From positions 48,834-112,833 of the forward strand of contig JARGFH010000005.1 of assembly GCA_029210695.1 (NCBI GenBank): a stretch of DNA of 64,000 nucleotides. The letters are read 5' to 3'. A model generated the notes under the pieces. It was not told the DNA's origin. It worked only from the letters and a program-made list of their open reading frames with translations, and ran no database searches. The stretch's first letter is position 1, and each line of letters starts with the position of its first letter. This stretch comes from Acidimicrobiia bacterium (GTDB taxonomy: Bacteria > Actinomycetota > Acidimicrobiia > Spongiisociales > JAHEDJ01). Shown here one piece after another: positions 1 to 64,000 of this stretch. Both the position numbers and the translations under genes were made by a program.

Positions 1-117
<117 letters not shown>

Positions 118-126
118 GAGGTCACC

Positions 127-687
127 GTGTTGTACGCACTGTCCACGGTGCTGGTCCTGGCCGCCGAAGAAGCAGAAGAGACCTCGAACGTTGGCCTTGT
201 CCTGCCCGACCCGTATGAACTGGTCGCCGGCATCATCGCCTTCGCCATCGTCTTCTTCTTCGTCTGGAAATGGGCGTTCCCGGCCATCGACAAGATGCTC
301 GAGGACCGTCAGCGGGCCATCAAGGGCCAGATGGAGGACGCCGAGGCCACCAAAGCCGAAGCACACAGCCTCCTCGACGACTATCGCAAGCAGCTCGCCG
401 ATGCCAAGGGCGAGGCCGCCGGGATCATCAACGAAGCCCGGTCGGCCGCCGAAGCCATGAAGGTCGATATCGTCGCCAAGGCTCAAACTGAAGCCGAGCA
501 CATCACCACCAAGGCCCGCCAGGATGCCGCCACCGAGCGCGATCGTGCCCTTGCCTCTGCCCGGGTCGAGGTTGCCAACCTGTCGATCGACCTCGCCGAG
601 CGGGTGGTCGGGGAGAACCTCGACCGCAGCGTCCAGCTGGGTCTAGTCGAACGGTACCTAGCCGACCTGGACAGGATGACCGAGTAG
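127..687 (+). CDS. atpF: ATP synthase F0 subunit b
   Basis: N-terminal TM helix, then long coiled coil (LEDRQRAIKGQMEDAE); operon position. Confidence 0.95.
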   Translation: MLYALSTVLVLAAEEAEETSNVGLVLPDPYELVAGIIAFAIVFFFVWKWAFPAIDKMLEDRQRAIKGQMEDAEATKAEAHSLLDDYRKQLADAKGEAAGIINEARSAAEAMKVDIVAKAQTEAEHITTKARQDAATERDRALASARVEVANLSIDLAERVVGENLDRSVQLGLVERYLADLDRMTE

Positions 688-1227
688 ATGGCCGCTGAAG
701 ACCGCATCCAGGGCTACGCGTCGGCGGTCTTCGAGATCGCCCGCGGTGAGGGTGAACTCGAACGAGTCGAGCGCGAACTCTTCAGAATCGCCCGAACCTT
801 CGAGAGCTCCAACGAGCTGCGGGAAGCGCTCACCGATCCTCGCCTCCCGCAGGAGCGCAAGCAGGGCGTCATCGACGACCTCCTTGGTGCCAGGGCGTCT
901 GAGCTGACCGTGTCCCTCGTCGGGTTCATCGTCGGCGCCGGTCACGCCTCCGAGCTGCCTGAGATCGTCGACGGGTTCGTTGCCAGGGCGGCCGCCGAAC
1001 GGCACCGGGCGATAGCAGAGGTGCGGTCGGCCGTTGAGCTCGACGCAGAGACGATTGCCCGTCTCGAGTCGGCGCTCGCCAAAGTGACCGGAAAACAGGT
1101 CGAAGTCAAAGTCGTCGTGGACCCGAAGGTTCTCGGCGGCATCGTCGCCCGCGTCGGCGACACCGTGATCGACGGCTCGGTTCGCAGCCGTCTCGACACG
1201 CTGCGAGACACGCTACAGAGCCGCTAA
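688..1227 (+). CDS. atpH: ATP synthase F1 subunit delta
   Basis: C-terminal [22 protein letters not shown] motif; operon position. Confidence 0.95.
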
Positions 1228-1237
1228 GGAGTCACCG

Positions 1238-2755
<1,518 letters not shown>

Positions 2756-2761
2756 CGACCG

Positions 2762-5088
<2,327 letters not shown>

Positions 5089-5102
5089 TGTCCCCTCTTT
5101 TC

Positions 5103-5154
5103 CGTTTTCGCGCGGGAATCACCCCAAATAGGGTGGGATCCCCGCGCGAAAACG
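5103..5154. repeat. REP-like palindrome, family A, copy 1
   Basis: Perfect 14-bp arms CGTTTTCGCGCGGG ... CCCGCGCGAAAACG between atpD and atpC. Confidence 0.85.
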
Positions 5155-5173
5155 TGGTTTTGGGGGTGCGCTG

Positions 5174-5500
5174 ATGGCTAAGCCCTTCAACGTTGATGTT
5201 GTGTCGCCCGAGGCCACCGTTTGGTCCGGAGAAGCGACCTTCGTCGTGGCGCGGACCACCGAAGGCGAGATCGGCATCATGGCCGATCATGAGCCGGTCA
5301 TGGCGGCGCTGGCCACCGGGGCGGTGAAGATCGAGTCGGGAGCTGAAACCGTCACCATCGGCGTGCACGGCGGATTCCTCCAGATTCTCAACAATCAGGT
5401 GACCTTGCTCACCGACCGGGCCGAACTCGCCAAGGGCGACGCCGACGCGGCCAGAAAAGTGGCCGAAGGGCTGCGCCAACTCGAAGAAGGCGCCGAGTAG
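5174..5500 (+). CDS. atpC: ATP synthase F1 subunit epsilon
   Basis: VVSPEATVWSGEA, GEIGIMADHEP, VHGGFLQI. Confidence 0.95.
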   Translation: MAKPFNVDVVSPEATVWSGEATFVVARTTEGEIGIMADHEPVMAALATGAVKIESGAETVTIGVHGGFLQILNNQVTLLTDRAELAKGDADAARKVAEGLRQLEEGAE

Positions 5501-5700
5501 GAGCGTCGCGGGTCGCGTGATCCTCGTCTCTGCGATGAGGTGATCGGTTTCGGAGGCTGGTCGGCGACCTTTTTAGGTCTTCGCGTCTTGTCGGGTGGCC
5601 CAAAATCTATCTAGCATCAAATCGTGTCTTTGCCGGCTATCGCACGCTGGGAAACAGCTTCACATCCGCGACGGCCGGTTCTACCGAAAGAAGGAATCTG

Positions 5701-7047
5701 ATGAAGAACTGGAAAGCCCTTCTGGGGCTCATCCTGGCCTTCTCGTTGATTGTCGCCGCATGTGGCAGCGACACGACCGAGACGACCGAGGGAGTGGCAG
5801 CCCCTAGTACTACAGCTGCTCCGGCGACGACCACAACAGAGGCCGCTCCGGAAACCACCACGACACTCGCCGATACCGGCGGGACGACCACAACGACGCT
5901 GCCGCCGGTTGTCCGGGCCGACGCCGACCTGGTGATCTGGGCCGACGATACCCGTGCTCCTGCGATCACGCCGTTCGCCGAGCAGTTCGGCGCAGACAAC
6001 GGCCTGACCGTTGCCGTGCAGGAAGTCGGCTCCGGCCAAATCCGCGACCGTCTGATTGTCGCCGGTCCGGCCGGTGAGGGTCCCGACATCATCATCGGAG
6101 CCCACGACTGGCTTGGCCAGCTCGTCGACAGCGGTGTTGTCGCTCCCCTAGACGTGAGCGCCGTCGCAGATCAGTTCAGTGAGGCCTCGATCCAGGCATT
6201 CAACTATGAGGGTCAGATCTACGGCCTGCCTACCTCAGTCGAGAACATTGCGCTGGTCCGCAATGTCGACCTCGTCCCGGATGCTCCGGCGACGTTCGAA
6301 GAACTGGCCGAGGTCGCCCTGGCCCTCTTCGCGGCCGGTGACGTAGAAGTCCCGCTGGCGCTGCAAGAAAACGGTAACGGCGATCCGTATCACAACTACC
6401 CGCTGGTCACCTCCTACGGTGGCTATGTGTTCGGCGTCAACGCCGACGGCAGCTACAACCCTGAGGACGTGGGCATCGACAGCGAAGGTGGCCTCGCCGC
6501 CGCCCAGGCGTTCAGCGACTATGCCGCCTCCGGCCTGATCAACGTCGACGTCACCTACGACATCATGACCGAAAGCTTCGGCAACGGCACCGCGCCCTTC
6601 GCCATCACCGGTCCATGGGCGTTGCCCAGCTTCGAGGGCGTTAATTACGTGGTGGAGCCGATCCCGCCGGCGGCCGGCGGCGAACCGCAGCCGTTCATCG
6701 GCGTGCAAGGCTTCATGATTTCGGCGTTCGCAGAGAACCCGATCTTTGCCCAGACCTTCGTACTCGACTTCATGTCGACGCAGGAGGCTCAGGTGGCGCT
6801 GTTCCAGGCTGATCCCCGTCCGCCCGCTCATCTCGGCGCATTCGCCGAGGTGTCGGCAGATAACCAGGCGATTCAGGGCTTCGGCCTCTCGGGCCAGAAC
6901 GGCTATCCCATGCCTGCTATCCCTGAGATGGGATCTGTCTGGACCGCCTGGACGGATGCGTACGAACTCATCCTGACTGGTGGGGATCCCATCGCAGCGT
7001 TCACCGACGCGGCCGCGCAGATCCGAACGCTGATCGCCGCAGGTTGA
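5701..7047 (+). CDS. malE: Maltose/maltodextrin ABC transporter substrate-binding lipoprotein
   Basis: Lipobox IVAAC, Thr-rich stalk, GPDIIIGAHDWLG, AITGPW, PFIGVQG, MPAIPEMGSVW. Confidence 0.88.
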   Translation: MKNWKALLGLILAFSLIVAACGSDTTETTEGVAAPSTTAAPATTTTEAAPETTTTLADTGGTTTTTLPPVVRADADLVIWADDTRAPAITPFAEQFGADNGLTVAVQEVGSGQIRDRLIVAGPAGEGPDIIIGAHDWLGQLVDSGVVAPLDVSAVADQFSEASIQAFNYEGQIYGLPTSVENIALVRNVDLVPDAPATFEELAEVALALFAAGDVEVPLALQENGNGDPYHNYPLVTSYGGYVFGVNADGSYNPEDVGIDSEGGLAAAQAFSDYAASGLINVDVTYDIMTESFGNGTAPFAITGPWALPSFEGVNYVVEPIPPAAGGEPQPFIGVQGFMISAFAENPIFAQTFVLDFMSTQEAQVALFQADPRPPAHLGAFAEVSADNQAIQGFGLSGQNGYPMPAIPEMGSVWTAWTDAYELILTGGDPIAAFTDAAAQIRTLIAAG

Positions 7048-7054
7048 TCAGTCC

Positions 7055-8674
7055 GTGAAGCAAGGCGAACCGGGCAGGGTTGAGGAGACCGGGCTTTCGG
7101 GCCCGTCCGACCCTGCCGGTTCTCCGGTGAGCCGGGAGGAGCGATCCTCCCGGCTCTCGCTATCCGGTGGCACGATCCTCAAGCTGCTGTTCCTGGCGGC
7201 GGTCAACGCGATCGCACTGGCATCGATTCCCACCATTTGGACGGCGCGTTGGTGGGCCGGTCTGATCGTTGTCGTTGGAGCGACATTGCTCCTCGATATC
7301 GCCTACCTGACGAGACGGGCAATTCCCCTCAAGTATCTGATTCCCGGGACGATCTTTGCTCTCATCTTCCAGGTGGTCCCGGTCGTGTACTCGGGCTACA
7401 TCGCATTCACCAACTACGGCACCGGGAACGTGCTCACCAAGGAGCAGGTGCTCGACAGTATCTCTACTCGGGTATCCAACGTGCCCGGTGCTACCCGCTA
7501 CCAGGCCAACGTTCTGGCAGCGGACGGAGGTACGGGCGAGTTTGCTCTCCTCCTGACCGACGACGCAGGCAATCAGTTCCTTGGAACCCCCGAAGGCCTC
7601 CAGGATCCCGGTGACATCGTGCTCGACGACGCCGGCAAGGTGACGGAAGTCGACGGCTACTCAGCACTTGCGTTGCGCGATCTGGCCGATCGGCAAGACG
7701 AGTTGCAGAGCGAATTCGAGATCCCGACCGAACAGGGGGTCATCCGGGTCGTCACCGCCACCAGCGCAGCTCTCTATGAGGCCGTATTCCAATATGACGA
7801 AGCCTCCGACACGGTGACCAATATCGAGACGGGCATCACCTACACGCCGGTCGAGGGCAACTTCGTCAGCAGCACCGGCGAGAAACTCACCCCGGGTTGG
7901 GTGGCAAACATCGGCTGGAAGAACTTCAGTCGTATCTTCACCTCCCAGGCCATTCGCGGACCGTTCGTTCGGGTCTTTCTGTGGAACTATGCGTTTGCAC
8001 TTCTCAGCGTCCTGTTCACATTCGTGGTCGGACTTGGGCTGGCTATGACGCTCAACCATCCAACCATGCGCGGTAAGAAGATCTACCGCTCGTTCCTGAT
8101 CTTCCCGTATGCACTTCCGGCATTCCTGACCGCCCTCGTGTGGGCCGGGATGCTCAACCAGGAGTACGGGGTCGTCAACGATGTACTCAGCACAAACATC
8201 CCCTGGTTGCGTGACCCCTGGATGGCCAAGCTCTCCGTTCTCCTCGTCAACCTCTGGCTCGGCTTCCCCTACATGTTCCTGATCACGACGGGGGCATTGC
8301 AGGCGATCCCCGAAGATCTCAAGGAAGCTGCCTTCGTCGACGGAGCGACGCCGCGCCAGGCGTTTCGCCGAATCACCTTCCCGCTATTGCTGGTTTCCGT
8401 GGCCCCGCTGCTGATCGCCTCCTTCGCATTCAACTTCAACAACTTCAACATCATCTACCTCCTCAACGGCGGCGGTCCGCCGATTGCCGGCGCTCAAACT
8501 CCGGCCGGACATACCGACATCTTGATCAGCTACACCTACCGGCTGGCCTTTGAAGCCGGGAGTGGGTCGGACTTCGGTTTCGCCTCGGCTATAGCCATCA
8601 TGATCTTCATCATGGTCGCCACTATCTCGGCCCTTAGTTTCCGCCGTACCCGCGCTCTGGAGGACCTTGCCTGA
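7055..8674 (+). CDS. malF: Maltodextrin ABC permease with large extracytoplasmic loop
   Basis: YIAFTNY, NLWLGFPY, EAAFVDGA (EAA loop), FAFNFNNF, TDILISYTY. Confidence 0.9.
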   Translation: MKQGEPGRVEETGLSGPSDPAGSPVSREERSSRLSLSGGTILKLLFLAAVNAIALASIPTIWTARWWAGLIVVVGATLLLDIAYLTRRAIPLKYLIPGTIFALIFQVVPVVYSGYIAFTNYGTGNVLTKEQVLDSISTRVSNVPGATRYQANVLAADGGTGEFALLLTDDAGNQFLGTPEGLQDPGDIVLDDAGKVTEVDGYSALALRDLADRQDELQSEFEIPTEQGVIRVVTATSAALYEAVFQYDEASDTVTNIETGITYTPVEGNFVSSTGEKLTPGWVANIGWKNFSRIFTSQAIRGPFVRVFLWNYAFALLSVLFTFVVGLGLAMTLNHPTMRGKKIYRSFLIFPYALPAFLTALVWAGMLNQEYGVVNDVLSTNIPWLRDPWMAKLSVLLVNLWLGFPYMFLITTGALQAIPEDLKEAAFVDGATPRQAFRRITFPLLLVSVAPLLIASFAFNFNNFNIIYLLNGGGPPIAGAQTPAGHTDILISYTYRLAFEAGSGSDFGFASAIAIMIFIMVATISALSFRRTRALEDLA

Positions 8675-9597
8675 TGGTTGTCGACAGCACCCGAGTCGAA
8701 CAGAACACCACCGCTGAGCTGCAACGGCCGGGGCAGCAGTCCTCGTTCGTCAGGTGGTTCCGAAACACCGGCTGGCGTCATCTCGTGGCATGGCTGGCGC
8801 TCGTCTTTGCTCTGTTTCCGGTGATCTGGATCATCTCTGCCTCGTTCAACCCCCTCGGGTCGCTCCAGTCGCAGACCTTGATTCCCAGCAACGTGACCCT
8901 CGACAACTACAGGGAGTTGTTCGAAGAAACGGACTACGCCTACTGGTACAGGAACACGATGTTGATCGCCGGCGGCGCCGCGGCACTGCAGGTCTTGCTG
9001 GCGGCGTTTGCCGCCTACGCCTTCTCGCGGATGCGGTTTCGCGGTCGTCGGACCGGCCTGCTGACGGTGCTCTTGATTCAGATGTTCCCTCAACTCCTTG
9101 CCTTTGTGGCGATCTTCCTGATGATGGTGCAGATCAAGGGCGTGTTCCCCGCGGTCGGCCTGGGTACCAAGATCGGACTCCTCCTCATCTATCTAGGCGG
9201 AGCAATGGGCGTCAACGTATGGCTCATGAAGGGATTCTTCGACACGGTGCCGGTCGACCTCGACGAGTCCGCCAAGGTGGACGGAGCTACCCATTCGCAG
9301 ATCTTCTTCCGGATAATCCTGCCCCTCGTCGCGCCCATCCTGGCGGTGATCTTTCTCCTCTCCTTCATCATGTTGCTCAACGACTTCGTGCTGGCCGACG
9401 CGGTTCTGGGTCAAGGCAGTTCCAAGAACTACACGATGGCCGTGGGTCTCTATCGATTCCTGACCGACCAGTTCAATCAACGATGGGGACCCTTCGCCGC
9501 GGGTGCCCTTCTGCTGGGGCTCCCGGTCATCGTCCTGTTCTTATTCCTGCAGCGGTTCATCGTGTCCGGGCTGACCCAGGGTTCGGTCAAGGGATGA
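8674..9597 (+). CDS. malG: Maltodextrin ABC permease
   Basis: AYAFSRMRFRGR, LIQMFP, KGFFDTVPVDLDESAKVDGA, GLTQGSVKG; 1-nt overlap with malF. Confidence 0.92.
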   Translation: MVVDSTRVEQNTTAELQRPGQQSSFVRWFRNTGWRHLVAWLALVFALFPVIWIISASFNPLGSLQSQTLIPSNVTLDNYRELFEETDYAYWYRNTMLIAGGAAALQVLLAAFAAYAFSRMRFRGRRTGLLTVLLIQMFPQLLAFVAIFLMMVQIKGVFPAVGLGTKIGLLLIYLGGAMGVNVWLMKGFFDTVPVDLDESAKVDGATHSQIFFRIILPLVAPILAVIFLLSFIMLLNDFVLADAVLGQGSSKNYTMAVGLYRFLTDQFNQRWGPFAAGALLLGLPVIVLFLFLQRFIVSGLTQGSVKG

Positions 9598-9632
9598 GGC
9601 GCCGGTCGCTGGTCGCGAGTCGCGGGTAGCAC

Positions 9633-12600
9633 GTGCCGTCGTTGCACCGTCTTTTCGCACCGATCGTGGTTCTTGCTCTTGTGGCCGCAGCTTGCACCGG
9701 GGCCGCAAACGAAACGACCACGACCACGGCTCCCGTCACCACCCCCACGTCACTCCCACCGGCGGCCACTACGACCATGCCGGCCGTCTACGACGGACCA
9801 CCCCTGTACGTCAACCTGATGTGGCACCAGCACCAGCCGTTCTATCCCAAGGATGAAAACGGCGTCTATACCCGGCCGTGGGTGCGGCTACACGCCACCA
9901 AGGACTACTACGACATGGTCGCCATGGTCGGGAGCTACCCAGGTCTCAACGTCACGTTCAACCTGACCCCGGTGCTGCTGCGGCAACTCGAGGACCTGGC
10001 CGGCGGCGCCAAGGACATCTACTGGACGATGGCCGAACTGCCGGCATCGTCGCTGAGCGACGACGAGAAAACGTTCATTCTCGAGCGTTTCTTCGACGTC
10101 AATCCCCAGATCATCGCTCGCTTCCCACGCTTTCAAGAGTTAGCCGACAGCCGGGGCGGGTCGACCGGCGAAAGTGCCCTGGAACAATGGTCGAGCCAGG
10201 ACTTCCTCGACCTCCAGGTGCTCTTCAACCTGGCCTGGACCGATCCCGACTTCCTGGCGGAGGAGCCGCTGGCAGCCCTCGTAGCCAGGGAGCGCGATTT
10301 CACCGAGGAAGACAAGGTCGTTGTCTTCGGTGAGCACCTGCGCATCATCCAGGAGATCATTCCGCTGCACGCTCGTCTGTGGAAGGAGGGCGTGATCGAG
10401 GTCACCACCACGCCGCTGGCGCATCCCATCCTGCCGCTCATCGCCGACACCGACCTCGCCCTCGCCGGCGATCCCACCGCTCTACTGCCGGACGACCGCT
10501 TCCGGGAGGTCGCCGATGCCGACCAGCACATCGTCCGGGGCCTCGACGAAGCGGAACGGCTCCTCGGGGCCCGGCCTACCGGCATGTGGCCCGGTGAGGG
10601 ATCAGTGGCCGAACTGGTGATGGGCTTGTTCTCCAAAGACGGCGTCGAGTGGGTGGCGACCGGGGAGGACGTGCTGGCCAGGAGCCTCGACCTCGGTTCG
10701 TTCACCAGGAACGCAGATGAAACGGTGGAGCAGGGAGACCTGCTCTACCGGCCGTGGGCGGCCGAGCCGAACCGACCACCCAACGTTGGCATGTTCTTTC
10801 GCGATGTCCGTCTCTCCGATCTGATCGGCTTCGAGTATTCGGGAACCGATCCGCAGGAAGCTGCCGCCGATTTCTTGCAGCGGCTCGAGAACATCCGTGA
10901 CTCACTCGACATGCAGTCCGCCGCCGACGCCGGCCTGCCCTACGTGGTGTCGGTGATCCTCGACGGAGAGAACGCCTGGGAGAACTACCCCAACGACGGC
11001 AAGGATTTCCTCGACGCGCTCTACACCATGCTGACCACGACCGACTGGATCGAGACCATCACGCCGAGCGTGTACCTGGAGCGGTTCGGCGAACCCGAGG
11101 TGATCGACGAGGTGTTCCCGGCTGCGTGGTTCCAGCCGAACTTCGCCACCTGGATCGGAGAGAAAGAAGAAGCGACGGCCTGGGACTACCTCTACGACGT
11201 TCGCCGGGATCTCAGAGCGGCCGAGCAAAGCGGTGACTACGCCGCCGAAGCGCTCGAGGCCGCGTTTGAGACAATGCTCTACGCCGAAGGCTCCGACTGG
11301 TTCTGGTGGTACGGCGCCGACCAGGAATCCGGCGACGACGGCTACTTCGATCGCGCCTACCGTGAGCTGCTCGGGCAGGTCTACGACCTCCTCGACCTCG
11401 CGCGGCCGACCTTCATCCAGGTCCCGATCATCCCCCAACTGCCAGTGGTGGCGGACCAGCAACCCGCCGATCTCCTCACCGTGACGATCGACGGTACGAG
11501 GGAGGACGCATGGGACCGGGCGGGAGGCTACGGCGACACGGTGCCGGGAGGAATCGACTGGGCCTTCGACAAGGAGAACCTCTACTTGTTCGTCGGCGTA
11601 GGCGCAGGTAGTCGATTCGACATCTACCTGGGCGCGCCGTCCGGCTCGAGCAGGCCCGTGACCGAGTCGGGAGCGGTGCTGGGCTTTGGAGCGACCCACG
11701 TTCTTCGCTGGGACGGTGCGACGAGCTGTGTCGAAGCGCCGATCGGACCTACTCCGGATCCTTGCCTGCCGGTTGCCGGCGCGGTTCTCGAAGGTGGCGG
11801 TATCGAGTTCGCAGTGCCGCTGAGCGCGCTCGGTGCGCTCGAACCGGGCGACACGATTCTCGCCAAGTTCGTACAGGGCACGACCCCGTCGCCGGCGGCC
11901 GGACCGATGGCGTTTCAGGTGCCGGACATCTCCAATATCCAGGTGTTTCTCGACGTTGAAGACCCCGTTGGCGATGATCATGGTCCCGGGTCGTACACCT
12001 ATCCGGCCGATGTCGTCTTCCTGACGGGGAGCTACGACCTCAGCCGCTTTCAGGTCGGAACCGAAAACGGAGACCTGGTGCTCACGTTCGAGGTCGTTGC
12101 TCCCATTCAGAATCCGTGGGGTTCTCCCAGGAACTTCTCGGTCCAGACCTTCGACGTATACGTCGATCAGGATCCGGGGGCGGGAACCGGGGCGAGGCTG
12201 CTGATTCCCGGGCGCAACGCCTCACTCGAAGAGGGGGATGGGTGGGAGTACGGCATCACGCTGGAAGGATGGCAACCGGCGATCTATGTCGCCGACGCGG
12301 CGGGGGACCAGGAGGAAACCAGCCCTACGTTCAACGTGACCACGTTCGGGGACAAGGGCAAGGTCGTGGCCAGGATCCCCCTCGAGCTGTTCGGCGGAGG
12401 TGATCCCACCGGCTGGGGCTACGCGGCCGTCGTGCTGAGCCAGGAAGGTTATCCATCAACCGGAGTGCGGCGGGTTCGCGATGTCGAGGGCACCGCACAG
12501 CAGTGGGTCCTCGGTGGGGGACCGGCCGACCTCAACCACACCCGGATCATCGACGTTGCCTATCCCGCAGCCGGCGTCCAGGAGGACGGGCTGTCGGCGT

Positions 12601-12680
12601 ATGTGGCGGCCTCCTCCGGCTCGATCGACGACCTCGGTGCCGGCGACTTCGGAACGATTCCGCTCAACCTCGCCGACTGA
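9633..12680 (+). CDS. GH57 amylopullulanase-like lipoprotein with C-terminal glucodextranase-C/DOMON-like domain
   Basis: Lipobox VAAAC; HQHQP; WVRLHATKDYY; WPGEGSV (nucleophile Glu); LDGENAWENY (acid/base Asp); AEGSDWFWWYG; C-terminal DPVGDDHGPGSYTYP and NPWGSPRNFSVQTFDVY. Confidence 0.88.
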   Translation: MPSLHRLFAPIVVLALVAAACTGAANETTTTTAPVTTPTSLPPAATTTMPAVYDGPPLYVNLMWHQHQPFYPKDENGVYTRPWVRLHATKDYYDMVAMVGSYPGLNVTFNLTPVLLRQLEDLAGGAKDIYWTMAELPASSLSDDEKTFILERFFDVNPQIIARFPRFQELADSRGGSTGESALEQWSSQDFLDLQVLFNLAWTDPDFLAEEPLAALVARERDFTEEDKVVVFGEHLRIIQEIIPLHARLWKEGVIEVTTTPLAHPILPLIADTDLALAGDPTALLPDDRFREVADADQHIVRGLDEAERLLGARPTGMWPGEGSVAELVMGLFSKDGVEWVATGEDVLARSLDLGSFTRNADETVEQGDLLYRPWAAEPNRPPNVGMFFRDVRLSDLIGFEYSGTDPQEAAADFLQRLENIRDSLDMQSAADAGLPYVVSVILDGENAWENYPNDGKDFLDALYTMLTTTDWIETITPSVYLERFGEPEVIDEVFPAAWFQPNFATWIGEKEEATAWDYLYDVRRDLRAAEQSGDYAAEALEAAFETMLYAEGSDWFWWYGADQESGDDGYFDRAYRELLGQVYDLLDLARPTFIQVPIIPQLPVVADQQPADLLTVTIDGTREDAWDRAGGYGDTVPGGIDWAFDKENLYLFVGVGAGSRFDIYLGAPSGSSRPVTESGAVLGFGATHVLRWDGATSCVEAPIGPTPDPCLPVAGAVLEGGGIEFAVPLSALGALEPGDTILAKFVQGTTPSPAAGPMAFQVPDISNIQVFLDVEDPVGDDHGPGSYTYPADVVFLTGSYDLSRFQVGTENGDLVLTFEVVAPIQNPWGSPRNFSVQTFDVYVDQDPGAGTGARLLIPGRNASLEEGDGWEYGITLEGWQPAIYVADAAGDQEETSPTFNVTTFGDKGKVVARIPLELFGGGDPTGWGYAAVVLSQEGYPSTGVRRVRDVEGTAQQWVLGGGPADLNHTRIIDVAYPAAGVQEDGLSAYVAASSGSIDDLGAGDFGTIPLNLAD

Positions 12681-12691
12681 CCCCTGTTCCT

Positions 12692-12749
12692 CTGCGTTTT
12701 CGCGCGGCATTCGCTCGCCATAGGAAGACATCGCCGCGCCAGAACGCAG
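12692..12749. repeat. REP-like palindrome, family A, copy 2 (imperfect)
   Basis: CTGCGTTTTCGCGCGGC ... GCCGCGCCAGAACGCAG between the convergent GH57 and GH13 genes. Confidence 0.75.
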
Positions 12750-14621
12750 TTAGAACGAGGCGATCAGGCCGGACCAGGGTGGGACTGCGGCGACGCGAAG
12801 GTCGAGCGGTTCGGGCGACACCTCGCCGGTGCCGTGCAGGATATCGACCCGGTCGGCCGTCACCGGGATGAAACAAGACAGAGCCTCCTCGGCTCGATTG
12901 ACGATGACCAGGAGGCGCTCATCTGCGTTCGTTCTCGTGAAGGCGAAGGCATCGCTGTCGAGGTAGACGACCTCGAACGTCCCATACCGGAGGGCGGGGT
13001 GATCTCTGCGGAGCCGGCCCAGAGTCCTGGTCTGGGTCAGGAGATCCTGATTCCACGATTGCTCGTCGTGCCACGGGAAGGCTCCCCGGGATCCGGGGTC
13101 CGATCCTCCGGTCATGCCGACCTCGTCTCCGTAGTACAACCCGGGGGCACCCGGCACGGTCATTTGGGCGAAGACGGCCAGCGCGAGGCGCTGTGCGTCA
13201 TCGCCGGCCATCGTGAGAAATCGCTCGGTGTCGTGGCTGCCGATCAGATTCTGGCTCGCCAGGACGACCTCGGGCGCATACCTCGCATGCATCCGGGTGA
13301 GGCCTTCGACAAAACGGTCGGCGTCGATCGTCGGTTCGGCGAAGAAATCGACGGCCAACTCCCGGAATTGATAGTTCATGGTGGCGTCGAATCGATCCCC
13401 CTGGAGCCACGGCATCGCATCCCCCATGATTTCGGCGATTAGGTACGTGTCCGGGTCGACCGACTTGACGGCCCGGCGGAAGTCGACCCAGAAATCGTGG
13501 TCGATGTAGCGCGCCACATCCATCCGCCAGCCGTCGATGTCGTAGTTGGTAATCCAGTGAGTGGCCACCTCGAGGAAGTACTGCCGGGCATCCGGATTGG
13601 TGAGCACCAATCTCGGCATGGTCGGCACTCGATACCAAGAGGCGAAGGATGGCTCGACCGGTGGGCCGTCATCATCGGATTCGATCAGGGTCAATCCGGA
13701 GGCCTTGATGGTGTTCACCTGGTAGTCCAGGAATTGTTCGGCCCGCTCGCCGTAGAGATCTCGCGCGACGCGCGGCCGGATCTGCACCGTGAGCGGGTAT
13801 GAGTGGACGTCGAACCAATCCCAATAATCCGAAGCGGGGCCATTTGCGATCATGTCCTGAAAAGCGAAGAAGTGCGGATGGCAGTGATTGAAGGAAGCGT
13901 CCAGTATCACCTTGATGTCCCGGGAGTGCAGCGCCTCGACCATTTCCCTCAACGCTTCATTACCGCCCAGGCGTTGATCGACCTCGTAATAGTCGACGGC
14001 GTCGTAGCGATGCACCGACAGTGAACGGAATACCGGGTTGAGATACACGGCATCGATCCCGAGGTCCGCCAGGTAGTCAGCCTTCTGGGCAATCCCACGG
14101 AGGTCGCCACCCTGGAATCGGCGGGGGTGCGGTGGGCTGCCCCACGGGTCGGCGTCGGACGGGGTCAGCGTCGGGTCACCGCTGGCGAAGCGATCAGGGA
14201 ATATCTGATAGATAACTGCGCCGCGTGCCCACTGCGGTACCTCCACGTGCTGCGTCTGCGCCACATCGAGACCCCAGTAGTCGAGGCGCTCGGCCGCGTT
14301 CGTTATGCCGGAAGGAACCAGGTACACGGGTTGATCGCTGCCGAACCGGAGGGCGAACGAGTACTCGAAAGTGGATCCTGCCGGGTCGACGGTTGCCTCC
14401 CAGTAGATGAAACGCCGGTCCTCGGCATAGCGGTCCATGGTCGTGCCGGACCCATCGAGTCGGGCGAGCACCGCTTCGGTGAAACCATGTTCGGTGATGA
14501 GTCTGAAGCGTATGCTTCCGTCTGCTCGGCGCTCGCAGAAGGCAACGTCGGACGGGTCGTAGCGGACGTCGTAGGGGAAGAGATGTCCAGGTCTTCTGTA
14601 GTACTGGTAGACGCGCTCCAC
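12750..14621 (-). CDS. GH13 alpha-amylase family, neopullulanase/cyclomaltodextrinase-like (cytoplasmic)
   Basis: IYQIFPDRFA, GGDLRGI, HRYDAVDY, LDASFNH, DGWRMDVA, AEIMG, LIGSHDTER, YYGDEVGM. Confidence 0.92.
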   Translation of the reverse strand: MERVYQYYRRPGHLFPYDVRYDPSDVAFCERRADGSIRFRLITEHGFTEAVLARLDGSGTTMDRYAEDRRFIYWEATVDPAGSTFEYSFALRFGSDQPVYLVPSGITNAAERLDYWGLDVAQTQHVEVPQWARGAVIYQIFPDRFASGDPTLTPSDADPWGSPPHPRRFQGGDLRGIAQKADYLADLGIDAVYLNPVFRSLSVHRYDAVDYYEVDQRLGGNEALREMVEALHSRDIKVILDASFNHCHPHFFAFQDMIANGPASDYWDWFDVHSYPLTVQIRPRVARDLYGERAEQFLDYQVNTIKASGLTLIESDDDGPPVEPSFASWYRVPTMPRLVLTNPDARQYFLEVATHWITNYDIDGWRMDVARYIDHDFWVDFRRAVKSVDPDTYLIAEIMGDAMPWLQGDRFDATMNYQFRELAVDFFAEPTIDADRFVEGLTRMHARYAPEVVLASQNLIGSHDTERFLTMAGDDAQRLALAVFAQMTVPGAPGLYYGDEVGMTGGSDPGSRGAFPWHDEQSWNQDLLTQTRTLGRLRRDHPALRYGTFEVVYLDSDAFAFTRTNADERLLVIVNRAEEALSCFIPVTADRVDILHGTGEVSPEPLDLRVAAVPPWSGLIASF

Positions 14622-14638
14622 GGTCTCAGGGCCTCTGT

Positions 14639-15073
14639 CTATGACAATCGCCCGGCGAAACCTTCGACCTGACCAGGTAAACCGTTACCCAGGGCTTGCG
14701 TGATCACCGGGAAGAACAGCGTCGCCAGGAACCCTTTCGAGCGGAGCAGCACATGCACGTCGACGGCGACTCCGGTTTCGGCCTCTGTGAGCTTCGTGGT
14801 GATGCGGCCGGTCACCTCACTGGTGGCGATTTCGATGGCCATCATCGAGGGATTGGTCGATTCCACCGTCACGGCTGTGCCCTCATACACCTGAGAGGCG
14901 GCTGTAGCTCTGAACCGATAGGCGGTCAACAAACCATCCGGATCGTGGTGGACGTCGAAGACCTCTTCGACTCCGGCGAGGCCCTCCCAGGTCTCCGGCA
15001 GTTGAAGCTGTTGCCAGGCGAATTGGCGGGTCGTCGGCGCAATCACCGTATGCGAGAACTCGGCAGAGGACAC
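14639..15073 (-). CDS. SRPBCC/START-like ligand-binding protein
   Basis: 144 aa, AWQQLQLPETWEGLAGV pattern and C-terminal helix typical of CoxG/SRPBCC. Confidence 0.55.
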   Translation of the reverse strand: MSSAEFSHTVIAPTTRQFAWQQLQLPETWEGLAGVEEVFDVHHDPDGLLTAYRFRATAASQVYEGTAVTVESTNPSMMAIEIATSEVTGRITTKLTEAETGVAVDVHVLLRSKGFLATLFFPVITQALGNGLPGQVEGFAGRLS

Positions 15074-15129
15074 GGCGGGAGCGTATGACCCGAATCAGCG
15101 TGATGCAAGCTCCCGGTTAGCCTGATGGG

Positions 15130-15669
15130 GTGATCAACCCGACAGATTTCGTACGACTGACCCTCGATCCGGTTCGACTCGCCATCCTCGGCCGGGCAGC
15201 CCTGGGTCCGGTAGATGCAACCGAACTCGCCGGGGTTCTGGGAACCCACACCAAGCAGGTTCTATCCGGCATCGCCCGGCTGCGTGAAGCCGGCCTACTG
15301 ACCGAAGAGAACACGCTCAACCGGGAAGCGTTGCGGGAGCTGGCACTGGCGCTCCCGGACGATGCCGGTGTCGATCCGGCCGTCGTTGAGGGGCCGTGGT
15401 CGACTGAGGAAGTCCAGGTGCTGTCACGGTTCTTCTCGGGTTCAAAACTCACGTCTATTCCAACGAACCGTTCGAAACGGCTCGTGGTTCTCGACCGGCT
15501 GGCGACGGAATTCGAACCCGGTCTGCGCTATACCGAACGCCACGTGAACCTGATCCTCAAGTCATTTCACCCGGACTTCGCGGCTCTGCGACGGTATCTC
15601 GTGGACGACGGGTTCCTGACCAGGGCCGACGGTGTCTACTGGCGCAGCGGCGGCCGTACCGGCGGCTGA
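15130..15669 (+). CDS. DUF2087 domain protein with N-terminal wHTH
   Basis: KLTSIPTNRSKRLVVL, YTERHVNLIL, HPDFAALRRYLVDDGFLTRADGVYWR. Confidence 0.85.
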   Translation: MINPTDFVRLTLDPVRLAILGRAALGPVDATELAGVLGTHTKQVLSGIARLREAGLLTEENTLNREALRELALALPDDAGVDPAVVEGPWSTEEVQVLSRFFSGSKLTSIPTNRSKRLVVLDRLATEFEPGLRYTERHVNLILKSFHPDFAALRRYLVDDGFLTRADGVYWRSGGRTGG

Positions 15670-15809
15670 CCCTTCCAGGATTGCTGGTTCTGCGCGATCA
15701 TGGTGTTGCGGCCTCCGGGTGAGAGGGCGGTGTTTGGGAGTTCACCCGGTGGTTGCTCTTCTCCGATGTCCATGACCCGTGACTTCTGGTTCCTGGTACC
15801 TTCTTGTCC

Positions 15810-16652
15810 ATGTCTGGACTTCTCGCATTTCATGCCCATCCCGATGATGAGGCCACCTCGACCGGAGGGACGCTGGCCCACTACGCCGACGCCGGCGAGC
15901 GGGTCGTCGTTGTCACTGCCACCGACGGCGCGGTGGGGGAGATCCACAACTACGACGATCCCGAGGAACTCCTGCCGCAGCTGGCCGAAATGCGCGCAGT
16001 TGAGATGGCAAAGGCGGCGGCCATCCTGGGTGTGGAGCACGAGTTCCTGGGGTACCGGGACTCGGGGATGATGGGAACCGAGGACAACCAACACCCCGAT
16101 TGCTTCTGGCAGGCCGACTTCATGGAAGCGACGGGCCGGCTCGTGCGGCTCATCCGCAAATACCAGCCGGAGGTCATGGTCATCTACGACCCGTTCGGAG
16201 GATACGGGCACCCCGACCACATCCAAGTTCACAGAGTCGGGCTGGCGGCGTTCTACGCAGCGTCCGACCTGTCTCGGTTCCCCCTCACAGGCGGTGAGAT
16301 CGAGTGGACCCCACCGAAGCTGTATTGGACGGCCTGGGCCCGGTCGCGGATGGCGGCCTTCGCCGAGGCGCGTCATGAGGCGGGACTGATCTCAGCCGAC
16401 GATCGCGATCGGATGCAACGCGGGGGAACCGCCGATGAGTACATCCATGCGTGGGTCGACATCCGGTCGCAACTGGATCGCAAATTCGATGCCCTCCGGG
16501 CGCACCGCACGCAGATCCCGGCCGACTGGTGGCTGTTTCAGGTCCCCGAAGAGTTGCGACCGGAGATCTTCGGCCGCGAGAGCTACATCCGCGTATTCAG
16601 CCGGGTCGAGGTACCGACGCCCGAGGACGACCTGTTCGCCGGCCTCCGTTGA
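15810..16652 (+). CDS. PIG-L family deacetylase, mycothiol conjugate amidase Mca/MshB-like
   Basis: FHAHPDDE, LGYRDSGM, GGYGHPDHI, ALRAHRTQI. Confidence 0.88.
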   Translation: MSGLLAFHAHPDDEATSTGGTLAHYADAGERVVVVTATDGAVGEIHNYDDPEELLPQLAEMRAVEMAKAAAILGVEHEFLGYRDSGMMGTEDNQHPDCFWQADFMEATGRLVRLIRKYQPEVMVIYDPFGGYGHPDHIQVHRVGLAAFYAASDLSRFPLTGGEIEWTPPKLYWTAWARSRMAAFAEARHEAGLISADDRDRMQRGGTADEYIHAWVDIRSQLDRKFDALRAHRTQIPADWWLFQVPEELRPEIFGRESYIRVFSRVEVPTPEDDLFAGLR

Positions 16653-16661
16653 GTTCCAGAC

Positions 16662-16772
16662 TTTTCTCCGCAATGCAATGGCGCGTGGCAATACACAGTA
16701 TTGCGCAGAAACCTGGGTCTGAATTCTCCGCAATGCAATGGCGCGTGGTGATTAACAGTATTGCCGAGAAAA
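16662..16772. repeat. REP-like palindrome, family B, tandem pair 1
   Basis: Two ~50-bp units TTCTCCGCAATGCAATGGCGCGTGG...CAGTATTGC(G/C)(C/G)AGAAA, period ~60. Confidence 0.9.
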
Positions 16773-16803
16773 CAGGCTCCTCGACCCGTTACCCTGCTCA
16801 GCA

Positions 16804-18402
16804 ATGTTGATCGTTCGCGACCTCCGGATTGAGGTTGGGCCCCGTGTACTCCTCGACGGGGCCTCATTTACGCTGCAATCTGGAGACAAGGTGGGGCTGG
16901 TCGGGCGCAACGGCGCCGGAAAAACCACGCTCATGCGGACTCTGGTCGGATTCCAGTCTCCTGCCGACGGGTCGGTCATCCGGTCCGGCAACCTCGGCTA
17001 CTTTTCGCAGGAAGCGGCCCTGCCGGACCTCGAGCGCCCCGACCTGACCGGCCTCGAACGGATTCTGGCCGCCCGGGAGATCGGAGCCATGCTGCGCCGC
17101 ATCGAGGACACCCGCCGCAAGATCGAGCGTCTCGACGGCAAGGCGCGTGACGAGGCGATCAAGCGCTTTGCGCGTCTGCAGGACGAGTTCGAGGCCAAAG
17201 GCGGTTTTCCCGCCGAAGCCGAGGCCAAGCGCACCGCCGCCTCCCTCGGCATCGGCAACGACGAGCTCTCCCAGCCGGTCGCCACGATGTCAGGTGGTCA
17301 ACGGCGCCGGACCGAGTTAGCTCGCATTCTCTTCGCCGAGAGCGACACGATGCTGCTCGATGAGCCGACCAATCACCTGGACATGGACGCAAAAACCTGG
17401 CTCATGAGTTACCTCGCCTCCTATCGCGGCGCCCTACTGGTCGTCAGTCACGACCTGCCGCTCCTCGACGAGTCGATCACGTCCGTCCTCTCATTGGAGG
17501 GCGGGGATCTCGACGCCTATCGGGGCAACTATTCCCATTTCGTCTCCGAACGCGAGCGTCGCCGAGTCCAGAAGGAGCGAGAGCGGCGCCACCAGGACGT
17601 CAAGATCGCTCAGCTCCAGGGCACGATCAACCGCTTCAAAGGCAAGACCGAGAAAATGGCGCGCAAGGCCAAAGTGATGGAGACCAGGGTGGAGCGGATC
17701 AAGCGCGACCTCATCGAGGTGGGAGGACGTGGCAAGAACGTCTCGGTCAGGTTCCCGCAACCGGAACCCTCTGGAAGAACACCCCTGAACGCCGGCGGCC
17801 TCGCCAAGTCCTACGGTGACAACCTCGTATTTGTCGACGTTGATGTCGACATCGACCGGGGTGAATGCATGCTCATCATGGGGCTCAACGGCGCTGGGAA
17901 GACGACGCTGTTGCGTGTGCTGGCGGGTGTTGAGACACCCGACCTCGGCGAGGTCACGCTCGGGCACAATGCTTCGCTCGGGTACTACGCACAGGAGCAC
18001 GAGCAGATCCACAACGGAATGACCGTTCTCGATCACCTGCGCCAGGTGTCAGATCAACCCGACCGGATGCTGCGAACCGTCCTTGGTCACTTCCTGTTGG
18101 CCGACAAGATCGAACAGGACGCCGGAACGCTCTCGGGTGGCGAGAAGACCAAGCTCGCCCTCGCCCAGGTCGTGCTCGCTCGCCCCAACGTCTTGCTGCT
18201 GGATGAGCCGACCAACAACCTCGATCCCCAAGCGAAGGAGGCTCTCCTCGGCGCGTTGCATCAGTATCAGGGCACGATCATCCTCGTGAGTCACGACACC
18301 GAGTTCGTCGCCGAGGTGCAGCCAGACCGGGCCATCATGATGCCGGACGGTGAGGTCTTCTACTTCGATGAGTCGCTGCTGGAGCTAGTGGCTCTGGCGT
18401 AG
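16804..18402 (+). CDS. ABC-F family ATPase (two NBDs, no TM)
   Basis: GRNGAGKTT/MSGGQRRR/LLDEPTNHLD and GLNGAGKTT/LSGGEK/LLDEPTNNLD with inter-domain linker. Confidence 0.93.
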   Translation: MLIVRDLRIEVGPRVLLDGASFTLQSGDKVGLVGRNGAGKTTLMRTLVGFQSPADGSVIRSGNLGYFSQEAALPDLERPDLTGLERILAAREIGAMLRRIEDTRRKIERLDGKARDEAIKRFARLQDEFEAKGGFPAEAEAKRTAASLGIGNDELSQPVATMSGGQRRRTELARILFAESDTMLLDEPTNHLDMDAKTWLMSYLASYRGALLVVSHDLPLLDESITSVLSLEGGDLDAYRGNYSHFVSERERRRVQKERERRHQDVKIAQLQGTINRFKGKTEKMARKAKVMETRVERIKRDLIEVGGRGKNVSVRFPQPEPSGRTPLNAGGLAKSYGDNLVFVDVDVDIDRGECMLIMGLNGAGKTTLLRVLAGVETPDLGEVTLGHNASLGYYAQEHEQIHNGMTVLDHLRQVSDQPDRMLRTVLGHFLLADKIEQDAGTLSGGEKTKLALAQVVLARPNVLLLDEPTNNLDPQAKEALLGALHQYQGTIILVSHDTEFVAEVQPDRAIMMPDGEVFYFDESLLELVALA

Positions 18403-19116
18403 CTCCTGGGCGATAGGGGCGTCGCCCTGCCGCCTCGAACCCGTTGCCACCCGGTAGCCGGTCCACAGCAGCACCGCCCCGATCAGGAGCGCCACCGCGA
18501 ACCCGGCCGCTTCCCCGAGCGCGGTCAGCGAACCGCCAAAGGCAGGCGAGAGGGTTCCCAGCACAATCAGCAGGTTGCCGACGGCCAGCATCCGATTGGA
18601 ACTCCAGACCTTCACTGCGCTGAATCCGGCGAGTCCAACGATGATCAGCGTGGCCACGCCACCGGCCAGCGCCGCGAACAGCCGTGGGCCAGGGACGGAA
18701 ACCCCTCCGACCTCGATGATGAAGTCGAAAAGCTCCTTTCCCTCCGGGACTCCGTCGGTCGCCGTCGATCCCTTCAGCGGCGCCAGCCAGGTGGCAGCCA
18801 ACCCCAGCGCCGACCACAGGCCGACGCCGTACGCGAATCGCCGGCCGGCGATCGGTCCGAGCACCAAAAACACCGATCCGGCGGCGAGGAAAGGGATGTT
18901 GACGATGGCGCCGAGCCAGTAGAACAGCCTGAAGTTGAGCGCACCCCAGCCCACGGCCAGTCCAAGCACGAGGGCCCACGAAGCGAGGGCGTAGGCCCCC
19001 ATGGCCGTTGCCCACATGATGGCGTGCGGGCGAGGTCGTCTTCGCCAGTCGAGGGCTAGATCGAGGGCGAAGCCGGTGGCTGCCAGCGCGGCGAGCAGCG
19101 GGACGAGGTAATTCAC
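18385..19116 (-). CDS. Hypothetical integral membrane protein
   Basis: 243 aa, about 7 hydrophobic segments, codon pattern consistent with coding. Confidence 0.75.
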   Translation of the reverse strand: MNYLVPLLAALAATGFALDLALDWRRRPRPHAIMWATAMGAYALASWALVLGLAVGWGALNFRLFYWLGAIVNIPFLAAGSVFLVLGPIAGRRFAYGVGLWSALGLAATWLAPLKGSTATDGVPEGKELFDFIIEVGGVSVPGPRLFAALAGGVATLIIVGLAGFSAVKVWSSNRMLAVGNLLIVLGTLSPAFGGSLTALGEAAGFAVALLIGAVLLWTGYRVATGSRRQGDAPIAQELRQSH

Positions 19117-19182
19117 GGCGTCACCCTACCGGCGAGGCATCCGACAGGGAGTCGGCTCGAGGCGATGACATAATGCCTCCTC

Positions 19183-19404
19183 GTGAGCCAGACGATCGAC
19201 GACCAACAACTCTCCAGACTCCGCTGGATCGGCCGCCGGCTGATTCTCCTCGGGGTCTCAGTTTGGGCGGTCTGGCTGATCGTCAAAGCAACAGGAGGCG
19301 ATCCGCAGGTCGAGCACTATCTGCCGTTTCATCTCGGTGGTGTGCTTCCTGGTTCGATCATGGCCCGGTGGAGCAGCGTCCGGAAGATCTTCCGGAGGGG
19401 TTGA
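19183..19404 (+). CDS. Small hypothetical membrane protein
   Basis: 73 aa, two hydrophobic segments, fills the gap between flanking genes. Confidence 0.6.
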   Translation: MSQTIDDQQLSRLRWIGRRLILLGVSVWAVWLIVKATGGDPQVEHYLPFHLGGVLPGSIMARWSSVRKIFRRG

Positions 19405-19419
19405 GGCGGAGGCCACGGG

Positions 19420-19920
19420 CTACGAACGTCCGCCCATCAGCGCCAGCCAGCCATCCGCCACCCGGCCGAACGGTTCGCGCAAGCCCTCCAGCGCGATGTG
19501 CACATCTGCGGCCGTCACCCTGGCCTTGTCTACCCAGAAATCCGGGTAGGCGAGCGACGTCTGGTGCAGGAGGAACTCGTCCTCATCCTCGATCATCACG
19601 GTCCCGTCGGTGAGGCGCACGACGTCGAGATCGAGATCGACCATCGTCACATAGTCCGTCCGCTCCCACACGGCCGGCGTGATGATGTCGACGTAGTGCG
19701 AAGTGCGGTGCTCGGTGTTGCGAACCACCGTCCACCAGCGCCCGGGAGCGACGCACTGCACGAAGAACCCCTCCATCGCTTTGGCGGGCTCGGTGCCTTT
19801 GCGCAGCTCGGTCCCGGTCGGGACCCCGAGCCAGGTGCCGAACTCGTCATCGCCGAGCAGTTCGGCTTCGTAGTTCCAGTGGAGGGTGTCGGGATGCTTG
19901 CGATACTCAACCGTGATCAT
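19420..19920 (-). CDS. DUF402 domain protein
   Basis: YRKHPDTLHW, DEFGTWLG, YVDIITP, VDLDLDV, DEDEF. Confidence 0.85.
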   Translation of the reverse strand: MITVEYRKHPDTLHWNYEAELLGDDEFGTWLGVPTGTELRKGTEPAKAMEGFFVQCVAPGRWWTVVRNTEHRTSHYVDIITPAVWERTDYVTMVDLDLDVVRLTDGTVMIEDEDEFLLHQTSLAYPDFWVDKARVTAADVHIALEGLREPFGRVADGWLALMGGRS

Positions 19921-19939
19921 CGGGCGTATCCTGGTCGCG

Positions 19940-20629
19940 ATGGACGCTCTCGTCGAGTACGCGCAGGAAGCACTGAGTTCGAGAGCCGACGCGGCGAAGG
20001 CTGCGCAGATGGCTGCCTACATGAAGACCGACATGCCGTTCTACGGCGTGCAAACGCCCGCCCGCCGCCAGATCGCCAGGGAAATGAAGCGGAGGTTCGT
20101 TCCGCGCTCGGCAGGCGAGTACTGCACGATGGTCGAGACGCTCTGGGCCCTTCCTCACCGCGAAGAGAAATACCTTGCCATCGGGCTGGCCGGGGCACAC
20201 CCAGGGTTCGTCACGTTCGAACAGATCGGCCTCTACCGGCGGTTGATCGTCGAGGGCGCATGGTGGGACTTCGTCGACACCGTCGCATCGGGGCTGGTCG
20301 GCCGGGTCCTACGCAACGAGCGGGAAGTGACCCGCCCGGTCCTCGACGAGTGGATAGACGGTGAGGACATGTGGCTTCGCCGCACTGCGATCATCAGCCA
20401 GCTCGAACACAAGGACGCTACGGATGCAGAGATGCTGTTCGACTACTGCTCCAGGCGTGCATTCGAGAAGGAGTTCTTCATCCGCAAGGCGATCGGGTGG
20501 GCGCTGCGCCAGTACGCCAGAACGGATCCAACCGCCGTCACCGCGTTCCTGCTCGAACACCGGGACGAGTTGTCCGGACTGAGCTTCCGGGAGGCGTCCA
20601 AGCATTTGGACCTCAGCAGTATGCAGTAG
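19940..20629 (+). CDS. DNA alkylation repair protein, AlkD-like
   Basis: MAAYMK..FYGV, REEKYLAI, WWDFVD, WLRRTAI, EFFIRKAIGWALRQY. Confidence 0.88.
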   Translation: MDALVEYAQEALSSRADAAKAAQMAAYMKTDMPFYGVQTPARRQIAREMKRRFVPRSAGEYCTMVETLWALPHREEKYLAIGLAGAHPGFVTFEQIGLYRRLIVEGAWWDFVDTVASGLVGRVLRNEREVTRPVLDEWIDGEDMWLRRTAIISQLEHKDATDAEMLFDYCSRRAFEKEFFIRKAIGWALRQYARTDPTAVTAFLLEHRDELSGLSFREASKHLDLSSMQ

Positions 20630-20690
20630 GCGGTAGGCCGGACGCGACCCGGCCCCCGGGGATGCCGGAGGCCAGGTCACTAATCGCCTG

Positions 20691-20718
20691 TGGCCTATGG
20701 CCTATGGCCTATGGCCTA
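20691..20718. repeat. Heptamer tandem repeat (TGGCCTA)4
   Basis: Four perfect copies, read directly. Confidence 0.95.
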
Positions 20719-20722
20719 TGGC

Positions 20723-20741
20723 GAACCGCCGCAGGCGGTTC
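20723..20741. terminator. Hairpin between convergent alkD-like and korB
   Basis: GAACCGCC-GCA-GGCGGTTC. Confidence 0.6.
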
Positions 20742-21752
20742 CTATTCCACCGTCCAGGTTCCCAGAGAGCCGATGAGTTTCTGGAGGTCGCCGGGGCCTC
20801 GCTTCTCGGTGACCGCCTCGATCTGGCGGGTGACTTCCTTGTCGTAGACCGGGCGGTCGACGTCGCGGAAGATTCCGATCGGGGTCGGCCCATCCGGGTG
20901 TGATGACAGACGGCTCAGCGCAAACGCCATGCTCGGGTTCACTTGCCGTGAGTCGTGCACGTGGATGGTCGACGGATCGACCGAGGCCGTGTCGACGATT
21001 CTGGCCACGCCGCTCTCGATGACTACCGCCTTCTCGCCATCCGGACCGAAAGTGATCGGCTCGCCGTCTTCCATGCGGATCTGGTTGTCGAGGCGCTCTT
21101 CCTTGCCCGTCAATGCCTGGAAGGCTTTGTCGTTGAAGACGTTGCAGTTCTGGTAGATCTCGATGAAGGCGGTGCCCTCGTGTTCGTGAGCCCGCTTCAA
21201 GATGTCGATCGTATGTTTGCGGTCCATATCGATCGTCCTCGCCACGAACGAAGCATCGGCGCCGAGGGCCAGGCTGACCGGATTGAACGGATGGTCGATC
21301 GAGCCGAGCGGGGTCGACTTGGTCGTCTTCCCAACTTCGGAAGTGGGCGAGTACTGGCCCTTGGTCAGGCCGTAGATCTGGTTGTTGAACAGCAAGATCT
21401 TCAGATTCACATTGCGTCGCAAAGAGTGAATCAAGTGATTGCCACCGATGGAGAGCGCGTCGCCGTCACCGGTGACGACCCACACCGACAGATCCGGGTT
21501 GGCGGTGACGACCCCGCTGGCGATCGCCGGCGCCCGGCCGTGAATCGAGTGCATCCCGTACGTGTTCATGTAGTACGGGAAACGCGACGAACAGCCGATT
21601 CCGGAGATGAAGACTACGTCTTCTCTGGCGACACCCATCTCCGCCATATAGGCCTGAACGGAGGCGAGGATCGTGTAGTCCCCACAGCCCGGGCACCACT
21701 TGACTTCCTGGTCCGACTGGAAATCGGCCCGTTTGTAGTTGAGGGTTGTCAT
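20742..21752 (-). CDS. korB: 2-oxoacid:ferredoxin oxidoreductase beta subunit
   Basis: WCPGCGDY, SGIGCSSR, TGDGDALSIGGNH, YGLTKGQYSPT; start re-picked at MTTLNYK. Confidence 0.93.
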   Translation of the reverse strand: MTTLNYKRADFQSDQEVKWCPGCGDYTILASVQAYMAEMGVAREDVVFISGIGCSSRFPYYMNTYGMHSIHGRAPAIASGVVTANPDLSVWVVTGDGDALSIGGNHLIHSLRRNVNLKILLFNNQIYGLTKGQYSPTSEVGKTTKSTPLGSIDHPFNPVSLALGADASFVARTIDMDRKHTIDILKRAHEHEGTAFIEIYQNCNVFNDKAFQALTGKEERLDNQIRMEDGEPITFGPDGEKAVVIESGVARIVDTASVDPSTIHVHDSRQVNPSMAFALSRLSSHPDGPTPIGIFRDVDRPVYDKEVTRQIEAVTEKRGPGDLQKLIGSLGTWTVE

Positions 21753-23632
21753 GATTCGATGAGCTCCAGGATCTTCCGTTCGATTTCCGAGACCTTGAAC
21801 GGTTCTGCCGATACCTTGTTGAACCCGATGGCGGGAACGAGGTATTCCGCCCTGATCAGATGGCGAAGCTGACCCATGTTCAGCTCGGGGATCAGGACTT
21901 TGTCGAAGCCGTGCACGACCTCTCCGAGGTTGGCCGGGAACGGATTGAGATGCCGCAGGTGGGCCACCGAAACCGCCAGGCCACGCTTGCGGACTCTGCG
22001 GACGGCGCCCTTGATCACACCGTAGGTCGACCCCCATCCGAGTACGAGCAACTTGCCATCCGGATCGCCGTCGACCTCGATGGGATCGATGTCGTTGGCG
22101 ATGTTGGCGATCTTCCAGGCTCTGGTGTCGATCATCAACTGGTGGTTGTCCGGGTCGTACGAGACATTGCCGGTGACTTCTTGTTTCTCGAGGCCGCCGA
22201 TGCGGTGTTCGAGACCGGGGGTGCCGGGAACCGCCCAACTCCGGGCGAACGTTTGCGGATCCCGCAGATAGGGCAAGTATTCGTCTCCGGCATTCGGTGC
22301 CTTGATCTGCGGCTTGCTGATGTCGGGCAGCTTGGAAACGTCGGGGAGATTCCAGGGTTCAGATCCGGTGGCGATCGAGTTGTCCGAGAGCACGATGACC
22401 GGAGTCATGTACTTGAGGGCGATTCTGACCGCTTCGATGGTGATCGCGAAGGCGTCGGACGGTGACTGGGCGGCCAGCACCGGCATGGGAGCCTCACCGT
22501 GCCTCCCGAAGATGGCGAACAGGAGGTCGGCCTGCTCGGGCTTGGTCGGCAAACCCGTCGAAGGACCGCCGCGCTGGACGTCGATGACGATCAACGGCAA
22601 CTCCATCATCAGCGCCAGGCTGATGGTCTCGCTCTTGAGGGCAAGGCCGGGACCGCTCGTGCCGGTGAAGGCAAGGTGGCCGGCAAAGGCCGCACCAACT
22701 GCAGCGCCGATGCCTGCGATCTCGTCCTCCGCCTGGAACGTCTTCACGCCGAAGTTCTTGTGTCGCGACAACTCGTGGAGTATGTCGGAGGCCGGCGTGA
22801 TCGGGTAGGTGCCGTAGAACACGGGCAGCTTGGCCGCCTGGCCGGCCGCAATGATGCCCCAGGCCATGGCGGTGTTGCCGGTCACGTTCGTATACGTGCC
22901 GGACTCGAGCTTGGCCGGTTTCACGAAGTACGTCGTGCGCGCCGCGTCCGTCGTGAGTCCGAAGTTCCAGCCCGCCTTCAGTGCTGCCACGTTGGCGTTG
23001 AGCACTTCCGGGCGTTTGGAGAACTTTTTCTCGAGCCATTCGGTCGTCGGTTCGAGTGGGCGGTTGAACAGCCAGGCCATGAGCCCGAGAGCGAAGAAGT
23101 TTTTCGAGCGAAGGACCTCACGCCCAGTGACGCCACTGTCCTTCACGGCCTCCTTGGTGAGCGTCTCCATGGGGGCGGAGATGATCCGGTATCCGTCGAG
23201 GGTCCCGTCTTCGAGGGGGTTCGTCTGATACCCCGCCCGGTGAAGGTTGCGCTCGATGAACGCCTCCGAATTGACGACGATCGTGCCGTTGGGACGAACG
23301 TCCTTGAGGTTCGATTTCAGGCCCGCCGGGTTCATCGCCACCAACACATCCGGTTCATCACCAGGCGTGAGAATGTCGAAGTCCGCGATCTGAACCTGGA
23401 ACGACGACACACCTGCCAGGGTGCCGGCCGGGGCCCGGATCTCGGCAGGGAAGCTGGGGAACGTCGCCAGATCGTTGCCGAACGCCGCCGAGGCGTCCGT
23501 GAATCTGGTTCCGGCCAGCTGCATGCCGTCGCCGGAGTCCCCGACGAAACGGATGATGGCTTTGTCGATCTCTTCCTGGTCGGAGGAGTGCTCTTCGACG
23601 GGAAGGGTGGCAGTTTCTTCTGACACCGACAT
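21749..23632 (-). CDS. korA: 2-oxoacid:ferredoxin oxidoreductase alpha subunit (fused gamma domain)
   Basis: GDSGDGMQLAG, GTYPITPAS, QAEDEI, QRGGPSTGLPT; RBS-like AAGGAAG before MSVSEE. Confidence 0.93.
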   Translation of the reverse strand: MSVSEETATLPVEEHSSDQEEIDKAIIRFVGDSGDGMQLAGTRFTDASAAFGNDLATFPSFPAEIRAPAGTLAGVSSFQVQIADFDILTPGDEPDVLVAMNPAGLKSNLKDVRPNGTIVVNSEAFIERNLHRAGYQTNPLEDGTLDGYRIISAPMETLTKEAVKDSGVTGREVLRSKNFFALGLMAWLFNRPLEPTTEWLEKKFSKRPEVLNANVAALKAGWNFGLTTDAARTTYFVKPAKLESGTYTNVTGNTAMAWGIIAAGQAAKLPVFYGTYPITPASDILHELSRHKNFGVKTFQAEDEIAGIGAAVGAAFAGHLAFTGTSGPGLALKSETISLALMMELPLIVIDVQRGGPSTGLPTKPEQADLLFAIFGRHGEAPMPVLAAQSPSDAFAITIEAVRIALKYMTPVIVLSDNSIATGSEPWNLPDVSKLPDISKPQIKAPNAGDEYLPYLRDPQTFARSWAVPGTPGLEHRIGGLEKQEVTGNVSYDPDNHQLMIDTRAWKIANIANDIDPIEVDGDPDGKLLVLGWGSTYGVIKGAVRRVRKRGLAVSVAHLRHLNPFPANLGEVVHGFDKVLIPELNMGQLRHLIRAEYLVPAIGFNKVSAEPFKVSEIERKILELIES

Positions 23633-23808
23633 CACTTCCTTTTCATGGCCGTTGGCGGCCGGCACAGGATCGCTCCCTCACCGAACTCGACTGGCGGCCA
23701 GTTTCATACGTTCAATTGCGAATGATCTGTTGACCATCCTCGGCGGGCCAGTGTACCCCTCCCCGGGAGTGAACAAAGGTCCATCGGTCTATGCCATCGG
23801 GCCGATGG

Positions 23809-24278
23809 TCATTCTCCGGAATTCCGCATTGATGCGGTCAGCTTGGCGAAGTGAGGTCGAACACGAAGCAGACGATTTCGTGGTCGTCGTTGTTCCATCC
23901 GTCTTCGAGCGGGGTGAAGAAAGAGAGGTCGAGCCGGGAGTCGGCGTACTCCGCCCCAACGTAGGCGGCGAAGCGGTCGACGCAGGCCAGGTAGGCGTAT
24001 TCGTTGAGAGCATCCTGGCCCGGCCACGCCTGATCTGGCTCCTCGTGGTCGAAGATGGCGTAGACCTCGTTGTCGTGAGCGACGTCGCACGGCAGCCCCG
24101 GCACGTCTTCGACTTCGATGACGGTGGGATCGTCGAAGCAATCCCCGATCTGGAAATCGGCCACCGGAATTGCCGCCGCTTCCGAAAGGCCTCCCGCGTC
24201 GTTTCGGGACACCGAGTTGCAGGCAGAGGCCACTGCCACGGCCGCGACCGTCAATGCCAGGAATCTGCGGTGGTACAT
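23809..24278 (-). pseudogene. Septum-formation domain lipoprotein with apparent 1-nt frameshift near the 3' end
   Basis: Lipobox VASAC, GDCFD, LPCDVAHDNEV, CVDRFAAYVG, W...IVC; frame stops at 23838 but the adjacent frame continues FAKLTASMRNSGE* to 23809. Confidence 0.6.
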
Positions 24279-24445
24279 CGGTGCTCCTTCGTTGCCGCTC
24301 GTCGCTTGTTGATAACCTACCAAACGGTAAGTTGGCGTTCGGGGCGGGTACTTGTCCTCTACTGGCGCCGGGTGGTGGGGAGCATAATGGCAGTAGTTGA
24401 CAAGAGAGCCACCTAAGGGACGTCGGGAGATCCCGACGAAGATTT

Positions 24446-24570
24446 CCGGGGTGGGGTGGGCTGTGAACGGTGGCGGTACGCCATCCCTCGATGTGTCGAG
24501 GTTCCTCCCCGTTTCGGGCTTCGCATCATGCGACGCCTGTACCGCATCGGGCACACTCACCCCACACCGG
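24446..24570. ncRNA. Candidate structured RNA (long stem closing a three-hairpin junction), family unknown
   Basis: Nested complementary segments read directly; see findings. Confidence 0.4.
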
Positions 24571-24581
24571 ATTCTCAATTG

Positions 24582-25952
24582 TCACACCGGGGGGACTGTC
24601 ACTTTGCTCAGTCCGGCTGCTTCGAGGTAGGCGCCGAAGTCCAGCAAGCGCTGCTCGTGCCACCAGGGACCGATGATCTGCAGTGCGGGAGGTGGCGACC
24701 CTTCGATGGCGAGCGGCACGACGAGCGCCGGCACCGCCGCGTGATTGATCGGTGCCGAGAACCACGAGAGTGCCGACCGGTAGTGAACCGACCCCGACGA
24801 AGAATCCACCGTGTCGCTTCCGATGGTCTTCGTGGTCGTGCACGTGGCGGGCGTCACGATCAGATCGACCCCGGCAAACGCCCGCTCGAAGGACTGCCGG
24901 AGCCGGGCGCGCCAGGCCAGGCCGTTCACGTATTCATCGAGGGTGACCTCATCGGCGCGTTGCATTCGCTGCTCGACCTCCGGACCGTAGTGCTTACCGG
25001 AGGCGCGAAATGAGCGGTGGACGGCGGCCACCTCACCGTAGACCGAGGCGAGGAGGAGATCCGGGGCAACGATGTCGGGAAGCTCGATCGCCTCGATCGA
25101 CACACCGATCCCGTCGAGCGACCGGACTAACCCGTCGAACCCGGCGGTCACTTCGTTGGTCAGGGGCGCATCATCGATCCAGGCGGTCGGGACGCCGATG
25201 CGGAGGCCGTCTGGTCCGCTTTGCGGCCGAACTGCAGGAGCGGGGGAGAACGACGACCAGGGATCTCCGGGGTCGCCACCTGCCATGAGTGAATAGATGA
25301 GACCGGCATCGCCGACCGAGCGTGTGATCGGGCCGACGGTGTCGAGCGAAGGGGCCAGCGGAAAGACCCCCGAGATTGGGATGCGTCCGTGGGTGACTTT
25401 GAGGCCGACCAGCCCGCACAGCGCGGCCGGAACCCGGATCGATCCACCCGTGTCGGTCCCGAGCGCGGCGGCCGCCAGCCCGGCCGCCACCGCCGCTCCC
25501 GATCCGCCGGACGATCCACCCGGTGAGGTGTTCGGATCCCATGGATTCCGCACCGGGCCGAACCAGTGGTTCTCACTGGAGAACCCGAACGCAAACTCGT
25601 GGAGGCCGGTCCGGCCGACCGCAATGGCGCCGGCCGCCTCGAGCCGCCCTACGGCCGGGGCCGTGTGTTCCGGAACCGAACGGTAGAACGACGACCCGGC
25701 CGTGGTGAGGAGCCCGGCCTGGTCGATTAGGTCTTTGACGGCGATGGGCACACCGGCGAGCGGCCCGGGGTCTTCGCCACTCTGGATCATCTCGTCGATC
25801 AATGCCGCCCTGGCCAGTGCCCCTTCGTGATCGACGAGCGTGAACGCGTTCAGCGGTGAGGCATCGATGCGGGCGAGGCAATCGACCACCGTCTCGGTGG
25901 CGGTGATGTCGTGCCTGCGGACGGCCGCGGCCAGCCCGAGCACGTCGTCCAT
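24582..25952 (-). CDS. Amidase signature family protein (GatA-like)
   Basis: GVPIAVKDLI, GGSSGGSGAAVA, GTDTGGSIRVPA. Confidence 0.93.
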   Translation of the reverse strand: MDDVLGLAAAVRRHDITATETVVDCLARIDASPLNAFTLVDHEGALARAALIDEMIQSGEDPGPLAGVPIAVKDLIDQAGLLTTAGSSFYRSVPEHTAPAVGRLEAAGAIAVGRTGLHEFAFGFSSENHWFGPVRNPWDPNTSPGGSSGGSGAAVAAGLAAAALGTDTGGSIRVPAALCGLVGLKVTHGRIPISGVFPLAPSLDTVGPITRSVGDAGLIYSLMAGGDPGDPWSSFSPAPAVRPQSGPDGLRIGVPTAWIDDAPLTNEVTAGFDGLVRSLDGIGVSIEAIELPDIVAPDLLLASVYGEVAAVHRSFRASGKHYGPEVEQRMQRADEVTLDEYVNGLAWRARLRQSFERAFAGVDLIVTPATCTTTKTIGSDTVDSSSGSVHYRSALSWFSAPINHAAVPALVVPLAIEGSPPPALQIIGPWWHEQRLLDFGAYLEAAGLSKVTVPPV

Positions 25953-25956
25953 CAGA

Positions 25957-27069
25957 TCACCAGGAGAGAGTTCGGGTATCCGGGAATACCGACACCCACG
26001 GTTTGCCGGGTGGGACGGTCAGCGTCGATCCGTCCGCCTTGGTCAGTGCGAACGGCTCCTCGATGGAGGCCCTGGTCCAGACCCCTTCTTCCACTTCGCC
26101 GCCGGAGAAGACGAGTGCCCGACCGGTGCCCACCGTCTCCATGGCAGGCACGGAGCTTCCTGCCCCGGATGGTGAGGCGGTATAGCGGCGAGCCAACAAC
26201 ACCACCAGGGTGTCGGTAGCGATTTGGGCTGCTTCGCCTTCCTGGCTGATCCACTCGTGCGGTTCTCCTCCGGTGAAGCGTACATACCGTTCGCCGTCCC
26301 ACTGCCACATGACCTGGAGTCCCGGGGACCAGCTGAGTGTAATTTCCGTTGCTTTCTGGCGATCACCGGCCGGCCAGGCGTCCCATGCGAAGAGATCGGG
26401 CGGTGGCTCATCCGGGTAGCCGCGCCCGTCTGCGTATTCGCGCAACGCGGCTGTGTCGACATAGAGGTTGTGTGGGGCGTAGCGGCCCGAAACCCGGAAC
26501 GTAGCGGGGCGTACCTCGCCGATGAGGGACACACCGGCTGCGGTGATGCGATTGATCACCCACGGCTGGGCGCCGCTGATGGTGAAGGTCGCCCCGAGGG
26601 GCCGCAACAACGTCGGGTCGGTCGGGCGGCCCGACCGCATGGGGCCCAGGTACGACGAATCGCTGTCGTGGAACAGGGCGATGAAGCGGGTGAGGCCGGC
26701 TTCAACCAGCAGTTCGTAGACGGCGTCTGCTTCCTGGATCCCGGATTGAGGGCGGGCATTCCAGTGGTTGTCGATCTTGACCGCCATCACCCGCCGCTCG
26801 AGGAGGAGCGGGTCGTCGACCGATAGTCCGTCGAGCGGCGACATCGGTCCTGCCGGGAGGGTGGTCGTCGTTGTCGAACTCGTCGTGGTCGGCGCCACAG
26901 TGGTGGTTGTCGTCGAGGGCTCGGTCGTGGTGGAGACGACCGGCTCGATGGTGGCCGCCGACGATCCCGAGCATGCGGCGGTCAGCACAATGCTCAGCAC
27001 CGCCAGGGTTAGGGGGGTTCTTCGAAACACGGGGCGGGAGTGTAACCCGATTGTCGGCCTGTGAGACAT
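25957..27069 (-). CDS. DUF3048 domain lipoprotein
   Basis: Lipobox LTAAC, Thr stalk, VKIDNHWNARPQSGI, EAGLTRF, GPMRSGR, RYAPHNLY. Confidence 0.88.
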   Translation of the reverse strand: MSHRPTIGLHSRPVFRRTPLTLAVLSIVLTAACSGSSAATIEPVVSTTTEPSTTTTTVAPTTTSSTTTTTLPAGPMSPLDGLSVDDPLLLERRVMAVKIDNHWNARPQSGIQEADAVYELLVEAGLTRFIALFHDSDSSYLGPMRSGRPTDPTLLRPLGATFTISGAQPWVINRITAAGVSLIGEVRPATFRVSGRYAPHNLYVDTAALREYADGRGYPDEPPPDLFAWDAWPAGDRQKATEITLSWSPGLQVMWQWDGERYVRFTGGEPHEWISQEGEAAQIATDTLVVLLARRYTASPSGAGSSVPAMETVGTGRALVFSGGEVEEGVWTRASIEEPFALTKADGSTLTVPPGKPWVSVFPDTRTLSW

Positions 27070-27129
27070 GGCAAATTCCGGGGTCGGCAGATCGGGTCAC
27101 GCTCCCCGCCGACCTCGGTCAGAGCGACG

Positions 27130-27558
27130 TCAGCGGGGCCGGTCGATCAGCCCGGCTCTGCGCAGCGGCCAATAGCGAAAGAACGCAACGTTTGCTTGGT
27201 CTCCGATGAGAATGGGCCCGAGCGTCCGCCCATCGTCCCGCGACCGGTGGCGGGCATCACCCAGGACGAAAACGTGGCCGGCCGGTACTCGCCACGAACC
27301 GTTCGGGGTGGTGTCGTCGACCGTCCACCTTTCGACTAGCTCCCGGCCATCTACGAAGACCGCCCCGTCCTCGACGTCGATGGTTTGTCCCGCCATCCCG
27401 ATCACACGCTTGATCAGGTGAAAGCCCGTTCGGTCCGGATGCTCGAACACGATTACGTCCCCGCGAGCCGGCCGGCGACGCCACGTGACCACGTAGTCGC
27501 CCTCCTGGAGGTGGGGGCTCATCGATGCTTCAGCAATGGCAAACCTGCGGAACAACAC
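27130..27558 (-). CDS. sodX: S26 family peptidase, Ni-SOD maturation protease
   Basis: SMSPHL..GD, IKRV, VLGD; no TM anchor; divergent from sodN. Confidence 0.75.
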   Translation of the reverse strand: MLFRRFAIAEASMSPHLQEGDYVVTWRRRPARGDVIVFEHPDRTGFHLIKRVIGMAGQTIDVEDGAVFVDGRELVERWTVDDTTPNGSWRVPAGHVFVLGDARHRSRDDGRTLGPILIGDQANVAFFRYWPLRRAGLIDRPR

Positions 27559-27633
27559 GCTGTGCCTCGGGTGTCGATAGAGAGCACGTGAGTGTATCGT
27601 CAGACTCAGAAACCCTACATCCGGAGGTTATTC

Positions 27634-28050
27634 ATGGGTCTGTTCAAGCCAAGCACCACAGCACACGCACATTGCGATTTGTACTGCGGTGTGTACGACC
27701 CGGCGCAGGCGAAGATCGAGGCGATGTCGGTCCTGAAGGTCGCAGAGAAGTACCAGGCTTCAGACGATCCGGAGTTTCGGGATCGCTGCATCTTCATCAA
27801 AGAAGAGCGCGCCGAAGAAGTGAAGCACCATTTGATGGTGCTCTGGGCCGATTTCTTCTCCGCAGACCATCGTGTCGAGTTCCCGCAACTCGACGATCTG
27901 TTCTGGCGGGCCATTCATCAAGCCGGCGATGCCAAGAAGAGCATGGATCCAGAAGCAGGCAGGAAGCTCATCGCCTTGATCGACGAGATTGCGGTGATCT
28001 TCTGGAGCACCGAGAAGGCCAAGGGAATGGGCGTCTATCCGCCCAAGTAG
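27634..28050 (+). CDS. sodN: Nickel superoxide dismutase precursor
   Basis: Leader ending AHA, then Ni-hook HCDLYCGVYDPAQA; KHHLMVLWADFF; RBS GGAGG. Confidence 0.93.
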   Translation: MGLFKPSTTAHAHCDLYCGVYDPAQAKIEAMSVLKVAEKYQASDDPEFRDRCIFIKEERAEEVKHHLMVLWADFFSADHRVEFPQLDDLFWRAIHQAGDAKKSMDPEAGRKLIALIDEIAVIFWSTEKAKGMGVYPPK

Positions 28051-28087
28051 GTGATAGGGGTACTAGGTCATAGGTAATAGGCCGTAG
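28048..28087. repeat. Degenerate heptamer array TAGG(T/C)NN
   Basis: TAG at 28048, 28055, 28064, 28071, 28078, 28085. Confidence 0.7.
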
Positions 28088-28115
28088 TTTGGGCCCCATC
28101 GGGGCCCAAACTACG
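28083..28115. terminator. Perfect 15-bp hairpin between convergent sodN and permease
   Basis: CGTAGTTTGGGCCCC-ATC-GGGGCCCAAACTACG. Confidence 0.75.
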
Positions 28116-28857
28116 CCAGATCGCGCTTCTTCAGGAGCAGCGTCGTCAGCCCTGTCGACACGACGAAAGCCACCAGGACTTTCGCCAGTGCGCCGCCGAC
28201 GCCCGGCACGAGGTTTCCGAGGAACCCGAGTGTTCCGGCCGGTATTCCTTCACCGATGTCTGCGTAGCCGCTGAAGGCAGTGATCCACACCGAAGAGGGG
28301 GCCAGCGCCGAGAGCGCTCTGCCGAGGATGCCTTCCCACACGAAGATGTAGGCCAGTCCGGCCAGCGTTGCCCGGCTGAACAGCAGGCCGAGAGGCACGA
28401 AGACCGCCGAATAGCCGAGCGCCTCGATGACGAGCGCGGCGAGCGGGGCTAGTCCCAGGCCGGCATCGCCGATCGTGATGATTGCCACCAACCAGGTGAC
28501 CGCCAGTCCAATTCCGGCCAGCAGTAGCGTTGCGGCGGTGGCGGCCGCAGATACTGAGGCGGCGATGATCCACCTCGGAACCGGCTTCACGACGATGTAT
28601 GAGAGGGTCGAGGCACGGAGTTCTTCACCGAAGGCCGAGGAAGCGTTCAACAAGGCCGTGACCGCCAGGCCGACCATCAGATACAGGCCGACGTTCAAAT
28701 CATGGAACAGGCCTATCAACTCGTCCTCATCGACCGAAGCCGAGGCAATGGCCAGAACGATGCCCGGCAGGGCCGTGAAGAGGGTGAGGCCGATGGCCCG
28801 TTTCCTCTGCACCAGTTGCCGGAAACTCAGCCGGAAGATCCATCTGGCGGCGATCAT
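28111..28857 (-). CDS. ABC-2 type permease
   Basis: Multi-TM, FGEELRASTLSYIVVKPVPR; coupled to upstream ATPase. Confidence 0.85.
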   Translation of the reverse strand: MIAARWIFRLSFRQLVQRKRAIGLTLFTALPGIVLAIASASVDEDELIGLFHDLNVGLYLMVGLAVTALLNASSAFGEELRASTLSYIVVKPVPRWIIAASVSAAATAATLLLAGIGLAVTWLVAIITIGDAGLGLAPLAALVIEALGYSAVFVPLGLLFSRATLAGLAYIFVWEGILGRALSALAPSSVWITAFSGYADIGEGIPAGTLGFLGNLVPGVGGALAKVLVAFVVSTGLTTLLLKKRDLA

Positions 28858-29792
28858 CGTGGTTTCACCAGATAGCGGAAGACGCTCTCCAGCGAGGTGT
28901 CCTCGGGATCCACCCGGGTCAGGCGAGCTCCCAGGTCCCGGCACAAGGCGGGAAGCCGGTGCCCGAGAGCCACCGGATCCCGCACCTCGACGTGGATGGT
29001 GCCGTCGATGAGCCTGACCCCCTCTACCCAGTCCTGGATGAGCAACGCGGCTCCGACCTTCCTCGGGACATCGGTGTCGATCCGGATGCGGCGGGGGATA
29101 TCGGTCATCGCCGTGCGAAGGTCGGCCACCGAACCCGCTGCGGCGAGGCGGCCGTCGACCATGGCAATGACCCGATCGGCCATTCGCTCCACCTCGTGGA
29201 GCACATGAGAAGACACGATCACCGTATGGCCGTTCTCCGCCAGTTCGGAGAACAGTCCGATCAGGTGAGCGCGCTGCACCGGGTCCGTCCCGTTGAGCGG
29301 TTCGTCCAGGAACAGGACGATCGGGTCGTGAGCAAGAGCCGCCGCCACCTTGGCGCGCTGGCGCATGCCTTTGCTGAACGTTCCGACCTTCCGATGGGCA
29401 ACGTCGGTCAGGCCTACGATCTCAAGCGCGCGATCTGCCGCCTCGGCCGGCTTGCTGAGGCCGAAGAGGGCGGCGTTGAAGGTCACGAACTCCCTGGCTG
29501 TGAACACCTCGTACACGGCCTCGTCCTCATGAACGAATCCGATCCGACGGAGCACTTCAGGGTTGGAGCGCGGGCCTTCGCCGAGCAACGTGATCCGACC
29601 TTCTGAAGGGCTCAGCAGCCCGACCATCATCCTGAGGAAGGTGGTCTTCCCCGCCCCGTTGGGGCCCAGCAACCCGGTGACACCGGGTCCGAATGAGCAG
29701 GACAGCTCGGACACGGCGACCTTCTGTCCGAACCACTTCGAGACGTCGTTCACCTCGACGGTGGCTTCGGCGGCGAAGCGGGCATCGGTCAC
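28854..29792 (-). CDS. ABC ATPase
   Basis: GPNGAGKTT, FSKGMRQR, FLDEPLNG; GTGA overlap with upstream permease. Confidence 0.92.
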   Translation of the reverse strand: MTDARFAAEATVEVNDVSKWFGQKVAVSELSCSFGPGVTGLLGPNGAGKTTFLRMMVGLLSPSEGRITLLGEGPRSNPEVLRRIGFVHEDEAVYEVFTAREFVTFNAALFGLSKPAEAADRALEIVGLTDVAHRKVGTFSKGMRQRAKVAAALAHDPIVLFLDEPLNGTDPVQRAHLIGLFSELAENGHTVIVSSHVLHEVERMADRVIAMVDGRLAAAGSVADLRTAMTDIPRRIRIDTDVPRKVGAALLIQDWVEGVRLIDGTIHVEVRDPVALGHRLPALCRDLGARLTRVDPEDTSLESVFRYLVKPR

Positions 29793-30676
29793 GGCAGCCT
29801 CCGGTACCTGGCCCACACGACGGTTGTAGCGAGGAGCGCGACGGCTACGGTGGCCGGGACTGCGGTCCACTGTTCGAAGCCGGACCGTTCGACGAGGTAG
29901 TCGACCGTGTCGATGTCGAAGATCCAATCTCTGATCACCCGGGGGTATTCCTCCACCGCCAGGAAGGCGGCGTACTTGGCGCCGGTCATATCGAGCTGTG
30001 TCAACAACTCACCGATTCCATTGAGGATGAAAAGGCCGCCGAAGAAGGCGCCGGCCGCGAACCCCTCGCGCGGTATCAGGGCAGCAGCCGTAACAGCCAA
30101 TGCCGCGTGCGCGGTGAAATAGGCGAGGGCGACCACCGGCACCTTCCACAGGATGTCGAGGTTGGCGCCCATGTACGACAGGAAGCCTTCAGTGGAGACC
30201 ACGCTCAGGCCGAGGTGCATGAGGATCTCTGGGACCAGGTAGAACGACAGAACCAGAATCGCCAGTGCGGCGATCTTGGCGGCGAGGTAGTCGACCATTC
30301 GTAGTGGACGGGAGAGGTAGATATTCAATACACCCTCGACCCGATCCGGAACCAGGAGGGCCGGCGCGGCAAAGGCGATGAACAGGATGGCGATACCGGA
30401 ATTCAGGTCGAAGTACTCGCCGTAGCCGGGGAGATCAGGTGCCGACGGTCCCAGCGCCACTCCTGCCACCCAGTGCAGGCCGACGAAAATGAAGGCGATG
30501 GCCGCGCTGATACCGATGAGCGACCAGGGGAACAGCTTCCTGCGCGCCTTGCGGCGGAGCCCCAGGACGCGGCGGAATCCTTCCTTGACGATGGCGCGCA
30601 TCGCTCCGCGTCTGCCGAGTCGTTCCTCGTCGTACGACCGATACCCGCGGTCGACGATGACGGCACGGTTGTTCAT
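29789..30676 (-). CDS. ABC-2 type permease
   Basis: Multi-TM, PDRVEGVLNIYLSRPL..DYLAAK. Confidence 0.85.
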   Translation of the reverse strand: MNNRAVIVDRGYRSYDEERLGRRGAMRAIVKEGFRRVLGLRRKARRKLFPWSLIGISAAIAFIFVGLHWVAGVALGPSAPDLPGYGEYFDLNSGIAILFIAFAAPALLVPDRVEGVLNIYLSRPLRMVDYLAAKIAALAILVLSFYLVPEILMHLGLSVVSTEGFLSYMGANLDILWKVPVVALAYFTAHAALAVTAAALIPREGFAAGAFFGGLFILNGIGELLTQLDMTGAKYAAFLAVEEYPRVIRDWIFDIDTVDYLVERSGFEQWTAVPATVAVALLATTVVWARYRRLP

Positions 30677-31581
30677 GACGGATTCGCCTCGGCGGGCAGG
30701 AAGAACGCCTCCTCCAGGGAGGTGGAAGCGACGCCCAGGCGCACGATCCCGGATTCGGTGGCTGCCAGACCATCCCGGACCAGATCAAACGTGTCGCCAT
30801 CGGTGTGGCTGACGTCTAGTACCTGTCCTTGTGCGGTCACGGATGCTCCCCGATCGGAAAGCCAGGCGACCAGGCCGGCGACATCGCCGAGCACTTCCAG
30901 GGTGATTGAATCCCGAACCTCGAGTCTGCCGAGCGGTCCGGCGCGCAACACTTTCCCGGCGTCGAGCATCACCACCCAATCGCAGGTCTCCTCGATGTCG
31001 CTGATGATGTGGGTCGAGAACAGGACGCTGATCCCGAATTCTCCGAGCCGGTTGATCAGTAGCAGCATGTCCTCGCGGCCTTTGGGATCGAGCCCGGAAG
31101 CCGGCTCGTCGAGCAGCACCAGATCCGGATCGTGGACGATGGCCTGCGCCAGCTTGACTCGCTGCACCATTCCCGTCGAGAAGTCGCCCAGGAACCGGAA
31201 TCGTTCCTCGTGCAGGCCGACGAGGAACAGGATTTCGGAGGCGCGGCGGCGGGCGGCCCGGACGGGGAGTCCGGCGAGTTCGGCTGCGTAGCCGACGAAA
31301 TCGGCAGCCGTCTGGTCCTTGGGGAGGCATGCACCTTCCGGCATGTAGCCCACCCGGGATCGGACTTCCAGCGGTTCCCGCGTCATCGGCATGCCGAGAA
31401 CCTCGATCGCGCCTTGTTCGGGATGCAGCATGCCGAGCAAAATTCTCAGGAGCGTTGTCTTGCCTGCTCCGTTGGCACCGACGAGCCCAACCCGACCCTC
31501 GGGAATCTCGAGAGTCACATCTTCGAGGGCGGTCACGTCGCCGTATCGATGGGTCAGGTGCTCGACCTTGAGCAAAGCCAT
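30673..31581 (-). CDS. ABC ATPase
   Basis: GANGAGKTT, FSTGMVQR, LLDEPASG; start re-picked at MALLKV. Confidence 0.92.
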   Translation of the reverse strand: MALLKVEHLTHRYGDVTALEDVTLEIPEGRVGLVGANGAGKTTLLRILLGMLHPEQGAIEVLGMPMTREPLEVRSRVGYMPEGACLPKDQTAADFVGYAAELAGLPVRAARRRASEILFLVGLHEERFRFLGDFSTGMVQRVKLAQAIVHDPDLVLLDEPASGLDPKGREDMLLLINRLGEFGISVLFSTHIISDIEETCDWVVMLDAGKVLRAGPLGRLEVRDSITLEVLGDVAGLVAWLSDRGASVTAQGQVLDVSHTDGDTFDLVRDGLAATESGIVRLGVASTSLEEAFFLPAEANPS

Positions 31582-31593
31582 GAAGGTGAAGCT

Positions 31594-31644
31594 AGTCGCG
31601 AGTCGCGAGTCGCGAGTCACTCGCGACCAGCGACTCGCGACCAG
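31594..31644. repeat. Heptamer array (AGTCGCG)n followed by inverted copies
   Basis: AGTCGCG x3 + AGT, then C-ACTCGCG-ACCAGCG-ACTCGCG-ACC. Confidence 0.9.
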
Positions 31645-31647
31645 TTA

Positions 31648-33132
<1,485 letters not shown>

Positions 33133-33145
33133 TGCGTTAGCTCCT

Positions 33146-34444
33146 CTACGACCCAGAAATCTCACCGATGGTACGGATGAGGATGTCGGCAGCTTCATCT
33201 ATCTCTTCTTCGGTGACTGTGAGCGGGGGAGCGATGCGCAGCACGTTGCCGTACAGACCACCCTTGCCTATCAACAGCCCGTCTCGCTTGGTGAGCTCCA
33301 TGAGCTTCCCGGCCGCACCTCCATCAGGCTGGTTGCTGTCGGGATGAACGGTCTCGATGGCCAGCATGAGGCCCTTCCCGCGTAGCTCGGCGATCCAGGG
33401 TGTGGCATCGACAACCGGCTGGAGGTGGTTTCGCAATCGCCGTCCCATCCGCAGGGAGTTGCCCTGAAGGTCGTGATCCAGAATGTACCGGAGATTGGCG
33501 AGTGCGCCTGCCGAGGACATGGGGTTGCCCCCGAAAGTGGAGATCGAGTTGGCGCCCAGGCTGTCCATGATTTCCGCTCTGGCTACCACTCCGCCCATCG
33601 CCATGCCGTTGCCGACACCTTTGGCGAATGTCAGGATGTCGGGTATCACGTCGTGGGCCTGGTATCCCCAGAAGTGCTCGCCGGTCCGACCCCAACCAGT
33701 CTGCACCTCATCTGAGATGAGCAGGATGCCGTACTGGTCGAGAACCTTCTTCATCGGGCCAAAGAAGCCGTCCGGCGGAGTGGCGAATCCACCGACGCCC
33801 TGGATCGGTTCCATTATCAAACAGGCAACGTCGCCCGAAGTCATCATGTCGATCACCTGCTCGAGGTCGTCAACGCACGCCTCGGTGTAAGCGTCGTCGT
33901 CGAGGTGCCCGAACGGGCTGCGGAGCCGGTAGCCGCCCTGGACGAAGTTGACGTTGAGGCCGGTCAGGCTGGTCGGCGACCAGGAGCGATGTGAGGTGAT
34001 CGCAACGTTGGTGAAAGAGCGTCCGTGGTAGCTGTTGCGAAGTGCCAGCACCTGGTTCGACTTCCGATAGCCGGTAGCGAGCATCAGTGCCGCATCGTTC
34101 GCCTCGCTGCCGGAGTTAGTGAAGAACACCTTTGCATCCGGAATTCCCGACAGTTCGGCGATCTGCTCGGCGAGTTCGATCATCGGTTCGGATGTGTACA
34201 GAGTCGTGGTGTGGAAGACCTTGGCGGCCTGTTCCTGGACGGCCTGAACGATCTCGGGGACCGAGTAGCCGGTCATGGTGGTGAGGATTCCGGCAAAGAA
34301 GTCGAGGTAGCGGTTGCCTTCGACGTCCCAGACGTGGCGGCCTTCTCCGCGCTCTATGGAGATCGGCTCCTCGTAGTAGAGGGCCAGCCATGAAGGCAAT
34401 GCGTTTCGATAGCGCTGGTGCAGGTCTTGATTTGAGGTGGGCAT
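33146..34444 (-). CDS. Class III PLP aminotransferase (beta-alanine/omega-amino acid type)
   Basis: YLDFFAG, SYHGRS, EPIQGVGG, DEVQTGWGRTG, TFAKGVGNG, STFGGNP. Confidence 0.9.
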   Translation of the reverse strand: MPTSNQDLHQRYRNALPSWLALYYEEPISIERGEGRHVWDVEGNRYLDFFAGILTTMTGYSVPEIVQAVQEQAAKVFHTTTLYTSEPMIELAEQIAELSGIPDAKVFFTNSGSEANDAALMLATGYRKSNQVLALRNSYHGRSFTNVAITSHRSWSPTSLTGLNVNFVQGGYRLRSPFGHLDDDAYTEACVDDLEQVIDMMTSGDVACLIMEPIQGVGGFATPPDGFFGPMKKVLDQYGILLISDEVQTGWGRTGEHFWGYQAHDVIPDILTFAKGVGNGMAMGGVVARAEIMDSLGANSISTFGGNPMSSAGALANLRYILDHDLQGNSLRMGRRLRNHLQPVVDATPWIAELRGKGLMLAIETVHPDSNQPDGGAAGKLMELTKRDGLLIGKGGLYGNVLRIAPPLTVTEEEIDEAADILIRTIGEISGS

Positions 34445-34507
34445 GTTCCCTCGATTCTCGCGGTGTTGGTATGGAGGTCGTTCTCGAATAGTATGTGCCT
34501 CAGAAGT

Positions 34508-35893
34508 ATGATGCAAACGGATGATTGTTCCGAACAAACTGATCTCGAGTTGATCGATCGAATCGTTGCGGCCGTGTCCGAGCGAACGCCGGTCGGCATT
34601 GCCCGCGCCGTTGGCCGGTTGGTGTCGTCGGGTGAAGCCAAGCCGGGTGATCGGCTCCCAACCGTGCGGGCGCTCGCCGCCGCGCTTTCCGTCAGCCCGA
34701 CCTCGGTGGCCGAAGCCTGGCTGGTGCTCCGGCAGTCGGGCACCATTGACACCGGGGGCAGGCGGGGGACATTCGTGCGGGAGGCAGGCCCGGCGGTGGG
34801 TACCGGCCGGATCTGGCGAGTGCCGGTCGAGCAGGGCGTCTACGAACTCGATCTCAGCACCGGCACGCCCGATCCGGATCTGCTTCCATCGCTCGGTTCG
34901 ATCCTTCGAACACTCGGTGTAGCACCGGCCGTGACCAGCTACCTCGATCGACCCGTGCTCGAAGCCCTCGAACGGGTTCTGCTCGACCGCTGGCCGTTTC
35001 CCGCCGAACGGCTGACGGTCGTCAACGGGGCAATGGATGCTCTCGACCGGTTGGTGTCGCTGCTCCTCGGATTCGGCGACCGGGTCGTGGTCGAGAATCC
35101 CACCTTCGCTCCCATCATCGACCTGCTGGAGCGCAGCGGGGCCGAGATCATCAGTGTGCGACTGGATGCGGAAGGGATCGTGCCGGACTCGCTGGCCGAC
35201 GCCCTCGCCCTGCAACCGGGCCTGCTGGTCATGCAGCCGCGCGCCCACAACCCAACCGGGATCGGCACAACCGAAGCGAGGGCGGCTGCTCTGGCCGGGC
35301 TGCTGGCCGACACCGGGACCTTGATCATCGAGGATGACCACTCGGGCGTGGTGTCGGGAGCACCGCTCCACAGCCTCGGAACCTTCCTGCCGGAGCGTGT
35401 CGTTCACATTCACAGCTTCTCGAAGGCCTACGGCCCTGATCTACGGCTGGCCGCAGTCGGTGGAGCGGCTGGGCCAATCGATGAACTGATTCGACGGCGT
35501 CAGCTCGGGCCGTCGTGGAGTAGCCGGCTTCTACAGTCTGTGCTTCTGCAACTGCTGACCGACCCGGCGGTCGACGCGTCTCTGGCGATGGCGGCGAGCA
35601 CTTACGGCGAGCGCCGCCGGAGGCTGAGCGAAGCACTCGCCGGGCAGGGAGTCGAAATCGGCCCGGGGTCCGGCCTAAATGTCTGGCTTCCCGTTCGCGA
35701 GGAGCAATGGGCGCTGGTTGCCCTGGCTTCGCGCGGCGTCGGCGCCGCGCCCGGATCGCCATTTCAGATTGACGGGTCGGACGGTCCACATCTGCGCATC
35801 ACGACCGCCCGGGTGCACACCGGCTTCAATGAACTGGCCGTCCGTCTCGCCGACGCGGCCCGGGCGGCTGGTAGCCGGAGCCTCCCCGCCTGA
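34508..35893 (+). CDS. MocR/GabR family PLP-dependent transcriptional regulator
   Basis: GDRLPTVRALA...VSPTSV wHTH plus aminotransferase-like domain (HSFSKAYGPDLRL); start uncertain. Confidence 0.9.
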   Translation: MMQTDDCSEQTDLELIDRIVAAVSERTPVGIARAVGRLVSSGEAKPGDRLPTVRALAAALSVSPTSVAEAWLVLRQSGTIDTGGRRGTFVREAGPAVGTGRIWRVPVEQGVYELDLSTGTPDPDLLPSLGSILRTLGVAPAVTSYLDRPVLEALERVLLDRWPFPAERLTVVNGAMDALDRLVSLLLGFGDRVVVENPTFAPIIDLLERSGAEIISVRLDAEGIVPDSLADALALQPGLLVMQPRAHNPTGIGTTEARAAALAGLLADTGTLIIEDDHSGVVSGAPLHSLGTFLPERVVHIHSFSKAYGPDLRLAAVGGAAGPIDELIRRRQLGPSWSSRLLQSVLLQLLTDPAVDASLAMAASTYGERRRRLSEALAGQGVEIGPGSGLNVWLPVREEQWALVALASRGVGAAPGSPFQIDGSDGPHLRITTARVHTGFNELAVRLADAARAAGSRSLPA

Positions 35894-35936
35894 GCGGGCG
35901 GGTCGGTCCTCCCCATCGCCGGTTACCCTTCCGCCG

Positions 35937-36731
35937 ATGTCCTACTTCCTCCTCACCAACGACGACGGCATCGACTCGCCCGCCCTTGTTCCGTTCTATC
36001 GAGCACTGGCCGAGATCGCCCCGGTTCGTGTTGTGGTTCCCGATCGAGAACGAAGCTGGATCGGCAAAGCCATCACCCGGTTCGAGGCCATTCATGTGCG
36101 AACCGTCATCAAGGACGGCGTCGAGATCGCCGTTGCAGACGGGTATCCGGCCGATTGTGCCCAGCTCGGTATCCACTCTCTGTTCGGGGAGAAGCCGGTG
36201 ATGGTGATCTCCGGCATCAACGTCGGTCTCAACAACGGGCTGGGGTTCTTCCTCTCCAGTGGAACCGTCGGAGCAGCCGCCGAGGGCTGGATCGCCGGGA
36301 TCCCGGCAGTGGCGTTCTCGACCGGCGATATCAAAGATCATCGGGGTTGGGCCGAGCTGGCCTGGTCGGACGACTCGACCCCGTTCTGGGAAGCGGCGTC
36401 GGAGGTGGCGGTCGATGTGCTGCGGTCGATTCTCGAGGTCGGCTACCCGGCTGCGGTCGATTTGCTCAACGTCAACTTCGCGGCAGACGTAGGGATCGAC
36501 GCACCGCGCCGGGTCACCGACATTGCCAAAGTCGGCTACGACAACATCTTCCGTGAGGCATCTCCCGGCCGCTTCGTTCATGACTTTGCCACCGGACTCC
36601 GCATCGACGGCGATGTGGCGGGGACCGACGTCGAGGCGCTGGCGAGAGGATGGGTCTCGATCACACCCGTTCGCCTGGCTCACGGAGCACCGATCAGTGA
36701 TTCCGTTCGGACGGCTCTCGAGCGGCGGTAA
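35937..36731 (+). CDS. surE: 5'/3'-nucleotidase SurE
   Basis: LLTNDDGIDSP, DGYPADC, VISGINVGLN, SGTVGAAAEG. Confidence 0.92.
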   Translation: MSYFLLTNDDGIDSPALVPFYRALAEIAPVRVVVPDRERSWIGKAITRFEAIHVRTVIKDGVEIAVADGYPADCAQLGIHSLFGEKPVMVISGINVGLNNGLGFFLSSGTVGAAAEGWIAGIPAVAFSTGDIKDHRGWAELAWSDDSTPFWEAASEVAVDVLRSILEVGYPAAVDLLNVNFAADVGIDAPRRVTDIAKVGYDNIFREASPGRFVHDFATGLRIDGDVAGTDVEALARGWVSITPVRLAHGAPISDSVRTALERR

Positions 36732-36744
36732 GCCGAGGTACGCG

Positions 36745-37263
36745 ATGGGTCTGTTGCATGAGCTCAGCTGCGAGATCGAGCCGGCCAATCGTCTCCAGAG
36801 GTTGCTGCAGCGGCTGGCGTCCACCTTCCCGGTCGCCCGGATTCTCTCGAAGATCCTGGAGCCGCTGGACAGGGCGCTCTTCCGGGTGACGAGGGGCCGG
36901 ATGACCGTCCCGGGCCTACTGGCAGGATTGCCGGTGATCATGGTGACGACGACCGGCGCAAGGAGCGGGAAGAGGCGGACGGCGCCGTTGATCGGGGTGC
37001 CGGTCGGCGACGGCCTGGCCGTCATCGGTTCGAATTTCGGACTCGCAACCACGCCGGGCTGGGTCTACAACCTCGAAGCCGATCCCTCGGGCATCGTGTG
37101 CTATCGGGAGAAGGCGGTGGCAGTCACCGCCCGGCGAGCCGATGAACGCGAGGTCGAGGAGGTGTTCCGCCTGGCGGCGGCCGTGTACCCCGGATACGCC
37201 AAGTACCGGGCCCGGGCCGGCCGGCGCATCATCCGCGTGTTCGTCCTCGAGTCCGCCATTTGA
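36745..37263 (+). CDS. Deazaflavin (F420)-dependent nitroreductase family (Ddn-like)
   Basis: TTTGARSGKRR, IGSNFG, PGWVYNLEADP, Y..YRARAGRRIIRVFVL. Confidence 0.88.
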   Translation: MGLLHELSCEIEPANRLQRLLQRLASTFPVARILSKILEPLDRALFRVTRGRMTVPGLLAGLPVIMVTTTGARSGKRRTAPLIGVPVGDGLAVIGSNFGLATTPGWVYNLEADPSGIVCYREKAVAVTARRADEREVEEVFRLAAAVYPGYAKYRARAGRRIIRVFVLESAI

Positions 37264-37285
37264 GCGACTCCGGCCGGGCGCCCGG

Positions 37286-38935
37286 TTAGTCCTCCAGCGT
37301 GTCGGCGTCCACCTTGGCAAAGAGCGGGACGGGTGGTTCGATCCTGGTCCCGGGCACCAGCGGTTCCCGTTCCCACGGGTGTTCGGCGAGCGTCCCCTCC
37401 TGCCCGAGGATCTCGTGGAGTCGTTGCGAAGTGAACGGCAGGAACGGGGCCAGGATCGTCTTGATGCCGTTGATCGCACTCAACGCCGTATGCAAGGTCG
37501 TCGCCGTGCGAATCAGGTCGGTCTTGGCCGTGGTCCAGGGCGCGGTCTCGTTCAGGTAGGCGTTGGCCTGCGAAGCCGCCGCCATGCCTGCCCGGAGCGC
37601 GCCGCGCAGCTCCACCTTCTCGAACTGGGCGGATGCCTCGGCAAGGGCTGCGTCCACCGAGTCGAGCAGAGCCCGGTCGCCGTTTTCGAGTTCGCCGGGG
37701 GCAGGGATCGTCCCATCGAAATGCTTGTAGGTCATGGCAAGAACACGGTTGACCAGGTTGCCCCAGGTGGCCACGAGCTCCTCGTTGACCCGGCGAGCGA
37801 TCTCTTCGTCGGAGAGGTCGGTGTCGTTGTGCTCGGGGAGGATTGCGGCGATTGCATACCGAAGAGCATCCGGCTCGAACCGCTCGAGGTACCAATCGAG
37901 CGAACGTCCGACACCGCGCGACTTCGATGCCTTCGAGCCGCCGAACGTCACGTACTGGTTGCCGGGTACGTTGGTGGGCAGGTTGAGGCCACCGTGGCCC
38001 ATCAACAGGGCGGGCCAGTAGACCGCGTGGAACGGGATGTTGTCCTTGCCGATGAAGTAGTAGGTCTCCGCCTCCGGGTTGAGCCACCAGTCTTTCCATG
38101 CCTCCGGCGTTCCCTGGAGTTGGGCCCACTCCTGCGGTGCCGAGAAGTAACCCATGACGGCCTCCCACCACACGTAGATGGACTTGCCCTCTCCCAGATC
38201 GTCAACCGGCAGCGGGATGCCCCAATCGAGATCGCGGGTGAAGGCGCGGTCGTGCAGACCGTCTTTCACCATCCCGATCGCGAAGTTGACTACGTGCGGC
38301 CGCCAGCCCTCGCGTGAGCGAAGCCATTCCAACAACGGTCCCTGGAAGGCGCTCAGCTTCCAGTAGTAGTGCTCGGTATCTCGCTCGACCGGGGTCGTTC
38401 CGGACAGCCTCGATCGGGGTTCGACCAGTTCGTGGGGGTCGAGCGTCTTCCCGCAATTGTCGCACTGGTCGCCCCTGGCATCCGTGGACCCGCAATGCGG
38501 GCAGGTCCCCTCGACGTACCTGTCCGGCAGGAACCGTTGCACTACTTCGTCGAAGAACTGACTCGTGGTGTGCTTGTAGAGGTAGCCGTTCTCGAGCAAC
38601 TTCAAGAAGAAACCCTGAGCGACCCGTTTGTGATTATCGGTTCCGGTGGTTGTGAAGAGGTCGAAGTTGATGCCCAGTTGCTCCCAGTAGCGGAGGAACC
38701 GGGGGTGGTAGCGGTCGACGATCTCCTGGGGGGTCACGCCCTCTTCGTCTGCTTTCACCGTGATCGGCGTTCCGTGCACGTCGCTGCCGGACACCATGAG
38801 CACCTTGCTCCCCGCCATCCGGTGGTACCTGGCGAAGATATCTGGTGGAAGGTAGGCGCCGGCAACATGCCCGAGATGAAGAGATCCCGTGGCATATGGC
38901 CAGCCAACGGCGACGAGAACATGGCGATCAGTCAT
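37286..38935 (-). CDS. metG: Methionyl-tRNA synthetase (short form, Zn knuckle)
   Basis: WPYATGSLHLGH, CPHC...CDNCG, IGKDNIPFH, KASKS. Confidence 0.97.
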   Translation of the reverse strand: MTDRHVLVAVGWPYATGSLHLGHVAGAYLPPDIFARYHRMAGSKVLMVSGSDVHGTPITVKADEEGVTPQEIVDRYHPRFLRYWEQLGINFDLFTTTGTDNHKRVAQGFFLKLLENGYLYKHTTSQFFDEVVQRFLPDRYVEGTCPHCGSTDARGDQCDNCGKTLDPHELVEPRSRLSGTTPVERDTEHYYWKLSAFQGPLLEWLRSREGWRPHVVNFAIGMVKDGLHDRAFTRDLDWGIPLPVDDLGEGKSIYVWWEAVMGYFSAPQEWAQLQGTPEAWKDWWLNPEAETYYFIGKDNIPFHAVYWPALLMGHGGLNLPTNVPGNQYVTFGGSKASKSRGVGRSLDWYLERFEPDALRYAIAAILPEHNDTDLSDEEIARRVNEELVATWGNLVNRVLAMTYKHFDGTIPAPGELENGDRALLDSVDAALAEASAQFEKVELRGALRAGMAAASQANAYLNETAPWTTAKTDLIRTATTLHTALSAINGIKTILAPFLPFTSQRLHEILGQEGTLAEHPWEREPLVPGTRIEPPVPLFAKVDADTLED

Positions 38936-38974
38936 AGCGGGAGGGTACCAAAGACACGACGACGGGAAGTCGGA

Positions 38975-40387
38975 TTAGACGTTGTCACAGAAACAGAACC
39001 TGGAACTCAGAACCTCTGCGGTCAGGTCATCTTCGGAGAACCGGACGATGGTCCACTCGCCGTCGAAGCTGCCGGAGATCTCGAGGCGCCGGCCCTCCGC
39101 GTCCACCGCGAAGGCGTAGCACCGGTACCTGCGGAGATCGTCCTCCCATTCGACGACGGACGGCGGGACGATGTGAGCTGAGATCCGGGCTCCGTCCTTT
39201 TCGAGCCGCGTCGAGAACTCCTCGAGCAGTCCGTCGCAAGCAGGTTGCTCGCTTTCGAAGAGGTTGCTGATTCCTGGATAGGGCGTGTCGGGAGGCGTCG
39301 CATCCTCGAGGTAACCGATGAACTGAGCCGTGTGTGTCAACCGGCAATCGACCGGGTCTGCGTTCAATGATGCGATGTGGCAATCCCCGGCTGATCTCTC
39401 GATCAGGCTGGCCTCGCCCAGTCCTTCCAGGGTCCCGGTCAACCGGGTGGCGCCACCGGTTGGATCCGTCAGTTCGGCGACGCATGCGATATACCGGTCG
39501 CCTTCGTCCCACTCGGTGAGGTCGGGCAGGTAGCGGACGGCCGTCGCCTTCGAGTCCGACCAGTCGACGCCGACGTAGTTGCGGAAGGCGAGACCGCACG
39601 ACCGCTCGACCTCCGTTGAGAACGCTTCGCCCGGGTAGTCGTCCTCGGGTCCATAGTCCGTCGTACTCGCGTAGATCACCTCGTGGGTGTGCGGTCCGGT
39701 GCATGGGATGACATGGTTCCGTCCGTACGGGGCGAATGGCATGACGGTGTCCTCCCCGGTTCCGAACCACAGACAGTCGCCCGTTTGCCAGCGGTACGGC
39801 TCGTCGGCGCCCGCGATCGTGGCGGCCAACGCTCTCTCAGTTTCCGGTTCGGCGCCGATCATTGCGTAGAGGTGGGTGTTCGACGCCCAGAAATACCACC
39901 AGGAATCGGCCAGGAAGACGCGGTAGGCGGCCGTTCCCTCGACCGTGATGTCCTCGACATCGGCGAACGGCCCGGCCAATGATCCGGCTAGACCCGGAGC
40001 CAGGAACGGATCGCCCTGGAGGAACACTGCAGGGCTCATCGAGAGGCCGATGACGAGGTCGCCCCCTTCATCAGGTTCCAGGCCTGCGTAGCTGAGGCCC
40101 TCGATGACGCTGCCCATGACAGATCTGAGCCTGGAGTCGACGGACGCCAGATCGGACTCGTCGAGGTCGCTCCTGGTGAACCCGGCGGTCGTTCCCCACC
40201 CCTGCTCGGCGACGTCGACCGGGTCCGGCAACGACGGATCCGGCGACTCCGGGCCGGGGGCCGTGGTCGTGGTGGTTGTGGAGGTCACGTCGGGGGTTTG
40301 CGCGGTCGACGGTGGGCTGGTTGTGGGTCCGGTGCAGGCGGATGCAGCCAACATCAGCACGGCAGCAAGAGTCCAGAGGCGTTGCAT
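38975..40387 (-). CDS. Lipoprotein with two septum-formation domains
   Basis: Lipobox ASAC, Thr/Pro stalk, GDCL...PCTGPHTHEV...CGLAFRNYVG and GDCH...DCRLTHTAQ...C. Confidence 0.8.
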   Translation of the reverse strand: MQRLWTLAAVLMLAASACTGPTTSPPSTAQTPDVTSTTTTTTAPGPESPDPSLPDPVDVAEQGWGTTAGFTRSDLDESDLASVDSRLRSVMGSVIEGLSYAGLEPDEGGDLVIGLSMSPAVFLQGDPFLAPGLAGSLAGPFADVEDITVEGTAAYRVFLADSWWYFWASNTHLYAMIGAEPETERALAATIAGADEPYRWQTGDCLWFGTGEDTVMPFAPYGRNHVIPCTGPHTHEVIYASTTDYGPEDDYPGEAFSTEVERSCGLAFRNYVGVDWSDSKATAVRYLPDLTEWDEGDRYIACVAELTDPTGGATRLTGTLEGLGEASLIERSAGDCHIASLNADPVDCRLTHTAQFIGYLEDATPPDTPYPGISNLFESEQPACDGLLEEFSTRLEKDGARISAHIVPPSVVEWEDDLRRYRCYAFAVDAEGRRLEISGSFDGEWTIVRFSEDDLTAEVLSSRFCFCDNV

Positions 40388-40505
40388 GGATGAGACGTTA
40401 GTGAGGTCCGGAATCCAAGTTGTTCGTCGGGTTTGACCCCGACCGCGGCCCCCGCCAGGCGATTGGTATTTGCCTGGTGCTCTGAGGTCGTAATCTCTTG
40501 ACCGC

Positions 40506-41392
<887 letters not shown>

Positions 41393-41396
<4 letters not shown>

Positions 41397-42598
41397 CCGG
41401 CCGCCGGGCCATCTGGCTGGTTGCGCGCCGCGAGTTGCGAGAGCGATCGAGAGGGCGGACCTACCGGATCACGACGGTGGTACTGATCCTCGCCACGGTC
41501 GCCGCCATCGTCCTGCCGTCGATCCTCGGTGGCAGTGACGAGGCAACCTATCGGCTCGGCCTGGTCGGCGAGATCGACGCGGAATTCGCGCCCACTCTCG
41601 AAGTGCTGGCCGAGGCTTCCGGCGTGTCGGTCGACACCGAGCAGTACGGCACTGTGGCCGGCGGCGAGGCCGCGGTGGCCGGCGGGGACATTGATGCCTT
41701 GCTGGTCGATGGAGCCGAGATCGTGGTTGAGCAGGCAGCGTCTCCGGGCATCTTCCTGACCGGCGAGTCGGGTCTGCTTGGACTCCTCAACGGGACGGCG
41801 CAAACGCTCGAGTTCCAGGACGTAGTGGCCGATGCCGGAGTCGGAGCCGACGAACTGGCGCAGATCCTGAGCGATGAGCCGCTCACCGTGCGAGGGCTCG
41901 AGCCCGAAGACCCGAATAGAGGCACGAATCAGGCGGTCAGCTTCGTTGCGATGTTCCTTCTCTACCTGGCCATACTCAGTTATGGAGCCTGGACTCTGAA
42001 CGGAGTGATCGAGGAGAAGTCGAACCGAATCGTGGAGGTCTTGCTGGCGGTTCTGCGGCCCCATCATCTGCTGGCGGGCAAAGTGCTCGGCATCGGCTTG
42101 CTGGGACTCATGCAACTCGTGCTCGTGTCGGTATCCGGGCTGGTGGCCGCGCTGTCAGTCGATCTGTTCGACCTTCCCCGGGTGACGGTCTCGGTGGCCG
42201 CTTCGCTGGTGTTGTGGTTCGTCCTCGGTTTCGGGTTCTACGCGGTGGCCTATGCAGGGTTCGGCGCCCTGGTTTCGAGGATGGAGGACGCCCAGAGCGT
42301 CGCCACTCCCCTGACGCTCGTCGGAGTGGTCGGCTATATGGTGGCCTTCCAGGCGCTCGAGCATCCCGATGGAATGGTGGCCCGGATCACGACGTTCATC
42401 CCTCCGACGGCGCCATTCGTCGTGCCCATCCGAACCGTGCAGTCGGCCATTGCATGGTGGGAGCTGGCGCTGTCGGTGCTGGTAATGACCGCCGCCACGT
42501 ACGGCATGATCCGCCTGGCCGGACGCCTTTATTCCGGGGGCATCCTCCACATCGGTCAACGGATGAAGGTCAAGGACGCCTGGCGTTCGGGGGAGTAG
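41393..42598 (+). CDS. ABC-2 permease (NatB-like)
   Basis: VIEEKSNRIVEVLL, AGKVLG, FIPPTAP; GTGA-coupled. Confidence 0.9.
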
Positions 42599-42661
42599 CC
42601 GCCATGTGTGGAGGGCCACGGTGCGGCGGCCGACACTGGTTGACTCCCGGTAGAGAGCAGC

Positions 42662-42691
42662 TTGACAGTGGCGTCTCGATCTTGATATCAT
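42662..42691 (+). promoter_or_regulatory. Sigma70-type promoter of arsR-arsM, probably leaderless
   Basis: TTGACA-18 nt-TATCAT, ATG 7 nt after the -10, no RBS. Confidence 0.65.
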
Positions 42692-42698
42692 TTGCATA

Positions 42699-43064
42699 AT
42701 GACGCAAACAAGCAAGAATCCGTCCGACACGTCGTCCCAGTACTGCGACGATCTCAGCGTCCTGGTGCAACCGGAGCTCTTCAAAGCGTTGAGCGATCCG
42801 AACCGGCTCGTCCTCTTGACGACACTGTCCGAACGGGCAGAGCCGAGCACTGTATCGGAGGCGGCCGCCTGCTGTTCCGTGGATATGTCGGTCGTTTCGC
42901 GTCACCTGGCCACTATGCGAAATGCAGGTCTGCTGACCGCCGAGAAACGGGGACGTGAGGTTTACTACAGCGTCCCCCGCATGGAACTCGCCGCACAGCT
43001 GAGAACAATGGCAGACGCACTCGAGTCTTGCTGTCCCACCGAAGAGGAGTCGTTCGATGACTGA
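42699..43064 (+). CDS. arsR: ArsR/SmtB family repressor
   Basis: FKALSDPNRL, AACCSVDMSVVSRHL, KRGREVYY, C-terminal CC. Confidence 0.9.
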   Translation: MTQTSKNPSDTSSQYCDDLSVLVQPELFKALSDPNRLVLLTTLSERAEPSTVSEAAACCSVDMSVVSRHLATMRNAGLLTAEKRGREVYYSVPRMELAAQLRTMADALESCCPTEEESFDD

Positions 43065-43887
43065 TGTCCAACTCACCCGCAAACAAGTCTCGCAGGCATA
43101 TGCAGAGGCAGTCGAGGCTGAGAGCTGTTGCGGCGGTGCTGCACCGAAGGGCGTGGCAGCCAAGCTGGCCGGCTACGACGAGGCCCTGCTGCGCGAGTTG
43201 CCGGCCGACGCCGTCGTCAACTCCTTTGGTTGTGGCAACCCGGTGGCGTTCGCCGCCATGGGCGAGGGCGATGCCGTCCTCGACCTCGGGTCCGGGGCGG
43301 GGATCGACTTGCTGCTGGCCGCCAAGAAGGTCGGGCCGACCGGCTCGGTCATCGGTATCGACATGACCGACGAGATGATTGCGAGGGCCCGGGAGAACAT
43401 CGCCGCCGCCGGTCTCGAGAACGTGGAGATCCGGAAGGGGATCATTGAGGAACTGCCGGTCGAAGATGCCTCGGTCGACTGGGTCATTTCCAATTGCGTG
43501 ATCAACCTCTCGCCGGAGAAGGATCGTGTGTTCGCCGAGATTGCGCGCGTCTTGAAGCCGGGAGGCCGCATGTCGGTGTCGGACATCGTCGCCGAGGCAT
43601 TGCCCGACTGGGTGCGAGCGGACGAAACCCTATACAACTCGTGTATCAGCGGGGCGATCAATGAATCCGACTACCTGCGTGGATTAGCGGCGGCCGGCCT
43701 GGTCGACGTGCAAGTCGAGGAGCGGTTGCCGTACGACACGGCCCAGATGGAGGCGCTGCTCGTCTCTGAGCTTCTCGGCGAGCCCGCCTCCGGGTGCTGC
43801 GGCTCCGGACAGACCGACGTCGCCAAGGTGGCCGAGTCGGTGGCGGGCAACGTTTGGAGCGCCAGGGTCACCGCCCGCAAACCCTGA
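43057..43887 (+). CDS. arsM: Arsenite S-adenosylmethionine methyltransferase
   Basis: SCCG, FGCGNP, LDLGSGAG, GIDMTDEM, ISNCVINL, VLKPGG, SCISGA. Confidence 0.92.
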   Translation: MTDVQLTRKQVSQAYAEAVEAESCCGGAAPKGVAAKLAGYDEALLRELPADAVVNSFGCGNPVAFAAMGEGDAVLDLGSGAGIDLLLAAKKVGPTGSVIGIDMTDEMIARARENIAAAGLENVEIRKGIIEELPVEDASVDWVISNCVINLSPEKDRVFAEIARVLKPGGRMSVSDIVAEALPDWVRADETLYNSCISGAINESDYLRGLAAAGLVDVQVEERLPYDTAQMEALLVSELLGEPASGCCGSGQTDVAKVAESVAGNVWSARVTARKP

Positions 43888-43892
43888 CCCGA

Positions 43893-44004
43893 TTTCTCCG
43901 CAATGCTGTGTACGGAATTCGCACCATTGCATTGCCGAGAAAACCCGGGTTGATTTCTGCGCAATGCTGTGTACGGAATTCGCGCCATTGCATTGCCGAG
44001 AAAA
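43893..44004. repeat. REP-like palindrome, family B, tandem pair 2 (inverted relative to pair 1)
   Basis: Two units TTTCT(C/G)CGCAATGCTGTGTACGGAATTCGC(A/G)CCATTGCATTGCCGAGAAAA, period 61. Confidence 0.9.
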
Positions 44005-44009
44005 CTCGA

Positions 44010-44855
44010 TCAGCGGGAGCGGCGCCGGTTCCAGCGTCGGTAGAGGTCTACCCAGAGCGGGTCGAATCCGGCCTCGTCGGCGGCCGGCTGATCCTCCACG
44101 GGATCCGGAGTCGCCGGCGTCGTTTGTCCACGGAGTTCCGCCAAGCGCTCCCGGAGGAACACCACCTCGGTCTCGGCTTTGGCGGCGCGTTCCCTGGCAT
44201 CCGCCAACTGCTGGCCGGCCTCGTGGAGGTTGCCCAACTGGTTGAGCATCTTGTTCCACGCATCCAGCGGAACCAGCATCGTGCCTTCAGGGACCTCGGG
44301 CGTGACCGGCTGTGAAACGATTGGTTGTGTTTCAGGGTGATCGGTCGCCGGTTGCTCGTCGCCAGTTGGAGCCTCTTCGGCAGGTTCCGTCGACTGTGCC
44401 TGTACGTCTTCGTCTCCGTCTTCGTCCTTGTCTTCGTCTTCGTCCTTGTCTTCGTCAGACGCGTCCGACCCGCTCGCGTCCACTTCTTCACTAGCGACGA
44501 GCGACTCGCGACTCGGAACTTCTTGACTCGCGACTCGCGACTCGCGACTCGGAACTTCTTCACTAGCGACCCGCGACTCGCGACTCGCGACCTGGGTGTG
44601 CTGGCGCCCCAGGTGATCGGCCCAGGCGATCACCTCGGACAACTCCACGTATCTCCGGTCTCCGGTCTCGTCCAGCTCGAAGCGTGAATCGATGCGCTGC
44701 TTGCGGGCCCAGTTCCGGATGGTCGAAGCGGGGATCCCGGTGAGTTCTCCGGCGTCGTGCAAATCGACCCAGCGTTCGTTGCTTGACGTGTCCTGGGGGA
44801 GCGGGTCGGCCGGTCTGGTTTGCTGGCTGGGGACGGGTCGTCGTGAATCTGTCAT
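44010..44855 (-). CDS. Hypothetical protein: Xis/MerR-like HTH, acidic repeat linker, coiled coil
   Basis: DAGELTGIPASTIRNWARK; repeat linker; LHEAGQQLADARERAAKAETEVVFLRERLAEL. Confidence 0.75.
   Translation of the reverse strand: MTDSRRPVPSQQTRPADPLPQDTSSNERWVDLHDAGELTGIPASTIRNWARKQRIDSRFELDETGDRRYVELSEVIAWADHLGRQHTQVASRESRVASEEVPSRESRVASQEVPSRESLVASEEVDASGSDASDEDKDEDEDKDEDGDEDVQAQSTEPAEEAPTGDEQPATDHPETQPIVSQPVTPEVPEGTMLVPLDAWNKMLNQLGNLHEAGQQLADARERAAKAETEVVFLRERLAELRGQTTPATPDPVEDQPAADEAGFDPLWVDLYRRWNRRRSR
44482..44592. repeat. Three 36-nt tandem units built from GCGACTC heptamers inside a CDS
   Basis: Units begin ACTTCTT at 44482, 44518, 44554. Confidence 0.9.
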
Positions 44856-44975
44856 CGCCGCCAGGATACGACAGCTCAATCGAACCAGGAACTCAGAAGC
44901 TGGAACTAGTTCGTGTTCCCCTATCAAACTCGCCATGAGTTAGATAGACTCAGAGTGGTGAAACGGTCACAGGCG

Positions 44976-45596
44976 ATGAGGCTGGTCGTGGCGGCGGTGC
45001 TGGTTGCACTGGTTGCTTCCGCCTGCGAAACCGTCGAATCCGAGGGAGCGCCCGCCACCACCACGACCGAACGCCTCGAGGTGCTCGATGTGACCGTGAC
45101 GACGAGACCGGGGGTCATTCCGAGGGACGCCACGGCCGGATCCGGCGTGCTGCGGGTTGCCCAGCACAGCAGCGCCACGATGGTCACCACAACGACGTCG
45201 ACTTCGACGACGACCTCCACCACTACCACCACCCCGACCCGACCCCTCGTCCCGTTCCCGGCCGTGCCGTTGCTCACCATCTTCGAGGCGGCTGAGAAGA
45301 AAGCGGTCCACGTGGTCTCCGACCCCTACACCATTGAACCGGACGGGTGCGAGGGGGTCATCTGGACGGCCGGCGGCAACGATTGGTCGGCATTCGTGGT
45401 GACTTCGGCGACGGCCGACGGATACTGCGAGATATGGTTGGGCGGGCAATCAGAGAACCCCGATTACACCGGCAACCCGTTCCTGTACTGCCTCTTGCCT
45501 GAAGATCACGACCCCGTGAAGGTGGCCTCAGACGCCAATTCCGACTGGGTGGCCGAACCGGGGCTATGTGCCCCAACCGGGTTCGACCAGGGCTGA
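44976..45596 (+). CDS. Hypothetical lipoprotein
   Basis: Lipobox VASAC, Thr stalk, four further Cys in the C-terminal domain. Confidence 0.7.
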   Translation: MRLVVAAVLVALVASACETVESEGAPATTTTERLEVLDVTVTTRPGVIPRDATAGSGVLRVAQHSSATMVTTTTSTSTTTSTTTTTPTRPLVPFPAVPLLTIFEAAEKKAVHVVSDPYTIEPDGCEGVIWTAGGNDWSAFVVTSATADGYCEIWLGGQSENPDYTGNPFLYCLLPEDHDPVKVASDANSDWVAEPGLCAPTGFDQG

Positions 45597-45646
45597 CCGC
45601 CCCGTTGTCGTGCAACGCGGCGTCGGGTCCCTAGGATTCCCCCTAC

Positions 45647-46204
45647 ATGCCAGATGAAGCAGAGATTCGTAAGGTCGTTCGACGCGTCGTCGAAGGCCTC
45701 GTCCCGGACGACGCCACGCCACCCGGCGGGGAGCAGGCAGAGCACCCCGTGATTGCTGTCGGAGCCGATCATGGTGGATATCCGCTCAAGGAACGGATCG
45801 GGTTTCGGCTGAAGGAGGCCGGCTACGAGGTGATCGACTGCGGTACGGATTCCGCAGATCCGGTGGATTATCCGGACATCGCCCACAAGGTGGCCCGCAA
45901 GGTGGCGGACGGCGAGGCAACCTACGGTGTCATCATTGACGGCGCCGGCATCGGGTCTGCCATAGTGGCCAACAAGGTCCCCGGAGTGCGTGCAGCTCTC
46001 TGTTACGACCTTTCGAGCGCCCGCAACAGTCGGGAACACAATCATGCCAACATCCTCACGCTTGGAGCGGGATTGATCGGCGACGGGCTAGCGTGGCAGA
46101 TCACACAGGAATGGCTCGCCACGCCGTGGGCACCCGGCCGGCATGCTGCCCGCATCACCAAGATGATGGAATACGAGCAGCGCTATGTGAGAGATGAAAC
46201 ATGA
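45647..46204 (+). CDS. rpiB: RpiB/LacAB family sugar-phosphate isomerase with N-terminal extension (BMC-associated)
   Basis: VGADHGG..LK, VDYPDIA, ANKVPGVRAALC, REHNHANILTLG. Confidence 0.9.
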   Translation: MPDEAEIRKVVRRVVEGLVPDDATPPGGEQAEHPVIAVGADHGGYPLKERIGFRLKEAGYEVIDCGTDSADPVDYPDIAHKVARKVADGEATYGVIIDGAGIGSAIVANKVPGVRAALCYDLSSARNSREHNHANILTLGAGLIGDGLAWQITQEWLATPWAPGRHAARITKMMEYEQRYVRDET

Positions 46205-47052
46205 ATCGCGAAGAACTCATTGAGGCGGTGACCGCAGAAGTGCTGGCTGCGCTGTCTGGTTCCACCGACCCTGATGCCGACTGCGAAGGTGCCTGCGCCG
46301 CCCACAGCCCCGACAAGGTGCGGAAGATCGTCGCCAATGGGGCCGGGCGGGTCAGTTACCGGGGAAACGGCGCGGAGGTTCCCCTCGACCTCGCCAAGTT
46401 CATCGATCACACGCTGCTCAAACCCGATGCCACAGCCGATGACATCGACCTGCTCTGTAGAGAAGCCATGGACTACGGATTTGCCGCCGTGTGCGTGAAC
46501 CCGGCCTGGGTGAAGCGGGCGGCCACCAACCTGCGCGGCACCGATGTCCGGGTCGCCTCGGTCGTCGGGTTCCCGTTCGGAGCGACCACCCCGGACATCA
46601 AGGCCATGGAAACCCGCAGAGTGCTGCGGGACGGCGCCCGTGAGATCGACATGGTGATCAACATCGGAGCCCTCAAATCGGGTCAATTCGATGAAGTTCG
46701 AGAGGACATCGCCCGGGTCTCGGATGCGTGCCACGAGGTCGGGGCCATCAACAAGGTGATCATCGAGACCAGCCTCCTCCAGGACGAGGAGAAAGTCATG
46801 GCCTCTCACCTGGCCAAGGAAGCCAAGGCCGATTACGTCAAGACATCCACCGGATACGCCGGTGGGGGAGCAACGGTCCATGACGTGCTGCTCATGCGTG
46901 AGACGGTTGGACCGGACATGGGAGTCAAAGCGTCTGGCGGTGTCCGCAACCGGGCAGATGCCGAAGAGATGATCGCGGCCGGCGCCACTCGAATCGGCGC
47001 TTCGGCCGGTATCTCAATCGTCACGGGAGGAACATCGAGTGAGCAATATTGA
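46201..47052 (+). CDS. deoC: Deoxyribose-phosphate aldolase with N-terminal extension (BMC-associated)
   Basis: [53 protein letters not shown]. Confidence 0.96.
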
Positions 47053-47662
47053 CCTGCGGTCCTTCGTCTTTCTAGACAGCCTTCAACCGCAGTACGCGGC
47101 GTTCATCGGCACGACTGCCCAGGGGTTCTTGCCGCTCGCATACGATGCATCACTGTTCGTCGAGATCGCGCCTGGAATCGAGATCAACCGTGTCACCGAC
47201 ATCGCCTTGAAGTCGAATCAGGTCAAGCCCGGCATGCAGATCGTCGAGCGTTACTACGGACTTCTCGAGATCCACTCGCCTGAGCAGGCGGAGGCCCGGG
47301 GGGCGGGGGCTGCGATCCTCGATGCGATCGGCCTGGCCGAGTCGGATCGCCTGAAGCCGAAAATTCTCTCGAGTCAGATCGTTCGCCGAATCGACGATCA
47401 TCAGGCGCAACTGATCAACCGGATGCGACATGGGAACATGATCATCCCGGGGCAGACGCTCTACGTGCTCGAGTGTGAGCCGGCCGCCTACGCGGCGCTG
47501 GCCGCCAACGAGGCCGAGAAAGCCTCCAAGATCAACGTGCTGGAGGTGCGGGCATTCGGGTCGATGGGCCGGGTCTACCTCGGTGGAGAGGAAGCGGACA
47601 TCGACGTGGGTTGGAGGGCGGCCGTTGCCGCTTTGGAAGGTTTGGAAGGCCGCGAGCAATAA
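47039..47662 (+). CDS. BMC-T shell protein, stacking double-layer (CcmP/CsoS1D-like) type
   Basis: [51 protein letters not shown]. Confidence 0.88.
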
Positions 47663-47680
47663 CGACGAGGAGGAGAGCCA

Positions 47681-47977
47681 ATGGCCGACGCCCTTGGAAT
47701 GATCGAAGCGAGAAGCTTCGCAGCAATGGTCGAAGCTGCCGACGCGATGGTGAAGGCAGCCAAAGTGGAACTGGTCTCCTATGAGGAGACGGGAGGCGGC
47801 TACGTGACCGCCGTCGTCCGCGGTGATGTCGCAGCCGTGAAGGCGGCCGTAGAGGCAGGCGTACGCGGCGCCGAGCGTGTCGGTGAAGTGGTCGCAAGCC
47901 ATGTCATCGCCCGTCCGCACACCAACATCGATCTCGTGCTCCCGCTCGGCCGTGCCGACGAGGCAGGCAAGGAGTAA
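47681..47977 (+). CDS. BMC-H hexameric shell protein
   Basis: [34 protein letters not shown]. Confidence 0.96.
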
Positions 47978-47988
47978 GGAGGGAGCGC

Positions 47989-48276
47989 ATGCTCCTCGGA
48001 CGTGTATCTGGCACCCTCGTCGCCAGCCGGAAAGAGCCGCGCTTATCGGGGCTCAAGTTCCTCGTGCTCAGCCAACTCGACGTCGACAACACAGAAACCG
48101 GCGGCTACGTGGTAGCCGCCGATGCGGTCGGGGCCGGCGTCGGGGAGGTCGTTCTCTATGCAACCGGCAGCTCGGCAAGGCAGACCGAGTTCACACACGA
48201 ACGGCCGTGTGACGCGGTGGTCATGGCGATTGTCGACACCTGGGAGGTCGGCGGTGATGAGCGCTACCACAAGTAA
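47989..48276 (+). CDS. BMC-P vertex pentamer (EutN/CcmL family) 1
   Basis: [36 protein letters not shown]. Confidence 0.95.
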
Positions 48277-48279
48277 TCC

Positions 48280-49743
48280 ATGAGCCGTCTCACCAGCGAA
48301 GAGATCCGGGCGATCATCGACCGGGTCGATCGGAGGCTCGGCGAGGTTTCCTCATCGGACCGTCCGGCATCGACGCTGCGTGCTCAGGCGGAGCTGGCAG
48401 CCTCGGAAGCTGAGTTAGGCGACGGCATCTACCGGACCATCGACGAAGCGGTGGCCGCCGCCGGTCGAGCCCACCGAGCTTATGCGGCCATGGGCCTCGA
48501 GACCCGCAAAGCGATCGTGGCGTCCATGCGGAAATCCATGCTCGAGCATGCAGAGCAACTCGCCTTGCTGGCCCATACCGAGACCGGGCTGGGGAGGTAT
48601 GAGGACAAGATCCGCAAGAACAGGGTCGTTGCACTCAAGACACCAGGTCCCGAGGATCTCGAACCGGTAGCTATCAGCGGCGATCGAGGCATGGCAGTGA
48701 TCGAATGGGCGCCGTTCGGGTTGGTCGGCGCCATCACGCCGACCACGAATCCAACGTCGACGATCATCAACAACGCCATAGCCATCGTATCCGCCGGCAA
48801 CGCCGCCGTCTTCAATGTTCATCCGAACGCCAAGCGGGTCTCAGCCGAGAACATCCGCTTGCTCAACCGGGCGATCGAGGCAGCCGGCGGCCCGCCGGAT
48901 CTGATCACGGCCATCCCCGATCCAACGATCGACTCTGCCAAAGCGTTGATGCACCATCCCGACGTACCGGTCCTCCTCGTCACCGGTGGTCCGGGTGTGG
49001 TGCGCGAGGCGCAGCAGACGTCCAAGCGGGCGGTGGCGGCCGGGCCGGGAAATCCGCCGGCGGTGGTCGATGAGACCGCCGATATCGACCGGGCAGCTGC
49101 CGCCATCGTGGCCGGTGCATCGTTTGACAACAACATCATCTGTGTTGACGAGAAGGAAGCGATCGTGGTCGACTCAGTCGCCGACCGCCTCCTGCGGGCC
49201 ATGGCGAACAGCGGGGCGTACCTGCTCAAGCAGCATGAACTCCAGCGACTCGAGCGAGTCATCTTTCGGGAACTCGGCCAGCCGAACAAACCCGGCGTCA
49301 TCAACCCGCAGTGGATCGGCAAGAACGCCTCCGAGATCCTGGCCCAAATCGGCGTGCAGGTTGCCGACGATGTCCGCCTGATCGTCGCCGATGTACCTCG
49401 CCAGCACAGTCTGGTTTGGACGGAGCAGATGATGCCGGTCTTCCCGGTGGTCCGGGTTCCGAACGTTGACGTGGCCATCGACCTCGCCGTCGAGGTCGAG
49501 CACGGTTTCCGGCACACCGCCGGCATCCACTCGACCAACGTCGAAACCATCACGCGCATGGCCAAGGCGATGAACTGCTCGATCTTCGTGGCCAACGGAC
49601 CGTTTTATGCCGGCCTCGGCGAGGGAGGCGAGGGGTATTCGTCGTTCTCGATCGCCAGTCCGACCGGTGATGGCCTCACCCGCCCGCGTACCTTCTCGCG
49701 GGAGCGCCGGGTCACCGTGGTCGGTGCCCTGAGGATTGTCTAA
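48280..49743 (+). CDS. CoA-acylating aldehyde dehydrogenase (EutE/PduP-like) with encapsulation peptide
   Basis: ITPTTNPTST, VTGGPGVV, GPGNPP, FDNNIICVDEK (catalytic Cys), EQMMPV, EHGFRHTA, TGDGLT. Confidence 0.93.
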   Translation: MSRLTSEEIRAIIDRVDRRLGEVSSSDRPASTLRAQAELAASEAELGDGIYRTIDEAVAAAGRAHRAYAAMGLETRKAIVASMRKSMLEHAEQLALLAHTETGLGRYEDKIRKNRVVALKTPGPEDLEPVAISGDRGMAVIEWAPFGLVGAITPTTNPTSTIINNAIAIVSAGNAAVFNVHPNAKRVSAENIRLLNRAIEAAGGPPDLITAIPDPTIDSAKALMHHPDVPVLLVTGGPGVVREAQQTSKRAVAAGPGNPPAVVDETADIDRAAAAIVAGASFDNNIICVDEKEAIVVDSVADRLLRAMANSGAYLLKQHELQRLERVIFRELGQPNKPGVINPQWIGKNASEILAQIGVQVADDVRLIVADVPRQHSLVWTEQMMPVFPVVRVPNVDVAIDLAVEVEHGFRHTAGIHSTNVETITRMAKAMNCSIFVANGPFYAGLGEGGEGYSSFSIASPTGDGLTRPRTFSRERRVTVVGALRIV

Positions 49744-50333
49744 TGCCCATGCAGCCGGCCGTCGCTCTCCTCGAGTTCGACTCGATTGCAATCGGCATCG
49801 AAACCGGCGACGCCATGATCAAACGGGCACCGCTCGATGTGATCAAAGCCGGGACGGTTCATCCCGGGAAGTACCTGGTGCTGGTTGGTGGCCGGGTGGC
49901 CGATGTCGAAGAGGCGCTCGAGGCAGGCCGCCTCGTGGGGTCCGAGCACCTGATCGACGAGATGGTGCTGCGTGATGTGCACGATGACGTGGTGGCGGCG
50001 CTGGCCGGGTTTCGCCACGCCGGTGATGGTGAAGCGCTTGGTGTCATTGAGACGACGACCGTGGCGGCCATCATCGAAGCTGCAGACGCCGGCGTGAAGG
50101 GAGCGAGGGTCACGTTGCGGGAGATCCGCATGGCAGATGGATTGGGCGGCAAGGGATACCTCCTGTTCGACGGCCCGGTCGCCGAGGTCGAAGCGGCCGT
50201 CGAGATCGGCTCCGATCGGGTGCCCGATCAGCTCGTCGCCCGGCGGGTGATTGCCCAGATCCATGCCGAGATGGACGAGAACCTGGTAGCCGACGGTCGA
50301 TTCCGCCCGCGGATGCGAGGTGGAACCCAGTGA
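49743..50333 (+). CDS. BMC-T shell protein, PduT-like
   Basis: LEFDSIAIGIETGDAMIK, PGKYLVLVGG, ADAGVKGA, GLGGKGY. Confidence 0.9.
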   Translation: MPMQPAVALLEFDSIAIGIETGDAMIKRAPLDVIKAGTVHPGKYLVLVGGRVADVEEALEAGRLVGSEHLIDEMVLRDVHDDVVAALAGFRHAGDGEALGVIETTTVAAIIEAADAGVKGARVTLREIRMADGLGGKGYLLFDGPVAEVEAAVEIGSDRVPDQLVARRVIAQIHAEMDENLVADGRFRPRMRGGTQ

Positions 50334-50400
50334 GCCGGGGTGCGATCTGCAGCGGTTCTGTGCGACGCTTCGAGTCGCCGGGAGGTCGCAACTGGGTCGG

Positions 50401-50460
50401 TCCCCCCGGAGGGGGGAAGGTACCTGCGCCGGAGCGAAGCGGAGGCGGAGGTAGGGGGGC
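50401..50460. repeat. GC-rich two-hairpin intergenic element
   Basis: TCCCCCC-GGA-GGGGGGA and TACCTGCGCC-GGAGCGAAGCGGA-GGCGGAGGTA. Confidence 0.55.
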
Positions 50461-50508
50461 CAACCGGCAAACACCGTCCGCGGAACAAGATACCCGTCGG
50501 GGGGGTTC

Positions 50509-50784
50509 ATGCAGTTAGGCCGTGTCATCGGGACGGTGGTGGCTACCGAAAAGACCCCGAACCTCGAAGGGGTGAAGTTTCTCATCGTGCAGCCGCTGAC
50601 GAAGGAACTCGAGCCGACCGGCAGGGCAGTGGTAGCCGCCGACGGGGTAGCGATGACCGGACCCGGCGAACTCGTCTATATCGTCGATTCGCGCGAGGCT
50701 GCCCAGGCCATGCCGGAACCATTCGTGCCGGTGGACCACGCGATTGTCGGCATCGTTGATGACGTGACCCTGGAGGGCTCATGA
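50509..50784 (+). CDS. BMC-P vertex pentamer 2
   Basis: MQLGRVIGTVVATEK, VAADGV, VDHAIVGIVD. Confidence 0.95.
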   Translation: MQLGRVIGTVVATEKTPNLEGVKFLIVQPLTKELEPTGRAVVAADGVAMTGPGELVYIVDSREAAQAMPEPFVPVDHAIVGIVDDVTLEGS

Positions 50785-50790
50785 ATCTCG

Positions 50791-50818
50791 AGTCGCGAGT
50801 CGCGGGTCGCGGGTTGCG
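50791..50818. repeat. Heptamer array (A/G)GT(C/T)GCG x4
   Basis: AGTCGCG AGTCGCG GGTCGCG GGTTGCG. Confidence 0.85.
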
Positions 50819-50854
50819 CCGTACAAGGTTCGGGTACCCCGAAGGGGAGTCCGC

Positions 50855-51124
50855 ATGAAGATCGCCAGAGTGGTCGGCACGGTCGTCTCCACGATCAGCG
50901 CACCGATCTTCGATGGGCAACGGCTCCTGCTCTGCGACTACGTCGACCCGACCGGTGAGCCGACGGGCGGCTACGTCATCGCCGTCGACGTGGTCGATGC
51001 CGGGGCGGGCGAAACGGTCCTCATCCTCGATGAGGGTACGAGCGCCCGGCAAATCATGGGCGAGAAGGTGGCGCCGATTCGGGCGATTGTCGTAGGTGTG
51101 GTGGATGAAGTGGAGGCGTCGTGA
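50855..51124 (+). CDS. BMC-P vertex pentamer 3
   Basis: MKIARVVGTVVST, AVDVVDAGAGETVL, IRAIVVGVVD. Confidence 0.95.
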   Translation: MKIARVVGTVVSTISAPIFDGQRLLLCDYVDPTGEPTGGYVIAVDVVDAGAGETVLILDEGTSARQIMGEKVAPIRAIVVGVVDEVEAS

Positions 51125-51783
51125 GCATTAATCCGCAGCTCTACTCCAGATTGCTACGTTCTCATCCGTGGCACGGTGTTCCGATCGGCGCGGGGGCTCC
51201 TGCGACCGTCACCGCCTATATCGAGATCGTCCCTTCCGACACCGTCAAATACGAACTGGACAAGGAGACCGGCATTCTCAAGGTCGACCGGCCGCAGCAG
51301 TTCTCGAATGTCTATCCGACGTTGTACGGGTTGATTCCACAGACGTACTGTGGAGAACGGATCGCCGAGTTGTGCATGGAGCGCGCCTCGCGCACCGGCA
51401 TCGTGGGTGATGGCGATCCCCTCGATGTCTGCGTTCTGGCCGAGAAGTCGATCACACACGGCGACATCCTGTTGCCCGTCGTACCGATCGGCGGATTGCG
51501 GATGATCGACGGCGAAGAGGCCGACGACAAGATCATCGCCGTCATGAGGGGCGACGCCATATACGGGCACATGAAGGACATCTACGAGTGTCCGCCGGCG
51601 CTCATCGACCGTCTCAAGCACTACTTCCTGACCTACAAGCAGGCTCCGGGACCCGGCACGCGCAAAACGGAGATCACCCACGTGTACGGCCGCGAAGAAG
51701 CGCACGAGGTGATCGAGCGCAGCATGGCGGACTATGCAGAATCGTACGGCGACATACAGGGTTTGCTCGGCGAGCTCAGCTGA
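51121..51783 (+). CDS. ppa: Family I soluble inorganic pyrophosphatase
   Basis: HPWHG, VKYELDK, VDRP, YGLIPQT, DGDPLDV, ADDKIIAV; GTGA overlap with BMC-P3. Confidence 0.93.
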   Translation: MSINPQLYSRLLRSHPWHGVPIGAGAPATVTAYIEIVPSDTVKYELDKETGILKVDRPQQFSNVYPTLYGLIPQTYCGERIAELCMERASRTGIVGDGDPLDVCVLAEKSITHGDILLPVVPIGGLRMIDGEEADDKIIAVMRGDAIYGHMKDIYECPPALIDRLKHYFLTYKQAPGPGTRKTEITHVYGREEAHEVIERSMADYAESYGDIQGLLGELS

Positions 51784-51787
51784 GCCC

Positions 51788-51834
51788 TTGACATGATGAC
51801 ACCATTCTGACATTATTTCGATGTCAGAATGGTG
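51788..51834 (+). promoter_or_regulatory. TTGACA box plus perfect 14-bp inverted repeat (operator-like) upstream of MFS gene
   Basis: TTGACA at 51788; CACCATTCTGACAT-TATTTCG-ATGTCAGAATGGTG. Confidence 0.7.
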
Positions 51835-51844
51835 AAAGAGGCAG

Positions 51845-53179
51845 ATGAGCAACCAACGAAGCGGGTTCCGGACGTTTTTGATCGTCTGGATCGGGCAACT
51901 CATCTCGGTCACCGGTTCAACTCTGACCGGATTCGGGCTGGCCATCTGGGTGTATGTCGAGACCGATAGCGTCACCCTGCTGGCCGTCCTGACGCTGGCG
52001 GCCAGCGTTCCCGGTATGGCGATAACGCCATTCGCCGGACCACTGGTCGATCGGATGGACCGGAGGATCGTCATGCTGCTGGCGGACTCAGCAGCCGGCC
52101 TGGCCACGATGGCCGCGGCCGCCTTGTACTTCACCGGCAACCTCGAGGTGTGGCACATCTATCCGATCGCAGCCGTCGGGTCGATGGCAAACGCCTTCCA
52201 GGAGCCTGCCTATCTCGCCTCGGTACCTCTGATGGTTCCGAAAGAACACATCGGTCGAGCCAACGGAATGATCCAGCTCGGTCCGGCCATCGGGACCATC
52301 ACCGCCCCGGCGTTGGCCGGTGTTCTCGTCCTCACGGCCGGGATCGGCGCGGTCTTGCTCGTCGATATGGCCACGTTCATCGTGGCCGTAGGCACGCTGT
52401 CGTTGGTGCGGATCCCGCGTCCGGAACGAACCTCCGACGAAGACGAGGGGGAACCGCTCCTGCGCGGATTCGGGCGCGGATGGAGCTACATCCGTGAACG
52501 ACCCGGTTTGTTCGGGTTCCTGCTCATGGCGGCCTTGCTCAACTTCATTCTCGGTTTCGCCAACGTCCTGTTTCTGCCACTGCTCCTCAGTTTCTCGAAC
52601 GAAGCCGCGGCGGGCGGGATCATGTCGATCGCCGGCATCGGCATGCTGGTGGGGTCTGTCGTGATGAGTGTGTGGGGTGGGCCGAAGCGCCGCGTGCCCG
52701 GCATGCTCGGCTTCATGGCGATCTCCGGGGTCGCCGTCTCGATCACGGGCGTGAGAGCGTCGGTCCTGTGGATCGCCGGATCGGCTTTCACGCTCATGGC
52801 GACGGTTGCCATCGTCAACGGCACGTCCCAGGCGCTGTGGCACACCAAGGTGGCACCCGATATGCAGGGCAGGGTCTTCTCCGTACGAAGGCTGCTTGCG
52901 CAGTTCGCCGCTCCCATCTCATATCTCCTGGCAGGACCGCTGGCCGACAACGTATTCGAGCCGGCATTAGCCGAGGGTGGGGCGCTGGCGGATTCGGTCG
53001 GAGCCATCATCGGGACCGGGCCGGGCCGAGGGATCGGGTTCCTCTTCGTGTTGATGGGGATCGGCACGGTGCTCGTGGCCTTTGCCGCGTACGGACGACC
53101 GCACATTCGCAACCTCGAATTCGAACTCCCGGACATGATCGGCGGAACCGTCGGGAAAGCTCGTCAGTTCGGCGCATGA
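51845..53179 (+). CDS. MFS transporter (macrolide-efflux/DHA3-like)
   Basis: IGQLISVTGS, GPLVDRMDRRIVM, VAPDMQGRVFS; about 12 TM. Confidence 0.9.
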   Translation: MSNQRSGFRTFLIVWIGQLISVTGSTLTGFGLAIWVYVETDSVTLLAVLTLAASVPGMAITPFAGPLVDRMDRRIVMLLADSAAGLATMAAAALYFTGNLEVWHIYPIAAVGSMANAFQEPAYLASVPLMVPKEHIGRANGMIQLGPAIGTITAPALAGVLVLTAGIGAVLLVDMATFIVAVGTLSLVRIPRPERTSDEDEGEPLLRGFGRGWSYIRERPGLFGFLLMAALLNFILGFANVLFLPLLLSFSNEAAAGGIMSIAGIGMLVGSVVMSVWGGPKRRVPGMLGFMAISGVAVSITGVRASVLWIAGSAFTLMATVAIVNGTSQALWHTKVAPDMQGRVFSVRRLLAQFAAPISYLLAGPLADNVFEPALAEGGALADSVGAIIGTGPGRGIGFLFVLMGIGTVLVAFAAYGRPHIRNLEFELPDMIGGTVGKARQFGA

Positions 53180-53226
53180 CGGTGCGCAGTAGGTAACGTG
53201 GCAGAACGCCGATCGACGGAGCCGAT

Positions 53227-54363
53227 GTGCCTATTCCCGAGCCGAGCTTCACCATGGGGATCGAAGAGGAGTACCTCCTCGTCGATCTGGAGACGAGGGA
53301 TCTCGTGCGGGATCCGCCCGCCGATGTAATGGTCGACAGCCAGAACCTCCTCCAGGATCAGGTAGGTCCTGAATTCTTGCGCTCACAGATCGAAGTGGGC
53401 ACCAAAGTGTGTTCAACCATCCAGGAAGCACGCGCCGATCTCGGTCGCCTCCGGCAGAACGTGGCCGAGGTGGCCGGGACCCACGGCATGGGCCTGATCG
53501 CCGCCAGTACGCATCCCTTTGCCCGCTGGGGGGAGCAACTGCCAACCGACAAGGACCGTTACCTCGAGCTCGAACGTGACATGCAGTCCGTCGTCCGGCG
53601 TCTCGTTATCTGCGGGATGCACGTGCACGTCGGTGTTGAAGACGATGACCTGCGCATCGACCTGATGAATCAGGTCACGTACTTCCTTCCGCACATCCTG
53701 GCGGCCAGCACATCGTCACCCTTCTGGCACGGCAACGACACCGGCCTCAAGAGCTACCGCATGACCGTGTTCAAATCGTTACCCCGCACCGGCCTGCCGG
53801 AGCACTTCTCGAGCTGGGGCGAGTATCAGCGCCATGTCAACGTGCTGGTCGAAGCCGGCATCATGCAGGACGCCACCCGACTGTGGTGGGATGTCCGGCC
53901 CAGCGCCAGGTATCCGACCATCGAGATGCGCATCGCCGACATCTGCACCCGCATCGACGACGGAGTGACCATCGCCACGCTCTTCGTTCTCTTGCTCCGC
54001 ATGCTCTACCGCCGCCGGCGAAAGAACCAGCGCTGGCGCACCTACGCCAACATGCTCGTGGCGGAGAATACGTGGCGTGCACAGCGCTACGGGGTGCACG
54101 GGTCGCTCATGGACTACGGGCGGGGCGAGTTGGTCCCCTACGCGCAACTGGCTGACGAACTCATCGAGATTCTGTGGCGGGAAGCGGAAGAGACCGGGAC
54201 GACCGCAGAGCTGCAGCATCTGGCCACGATTGCCAGAGAAGGAACGAGCGCCGACCGGCAGCTGGCCACCTACGTGGCTGCTGTGGAAGGCGGCGCCGAA
54301 CCGCACGAGGCCCTCAAATCGGTGGTTGACATGCTGATGCGAGAAACGATCGATGGAGTCTGA
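53227..54363 (+). CDS. Carboxylate-amine ligase, glutamate-cysteine ligase family 2 (YbdK-like)
   Basis: TMGIEEEY, SQIEVGT, ASTHPF, CGMHVHVG, SSPFW, WWDVRPS, TIEMRIAD. Confidence 0.93.
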   Translation: MPIPEPSFTMGIEEEYLLVDLETRDLVRDPPADVMVDSQNLLQDQVGPEFLRSQIEVGTKVCSTIQEARADLGRLRQNVAEVAGTHGMGLIAASTHPFARWGEQLPTDKDRYLELERDMQSVVRRLVICGMHVHVGVEDDDLRIDLMNQVTYFLPHILAASTSSPFWHGNDTGLKSYRMTVFKSLPRTGLPEHFSSWGEYQRHVNVLVEAGIMQDATRLWWDVRPSARYPTIEMRIADICTRIDDGVTIATLFVLLLRMLYRRRRKNQRWRTYANMLVAENTWRAQRYGVHGSLMDYGRGELVPYAQLADELIEILWREAEETGTTAELQHLATIAREGTSADRQLATYVAAVEGGAEPHEALKSVVDMLMRETIDGV

Positions 54364-55258
54364 GCCGCTTCGCCGGCGATTCGAACTCCCCGGCCCGCTC
54401 GACCTGATCCGCACGGTCGGTCCGCTGCTCGGACCGTCGCAATCCATCGGCCTGGTCGACCGGGGCGAGGTATGGCGGGCTTCGCGAACGCCGGTGGGAT
54501 CAGTCACCCTTCACGTCGTAATAGGCGAGAGGGCCGTCGATGCTGAGGCCTGGGGGGAAGGAGCCGATTGGGCGTTGGCACATGTCCCCGACCTGCTGGG
54601 CTTCTCCGATGATCCGACCACCTTCCGGCCGGATCACCCGCGGTTGCGCGACCTCCACGTGCGGGCAGGCGGAGTGCGGTTTGGGGCGACGCGGTCGGTA
54701 TTCGAGGTGCTGGTTCCAACGATCCTCGGACAGAAGGTGACTACCAAGGAATCGCATAGCGGCTACCGGCGGCTTGTCGAGGTGCACGGCGAGCCGGCTC
54801 CTGGACCCCGTGATCTGCGGCTTGCGCCCTCGGCGGAGGTGCTCGCCGAGCTTCCCTACTTCGAGTATCACCCGCTGGGCATCGAACGGAAGCGGGCGGA
54901 CATCATCCGCAGCGTTGCGGCTCGCATCGGGCGACTCGAGGAGATCGTGACGATGAATCGCGATGAGGCGGTGCAACGGTTGATGGCCTTCGAGGGAATC
55001 GGACCGTGGACGGCCGCCTTCGTGATGGCGGCGGCGCTTGGTGATGCAGACGCAGTTCCGGTTGGCGACTTCCACCTGCCGAATACCGTCGCCTGGGCGC
55101 TGGCGAGCGAGCCTCGGGCAGATGACGCCCGCATGCTCGAGCTGCTCGAACCCTATCGCGGCCACCGGGGGAGGGTGATCCGGCTGCTCAAGCAGGCCGG
55201 GATCCATGCACCCAAGTACGGCCCGCGCAGCCCGATCCGCAGCTTCGAGGGTAGTTGA
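54353..55258 (+). CDS. HhH-GPD DNA-3-methyladenine glycosylase (AlkA-like)
   Basis: ILGQKV, GIGPWTA, DAVPVGDFHL, PYRGHRG. Confidence 0.85.
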   Translation: MESEPLRRRFELPGPLDLIRTVGPLLGPSQSIGLVDRGEVWRASRTPVGSVTLHVVIGERAVDAEAWGEGADWALAHVPDLLGFSDDPTTFRPDHPRLRDLHVRAGGVRFGATRSVFEVLVPTILGQKVTTKESHSGYRRLVEVHGEPAPGPRDLRLAPSAEVLAELPYFEYHPLGIERKRADIIRSVAARIGRLEEIVTMNRDEAVQRLMAFEGIGPWTAAFVMAAALGDADAVPVGDFHLPNTVAWALASEPRADDARMLELLEPYRGHRGRVIRLLKQAGIHAPKYGPRSPIRSFEGS

Positions 55259-55345
55259 GGACCAGGTTGGTCCCCGAATAGAGCTGCCCGGCGAGGTGGT
55301 CTGGTGAGTTGGGAAGGCGCCAGTTCCCGCCTCCGGCGCCGGGAA

Positions 55346-56245
55346 TCAGCGCAGCAACTCGAGTGCTGCTGCGGCGACGAGTGACCCGTATCCGTCCGGG
55401 TCCACCATCTCATTGTGGCCTGCTCCCTCCACCATGGTCAGCTGCACCTCGTGACCCGCCCCGGTGAGTGCTTCGTGGAAGTCCAGGGTGGACTGCTGTG
55501 GGACCGTTCGGTCGGCGGTTCCTTGCAGCAGGCGCATCCGGAGGTCCGGGCGCCGATCGACATAGGTGTACGGATTGCCGTCCGCCCAGGTGTCGGGGAC
55601 TTCGGCCGGAGCGCCACCGAAGAACGGGATGAGCAGCGGTGAGAACTGGTCGGAGTCGTACGGTCCGGCGACGCCCACGAACGCGTCCGGAAGACTCGAG
55701 CCCCCGTCGGCTAGACAATCTCCCTCGAATTCGTCCCCCGCCAGGGCGACAACCGCGCCGAGGTGCGCTCCGGCGGAGTAGCCGACCAGAGCGATCCGGC
55801 CCGGGTCACCTCGGTACGAGTCGGCGGCGTCCCGTGCGAAGCGCACTCCACACGAGATGTCTTCGAAGGTGCCGGGGTAGGAACCGCCGAGAGCGATCGT
55901 CCGGTAGGAGATGTTGTACACGACGGCTCCCTCGCCGGCGATCAGCGCGGCGAGACCTGCCAAATCGGAGCGTTCGCCTCCCACCCAACCACCACCGTGG
56001 ACGAGAACGACCACGGGGAGCAGCTCGTCACCGGCAGGTCTGAGCACATCCAGCACCAGCAAATCGGTGAACGGAACCCGCTCGTCGGTCTCGATGGTCC
56101 CCCCCGCCGGTGCGATGGTGGCGATGGGTAGCGTTGGCGCCTCCACGACGGCAGAGGTCGACGGAGAACGGGAGGTCGCCTCGTTGCCGGCGCAGGCGGC
56201 GGTCAACATAACGGCGAAAAGGAGGGTGAGTAAGGAGCGGAGCAC
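55346..56245 (-). CDS. Alpha/beta hydrolase (esterase) lipoprotein
   Basis: Lipobox LTAAC, VHGGGW, GYSAGAHL, QGTADRTV, GAGH. Confidence 0.88.
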   Translation of the reverse strand: MLRSLLTLLFAVMLTAACAGNEATSRSPSTSAVVEAPTLPIATIAPAGGTIETDERVPFTDLLVLDVLRPAGDELLPVVVLVHGGGWVGGERSDLAGLAALIAGEGAVVYNISYRTIALGGSYPGTFEDISCGVRFARDAADSYRGDPGRIALVGYSAGAHLGAVVALAGDEFEGDCLADGGSSLPDAFVGVAGPYDSDQFSPLLIPFFGGAPAEVPDTWADGNPYTYVDRRPDLRMRLLQGTADRTVPQQSTLDFHEALTGAGHEVQLTMVEGAGHNEMVDPDGYGSLVAAAALELLR

Positions 56246-56324
56246 GCAAGGAGTGTATGGCAGGTCGAGCGTTGTGCTGCGAGCCCGGGCGTAGGCTGAT
56301 CGTCGAACGAAGAGACGAGGAGCA

Positions 56325-57260
56325 ATGAGACCATTCCGCTTCGGGTTGAGCCGCACCGTTGCCGAAGGACGGACCGACTGGGAAGAGCACGTCCGGCATG
56401 CCGAATCAGTGGGCTACGACGTCCTGCAGGTGGCTGACCACCTCGGCGCACTGGACCCTTTCGTTGCGCTCCAACTGGCGGCCGATGTGTCGACCTCGCT
56501 GAGGCTCGGCACGTACGTCATCAACAACGACTTCTACAACCCTTTGTTGCTGGCCAGGAGTGCAGCCACTCTGGATCTGTTTTCCGACGGCAGGCTCCAG
56601 TTGGGTCTGGGAGCAGGTTGGAATGTGCCCGAGTACGAGGCGGCGGGCATCTCGTTCGATCGGCCGGGGATCCGGATCGAACGGCTGGCCGAGGCGGTGA
56701 CGGTGCTGAGGAAACTGTTCGGCGGCGAAGCGGTCGGGTTTGAAGGCGATCACTACTCAGTCCACACCGAGAAGCTGGAGCCGATTCCTCCGCAGGGGGC
56801 CGGCCTCCCGATCATGATCGGTGGAAACGGAGACCGCCTGCTCACCACCGCGGCGCGGATGGCCGATATTGTTGCCTTCACGGGATTCACGAGTGGAGCA
56901 GGGGGCCCCGATGCGTCTCACTTCACCACGGCGGGGCTGGCCGATCGGATCGAGCACGTCCGGGCCGGCGCCGCGGATCGATTCGTCGATCTCGAACTCA
57001 ATGTGCTCGTCCAGAGGGCACTGGTGACCGATGATCGGCGCGCCGCCGCCGAGGCGCTGGCCGGTGAATGGGGCGGAGACGGACTGGCGGTCGATCCATC
57101 CGATCTTCTCGACAGTCCGTTCCTCCTCTTCGGAACGGTCGACGAGATCACCGAGGGGCTCGAGCGGGTCAGGGAAGAACTCGGTGTGTCGTATGTCACG
57201 GTGTTTGCCGGTAGGTCGGAGGGCTTCGACGCGGTCGTAGAGCGGTTGGCCGGAACCTGA
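56325..57260 (+). CDS. LLM class F420-dependent oxidoreductase
   Basis: MRPFRFG, VADHL, SDGRLQLGLGAGW, IMIGGNG. Confidence 0.88.
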   Translation: MRPFRFGLSRTVAEGRTDWEEHVRHAESVGYDVLQVADHLGALDPFVALQLAADVSTSLRLGTYVINNDFYNPLLLARSAATLDLFSDGRLQLGLGAGWNVPEYEAAGISFDRPGIRIERLAEAVTVLRKLFGGEAVGFEGDHYSVHTEKLEPIPPQGAGLPIMIGGNGDRLLTTAARMADIVAFTGFTSGAGGPDASHFTTAGLADRIEHVRAGAADRFVDLELNVLVQRALVTDDRRAAAEALAGEWGGDGLAVDPSDLLDSPFLLFGTVDEITEGLERVREELGVSYVTVFAGRSEGFDAVVERLAGT

Positions 57261-57264
57261 GCGG

Positions 57265-57945
57265 TTACTCGAGCGCTGATGCGGCAGCTTCGTCCACCAG
57301 CCAGGTGACGTCCTCTGCTCCTTCGGCGACGAGCCTGGACGGCAATGGTTCACCGTCCATCACCCTGGCCAGGACTGAAGCTTTGTCCCGTCCGGCAACG
57401 AGGAAGATGAGGTGGCGGGTCCGGTGCAACAGCGGGAGGGTGGCAGTCAGCCGCCATCCCCTGCCGGGCACGAGGTTGGCGACGTAGTCGCGTTCCGTTT
57501 CTGCCAGGGCGGCCGTGCCCGGGAACAGCGAAGCGGTGTGACCGTCGTCTCCCATACCGAGGAGCACGATGTCCGGTGCAGCTCCGAGAATGCGCGTGAG
57601 TGTCGCCGCGTACTCCTCGGCGGCGGCTTGCGGCGGCCGTCCCTCCCCCCACGGAATCGCGAAGAAGGCCGCCGAAACGTGATCGAGCAGGGCCGTCCGC
57701 GCCGTCAAACCGTTGGAATCCTCGTGATCGGGAGGTACCCACCGTTCGTCGCTGAGCCAGGCGTCGACCCTGGTCCAGTCGATGTCCGCTTGATCACGCA
57801 GCCGTTCATAGGTGCCTCTCGGCGTGGAACCGCCGGCGAGCCCGAGCGAGACACGCTCACGTCCGGACGAGGCGATGAGCCCGGCGATGCGGGCGGCGGC
57901 CTGCCCGGCCAGGTCGGCCGGGTCCCGGGCAACAACGATGCGCAT
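57265..57945 (-). CDS. pgl: 6-phosphogluconolactonase
   Basis: LAGGSTP, SDERWVP..HEDSN, LGMGDDGHTASLFP, RLTATLP; start re-picked at MRIVVARD. Confidence 0.93.
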   Translation of the reverse strand: MRIVVARDPADLAGQAAARIAGLIASSGRERVSLGLAGGSTPRGTYERLRDQADIDWTRVDAWLSDERWVPPDHEDSNGLTARTALLDHVSAAFFAIPWGEGRPPQAAAEEYAATLTRILGAAPDIVLLGMGDDGHTASLFPGTAALAETERDYVANLVPGRGWRLTATLPLLHRTRHLIFLVAGRDKASVLARVMDGEPLPSRLVAEGAEDVTWLVDEAAASALE

Positions 57946-57961
57946 GACGCACCCTAAACCC

Positions 57962-58011
57962 GTTTTCGCGCGGGGATCGCACCACCGGCGGTGGAAATCC
58001 CGCGCGAAAAC
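57962..58011. repeat. REP-like palindrome, family A, copy 3
   Basis: GTTTTCGCGCGGG ... CCCGCGCGAAAAC with inner CCACC-GGC-GGTGG hairpin. Confidence 0.85.
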
Positions 58012-58047
58012 AGTCTGGTTGGTCATGTGCAACCTATGCTCGGCGGA

Positions 58048-59757
58048 ATGGCGCACGTTGAACCGATACTCGAAGAACTCACCGGTCCCGGCCAGCTGTT
58101 CGAGACGGAGGAGGCCGTTGTTCACGGCCATCCGATGCGCGTGTACAAGAACCGGCCCCGCAATCTGCGCGATCTCCTGGCCATCGGCATGGCCAACGGC
58201 GACCTGGAGTACCTGGTCCAGGGTGAGGAGCGCTACACGTTCGCCGATGCCATCACCCGGGCGCTCACCGTCGCCGGTGCGTTGCACGATCGATTCGGCA
58301 TCGAACCGGGCGATCGAGTCGCCGTCGTTGGGGCCAACGCACCCGACTGGGTGGTGGCCTACTGGGCCGTGGTCGCCGCCCAGGGAGTGGTCGTTCCGTT
58401 CAACGCCTGGTGGAAGGCGGCCGAGCTCGAGTTCGGGATCGAGGACTCGGGAACGACCATCGTGTTGTGCGACGCCCGCCGGGCTGCGGTAGCCGTCGAG
58501 GCGGGCTTCCTGCCCGCCCGCATTGCGGTATGGGGACCGGGCGACCGGCCGGACGCCACCGTTTCCTTCGACGACCTGGCCGCCGGTGAGCCGGCCCCGC
58601 TCGACTTCGCGGAGGCACGGGGGGAAGACGAACTGGCCGGGCTCTTCTACACGTCCGGTACCACCGGGAAACCGAAGGGATCGGCGAACACTCATCACAA
58701 CATCATCACGAATCTGATGAATTTTGGAGTGCTCAACCGTGCTCAGACGATCGCCGCCGGCGAAACACCGGGCGGAGAAAAGGCTTCCTACCTCTGCATC
58801 ATCCCCCTGTTCCATGCCACCGCCAACTTCACCTACATGGTTCCGTTCATGTTTGGAGGCCACAAGCTCGTGTTTCTCCCGCCGGGCAAGTTCGAGGCAG
58901 ACGCGGCAGCGGCGGTGATCGAACGCGAACGGGTGACGGCCATCGGTGGGGTTCCCACGATCATGGCCCGGTTGATCGACGGCGGCGTGCATGAGCGTTT
59001 CGATCTCTCCAGCGTCACGACCATCGGGTACGGAGGCGCGCCGGCGTCTGCCGCCCTCCTCGAGAAGATCAACGGCGCCTTCCCTAATCTTCGCCGGAAG
59101 GTCTCGACGGCCTACGGGCTCACCGAAACCTCGGCCATCGCCACCGCCACGGGTGGCCTCGACTATCAGGAGCACCCATCATCCGTTGGCCAGGCGTCCC
59201 CCGTCAACGAGGTCAAAATCGCTGAATTCGACGGCACTCCGCTCCCGGTGGGCTCGACGGGCGAGATCTGGCTGAGGGGCCCGAACGTCATTCCCGGTTA
59301 CTGGGAACGCCCGGAGGAGAACGCCCGCTCCTTCGTCGACGGATGGTTCCGGACCGGCGACGTCGGCTATGTCGACGATGAAGGCTTCGTCTACATCACC
59401 GACCGGGCCAAGGACATGGTCATCCGGGGCGGAGAGAACATCTACTGCGTCGAGGTCGAGTCGGTCCTCGAAGCACATCCCGCCGTCGCCGAAGTAGCGG
59501 TGGTCGGCGTCCCTCATGAGGACCTCGGTGAGGAACTCAAAGCCATCGTTGTGGTGGCGGCTGGCATGTCGCCGTCCGCAGACGATCTCAGGGCGTTCGC
59601 AGCCTCGCAACTCGCCGACTTCAAAGTGCCGGCGTTCTGGGAGTTCCAAACGAAACCCCTGCCGAGGAACCCGGCCGGCAAGGTTCTCAAGGCCCCGCTG
59701 CGAGGCGACCACTCGGGCGTCTTCGCAGTCGGGGAAGAAACCGATTCGGCGCTGTGA
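58048..59757 (+). CDS. Class I adenylate-forming enzyme (acyl-CoA ligase)
   Basis: YTSGTTGKPKG, PLFH, AYGLTET, FRTGDVG, RGGENI, NPAGKVLK. Confidence 0.92.
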   Translation: MAHVEPILEELTGPGQLFETEEAVVHGHPMRVYKNRPRNLRDLLAIGMANGDLEYLVQGEERYTFADAITRALTVAGALHDRFGIEPGDRVAVVGANAPDWVVAYWAVVAAQGVVVPFNAWWKAAELEFGIEDSGTTIVLCDARRAAVAVEAGFLPARIAVWGPGDRPDATVSFDDLAAGEPAPLDFAEARGEDELAGLFYTSGTTGKPKGSANTHHNIITNLMNFGVLNRAQTIAAGETPGGEKASYLCIIPLFHATANFTYMVPFMFGGHKLVFLPPGKFEADAAAAVIERERVTAIGGVPTIMARLIDGGVHERFDLSSVTTIGYGGAPASAALLEKINGAFPNLRRKVSTAYGLTETSAIATATGGLDYQEHPSSVGQASPVNEVKIAEFDGTPLPVGSTGEIWLRGPNVIPGYWERPEENARSFVDGWFRTGDVGYVDDEGFVYITDRAKDMVIRGGENIYCVEVESVLEAHPAVAEVAVVGVPHEDLGEELKAIVVVAAGMSPSADDLRAFAASQLADFKVPAFWEFQTKPLPRNPAGKVLKAPLRGDHSGVFAVGEETDSAL

Positions 59758-60407
59758 GGACCGTCACGATTCCATGGGAGGGCGGCTCGGTCACGGGGCG
59801 CTTCGAGCCCGCCGGCGACCCCGGCACGCCGGGCGTCCTGCTGGCGCACGGCGCCGGGACCAATCAGGACCATCCGATGATGGTTGCGCTCAGAGACGGT
59901 CTCGCTTCTTCCGGGTTTCCGGTGGTCACGTTCAACTACCCCTACACCGAGGCAGGTAGGAAGAGCCCGGACTCACCGTCCCGGTTGCTCGCCTGTCACG
60001 CGGCGGCCGCCGCCTGGTGTCGCGCTGAAGTAGATCCTGAGATGGTGCTGGCCGGCCGCTCGATGGGCGGACGGATCGCATCGATGCTCGTCGCCGGAGG
60101 GGAGCCGGCGGCCGGACTGATCTTGTTTTCATATCCGCTCCATCCCGCCGGTCGTCCTGAGAAGCTCCGCAAGGATCACTTGCCCGACATCACCGTCCCG
60201 GTACTGTCCATCGTCGGGACCCGCGACGCACTGGCGACTATGGACCTCTACAACCGGTGGGTGCGGCCGCTGCCGGCGTTCACGACGGTTGAGATCGAGG
60301 ATGCCGATCACTCGCTCCGGGTGCGGAAGGCGTCGGGGCGAACGAACGCTGACGCCCTTTCCGACGCGATCGAGGCAGCCGCCGACTGGTTGCGCAGGCT
60401 CGCCTGA
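59754..60407 (+). CDS. Alpha/beta hydrolase (KANSL3/Tex30-like)
   Basis: LAHGAG, FNYPY, GRSMGGR, SYPLHPAG, ADHSL. Confidence 0.85.
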   Translation: MRTVTIPWEGGSVTGRFEPAGDPGTPGVLLAHGAGTNQDHPMMVALRDGLASSGFPVVTFNYPYTEAGRKSPDSPSRLLACHAAAAAWCRAEVDPEMVLAGRSMGGRIASMLVAGGEPAAGLILFSYPLHPAGRPEKLRKDHLPDITVPVLSIVGTRDALATMDLYNRWVRPLPAFTTVEIEDADHSLRVRKASGRTNADALSDAIEAAADWLRRLA

Positions 60408-60502
60408 CGACCCCGGGGAAATCTCACCGCTTTCTCAGCGTTTGTTCACCCCCGTCCTAGGTCGAAGCCTCATGATTCCTTGGAGATACAGAGGGGAACA
60501 CC

Positions 60503-61630
60503 ATGGACTACTACGCCGTCGATTTCGAATCGCCTTCCCGGCGCCCACCCGAACGATCGCACGGGTTCGGCCGGCTGTTGCTCGCCGCGATCCTCGGCGC
60601 CACCCTGACTCTCGGCGGCGCCTACGGTCTCGGGACGCTCTATATTCCCGATGAGCCGGTGGTAGCCGTCGAAAGGCCGGCAACCGCAGCGATGCCGGTG
60701 CTGGCGATCATGGACGGGGAGTTCTCGCCGGCTGAGGTTGCTGAATCCGTCGTTCCGGCCGTTGTCACCGTTGAGATCGAGGTCAATACGCCGAGCGGAG
60801 TTGTCGCCCAGGGATCCGGGTCGGGTGTGATCATCGACCAGGCCGGCTACATCGTTACCAACGATCACGTTGCAGGCAACGCCGCTTCGATCCGTGTCAT
60901 CCTCTCGGACGGCCGGATCTACGATGCCACCCTGGTCGGGACCGACCCTCTCACAGATCTGGCGGTGCTCCGCATCGAGGCCGGCGACCTGACGGCGGTT
61001 GAGTTCGGTTCAACCGATGGGATGCGGGTAGGTGAACCCGCCGTCGCCATCGGCAGCCCGCTCGGACTGCAGGGCGGGCCGTCGCTCACCGTTGGCGTCC
61101 TGTCGGCGTTCGGTCGTGAGGTGCAAACCTCAGCGACCACGATTCTCTACGGCATGCTGCAAACCGACGCTCCGATCACGCAAGGTTCCAGCGGTGGAGC
61201 GTTGGTAGACGATCAAGGCCGCCTCATCGGAATCACCACGGCGGTCGGAGTGAGCTCGGTCGGCATCGAAGGGATAGGATTCGCCACGCCGATCGAAGTC
61301 GTGCAGCGGATCGTCGCCGACCTCCTCGATGACGGCGTCGTCGCCAACGGGCTACTCGGCATCAACGGAGTGACGGACTTCGTCGACACCAGCGATGGCG
61401 GGTCTCGCCCGACGGGTGTCCGGGTTGAGGCGATCGAGCCCGGGTCGGGTGCCAGCGCGGCGGGTCTTCAGCTCGGTGATGTGATCACAGCTGTCGAAGG
61501 CGTCAATATCGACACGATGGACGAGTTGATCTCTGCACTTCGACGCCGGGGCGCCGGTGACGCGGTGATGCTAGAAATCCAGCGCGGCGGGGCCGTGGTG
61601 GAAGTGACCGCCACCCTCGGCACGCTCTGA
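60503..61630 (+). CDS. HtrA/S1C serine protease with TM anchor and PDZ domain
   Basis: VTNDHV, TDLAVL, QTDAPITQGSSGGAL, C-terminal PDZ (GLQLGDVITAV). Confidence 0.92.
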   Translation: MDYYAVDFESPSRRPPERSHGFGRLLLAAILGATLTLGGAYGLGTLYIPDEPVVAVERPATAAMPVLAIMDGEFSPAEVAESVVPAVVTVEIEVNTPSGVVAQGSGSGVIIDQAGYIVTNDHVAGNAASIRVILSDGRIYDATLVGTDPLTDLAVLRIEAGDLTAVEFGSTDGMRVGEPAVAIGSPLGLQGGPSLTVGVLSAFGREVQTSATTILYGMLQTDAPITQGSSGGALVDDQGRLIGITTAVGVSSVGIEGIGFATPIEVVQRIVADLLDDGVVANGLLGINGVTDFVDTSDGGSRPTGVRVEAIEPGSGASAAGLQLGDVITAVEGVNIDTMDELISALRRRGAGDAVMLEIQRGGAVVEVTATLGTL

Positions 61631-61695
61631 AAGCTTCCGTCTTCGCAGCCGTGTTGGTTCGCTAGAGCTCCGAACTCGCGCAAGAACTTTGTGGC

Positions 61696-63516
61696 TCACA
61701 TGAAGCCTGCGTCGGCGGCCCGCTGGTCGAGTTTCTCCATCACTCGTTCCTGAAGGTCCTTGAAGAACTCAGGTGTGTTGAAGTAGGGGAGGGTGCTCGA
61801 CTTGAGAGTCCCGTGGGCAGCAGCCGGAAGGACGTAGTCTTCCTTTCCATACCCACGTGTCCGTTCGTTGGCGTAGCCGCGCACGAAAGTTCGATCGACC
61901 ACCGCTTCGAGGTTCTCCGCGGTCACGTCTAATCCGGAAGCAAGACGCAGCGCCTCAGCATGCACCTCGTAGCTGACTCCGGCGAACTTACAGAGCCCGT
62001 CGAAGTCTGAGAGGATGGTTTGTGGCCCACGCCTGGTAATGGCGTCTACCCAGTAATCGACGCCAGTTTCTCTCTCGACGTTGAGGAGGAGGAAGGTTCT
62101 CATCGACATATGACCACCGGCCAGTGCCCACGGGTAGCCGGGATTCGAGTGTGGCATGTAGGCGGGGTATTCAACACCTTTTGACTGCATGGCGAAGCTT
62201 GAATCGCCCATCCGGGCGGCCAGACGCAACGACCCCTGCCCAAGTTCCGGAAGCCTGCCTTCCCCGATGGCGGTGATCGCGCCGAGAATGTCGTGGAAGT
62301 CTCCATAGGACAATCCGCCGGCGATTGGATCCGTTGGATGTCTGCGGTTCCATTCCATCGCGTACCCGAGCGTGACGCCAAGCGAAATCGAATCCATGCA
62401 AAACTCGTCACACAGGCGCACGATGTCGAGGGCCTGGTCGGGGTCGTAGATGCCGAGGTTGGTGGTTAGTAGAGCCAGGGGCTCGTAGTCGAGCTTGACT
62501 CGGAATTCGCCGGCTTCGCCGTCGGGTGTTTCGTCGTAGACGTTCTTGTGGCATTTGATGCCGCACAGGTAGCAGCTCTCCGACTTGACGACGTACGGAC
62601 CCTTCTCGAACGTCGGTCGCTGGAGCGCAATGGCCCGATCGTCGAGAGGAGGATTGAAATTCAGCTGAGGTAGGCCTCCAATATCGTGCTGCGTAGCCAT
62701 CATTCGCCAGGTGCCTATCTCGCGGAACATCCGGCTACCGTCACCAAGGTTGATCTCCCTGTTGACGTCTTTGAGTCCTCTGCCCGACGCTGCGGGATTG
62801 GGGCCGTCGACAACGATGGCCTGGAGATTCTTGGAGCCCATCACGCCTCCGAACCCTCCCCGGCCACAGAATCGCGGCTTCGAATCACCGCTTTTCAGTT
62901 GATTATCGGTCGATAAGGCGATAGAAGCGTATCGCACGTTGTTGTAGTTCTCGCCAGCCGGTCCGATCACCGCAAAATGCGCGTCCGGGTATCGCCTATG
63001 CAACTCCTGGATCTTCGGATTCACCTGCATGCCGACAAGAGCTTCGGCATCGAGAAACTCGATATCTGCTGGCCCGAGCGTTCCTGCCGCCGGATCAACG
63101 GCAACGGAAAAACTGATCATCGTTGGGTTGCTGCACCGTCCGGTGAACACGACCTCATCGATGTCAAGTCCACGCAGCTTCGTGCCGAGGTGGCCGCTCC
63201 CTGCGCTCCACATCAACCCCGGGGCCCCCACCTTGGAGGACTTGAGAGGGGAGTAGCCGTGGAAGTAGGTCCGGAGACCAGTCATCACTCGCGTGCCGGT
63301 CAGAAGCCCGAGGTTCATCACAAGGGGTGCAGAAGCCGCATAGGCGTCATCGATGACGGTGTCGTGCAGGAGCTTGGTTGCACGAGCTACTCCACCGAGA
63401 GCGTCCTCCAAGTCATCGCATGACACGCGCTCGAATCTCACTGACCGGTCGGTCAGGTCGATGTGGTATCGATTGAACTGAAGCTCGTTAGCAGGTTTCA
63501 ACGCGGTGTCTTCCAT
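61696..63516 (-). CDS. Aldehyde:ferredoxin oxidoreductase family (W/Mo-bis-pterin) protein
   Basis: YSPL, VIGPAGEN, GRGGFGGVMGSKNLQAI, CYLCGIKC, DSISLG, KGVE, GLCKF. Confidence 0.88.
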   Translation of the reverse strand: MEDTALKPANELQFNRYHIDLTDRSVRFERVSCDDLEDALGGVARATKLLHDTVIDDAYAASAPLVMNLGLLTGTRVMTGLRTYFHGYSPLKSSKVGAPGLMWSAGSGHLGTKLRGLDIDEVVFTGRCSNPTMISFSVAVDPAAGTLGPADIEFLDAEALVGMQVNPKIQELHRRYPDAHFAVIGPAGENYNNVRYASIALSTDNQLKSGDSKPRFCGRGGFGGVMGSKNLQAIVVDGPNPAASGRGLKDVNREINLGDGSRMFREIGTWRMMATQHDIGGLPQLNFNPPLDDRAIALQRPTFEKGPYVVKSESCYLCGIKCHKNVYDETPDGEAGEFRVKLDYEPLALLTTNLGIYDPDQALDIVRLCDEFCMDSISLGVTLGYAMEWNRRHPTDPIAGGLSYGDFHDILGAITAIGEGRLPELGQGSLRLAARMGDSSFAMQSKGVEYPAYMPHSNPGYPWALAGGHMSMRTFLLLNVERETGVDYWVDAITRRGPQTILSDFDGLCKFAGVSYEVHAEALRLASGLDVTAENLEAVVDRTFVRGYANERTRGYGKEDYVLPAAAHGTLKSSTLPYFNTPEFFKDLQERVMEKLDQRAADAGFM

Positions 63517-63534
63517 TTCTGCCTCTCTGCCGAA

Positions 63535-64000
63535 TCATCCGAACTCAATTTCGGTCGAGGTTGTGCCCGCTACAACGCGACTGTCCGCCAGGATCTGGCG
63601 TCGAGCAAGGTGGATCGTGGCGGCCCCTATGGCGGCCCAGAGCGCCGCTACTCTCCAACTGGTTGGGTATCCGAATGTGTCGGCTAGCCATCCGAAGGTT
63701 ATTGGTCCAACAAGGCCTCCAATCATTCCTCCCACCATGACAGTTGCGCTGGCTCGTCCGGGAGCTTCATCGTTGAGCCTCACAACAGCGAACCAGAACA
63801 CGCCGTTGAATCCCCAGCCGAGGCCGAACGCAATAAAGGTGCCGAGAATCAGCGCCCATACTGTGTCAAGGCTGAGGAGCAAAAAGCCGATGACTCCAGC
63901 GGCGATCATCCTCGATACAACCTGGAGATGACGACCTCCCCGTCGATCGGCGAGCGAACCGGCGGTCAAACGAACGGCGACCGCGCACAGGCTTCCAGCT
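63535..64000 (-). CDS. MFS transporter, 3' part (runs off window edge)
   Basis: Frame open to window end; GSLADRRGG, GPITFGWLADTFGY; hydrophobic helices. Confidence 0.8.
   Translation of the reverse strand, partial: AGSLCAVAVRLTAGSLADRRGGRHLQVVSRMIAAGVIGFLLLSLDTVWALILGTFIAFGLGWGFNGVFWFAVVRLNDEAPGRASATVMVGGMIGGLVGPITFGWLADTFGYPTSWRVAALWAAIGAATIHLARRQILADSRVVAGTTSTEIEFG

Follow-up and report, generated by a model that had tools for sequence, protein, structure and literature searches.

A structured RNA with a near-invariant junction between the amidase and korA genes of an Acidimicrobiia genus: a candidate new family of bacterial small RNA

Sediments, estuaries and wastewater harbour large numbers of Acidimicrobiia, mostly uncultured, in which to our knowledge almost no regulatory RNAs have been described. 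The 64,000-nt stretch of DNA analysed here (the window, in whose positions all coordinates are given) has a 303-nt gap between an amidase gene and a lipoprotein gene, which raises the question of whether the element held in this gap is an RNA gene and, if so, on which strand it would be read, how far it extends and what such an RNA might do. An earlier note on the same DNA had proposed a non-coding, possibly novel RNA read from the plus strand. The analysis set out below leads us to class the element as a new, uncatalogued family of bacterial structured small RNA; that it is a real, conserved and hitherto uncatalogued structured RNA gene can be held with high confidence, and the proposal of a novel non-coding plus-strand RNA is borne out by covarying homologues, by the wobble pattern and by the lack of an Rfam match.

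The features of the locus are collected in Table 1. Read on the plus strand, the RNA is in antisense orientation relative to both of its neighbours, i.e., the amidase gene on one side and the lipoprotein and korA genes on the other, and the 3' arm of its closing helix overlaps the amidase stop codon on the opposite strand (TCA, 24582-24584). As the note had held, the gap contains no credible ORF: small ORFs on both strands shift frame among the homologues and none keeps its frame across them on either strand, because indels of 1-2 nt are scattered through the homologue alignment. Short peptide frames following a GGAGG block were likewise rejected, as the frame shifts between homologues.

Table 1. 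Position and character of the features of the RNA locus and its neighbours.
Feature	Position	Strand	Remarks
Lipoprotein gene	23838-24278	-	left neighbour; 146 aa, Septum_form domain
korA-like 2-oxoacid:ferredoxin oxidoreductase gene			beyond the lipoprotein gene, left side
Palindrome ACCTACC-N4-GGTAAGT	24315-24332	unassigned	conserved in all homologues; unique in the window
Possible hairpin P0	24352-24388	+	UUGUCCUCU (24352-24360) pairs with a GGAGGAUGA-type block about 20 nt downstream; uncertain
P1, 5' arm	24398-24408	+	UGACAAGAGAG in the window, UGACAACCGG in most homologues; includes TTGACA
P2, small hairpin	24421-24438	+	kept in structure, not in sequence
P3, 5' strand	24445-24479	+	G-rich; long irregular stem, pairs with 24539-24571
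Near-invariant core	24474-24520	+	inner end of P3, J3/4, P4, J4/5 and start of P5
J3/4	24480-24485	+	GCCAUC
P4, hairpin	24486-24501	+	CCUCGA-UGUG-UCGAGG; present in every fold
J4/5, single strand	24502-24515	+	UUCCUCCCCGUUUC, 14 nt, C-rich, anti-Shine-Dalgarno-like; proposed seed
P5, hairpin	24516-24538	+	GGGCU.CGC / GCG.AGCCU, loop AUCAU; in the MFE structure of all homologues
P3, 3' strand	24539-24571	+	variable, pairing kept
P1, 3' arm	24572-24584	+	CUCAAUUGUCA in the window, CCGGUUGUCA elsewhere
Amidase gene	24582-25952	-	right neighbour; Pfam Amidase, E 1e-97; full-length

In structural terms, the plus strand of 24440-24575 folds at -74.4 kcal/mol, as against -51.5 +/- 4.0 kcal/mol for 200 dinucleotide-preserving shuffles, none of which is as stable (0/200; z -5.68), and the 197-nt form that includes P1 (24394-24590) reaches -96.1 kcal/mol (z -5.2). 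The fold is real and well beyond chance. On the minus strand the same region, 24440-24575, folds at -64.5 kcal/mol (z -4.09). All the stems previously listed are in place: the former outer and second stems together constitute P3, the hairpin CCTCGA-TGTG-TCGAGG is P4, the hairpin TCGCA-TCA-TGCGA is the top of P5, and the extra hairpin placed beside the main fold is P2. Of the middle hairpin, CCCG-UUU-CGGG, the letters are present but the pairing is not favoured; it competes with the base of P5, and its bases are predicted to be unpaired with a probability of 0.7-0.9 in the ensemble. P4, J4/5 and P5 form a three-way junction on top of P3.

The size of 125 nt originally given to the RNA proved too small. 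In the homologue alignment, GUUGACAACCGG, about 50 nt upstream, is a perfect complement of CCGGUUGUCA, which lies just 3' of the long stem, and P1 is a closing helix of 10-12 bp that encloses P2 and P3 in a domain of about 190 nt (about 24396-24586). It is part of the MFE structure in the window and in all nine of the other homologues. The window has GAG/CUC where the others have CGG/CCG, including one compensatory double change from G-C to A-U, and two homologues (L033 and L011) carry G-U wobbles in P1 at pairs that would be A-C on the minus strand. Because the TTGACA at 24397, which had been noted beside the fold, is the 5' arm of P1, its reading as a -35 box was abandoned; further, no -10 box lies at promoter spacing from it.

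The comparison rests on ten distinct sequences, comprising the window, four genomes of the same genus and five metagenome contigs, and all pair counts are taken from a model-fitted alignment of these (A4). Standard pairs occupy 93% of the cells, as against 36-46% when the partners are slid by 1-3 columns, and ten pairs change on both sides, with a covariation score that none of 500 shuffles reaches. This covariation, which the earlier note had named as a check on its proposal, is located in P2, with four of seven pairs changed on both sides and 97% of the cells paired, and in P3, with five pairs changed on both sides and seven on one side only, the commonest change in P3 being a toggle between G-C and G-U. 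P4 and P5 show no variation in the ten sequences, so that covariation among these speaks neither for nor against either stem. In a divergent contig from a sediment RNA library (X6), P5 is replaced by GGGCGAU-(10 nt)-AUCGCCC, which, on our own reading of the letters at the loose end of the contig, would amount to two to three compensatory changes in P5 and would support the base of this stem; the variant also shows that further homologues exist.

The same alignment bears on the strand that is read. The outer-stem wobbles had earlier been taken to favour the plus strand, and this holds for the alignment as a whole: in counts that lean to the plus strand because A4 was fitted to a plus-strand model, 37 cells are G-U as against nine that are A-C, and 13 pairs toggle between Watson-Crick and wobble forms with G-U as against three with A-C. 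P1, P2, P3 and the possible upstream hairpin all show the same bias, and the plus-strand fold is more stable than that of the minus strand in eight of the ten homologues. The functional strand is very probably the plus strand. An element acting on the minus strand, whether as a terminator, as the 3' UTR of the amidase gene or as a riboswitch or leader of the lipoprotein or korAB genes, would have genes of its own orientation downstream, as riboswitches do, and an invariant junction that would suit an aptamer; that strand folds well too (z -4.1), one contig from the RNA libraries extends without a break into the amidase gene, and the palindrome upstream pairs better there. However, the 37 G-U cells become A-C mismatches on the minus strand, P1, P2 and the possible P0 carry wobbles that only the plus strand allows, and both the toggles and the stabilities just given favour the plus strand; moreover, 170-330 nt separate the element from the next start codon, and in three loci a whole extra gene stands between it and korA. 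We regard a functional minus strand as improbable.

As regards distribution, the element lies between the 3' end of the amidase gene and korA in all homologues, and only three of the ten loci have the lipoprotein gene in the interval from the RNA to korA. It is found in four of the six other genomes of the genus, at 82-85% identity; the two in which it was not met have no assembled amidase-korA locus (the contig is cut inside korA, or a paralogue only is present), and the RNA is present in all five same-genus genomes in which the locus is assembled. An exact-pattern scan of the core retrieved three records among species-representative genomes, all of them duplicates of the same-genus genomes, and five further contigs among metagenomes together with one match (L029) that was rejected as chance. 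The same scan gave no match among viral contigs, and phages and plasmids contain no match to the element. In other genera the RNA was not found, whether 150 genomes of the order were searched with the covariance model, which returned only matches of E >= 0.07, none with the core, or 400 genomes of the class with the core by BLAST. A 44-nt match of 82% in the latter search (G049) was taken as chance, being apparently coding and lacking the rest of the fold.

The gene pair around the element has a wider distribution, an amidase gene with korA downstream in the same orientation being conserved throughout the order. Between the amidase stop and the start of the korA alignment, 25 loci of other genera have mostly 51-124 nt and in a few cases 147-335 nt, and the longer of these spacers show no likeness to the RNA; the same distance is about 450-540 nt in those holders of the RNA that are without the lipoprotein gene. 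Two unpublished genomes (G010 and G021) enter the tally of the gene pair alone, and no claim depends on them. Since the spacers of the other genera are mostly short and the longer ones unlike the RNA, the RNA, together with its flanking conserved blocks, is on this comparison of sequences a gain by the genus-level lineage.

Such an insertion bears on two further readings of the locus. The first is that the plus-strand RNA acts in cis, as an antisense to a minus-strand transcript running from amidase to korA, whose cleavage or termination it could trigger so as to uncouple korAB from the amidase gene. The conservation of the same-direction pair across the order with a mostly short spacer, the filling of the enlarged spacer by the RNA in holders without the lipoprotein gene, and the overlap of its 3' arm with the amidase stop codon would agree with this. 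Yet a purely antisense RNA would need no frozen 47-nt junction and no fold of several covarying helices, and the minus-strand read-through is putative; we consider this reading quite unlikely. The second is that the feature acts at the level of DNA or is selfish, i.e., a once-inserted MITE-like element or a recombination site whose fold would be a by-product of inverted repeats; we consider this very improbable indeed. Although the P1 arms resemble terminal inverted repeats of 10-12 bp, the locus represents an insertion in comparison with other genera and dispersed palindromic repeats abound in the host genome, the element is present in a single copy in its own 3.9-Mb genome by both BLAST and the covariance model. 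Many dispersed copies had been foreseen as the mark of a MITE, and because there is only one, the element is not a MITE. Additionally, the pattern scan met it in the genome of no other species, the phages, plasmids and viral contigs searched are without it, an HMM of the dispersed 57-nt repeat of the genome does not detect it, and the G-U-compatible covariation and the frozen asymmetric core point to selection on RNA.

Sequence data from RNA libraries are compatible with expression of the element. Words of its core occur in seven metatranscriptome runs from seven studies of estuary and sediment; three runs with a small share of the words are not counted as evidence. Among RNA-library contigs, which show neither strand nor ends and may reflect DNA carry-over, the element is covered in all four of the runs concerned, from four studies, at a depth of 2-7; one such contig of 273 nt corresponds to about 24326-24597, and another continues into the amidase gene. 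A further contig (X7) has a read-2-type adapter after 24509 on the plus strand, which would indicate plus sense only if the library was dUTP-stranded and is given no weight. A discrete transcript, and the placing of its ends, are what we infer.

This RNA may reach further upstream than the domain of about 190 nt. UUGUCCUCU and the GGAGGAUGA-type block, which ends near 24388, are both conserved and complementary, with a variable loop between them, and RNAalifold pairs the two with 93.8% of the cells paired. Most homologues form the resulting hairpin, P0, on the plus strand, and in eight of nine its minus-strand counterpart is weaker; the covariation of P0 is not significant, as 118 of 500 shuffles reach the score. 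As an alternative to P0, CATAAT/GATGAT (24383-24388) can be read as a -10 box, with the start of the RNA near 24396, at P1. A scan of both strands of the window for promoter and terminator consensus sequences found none, and one homologous locus (L009) has two weak terminator-like sites on the strand equivalent to the plus strand of the window. In the palindrome still further upstream, the variable positions, as read from the alignment, are U-G wobbles on the minus strand and C-A mismatches on the plus strand; we regard it as probably a site in the DNA that a protein binds, or a minus-strand hairpin, beside the RNA.

Within the RNA, conservation is very unevenly distributed. The outer helices vary freely with their pairs kept and the junction, 24474-24520, is almost frozen: variable columns number 27 of 36 in the linker and P2, 12 of 29 in the 5' strand of P3 and 17 of 33 in its 3' strand, and one of 47 across the ten sequences in the core, this being a single loop base in a single sequence. 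In X6, whose flanks differ, 24474-24519 is letter-identical. Over the same evolutionary span, as sampled by the six loci with the whole gene, the adjacent amidase gene shows 70-73% DNA identity along its full length and its protein 67-73% identity. The constraint on the core is denser than base pairing by itself would call for. J4/5, which is invariant and contains CCUCCCC, has a mean unpaired probability of 0.87-0.93 in all ten homologues by ensemble prediction. This conservation of the core suggests a role for the RNA that is probably regulatory.

As to how it would act, we tentatively put forward, at somewhat less than an even chance, a stand-alone regulatory small RNA that works in trans by pairing through its exposed CCUCCCC strand. 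In such a scheme the P1 helix would clamp both ends of the domain, and P3 would present the three-way junction, in which J4/5 is predicted to stay single-stranded; J4/5 would then pair with the G-rich ribosome-binding regions of target mRNAs, and this pairing would block the start of translation, as is done by the C-rich 6C RNA of actinobacteria and by RsaE/RoxS of Firmicutes. Both the pairing mechanism and its targets are what we infer from the features of the junction and from complementarity in the genome. In a genome scan with 10-mer seeds, 20 of 152 complementary sites of at least ten bases fall in start-region-like places, as against about 9 of about 140 for shuffled seeds, i.e., an enrichment of roughly twofold. 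The best candidate target is the 5' UTR of a 1154-aa secreted 5'-nucleotidase/metallophosphoesterase (assigned by Pfam), whose leader and the RNA are predicted to form a duplex at -36.8 kcal/mol, with 18 bp and a bulge of 2 nt. The pairing site, CCCGA-CGGGGAGGAACCU, lies 11-28 nt upstream of the AUG, and both of the orthologues found retain its 13-nt block CGGGGAGGAACCU, which shortly precedes the SD, in a leader that is generally conserved. From base composition we estimate that chance would supply about one 13-nt complement in the genome, and the 5'-nucleotidase was not found with this query in three RNA-bearing genomes; the modelled duplex makes this leader a lead, not a result. A 15/16 complement on another contig (C158) is antisense inside an ORF and was taken as chance.

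In base-pairing sRNAs the conserved part is usually a seed of 10-20 nt, and a frozen block of 47 nt with a stem and a loop would fit a protein-, ligand- or machinery-binding core better than a seed, or at least as well. The junction might offer a small molecule or a protein complex a binding pocket or surface, with P1-P3 as its scaffold, in a binding or catalytic RNA, a reading that we hold to be less likely than not but nearly as likely as the pairing one. By analogy with 6S, Ms1 and CoRP (the last genus-specific in Corynebacterium), the candidate partners would include RNA polymerase. The frozen junction would then mark a new lineage-restricted aptamer, ribozyme or RNA-polymerase- or ribosome-binding RNA, gained by insertion between amidase and korAB, and this too we think less likely than not. 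What argues for a binding function is that the 47 near-invariant nucleotides span both junction strands and a whole hairpin with its loop while the surrounding helices covary, a pattern shared by aptamers and by ribonucleoprotein RNAs, the raiA motif among them (PMC10861870). Conversely, no partner gene is linked to the element, and a housekeeping partner would predict a wider spread than one genus.

The locus is a well-delimited RNA gene supported by covariation, with a 47-nt core that has remained fixed while the protein gene beside it diverged to about 70% identity. Should the core pair with ribosome-binding sites, as in the trans-acting mechanism that we put forward, the principle of C-rich sRNAs known from 6C and RsaE would reach a deep branch of the actinobacteria and take in a different fold; an RNA whose core binds a protein or a metabolite would instead represent a new class of functional RNA. 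Further, the element would exemplify the origin of a structured RNA in a single genus by insertion into a conserved gene pair.

Comparison with known RNA families places these readings in context. The Rfam search of the whole window returned no match at the gathering threshold and ARAGORN no tRNA, tmRNA or tRNA-like module at 24200-24700, in agreement with the note, which had been able to match the element to no known family. With the threshold relaxed to E<=10, the region gives four weak matches (two miRNA precursors, G2 and a lncRNA region), which were read as chance, and two homologue loci give nothing in Rfam. Bacterial Y RNA (YrlA) and the msr-msd RNA of retrons share with the element paired ends that close a helix around hairpins. 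The Ro (TROVE) gene usually adjoins a bacterial Y RNA. Ro/TROVE (PF05731) was not found in this 97.9%-complete genome, and a Y RNA, one of the identities suggested earlier, was excluded by the lack of a Ro gene and of a tRNA-like module. Likewise excluded was a retron, as there is no adjoining reverse transcriptase and the plus strand downstream is the antisense of the full-length amidase gene. A plus-strand riboswitch or cis leader is at odds with the next gene being convergent. The positional rule for riboswitches holds on the minus strand, against which the wobble pattern speaks.

The other suggested identity, a 6S-like RNA, has more in common with the element: both are 190 nt or longer and highly structured with their 5' and 3' ends paired, and helix-clamped ends in an RNA of about 190 nt would be in keeping with a binding function like that of 6S RNA. 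However, in 6S RNA, which binds RNA polymerase holoenzyme and templates pRNA, a large two-sided bubble in the centre separates a long closing stem from a terminal stem, whereas the element is without such an open-promoter-like bubble, and the 6S model (RF00013), which is known to miss many Actinobacteria and hits just five of 14 control genomes, finds no match in the region at E<=10 or in the genome at E<=1. A 6S-like assignment consequently fails on both counts, and these same two points weigh against the binding reading. In its favour, neither 6S nor 6C was detected in the genome. Ms1 is about 300 nt long. Ms1 and CoRP each occur in actinobacterial lineages only (PMC9130861, PMC11077062) and attest that lineage-restricted RNA-polymerase-binding RNAs exist in Actinobacteria; with CoRP at 516 nt (PMC11077062), both are much longer than the element of about 190 nt. 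The neighbourhood of Ms1, a HAD-IB hydrolase / oxidoreductase (PMC9130861), also differs from this locus, where the element is flanked by amidase and by lipoprotein or korA genes, a further point against a binding RNA of this kind.

The raiA motif, a stand-alone RNA of Actinomycetota and Bacillota, is about 200 nt long, occurs in a single copy and has unusually many invariant nucleotides (PMC10861870); it resembles the element in its single copy and its high invariant fraction. It differs in having six stems and two pseudoknots and in being widespread, whereas the element has a different fold and is confined to one genus. The raiA model (RF03072) has no match in the region or the genome, to the detriment of the binding reading, and none in 120 further genomes of the order, a weak negative as the controls were silent too.

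For the trans-acting reading, the closest parallels are RNAs with C-rich strands. RsaE/RoxS (RF01820) and the element have in common an unpaired CCCC or CCUCC that is anti-Shine-Dalgarno-like and would occlude ribosome-binding sites; the RsaE/RoxS RNAs of Firmicutes differ in phylum, size and fold, the conserved block of the element is far longer than a seed, and the region has no Rfam match to this family. 6C, a stand-alone small RNA known as B11 in mycobacteria, has two hairpins with runs of at least six C in their loops, and its exposed C-rich strands pair with G-rich mRNA independently of Hfq. Its Rfam model (RF01066; 75 positions) has no match in the region or the genome, and the loops of the element are UGUG and AUCAU, with CCUCCCC as its only C-rich run. 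Hence the two present their C-rich runs in different contexts, 6C in hairpin loops and the element in the junction strand J4/5 of an RNA of about 190 nt; of all the RNAs compared, 6C would be the best analogue of the mechanism proposed here.

In the window, in one further genome (G003, locus L010) and in a metagenome contig (L033), a small Septum_form lipoprotein gene separates korA from the RNA, i.e., the ~190-nt structured ncRNA encoded between the amidase 3' end and korA. The 7 other homologous loci lack this gene, which thus represents a presence/absence polymorphism directly adjoining the RNA. Further, every homologous locus retains a palindrome, ACCTACC-N4-GGTAAGT, that occurs only once in the window; after it come a small hairpin, which varies, and a T-rich stretch. 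This palindrome may serve as an operator or, alternatively, may form a minus-strand hairpin of the korAB/lipoprotein promoter region. The stretch from this palindrome to the start of korA contains additional conserved non-coding blocks, such as GGCGGGCCAGTGTACCC and GTCCATCGGTC, which may correspond to the korAB promoter or leader.

Features in the window and elsewhere in the analyzed genomes (bare coordinates are window positions)
Feature	Location	Strand	Remarks
Septum_form lipoprotein gene	23838-24278	-	
Palindrome	24315-24332		
Conserved non-coding blocks	~150-350 nt from the RNA core, korA side		L009, L012, L011, L034, L031, L032
Palindromic element family D1, ~60 nt	5096-5159; 12688-12751; 57954-58017		3 copies; GTTTTCGCGCGGG...CCCGCGCGAAAAC
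Unit of ~57 nt, two tandem pairs	16664-16779; 43891-44008		opposite orientation, 27 kb apart
Heptamer (A/G)GTCGCG, several arrays	31594-31644; 44482-44592; 50786-50817; 9604-9635		
Dispersed 57-nt repeat, example loci (L069-L071)	G000:C126:117720-117960; C143:7328-7800; C170:55560-56110; C137:37460-37720		own genome
Leader of 5'-nucleotidase gene	G000:C132:9920-9948		own genome
Orthologous leader	L075:3300-3330	-	
Orthologous leader	L076:1475-1503		

In a genome of another genus (G014, locus L056), the amidase-korA spacer spans 218 nt and folds into a very stable ~100-nt hairpin with long, nearly perfect arms, which bears no sequence relation to the RNA. A 38-nt segment from a genome that likewise belongs to a different genus than the window (G049; L038 1507-1544) resembles the C-rich junction strand J4/5 and the adjoining hairpin P5 of the RNA (UUCCUCCCC...CGCUUCAUGCGACGCCU); since it apparently lies in coding sequence and the remainder of the fold is missing, it was judged a chance match.

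Several repeats are found within the window itself, namely a palindromic element family, tandem pairs of a ~57-nt unit and arrays of a heptamer (see table). Outside the window, the same genome contains dispersed 57-nt repeats with the consensus TGCCCCCTCTGCCTCGAnGACTCGGCATCTCCCCCGC-(4-6 nt)-GCGGGGGAGAAACGCG, for which an nhmmer search of this genome recovered 53 matches at E<1e-3, none of those located falling inside the window. Copies are often paired in tandem at a spacing of 150-250 nt, and the family has no match in Rfam. A subfamily with a GGGGGAGGAACGCG end displays 10-11 nt of complementarity to the free GUUCCUCCCCG of the RNA.

The gene for a secreted 5'-nucleotidase (1154 aa) has a leader with two tandem SD-like boxes (GGGGAGGAACCUGRAGGAGUCAUG), an arrangement kept in 3 genomes; the first of these boxes is the best pairing site predicted for the RNA.

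Follow-up and report, generated by a model that had tools for sequence, protein, structure and literature searches.

A ten-gene microcompartment operon of an Acidimicrobiia bacterium: very probably an SPU3 locus with an added pyrophosphatase gene

Does a compact operon that combines sugar-phosphate-utilisation (SPU) enzymes, microcompartment (BMC) shell proteins and a terminal inorganic pyrophosphatase gene (ppa) represent an undescribed SPU subtype, or a known type to which one gene has been added? The operon lies in a 64,000-nt stretch of DNA (the window; contig JARGFH010000005.1 of assembly GCA_029210695.1), and the preliminary description had suggested a new subtype, pointing to the host, to the lack of AlcDH, PTAC and kinase genes, and to the terminal ppa. 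We propose instead that the locus is very probably an ordinary member of SPU3 in an Acidimicrobiia bacterium, which, judged from sequence, would work as in the published SPU model and in which ppa would be an added tail gene.

The ten genes are all present on the plus strand between positions 45647 and 51783 in the order first described, as determined by ORF calls and Pfam matches: RpiB-like protein, DERA, BMC-T(dp), BMC-H, BMC-P, CoA-acylating AldDH, BMC-T(s), two further BMC-P, and ppa (Table 1). The overlaps noted earlier can be read directly from the sequence, i.e., ATGA between the RpiB and DeoC genes, TAATG between the AldDH and T(s) genes, and GTGA, a 4-nt overlap, between the third BMC-P paralogue and ppa; in addition, the T(dp) gene starts with GTG and overlaps the DeoC gene by 14 nt. 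Spacers of 175 nt and 70 nt separate T(s) from the second BMC-P gene and the second from the third, respectively. The longest ORF in the gap after T(s) (50340-50759) has no Pfam match and was rejected as spurious; the real middle BMC-P gene is the one listed in Table 1, and its relatives begin at the equivalent codon. PTAC, AlcDH and kinase genes are absent from the locus, and no PduS-type gene was found in the locus or in the window. The combination of DERA, an RpiB-like protein and an acylating AldDH supports the original assignment to the SPU-type metabolosomes, and the operon is a real, intact locus for a protein-shelled organelle that is predicted to degrade deoxyribose phosphate.

Table 1. 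Genes of the operon and the divergent candidate regulator (positions in the window)
Feature	Positions	Strand	Length (aa)	Supporting match
Divergent candidate regulator, HTH_17/MerR-like	44010..44855	-	~281	weak Pfam HTH_17, E 9e-4
RpiB-family protein (SPU 'RPI')	45647..46204	+	185	PF02502, E 3e-51, residues 36-173
DERA/DeoC, signature enzyme	46201..47052	+	283	PF01791, E 2e-19, residues 66-271
BMC-T(dp), double-stacking permuted trimer with gated pore, CcmP-like	47039..47662	+	207	weak PF00936; precomputed PF27545 CsoS1D_N
BMC-H hexamer, main facet protein	47681..47977	+	98	PF00936, E 2e-29
BMC-P pentamer paralogue 1, vertex protein	47989..48276	+	95	PF03319, E 2e-27
CoA-acylating AldDH (PduP/EutE type)	48280..49743	+	487	Pfam, E 3e-38
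BMC-T(s), standard tandem-domain trimer, PduT-like	49743..50333	+	196	two BMC domains, E 6e-34
BMC-P pentamer paralogue 2, first of adjacent pair	50509..50784	+	91	PF03319, E 6e-26
BMC-P pentamer paralogue 3, second of adjacent pair	50855..51124	+	89	PF03319, E 5e-24
Long-form family I inorganic pyrophosphatase (ppa)	51121..51783	+	220	PF00719, E 3e-45; NCBIfam NF001886

The DERA passes the NCBIfam deoC equivalog TIGR00126 (273 bits vs a cut-off of 117) and conserves the catalytic motifs of solved DERAs, including VKTSTG; we take these motifs to correspond to D102, K167 and K201 of the E. coli enzyme. Solved DERAs align from residue 62 (E = 1e-83), which leaves roughly 60 aa as an N-terminal extension, a feature that has been reported for all SPU DERAs. 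The AldDH scores 621 bits against the NCBIfam model PRK15398 (cut-off 403), and its closest solved relative, the BMC-associated acylating AldDH 5jfl (E = 2e-131), aligns from residue 30; the N-terminus carries an encapsulation peptide (EP)-like helix, EEIRAIIDRVDRRLGEV (hydrophobic moment 0.67), followed by a linker, and the catalytic Cys in FDNNIICVDEKE is present in 74/74 relatives. The RpiB-like protein has a 35-aa N-terminal extension with an amphipathic helix, EAEIRKVVRRVVEGL (hydrophobic moment 0.69), which is predicted to be an encapsulation peptide as well. When it was aligned with C. thermocellum RpiB, Asp was found in place of the catalytic Cys (IIDGAG) and Ala in place of a Thr. Because the catalytic Cys is replaced, the product of the gene first named rpiB is most likely inactive as an isomerase. 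Asp occupies this position in 78/78 locus copies, and four second copies of RpiB encoded outside BMC loci keep the Cys. The Cys-to-Asp change is a published hallmark of SPU RPIs, which are probably scaffolds: the RPI of SPU6 showed negligible R5P isomerase activity when assayed and formed a complex with DERA.

Among the shell proteins, the expected numbers of one BMC-H, two BMC-T and three BMC-P were recovered, but the second BMC-T had been mislabelled T(sp). Both of its halves match PF00936 in normal, non-permuted register and its closest solved relatives are PduT proteins (E = 3e-38), which makes it a PduT-like T(s). Its motif TVHPGK aligns with TI(C/S)PGK of PduT, with His where PduT has the pore cysteine, presumably Cys38, the Fe-S ligand; among relatives the residue is His in 43, Gln in 26 and Cys in 1. 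The T(dp) protein matched CcmP first among solved structures (E = 8e-84, 65% identity), Haliangium T(dp) proteins next and CsoS1D third, and reached 330 bits with the NCBIfam CcmP model, below the cut-off of 340; its ER pair at residues 70-71, which we assume to be the pore gate, is conserved in 89/89 relatives. The BMC-H protein contains the standard interface motifs KAAK and ARPH and is 81% identical to HO-5815 of Haliangium ochraceum across 93 aa. The first BMC-P paralogue shares 40-43% identity with the other two, and the third is encoded by the final gene of a conserved nine-gene cassette, downstream of which other genomes vary. The likeness to Haliangium-type (HO) shells that had been pointed out holds for BMC-H, whereas T(dp) and T(s) are closer to CcmP and PduT, respectively, than to the trimers of HO.

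SPU3 is documented in Sutter et al. 2021 (Nat Commun 12:3809, Supplementary Data 2) and Dwyer et al. 2024 (Commun Biol 7:1562). In the 2021 catalog its only enzymes are AldDH, pfam01791 and pfam02502 proteins with N-terminal extensions, and its shell consists of one standard BMC-H, a triplet of BMC-P proteins, a T(dp) resembling CcmP, and a T(s) with neither a PduS partner nor the pore cysteine (Sutter et al. 2021). The nine-gene core studied here has every one of these sequence features, and the likeness includes RPI upstream of DERA, extensions on both AldDH and DERA, the Cys-to-Asp change in RPI and the adjacency of two of the three BMC-P genes; our assignment uses gene content and sequence features, while the formal definition of SPU3 is a colour-clade classification (BMC Caller HMMs). 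The lack of AlcDH, PTAC and kinase, taken at first as an oddity, is the SPU3 norm, and the nine-gene core falls within a described SPU subtype with known members. The phylum of the host is not new to SPU3 either, as the SPU3 T(dp) clade of the catalog includes the Actinobacteria MAGs RBG_16_68_12 and RBG_16_70_17 (Sutter et al. 2021), although the catalog text names the phylum only and not the class Acidimicrobiia. Relatives of T(dp) are encoded in at least 582 candidate stretches of species-representative genomes. Gene order was compared in the best 80 of these: 54 carry all nine genes in the same order, and a further 18 are truncated yet consistent with the cassette. The carriers include many Acidimicrobiia, together with Chloroflexota, Acidobacteriota, Planctomycetota and others; the nine-gene order recurs in dozens of public genomes. 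The attribution of the window to an Acidimicrobiia-like host was borne out by T(dp) matches of 95-97% identity named Acidimicrobiia bacterium at NCBI and by synteny with GCA_035471805.1.

Two other SPU types come close. SPU2, whose members come chiefly from Bacteroidetes, Spirochaetes and candidate phyla, agrees in its three enzymes, in its CcmP-like T(dp) and in having a T(s), but it has a fourth BMC-P and often two BMC-H, and the pore cysteine that is His here is present in about 80% of the SPU2 T(s) proteins. SPU6 of Chloroflexi shares DERA, the Asp-variant RPI, AldDH, one BMC-H, the BMC-P triplet, a T(dp) and the absence of PTAC; it differs in the C-terminal EP of its AldDH (N-terminal here), in the clade to which its T(dp) belongs, in having no T(s), and in a GntR/UTRA regulator where the present locus has a neighbouring HTH_17-type candidate.

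An SPU3 architecture might serve another substrate if the Asp-variant RpiB-like protein were an active isomerase that supplies the aldolase from a different, rarer sugar phosphate. RPI is retained universally, bears a tag, and is either a neighbour of DERA or fused to it; its Asp is strictly conserved and not decaying, which speaks for selection on a chemical or structural function, and the authors of the SPU study leave further substrates open. We nevertheless consider this reading unlikely. The experimental SPU data, which are confined to SPU6 enzymes in vitro, show a DERA active on deoxyribose 5-phosphate beside the inactive RPI, SPU5 loci have no RPI at all, and the DERA of the present locus passes the deoC equivalog with its catalytic motifs intact.

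Slightly less likely still is a new SPU variant whose pyrophosphatase serves the organelle as a functional accessory, either encapsulated or as a dedicated cytosolic helper that removes PPi from a feeder or exit reaction. The enzyme is a clear equivalog of NF001886 (324 bits vs a cut-off of 247) with 6we5 (217 aa) as its closest solved relative, and ppa, which had been named as part of a possible new subtype, does overlap the last BMC-P gene by 4 nt. The gene after ppa has its own promoter-like site and an operator-like palindrome, and therefore ppa closes the operon. A different, unrelated short PPase occurs between BMC-H and BMC-P in two Chloroflexota BMC loci, and no description of a link between PPases and BMC loci was found in the literature searched. 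However, PPi is neither made nor used by any core SPU reaction. The PPase has no encapsulation-type extension, both termini matching those of homologues outside BMC loci, and the Chloroflexota short PPases likewise have none. The overlapping ppa-BMC-P arrangement, which sets this locus apart from catalogued SPU3, was seen only in close relatives (loci L002, L003, L089 and L090), and the other Acidimicrobiia SPU3 loci compared have no ppa. BMC genes were found near related PPases (58-80% identical) at none of 83 other loci, and the 80%-identical homologues adjoin acetyl-CoA synthetase genes instead; two independent adjacencies in about 85 loci are only weakly above a rough chance estimate. We read ppa as a lineage-specific tail gene, a recent addition and not the mark of a new subtype.

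That the locus is an HO-type or other non-SPU metabolosome merely resembling SPU is highly improbable: beyond the BMC-H identity, T(dp) matches the trimers of HO, whose shell is a structural model system, at E = 1e-69 to 1e-72, and the catalog notes a BMC-P triplet and similar T(dp) proteins common to HO and SPU (Sutter et al. 2021), but HO main loci are without the DERA and RPI found here, signature enzymes that already contradict this reading; the affinities of T(dp) and T(s), the single T(dp) in the locus and the exact synteny with the nine-gene SPU3 cassette also speak against it.

For an SPU3 locus with an added ppa, the published SPU model, applied here by homology, suggests the following course. 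2-Deoxyribose 5-phosphate from nucleoside or DNA breakdown would enter a protein shell built of BMC-H hexamers, the PduT-like structural trimer, the CcmP-like gated double trimer and three pentamer paralogues. DERA, targeted via its N-terminal extension, would cleave it to glyceraldehyde 3-phosphate, which would exit the shell, and acetaldehyde, and the N-terminally tagged AldDH would convert the trapped acetaldehyde to acetyl-CoA with NAD+ and CoA. Acetyl-CoA, CoA and NAD(H) presumably use the large gated pore of T(dp) to cross the shell, because SPU3 is without PTAC, AlcDH and PduS. The RpiB-like protein, with its own targeting helix, most likely binds DERA as a packaging scaffold and does not act as an isomerase. 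The ppa gene would be co-transcribed and translationally coupled to the last BMC-P gene, its product being probably an ordinary cytosolic pyrophosphatase, and it would have reached the 3' end of the operon in this lineage within a ppa-MFS-GCS2 block that more distant relatives do not have. Locus L007 has its chromosomal anchors in common with the present one, namely Peptidase_S26 and Ni-SOD genes upstream and Glucosamine_iso and Abhydrolase_11 genes downstream, and is without the ppa block.

The divergent HTH_17-type gene is likely the regulator of the operon, as suggested by its position: homologues occupy the same divergent place beside rpiB in at least 17 Acidimicrobiia-type loci. The predicted protein has an N-terminal HTH motif, a linker of acidic tandem repeats and a helical region at its C-terminus, and gave no match in NCBIfam or PDB. 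Its ORF extends to 44936, and when the DNA was aligned with L002 and L089, the ATG at 44853-44855 emerged as the start common to relatives. A further difference from catalogued SPU3 is a small lipoprotein gene that lies inserted between this divergent gene and rpiB.

Few bacterial microcompartments (BMCs) are as widespread as the sugar-phosphate-utilisation (SPU) organelles, whose presumed role is the recycling of deoxyribose from environmental DNA; so far, none of them has been investigated in the native host. Of the seven SPU subtypes distinguished in the 2021 BMC catalog, SPU3 comprises 31 loci (Sutter et al. 2021). As described there, the SPU3 enzymes are an aldehyde dehydrogenase (AldDH), a pfam01791 protein and a pfam02502 protein only, with the gene of the last, the RpiB-like protein (RPI), in first position and N-terminal encapsulation peptides (EPs) on AldDH and the pfam01791 protein; the shell contains one standard BMC-H, a BMC-P triplet, a CcmP-like T(dp), and a T(s) from which both the PduS partner and the pore cysteine are absent; and the hosts include Actinobacteria (Sutter et al. 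2021). The ten co-directional plus-strand genes found at 45647-51783 by ORF calls and Pfam scans match this description on every listed item, and the locus is most probably an instance of the catalogued SPU3 subtype and not a new system. The ten-gene order given in the preliminary description is borne out by ORF calls, Pfam and reading of the junctions, and its assignment to SPU was right, as DERA (DeoC), RPI, the acylating AldDH and the shell set all match SPU. Its suggestion of an undescribed subtype ending in the inorganic pyrophosphatase gene (ppa) is not supported, because the gene content is that of SPU3 and public Acidimicrobiia genomes already contain many copies; ppa is the only element of the operon outside the SPU3 description.

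Genes and other features of the SPU3 locus, its surroundings and related loci (window positions unless preceded by an L-number, which denotes a related locus in another genome)
Feature	Position	Strand	Evidence or content
Alpha-glucan utilisation cluster	5701-14621		
Regions covered by the anchor comparison with L007	27130-28050 and 57265-60407		
Divergent HTH_17-type candidate regulator	44010-44855	-	weak HTH_17 motif
Predicted lipoprotein gene, 206 aa	44976-45596	+	signal peptide, lipobox LVASAC, Thr/Ser-rich linker
RpiB family (RPI)	45647-46204	+	PF02502, E 3e-51
DeoC/DERA	46201-47052	+	PF01791
First BMC-T, T(dp)	47039-47662	+	weak PF00936 match only
BMC-H	47681-47977	+	E 2e-29
BMC-P, P1	47989-48276	+	PF03319
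AldDH	48280-49743	+	PF00171
Second BMC-T, T(s)	49743-50333	+	two strong BMC domains
Codon of T(s) residue 40	49860-49862		
Longest ORF in the T(s)-P2 gap	50340-50759		rejected as a gene
BMC-P, P2	50509-50784	+	PF03319
Direct repeats in the P2-P3 spacer	50790-50818		GAGTCGC GAGTCGC GGGTCGC GGGTTGC
BMC-P, P3	50855-51124	+	PF03319
Inorganic pyrophosphatase (ppa)	51121-51783	+	PF00719, E 3e-45
Promoter-like site between ppa and the MFS gene	51788-51835		TTGACA, 17 nt, CATTAT; 10/12 matches
Second RpiB copies	L007:18630-19079	-	
	L008:10570-11019	-	
	L058:19762-20226	-	
	L062:18714-19145	-	
Short family I PPases	L047:3175-3720		
	L075:11170-11706		
AT-rich spacer 5' of the L075 PPase gene	L075:10990-11140		short tandem and inverted repeats
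Genes directly 3' of the cassette, other phyla	L088:9564-10739		
	L067:14399-15103		
	L036:15314-15949		
	L045:14192-14860		

Direct reading of the sequence shows that the RpiB and DeoC genes meet at ATGA, that the DeoC gene overlaps the T(dp) gene by 14 nt, that the AldDH and T(s) genes are joined at TAATG, and that P3 and ppa share a 4-nt GTGA overlap. The longest ORF in the gap between T(s) and P2 was rejected as a gene, since it has no Pfam match and its frame differs from that of the genuine BMC-P gene; the 175-nt T(s)-P2 spacer displays no conservation and no unusual stability (z = -0.8), and no RNA element in the 5' region or the spacers matched Rfam at E up to 1. The spacer between P2 and P3 contains four imperfect 7-nt direct repeats, after which a short CCCC-GAA-GGGG hairpin is found just 5' of the P3 start.

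Encoded within the shell-gene locus, the DERA passes both PF01791 and the deoC equivalog model and aligns to solved DERAs with an E value of 1e-83, the alignment starting only at residue 62, so that the N-terminal extension amounts to about 60 residues; the motifs that we assign to the catalytic Asp and both Lys (including VKTSTG) are intact. The AldDH is of the CoA-acylating PduP/EutE type (PRK15398, 621 bits), its closest solved relative is the BMC-associated enzyme 5jfl, to which it aligns from residue 30 on, and its conserved catalytic Cys is kept in 74 of 74 relatives. Residues 6-22 of AldDH, outside the 5jfl alignment, make up an N-terminal amphipathic helix (EEIRAIIDRVDRRLGEV; hydrophobic moment 0.67) that is predicted to be an EP, and a C-terminal extension is absent. 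The RPI has a 35-aa extension with a strongly amphipathic helix, and its IIDGAG motif aligns to ICGTG of Clostridium thermocellum RpiB, placing Asp at the position of the catalytic base, in contrast to Cys in the C. thermocellum and E. coli enzymes. All 78 of the locus copies compared carry this Asp. Four second RpiB copies, located a few kb from the locus, have Cys; because these keep the catalytic residue, the Asp variant of the BMC locus is most likely not the isomerase of the cell. The second RpiB genes, found in several Acidimicrobiia 5-8 kb from the SPU3 locus, are shorter and extension-free, and in two of these loci (L007 and L008) they adjoin a polyphosphate kinase and a NUDIX/His_Phos gene. 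Replacement of the catalytic Cys by Asp is common to all SPU RPIs, and in SPU6 the RPI showed hardly any isomerase activity and associates in a complex with DERA, which is active on deoxyribose 5-phosphate (Dwyer 2024). By analogy, the Asp-variant RPI of the window is probably a packaging partner of DERA.

Among the shell proteins, T(dp) is 65% identical to beta-carboxysomal CcmP, its closest solved relative (E 8e-84; CsoS1D at 1e-51), and is nearer to CcmP than to the Haliangium trimers or CsoS1D; it scores 330 bits against the NCBIfam CcmP model, and a precomputed CsoS1D_N match exists for the same protein as encoded on a public contig. The weak PF00936 match of T(dp) is the pattern expected from a permuted domain, and its Glu-Arg pair is kept in 89 of 89 relatives. 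The second BMC-T, labelled T(sp) in the preliminary description, is in fact a standard PduT-like T(s). At its residue 40, which we equate with the site of the PduT pore cysteine, a His is present, and the relatives carry His (43), Gln (26) or Cys (1) there. Three His residues at the trimer pore could serve in metal binding or anion gating, and Pfam scans of the window detected no Complex1_51K or RnfC gene for a PduS partner of T(s). The single BMC-H has the standard interface motifs KAAK and ARPH and is 81% identical to Haliangium HO-5815. The three BMC-P proteins share 40-43% identity, which marks them as true paralogues, and P2 and P3 are neighbours with P1 apart, in agreement with the general SPU pattern of one adjacent pair in the BMC-P triplet (Sutter et al. 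2021).

The remaining subtypes differ from the window in gene content. SPU2 shares the enzyme set, but its BMC-P genes number four, the additional one being a green-clade copy, and most of its T(s) proteins carry a pore cysteine, whereas the window has His in T(s) and three BMC-P only. In SPU6 the EP is at the C-terminus of AldDH, T(s) is missing and the hosts are Chloroflexi only, unlike the N-terminal extension, the T(s) and the Acidimicrobiia host of the window; SPU5 is without RPI, and SPU1, SPU4 and SPU7 have PTAC and no T(dp). The main locus of the Haliangium ochraceum-type BMC is without DERA or RPI, whereas the window operon begins with RPI followed by DERA. Pfam scans of the locus and of most of the remaining ORFs (90 aa or longer) of the 64-kb window found no PTAC, AlcDH, PduS or TPI, extra copies are absent as well, and elsewhere in the window no nucleoside/deoxyribose catabolic (deo) genes, acetate kinase, PTAC, AlcDH or further shell genes were found. 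The SPU3 T(dp) clade of the catalog ("bland, ccmP-like") includes two Actinobacteria MAGs among others, with proteins of 207-210 aa (Sutter et al. 2021); the catalog MAG BMS3Bbin01 is listed as "unclassified Bacteria" in NCBI taxonomy.

T(dp) homologues number in the thousands; identity is 82% or higher throughout the best 120, several of which are named Acidimicrobiia bacterium. When one genome per species was scanned, at least 582 stretches encoding T(dp) relatives were found, and the window proteins were mapped onto the best 80 of these loci. All nine core genes were present in the exact window order in 54 of the 80; 18 loci were consistent but cut by contig ends, and eight were deviating. 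The hosts among the 80 loci are Acidimicrobiia, other Actinomycetota, Chloroflexota, Thermoanaerobaculia, Planctomycetota, Marinimicrobia, Verrucomicrobiota, Gemmatimonadota and Lentisphaerota. The identical nine-gene order of the 54 loci, in phyla listed for SPU3, was used as a proxy for the HMM-based locus scoring of the catalog. The nine-gene cassette is widespread and rigidly conserved, and the copy in the window is ordinary. No conserved tenth gene was found after the cassette in the other genomes, where the downstream genes are heterogeneous. Judging from N-terminal sequences, the genes directly 3' of the cassette in other phyla presumably include a phosphopentomutase-like ORF (Lentisphaerae) and a class II aldolase-like ORF; second DeoC copies were detected there by tblastn in Chloroflexia, and the small ORFs 3' of P3 in L006 and L007 could be assigned to no family.

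The window is a clean and compact SPU3 example from Acidimicrobiia that adds little new knowledge; the comparative data gained are the Asp of RPI, present in every locus copy compared, the His-or-Gln pore position of T(s) and the nine-gene order fixed across phyla, and the locus is of practical value as a clearly bounded set of ten candidate genes for heterologous studies of shell and enzymes. Acidimicrobiia, a class of high abundance in soils, sediments and waters, are not mentioned by name in the catalog text; a search for literature on BMCs in Acidimicrobiia found nothing relevant beyond reference-list mentions. At the level of sequence, the gene families, their order and overlaps, the catalytic residues, the N-terminal extensions and the shell protein classes are established. 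[quoted passage not shown] Since PTAC, AlcDH and PduS are absent, acetyl-CoA, CoA and NAD(H) would have to pass the gated T(dp) pore. No demonstration of a closed shell encapsulating DERA and AldDH was found for any SPU type in the SPU papers cited here.

The ppa gene, with the same 4-nt overlap and with MFS and GCS2 genes downstream, is also present in GCA_035471805.1, GCA_024641325.1 and two metagenome contigs, which are close relatives (T(dp) about 95% and pyrophosphatase (PPase) 82-87% identical), and the more distant Acidimicrobiia loci stop at the third BMC-P and continue into unrelated variable genes. Locus L007, in which T(dp) is 84% identical, shares the anchors on both sides of the window operon but not the ppa-MFS-GCS2 block, which fits an insertion in the lineage of the window. 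The common anchors are Peptidase_S26 (signal peptidase) and Ni-SOD upstream and Glucosamine_iso and Abhydrolase_11 downstream. Relative to L007, extra blocks flank the SPU3 operon on both sides in the window, and the Glucosamine_iso ORF of the window is unusually long, at 636 aa versus 227-229 aa in relatives.

The window PPase is a normal long-form family I enzyme that passes the NF001886 equivalog model, with 6we5 (217 aa) as the closest solved relative. Both its termini align end to end with those of 77-80% identical homologues outside BMC loci, which adjoin acetyl-CoA synthetase genes, and therefore no encapsulation-type extension is present; an EP on the PPase was rejected on this ground and for its low hydrophobic moment. 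BMC genes were found near none of the related PPases (58-80% identical) in 83 loci. Between ppa and the MFS gene, a promoter-like site overlaps a perfect 14-bp inverted repeat (CACCATTCTGACAT / ATGTCAGAATGGTG). This palindrome resembles an operator that would serve the MFS and GCS2 genes as a unit of their own, and its position together with the promoter-like site 5' of the MFS gene argues that ppa closes the transcription unit. In our reading, ppa would be a lineage-specific tail gene that is co-transcribed with the BMC genes and encodes a cytosolic enzyme.

Alternatively, a soluble PPase may have been recruited at least twice into SPU3-like BMC operons and be functionally coupled to them via an unrecognised pyrophosphate-producing step, which might lie in substrate supply, cofactor or acyl-CoA handling. 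We consider this improbable. The long-form ppa overlaps the last BMC-P gene in a group of closely related Acidimicrobiia genomes, and the presence of an unrelated short PPase gene, without extension, between BMC-H and the first BMC-P in two Chloroflexota loci (L047 and L075) lends some plausibility to a functional link, but by a rough estimate two independent adjacencies in about 85 loci are suggestive and not clearly beyond chance, and pyrophosphate is part of no core SPU reaction. A literature search on PPase in BMC loci likewise found nothing relevant beyond reference-list mentions. In our view ppa is a small variation specific to the lineage, the evidence that it has a functional meaning being weak, and the tail gene would be important only if the pyrophosphate link were shown to be functional. 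The short family I PPases of L047 and L075 are 32% identical to the window PPase; L075 has in addition an AT-rich, repeat-filled spacer 5' of its PPase gene, its AldDH and T(s) genes are separated by a PduS-like gene (Complex1_51K/RnfC), and RPI and DERA are absent upstream.

Upstream of the operon, the divergent HTH_17-type gene has homologues that flank the SPU3 loci of at least 17 Acidimicrobiia-type genomes at the equivalent place, and its product is likely the regulator of the operon. In this candidate regulator, about three copies of an acidic tandem repeat (SRESRVASEEVP) precede a D/E-rich stretch, after which comes a helical segment at the C-terminus; no relatives of it were found in NCBIfam or the PDB. 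The predicted lipoprotein gene, which belongs to no Pfam family, sits between the candidate regulator and rpiB and is missing there in two close relatives (L002 and L089), in which the regulator-rpiB intergenic region is only about 175-210 bp; comparison with these two loci shows that about 45 nt immediately 5' of the rpiB start are conserved. Farther upstream in the window is an alpha-glucan utilisation cluster, unrelated to the BMC, which contains a sugar ABC transporter (SBP_bac_8 and two permeases), an alpha-amylase family enzyme and a GH57 enzyme of 1015 aa whose C-terminal module is of the glucodextranase type.

Follow-up and report, generated by a model that had tools for sequence, protein, structure and literature searches.

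In the window (the whole 64,000-nucleotide stretch of Acidimicrobiia DNA that was analysed, and to which the coordinates refer), an operon on the forward strand starts with the gene of an Asp-type RpiB-family protein, here called RPI (45647..46204, 185 amino acids), which was identified by its PF02502 match, an AF2 model and a phmmer alignment with PDB sequences. As read in the sequence, the TGA stop codon of this first gene overlaps the ATG of the second one as ATGA. The second gene (46201..47052) encodes a DERA (deoxyribose-5-phosphate aldolase, DeoC family) of 283 amino acids (PF01791, E 2e-19), and it is followed on the same strand by the genes for a divergent BMC-domain shell protein, probably a BMC-T (47039..47662, 207 amino acids; weak PF00936 match, E 9e-4), a BMC-H shell hexamer protein (47681..47977; PF00936, E 2e-29), a first BMC-P vertex protein (47989..48276; PF03319, E 2e-27), a metabolosome aldehyde dehydrogenase (AldDH) with an N-terminal amphipathic helix (48280..49743; PF00171, E 3e-38; helix moment 0.67), a tandem-domain BMC-T shell protein (49743..50333; PF00936 in two stretches, E 6e-34), and a second (50509..50784; PF03319, E 6e-26) and a third (50855..51124; PF03319, E 5e-24) BMC-P vertex protein. 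An open reading frame of 139 amino acids (50340-50759) that overlaps the second BMC-P gene in another frame matched no family and is unlikely to be a real gene, which would leave about 175 nucleotides of non-coding DNA inside the operon.

RPI, DERA and AldDH are the only enzymes of the locus, and the BMC-P triplet is present. The SPU3 type, as described in Supplementary file 6 of Sutter 2021, combines AldDH with pfam01791 and pfam02502 and has Actinobacteria among its hosts. The window locus fits an SPU3-like rather than an SPU6 subtype, an assignment made by enzyme composition only because Acidimicrobiia are not named in the supplements of the 2021 microcompartment catalogue. Among 80 related genome loci, nearly all of them labelled Acidimicrobiia, the order RPI-DERA-BMC-BMC-H-BMC-P-AldDH-BMC-T-BMC-P was common to all as far as the contigs reach; DERA lay directly downstream of RPI in all 80, and a homologue of the divergent BMC-domain protein was found at a conserved position in 77.

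The surroundings of the operon are less constant. A divergently transcribed gene upstream (44010-44933, reverse strand) encodes a helix-turn-helix protein with a weak MerR/HTH_17 match; 58 of the 80 related loci have a homologue of this protein immediately before RPI, and the protein may be a regulator of the operon. The open reading frame of 227 amino acids between this gene and RPI (44913-45596) recurs in a single related locus out of 80 and is therefore not regarded as a conserved part of the locus. At the other end, an inorganic pyrophosphatase gene (51121-51783, forward strand) overlaps the last BMC-P gene; since a homologue follows the operon in just 1 of the 80 related loci, this linkage looks local rather than a feature of the organelle.

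The core of the DERA protein is very close to solved DERAs that are active (E 1e-83 to 8qps over residues 62-282), and the protein carries a 61-residue N-terminal extension. Its three D/K/K motifs, including YVKTSTG, align with those of solved DERAs, and we take them to be the catalytic residues. It is the sole DeoC-family gene of the 3.9-Mb genome. The extension (46201-46390, forward strand) has a helix-like start and then a C-x3-C-x2-H pattern, ahead of the TIM barrel that begins at about residue 62.

RPI itself consists of an amphipathic helix (residues 4-18), a linker rich in Pro, Gly and acidic residues (19-34) and an RpiB domain (36-180). The PF02502 LacAB_rpiB match covers residues 36-173 and profile positions 1-138 of 138 (E 3.4e-51; 173.3 bits against a cut-off of 24.7), and a phmmer search against all PDB chains returned RpiB and LacAB structures only. 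The initial annotation had described an RpiB with IDGAGIG in place of ICGTGxG and a retained ring-opening His in the EHNHAN stretch, and the open reading frame, the PF02502 match and the alignment of the loop with PDB sequences all agree with that description. Residues 94-110 read GVIIDGAGIGSAIVANK, EHNHAN corresponds to residues 130-135, and the loop IIDGAGIGS differs from the canonical ICGTGxG in the exchange of Cys for Asp98 and of Thr for Ala100. The catalytic loop D98-G-A100-G-I-G-S104, which is followed by N127, H131 and N132, aligned by phmmer without gaps with the loop of C. thermocellum RpiB (GIVICGTGLGISIAANK) and in the same way with those of the T. maritima, trypanosomatid and E. 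coli enzymes. This column-by-column alignment places Asp98 at the position of E. coli Cys66 and Ala100 at that of the Thr/Ser proton shuttle.

The rest of the classical site is retained. According to the roles of the RpiB mechanism residues as summarised in PMC4783025, the equivalents of E. coli Asp9/His10 (D41/H42), of His99/Asn100 (H131/N132) and of Arg133/His134/Arg137 (R165/H166/R169) are all kept, H131 being at the position of the ring-opening His and R165, H166 and R169 at those of the phosphate binders of canonical enzymes. Neither of the two established catalytic bases is available, as had been anticipated in the initial annotation: Asp98 occupies the position of E. coli Cys66, and Ser104 that of Glu75 in the M. 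tuberculosis enzyme. The Thr/Ser shuttle two residues past the base position is likewise absent, Ala100 standing there instead.

In the AF2 model (pLDDT 93.5; about 66 in the linker), Asp98 is the last residue of strand 93-98, the first turn of helix 102-108 contains Ser104, and Asn127 is one helical turn ahead of His131. The best Foldseek matches of the model were all RpiB structures, and its superposition on C. thermocellum RpiB (3he8; TM 0.98, rmsd 0.6 A) indicates that the backbone is unchanged and that only side chains of the pocket differ. Helix 4-18 has a hydrophobic moment of 0.69, higher than that of every later 15-mer of the protein, and on the strength of this calculation and the model it is predicted to be encapsulation-peptide-like.

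A second PF02502 gene is present on another contig (C100) of the same genome; it has no N-terminal extension and its product carries a canonical CGSG loop, GIVVCGSGAGAAIAANK (VVCGSGAG). Because of this Cys-type paralog, the RPI of the window is not regarded as the ordinary R5P isomerase of the cell. In a sample of 301 genomes of the class, 51 contained an ortholog of the window RPI (E <= 4e-64, at least 59% identity), 50 of them in the same order, and the remaining family matches were clearly set apart (E >= 3e-44, at most 52% identity), so that two groups were cleanly split; 49 of the 51 genomes with an Asp-type ortholog also had a second family match. One of the 51 (G250) and two genomes with the Cys type alone (G212 and G275) are unpublished, and their removal changes nothing.

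The substitution was equally constant among the homologues. The strict D..A pattern occurred in 119 of the 120 closest database homologues of RPI, and the exception (P0114) also has DGAG and missed the pattern only through ADK in place of ANK. All 80 related genome loci bear the D98-A100-S104-N127 signature, and all 80 more distant metagenome loci were Asp-type as well. A HMMER search of cluster representatives gave a set of 152 rows (the best 150 matches, the window protein and its Cys-type paralog), of which 129 were Asp-type, 21 Cys-type and 2 of the M. tuberculosis type (G-S-E). In a FastTree phylogeny calculated after masking of the signature columns, six Cys/Gly-type sequences nested among the Asp types with weak support, and the tree did not settle whether the Asp type is monophyletic.

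Conservation was counted in 123 full-length Asp-type representatives with a median pairwise identity of 51%. D98, G101 and S104 were invariant (123/123 each), and H131 (121), N132 (120), R169 (119), D41, R165 and H166 (117 each) and H42 (116) were nearly so. N127 was present in 105 of the 123, Cys-type sequences having Met, Leu or Ala at this position, and, among the residues listed, position 100 was occupied by Ala in 104, Val in 8 and Leu in 3, which leaves 8 others. Position 104 is Ser in the Asp type, Met or Ile in the Cys type and the catalytic Glu in the G-S-E sequences. Conservation reached 94% or more in 30 of the 145 domain columns, and these include eight of nine pocket positions defined in the literature (hypergeometric P about 1e-5), a value that has to be read with the facts that the eight include Asp98, by which the group is defined, that the sequences are mutually related and that the pocket lies at the subunit interface. 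The median identity between Asp-type and Cys-type domains was 46%, and within the Asp type it was 51%, so that relaxed evolution, which a decayed pseudoenzyme should show, is not apparent. As judged from these homologues, the exchange of Cys for Asp is no chance event or sequencing oddity. The invariance of Asp98 and Ser104, together with the high conservation of the classical pocket residues, makes the pocket look retooled and selected rather than decayed.

The motif had already been characterised in SPU enzymes, a circumstance that the initial annotation had listed as speaking against its proposal. Dwyer, Sutter and Kerfeld (Commun Biol 2024, PMC11585597) reported that Cys66 is replaced by Asp, with His99 kept, in all SPU RPIs, and their discussion covers the Glu variant of mycobacteria as well as the Asp found in LacA. 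In their work the RPI of a Chloroflexi SPU6 locus was a tetramer with negligible activity from R5P to Ru5P beside an active E. coli control, and it formed an approximately 1:1 complex with DERA in which Km and Vmax for dR5P were the same as for DERA alone, the SPU DERA cleaving dR5P with or without RPI. They also described RPI-DERA fusions in SPU3, the absence of RPI from all SPU5 loci and from 11 of 29 SPU4 loci, and the co-occurrence of triosephosphate isomerase (TPI) with RPI in SPU1 and SPU4 loci, and they considered the catalytic role of SPU RPI enigmatic and suggested that it may have evolved into a factor for packaging. A 2025 preprint (PMC12747264) describes SPU microcompartments in Asgard archaea and has nothing further on RPI function. 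The Asp substitution of SPU RPIs has thus been known since 2024, and the window represents a correct reading of a known case; what the present sequence comparison adds is the separate Cys-type RpiB, the D-A-S-N signature in 80 of 80 loci, the invariance of Asp98 and Ser104, and the conservation of the pocket.

Compared with the Chloroflexi SPU6 protein (PMC11585597), the RPI of the window has the same Asp at the Cys66 position, the same retained His99 and an N-terminal helix of the encapsulation type, and its gene likewise stands beside that of DERA in a locus with AldDH, BMC-H, BMC-T and three BMC-P genes. Unlike the SPU6 protein, it comes from Acidimicrobiia, belongs to an SPU3-like enzyme set, has a short extension of 35 residues and is known from sequence. 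With the RpiB of E. coli and C. thermocellum (1nn4, 3he8) it shares the fold (51% identity to 3he8) and the Asp/His, His/Asn and Arg/His/Arg residues of the pocket, and it differs from them in the Cys-to-Asp, Thr-to-Ala, Met/Ile-to-Ser104 and Met/Leu-to-Asn127 exchanges, in its additional N-terminal helix of the targeting type and in not being the housekeeping copy. The M. tuberculosis RpiB (1usl, 2bes), which uses Glu75 as the base together with Ser71, likewise has no such Cys, and its catalytic loop contains a carboxylate; in the window protein, however, the carboxylate is at the Cys position, the Glu75 position is an invariant Ser, and the Ser71/Thr68 position is Ala. LacA, which was matched by the window RPI at E 1.5e-19, also belongs to the RpiB family and has Asp in place of the Cys (PMC11585597), but it works only as a heteromer in which LacB supplies the Cys. 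The window locus encodes no LacB-like partner, and the SPU ortholog forms a homotetramer and binds DERA (PMC11585597).

The explanation that we prefer, and that we hold with about even confidence, is that the window protein is the RPI subunit of an SPU-type (SPU3-like) microcompartment in which the pocket is still used, and which in addition helps with packing. According to this model, an RpiB paralog would be co-translated with DERA and would enter the organelle by means of its N-terminal amphipathic helix, and its pocket would most likely bind a pentose 5-phosphate such as dR5P. Asp98, Ser104 and Asn127 would form a retooled polar site performing a step other than the aldose-ketose isomerisation of R5P, such as substrate capture, ring opening or anomer handling beside DERA, and the helix of RPI and its contact with DERA would aid the packing of the enzyme core. 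The composition of the loop supports the view that the protein would be unable to run the classical enediol isomerisation: since the proton-abstracting Cys and the Thr that shuttles protons between O1 and O2 are gone, and a canonical RpiB is encoded elsewhere, RPI is not regarded as the R5P isomerase of the cell. By analogy with the SPU6 ortholog (PMC11585597), the window protein may be a homotetramer in a 1:1 complex with DERA, with negligible activity from R5P to Ru5P and without effect on DERA kinetics; the ATGA overlap and the RPI-DERA fusion proteins that we found (P0135, P0176 and P0183) appear to point to the same coupling.

Several observations weigh against a pocket in use. By analogy, the only ortholog that has been assayed, from a Chloroflexi SPU6 locus, would argue for a protein without useful activity that leaves Km and Vmax of DERA unaltered (PMC11585597). 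The residues of the pocket lie at the dimer interface, and their conservation could be partly structural, while the counts come from related sequences in a group that is defined by Asp98 itself. The DERA of the window has its own N-terminal extension, and RPI may not be required for its targeting. SPU5 loci and 11 of 29 SPU4 loci do without RPI altogether (PMC11585597).

Ring opening deserves a separate comment. The furanose form makes up 99.8% of dR5P, and DERA has no ring-opening His. A helper function is chemically attractive, the ring-opening residues of RpiB being exactly those that are retained. Its kinetic rationale is weak because the rings of pentose phosphates open rapidly by themselves (40-100 per s), a step that should not be limiting for DERA (PMC5975929), and DERA was not accelerated by RPI (PMC11585597); as the main explanation, a ring-opening helper for DERA was accordingly down-weighted. 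A bolder proposal, which we put forward tentatively, is that the Asp-type RPIs are a distinct active subfamily whose Asp98/Ser104/Asn127 pocket carries out an unrecognised pentose-phosphate step next to DERA. Examples of such a step would be catalysed ring opening, the selection of an anomer, proton exchange at C2 of dR5P or the conversion of a rare phosphosugar, and, if the proposal is true, the SPU organelle has a second, still unrecognised chemical function.

The reading favoured in PMC11585597, that RPI is purely a packaging pseudoenzyme, is one that we regard as possible but rather doubtful. Catalysis and the use of ligands would have been lost, and a scaffold bearing the encapsulation peptide would bind DERA and nucleate the enzyme core. 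Such a scaffold would account for the negligible isomerase activity of the ortholog, its stable 1:1 complex with DERA, the unaltered kinetics of DERA and the typical encapsulation peptide (PMC11585597), and also for the strongly amphipathic N-terminal helix and the ATGA overlap with DERA in the window; CcmM and the inactive AldDH copy of GRM loci are the precedents cited by these authors (PMC11585597). A scaffold, however, needs none of D41, H42, H131, N132, R165, H166 and R169, which are nevertheless kept in 94-98% of the Asp-type representatives (n=123, about 51% identical), nor does it need the invariant pair Asp98/Ser104. The similar identities between Asp and Cys types (46%) and within the Asp type (51%) give no hint of relaxed evolution, and DERA has an N-terminal extension of its own.

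RPI might also be an aldose-ketose isomerase that is active through an RpiB site of a third kind, in which Asp98 would be the base and Ser104 the hydroxyl; this reading, which takes up the main idea of the initial annotation, seems unlikely to us. The substrate would be R5P under untried conditions or another phosphosugar (allose-6-P, arabinose-5-P or a tetrose phosphate). A carboxylate base, Glu75, does work in M. tuberculosis RpiB (PMC4783025), the model and the alignment put Asp98 at the end of strand 93-98 exactly at the Cys site and Ser104 at the site of the mycobacterial Glu, the backbone superposes on that of an active RpiB at 0.6 A, the pocket is strongly conserved, and RpiB enzymes are often promiscuous (PMC11585597). 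On the other hand, the ortholog had negligible activity from R5P to Ru5P beside a working E. coli control (PMC11585597), the C69S and C69A exchanges abolish the activity of canonical enzymes (PMC4783025), and position 100 was never constrained to a hydroxyl residue in the 123 representatives. In addition, no pathway logic ties a pentose or hexose isomerase to DERA in a shell from which transketolase is absent (PMC11585597). Of the annotation's alternative that Asp acts as the base or that the substrate or reaction differs, what stands is that RPI is not the ordinary R5P isomerase of the cell, and the suggestion of triose or tetrose substrates finds no support.

The products of DERA are G3P and acetaldehyde. 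A tetrose phosphate is not among them, which leaves the proposed isomerisation of a tetrose-phosphate aldolase product unsupported. The isomerisation of G3P and DHAP is made unlikely by the Arg/His phosphate cluster, which is at its canonical place: a phosphate site retained at pentose/hexose distance from the base would fit a C5 or C6 sugar phosphate, and a triose would be too short to span the two. TPI, moreover, co-occurs with RPI in SPU1 and SPU4 loci (PMC11585597), and a triose or tetrose isomerase was rejected as being without support. Nor is a changed role of the organelle, as the annotation had envisaged, borne out, the published SPU DERA cleaving dR5P whether or not RPI is present (PMC11585597).

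The idea that Asp98, at the N-terminus of an anion hole of backbone amides, is a phospho-acceptor, and that RPI is a phosphopentomutase that feeds DERA by interconverting dR1P and dR5P, appears very improbable and was rejected as unnecessary, because a canonical DeoB is encoded in the genome (TIGR01696, 417 bits, above the cut-off) and no pathway gap exists, and because the metal site and the second nucleophile motif are absent and there is no experimental hint. What speaks for it is geometry, in that a pentose 1,5-bisphosphate would be expected to span the distance from the Arg/His cluster to the anion hole by Asp98, with His131 as the acid, and the resemblance of the RpiB fold to the Cys-P-loop phosphatase and PTS-IIB folds.

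Asp-type RPIs were also found away from shell genes. Some long metagenome loci had no shell genes within 7-10 kb, with DERA in L156, L102, L161, L122 and L088 and without it in L121, L141, L132, L084 and L119. The RPIs of these loci still bear either helices of the encapsulation-peptide type or a small module, ITPLAxD, that gave a weak PduM-like match, and the loci may be parts of fragmented ones, since FRAG5 and FRAG8 loci with the same enzymes are known from the Sutter 2021 catalogue; an Asp-type RPI that is independent of a microcompartment was therefore not claimed. In many Asp-type RPIs outside Acidimicrobiia, the RpiB domain is preceded or followed by a conserved module of about 45 residues with the pattern ..ITxxDV....G.L.I.....(I/V/L)TP.A.D.A...GI.(I/V/F)... 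It was located at L121:9791-9991, L132:9803-9976, L084:9803-9970, L119:6435-6620, L156:7080-7250 and L122:9794-9940, and also in the C-terminal tails of P0175, P0177 and P0228, and it is absent from the window protein. The module had no significant Pfam match, giving weak matches to the C-terminal part of PF15953 (PDU_like/PduM; E 0.02-0.08), and it may represent a second type of module for association with microcompartments.

Two groups of these loci have partners of a different sort. In three soil metagenome loci (L156:4939-10247, L102:6806-11260 and L161:7725-13138), an Asp-type RPI with both an encapsulation-peptide-like helix and the 45-residue module is encoded together with DERA directly after a split 5'-nucleotidase (5_nucleotid_C and Metallophos genes) and before a VWA protein, with no shell genes within 7-10 kb; this context of nucleotide catabolism may be part of a fragmented microcompartment locus. 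In L121:5424-12116 and L141:5005-12112, on contigs of 429 and 574 kb, the Asp-type RPI keeps a Thr at position 100 (D-T-S), and its operon partners are a sodium:solute symporter, an aldehyde dehydrogenase, a succinyl-CoA-ligase-beta-like protein and a carboxyltransferase, DERA and shell genes being absent within 10 kb.

Few bacterial organelles are as widespread as SPU microcompartments. The role of RPI, their second signature protein, is an acknowledged question of the whole family, and the residual interest of the present results lies there rather than at the window locus. The invariant Asp and Ser, the conserved Asn and the intact phosphate-binding and ring-opening residues argue for a pocket that is still under selection, and, since the pocket appears to be so, ligand-binding experiments and the study of pocket mutants are worthwhile before the protein is judged to be a scaffold.
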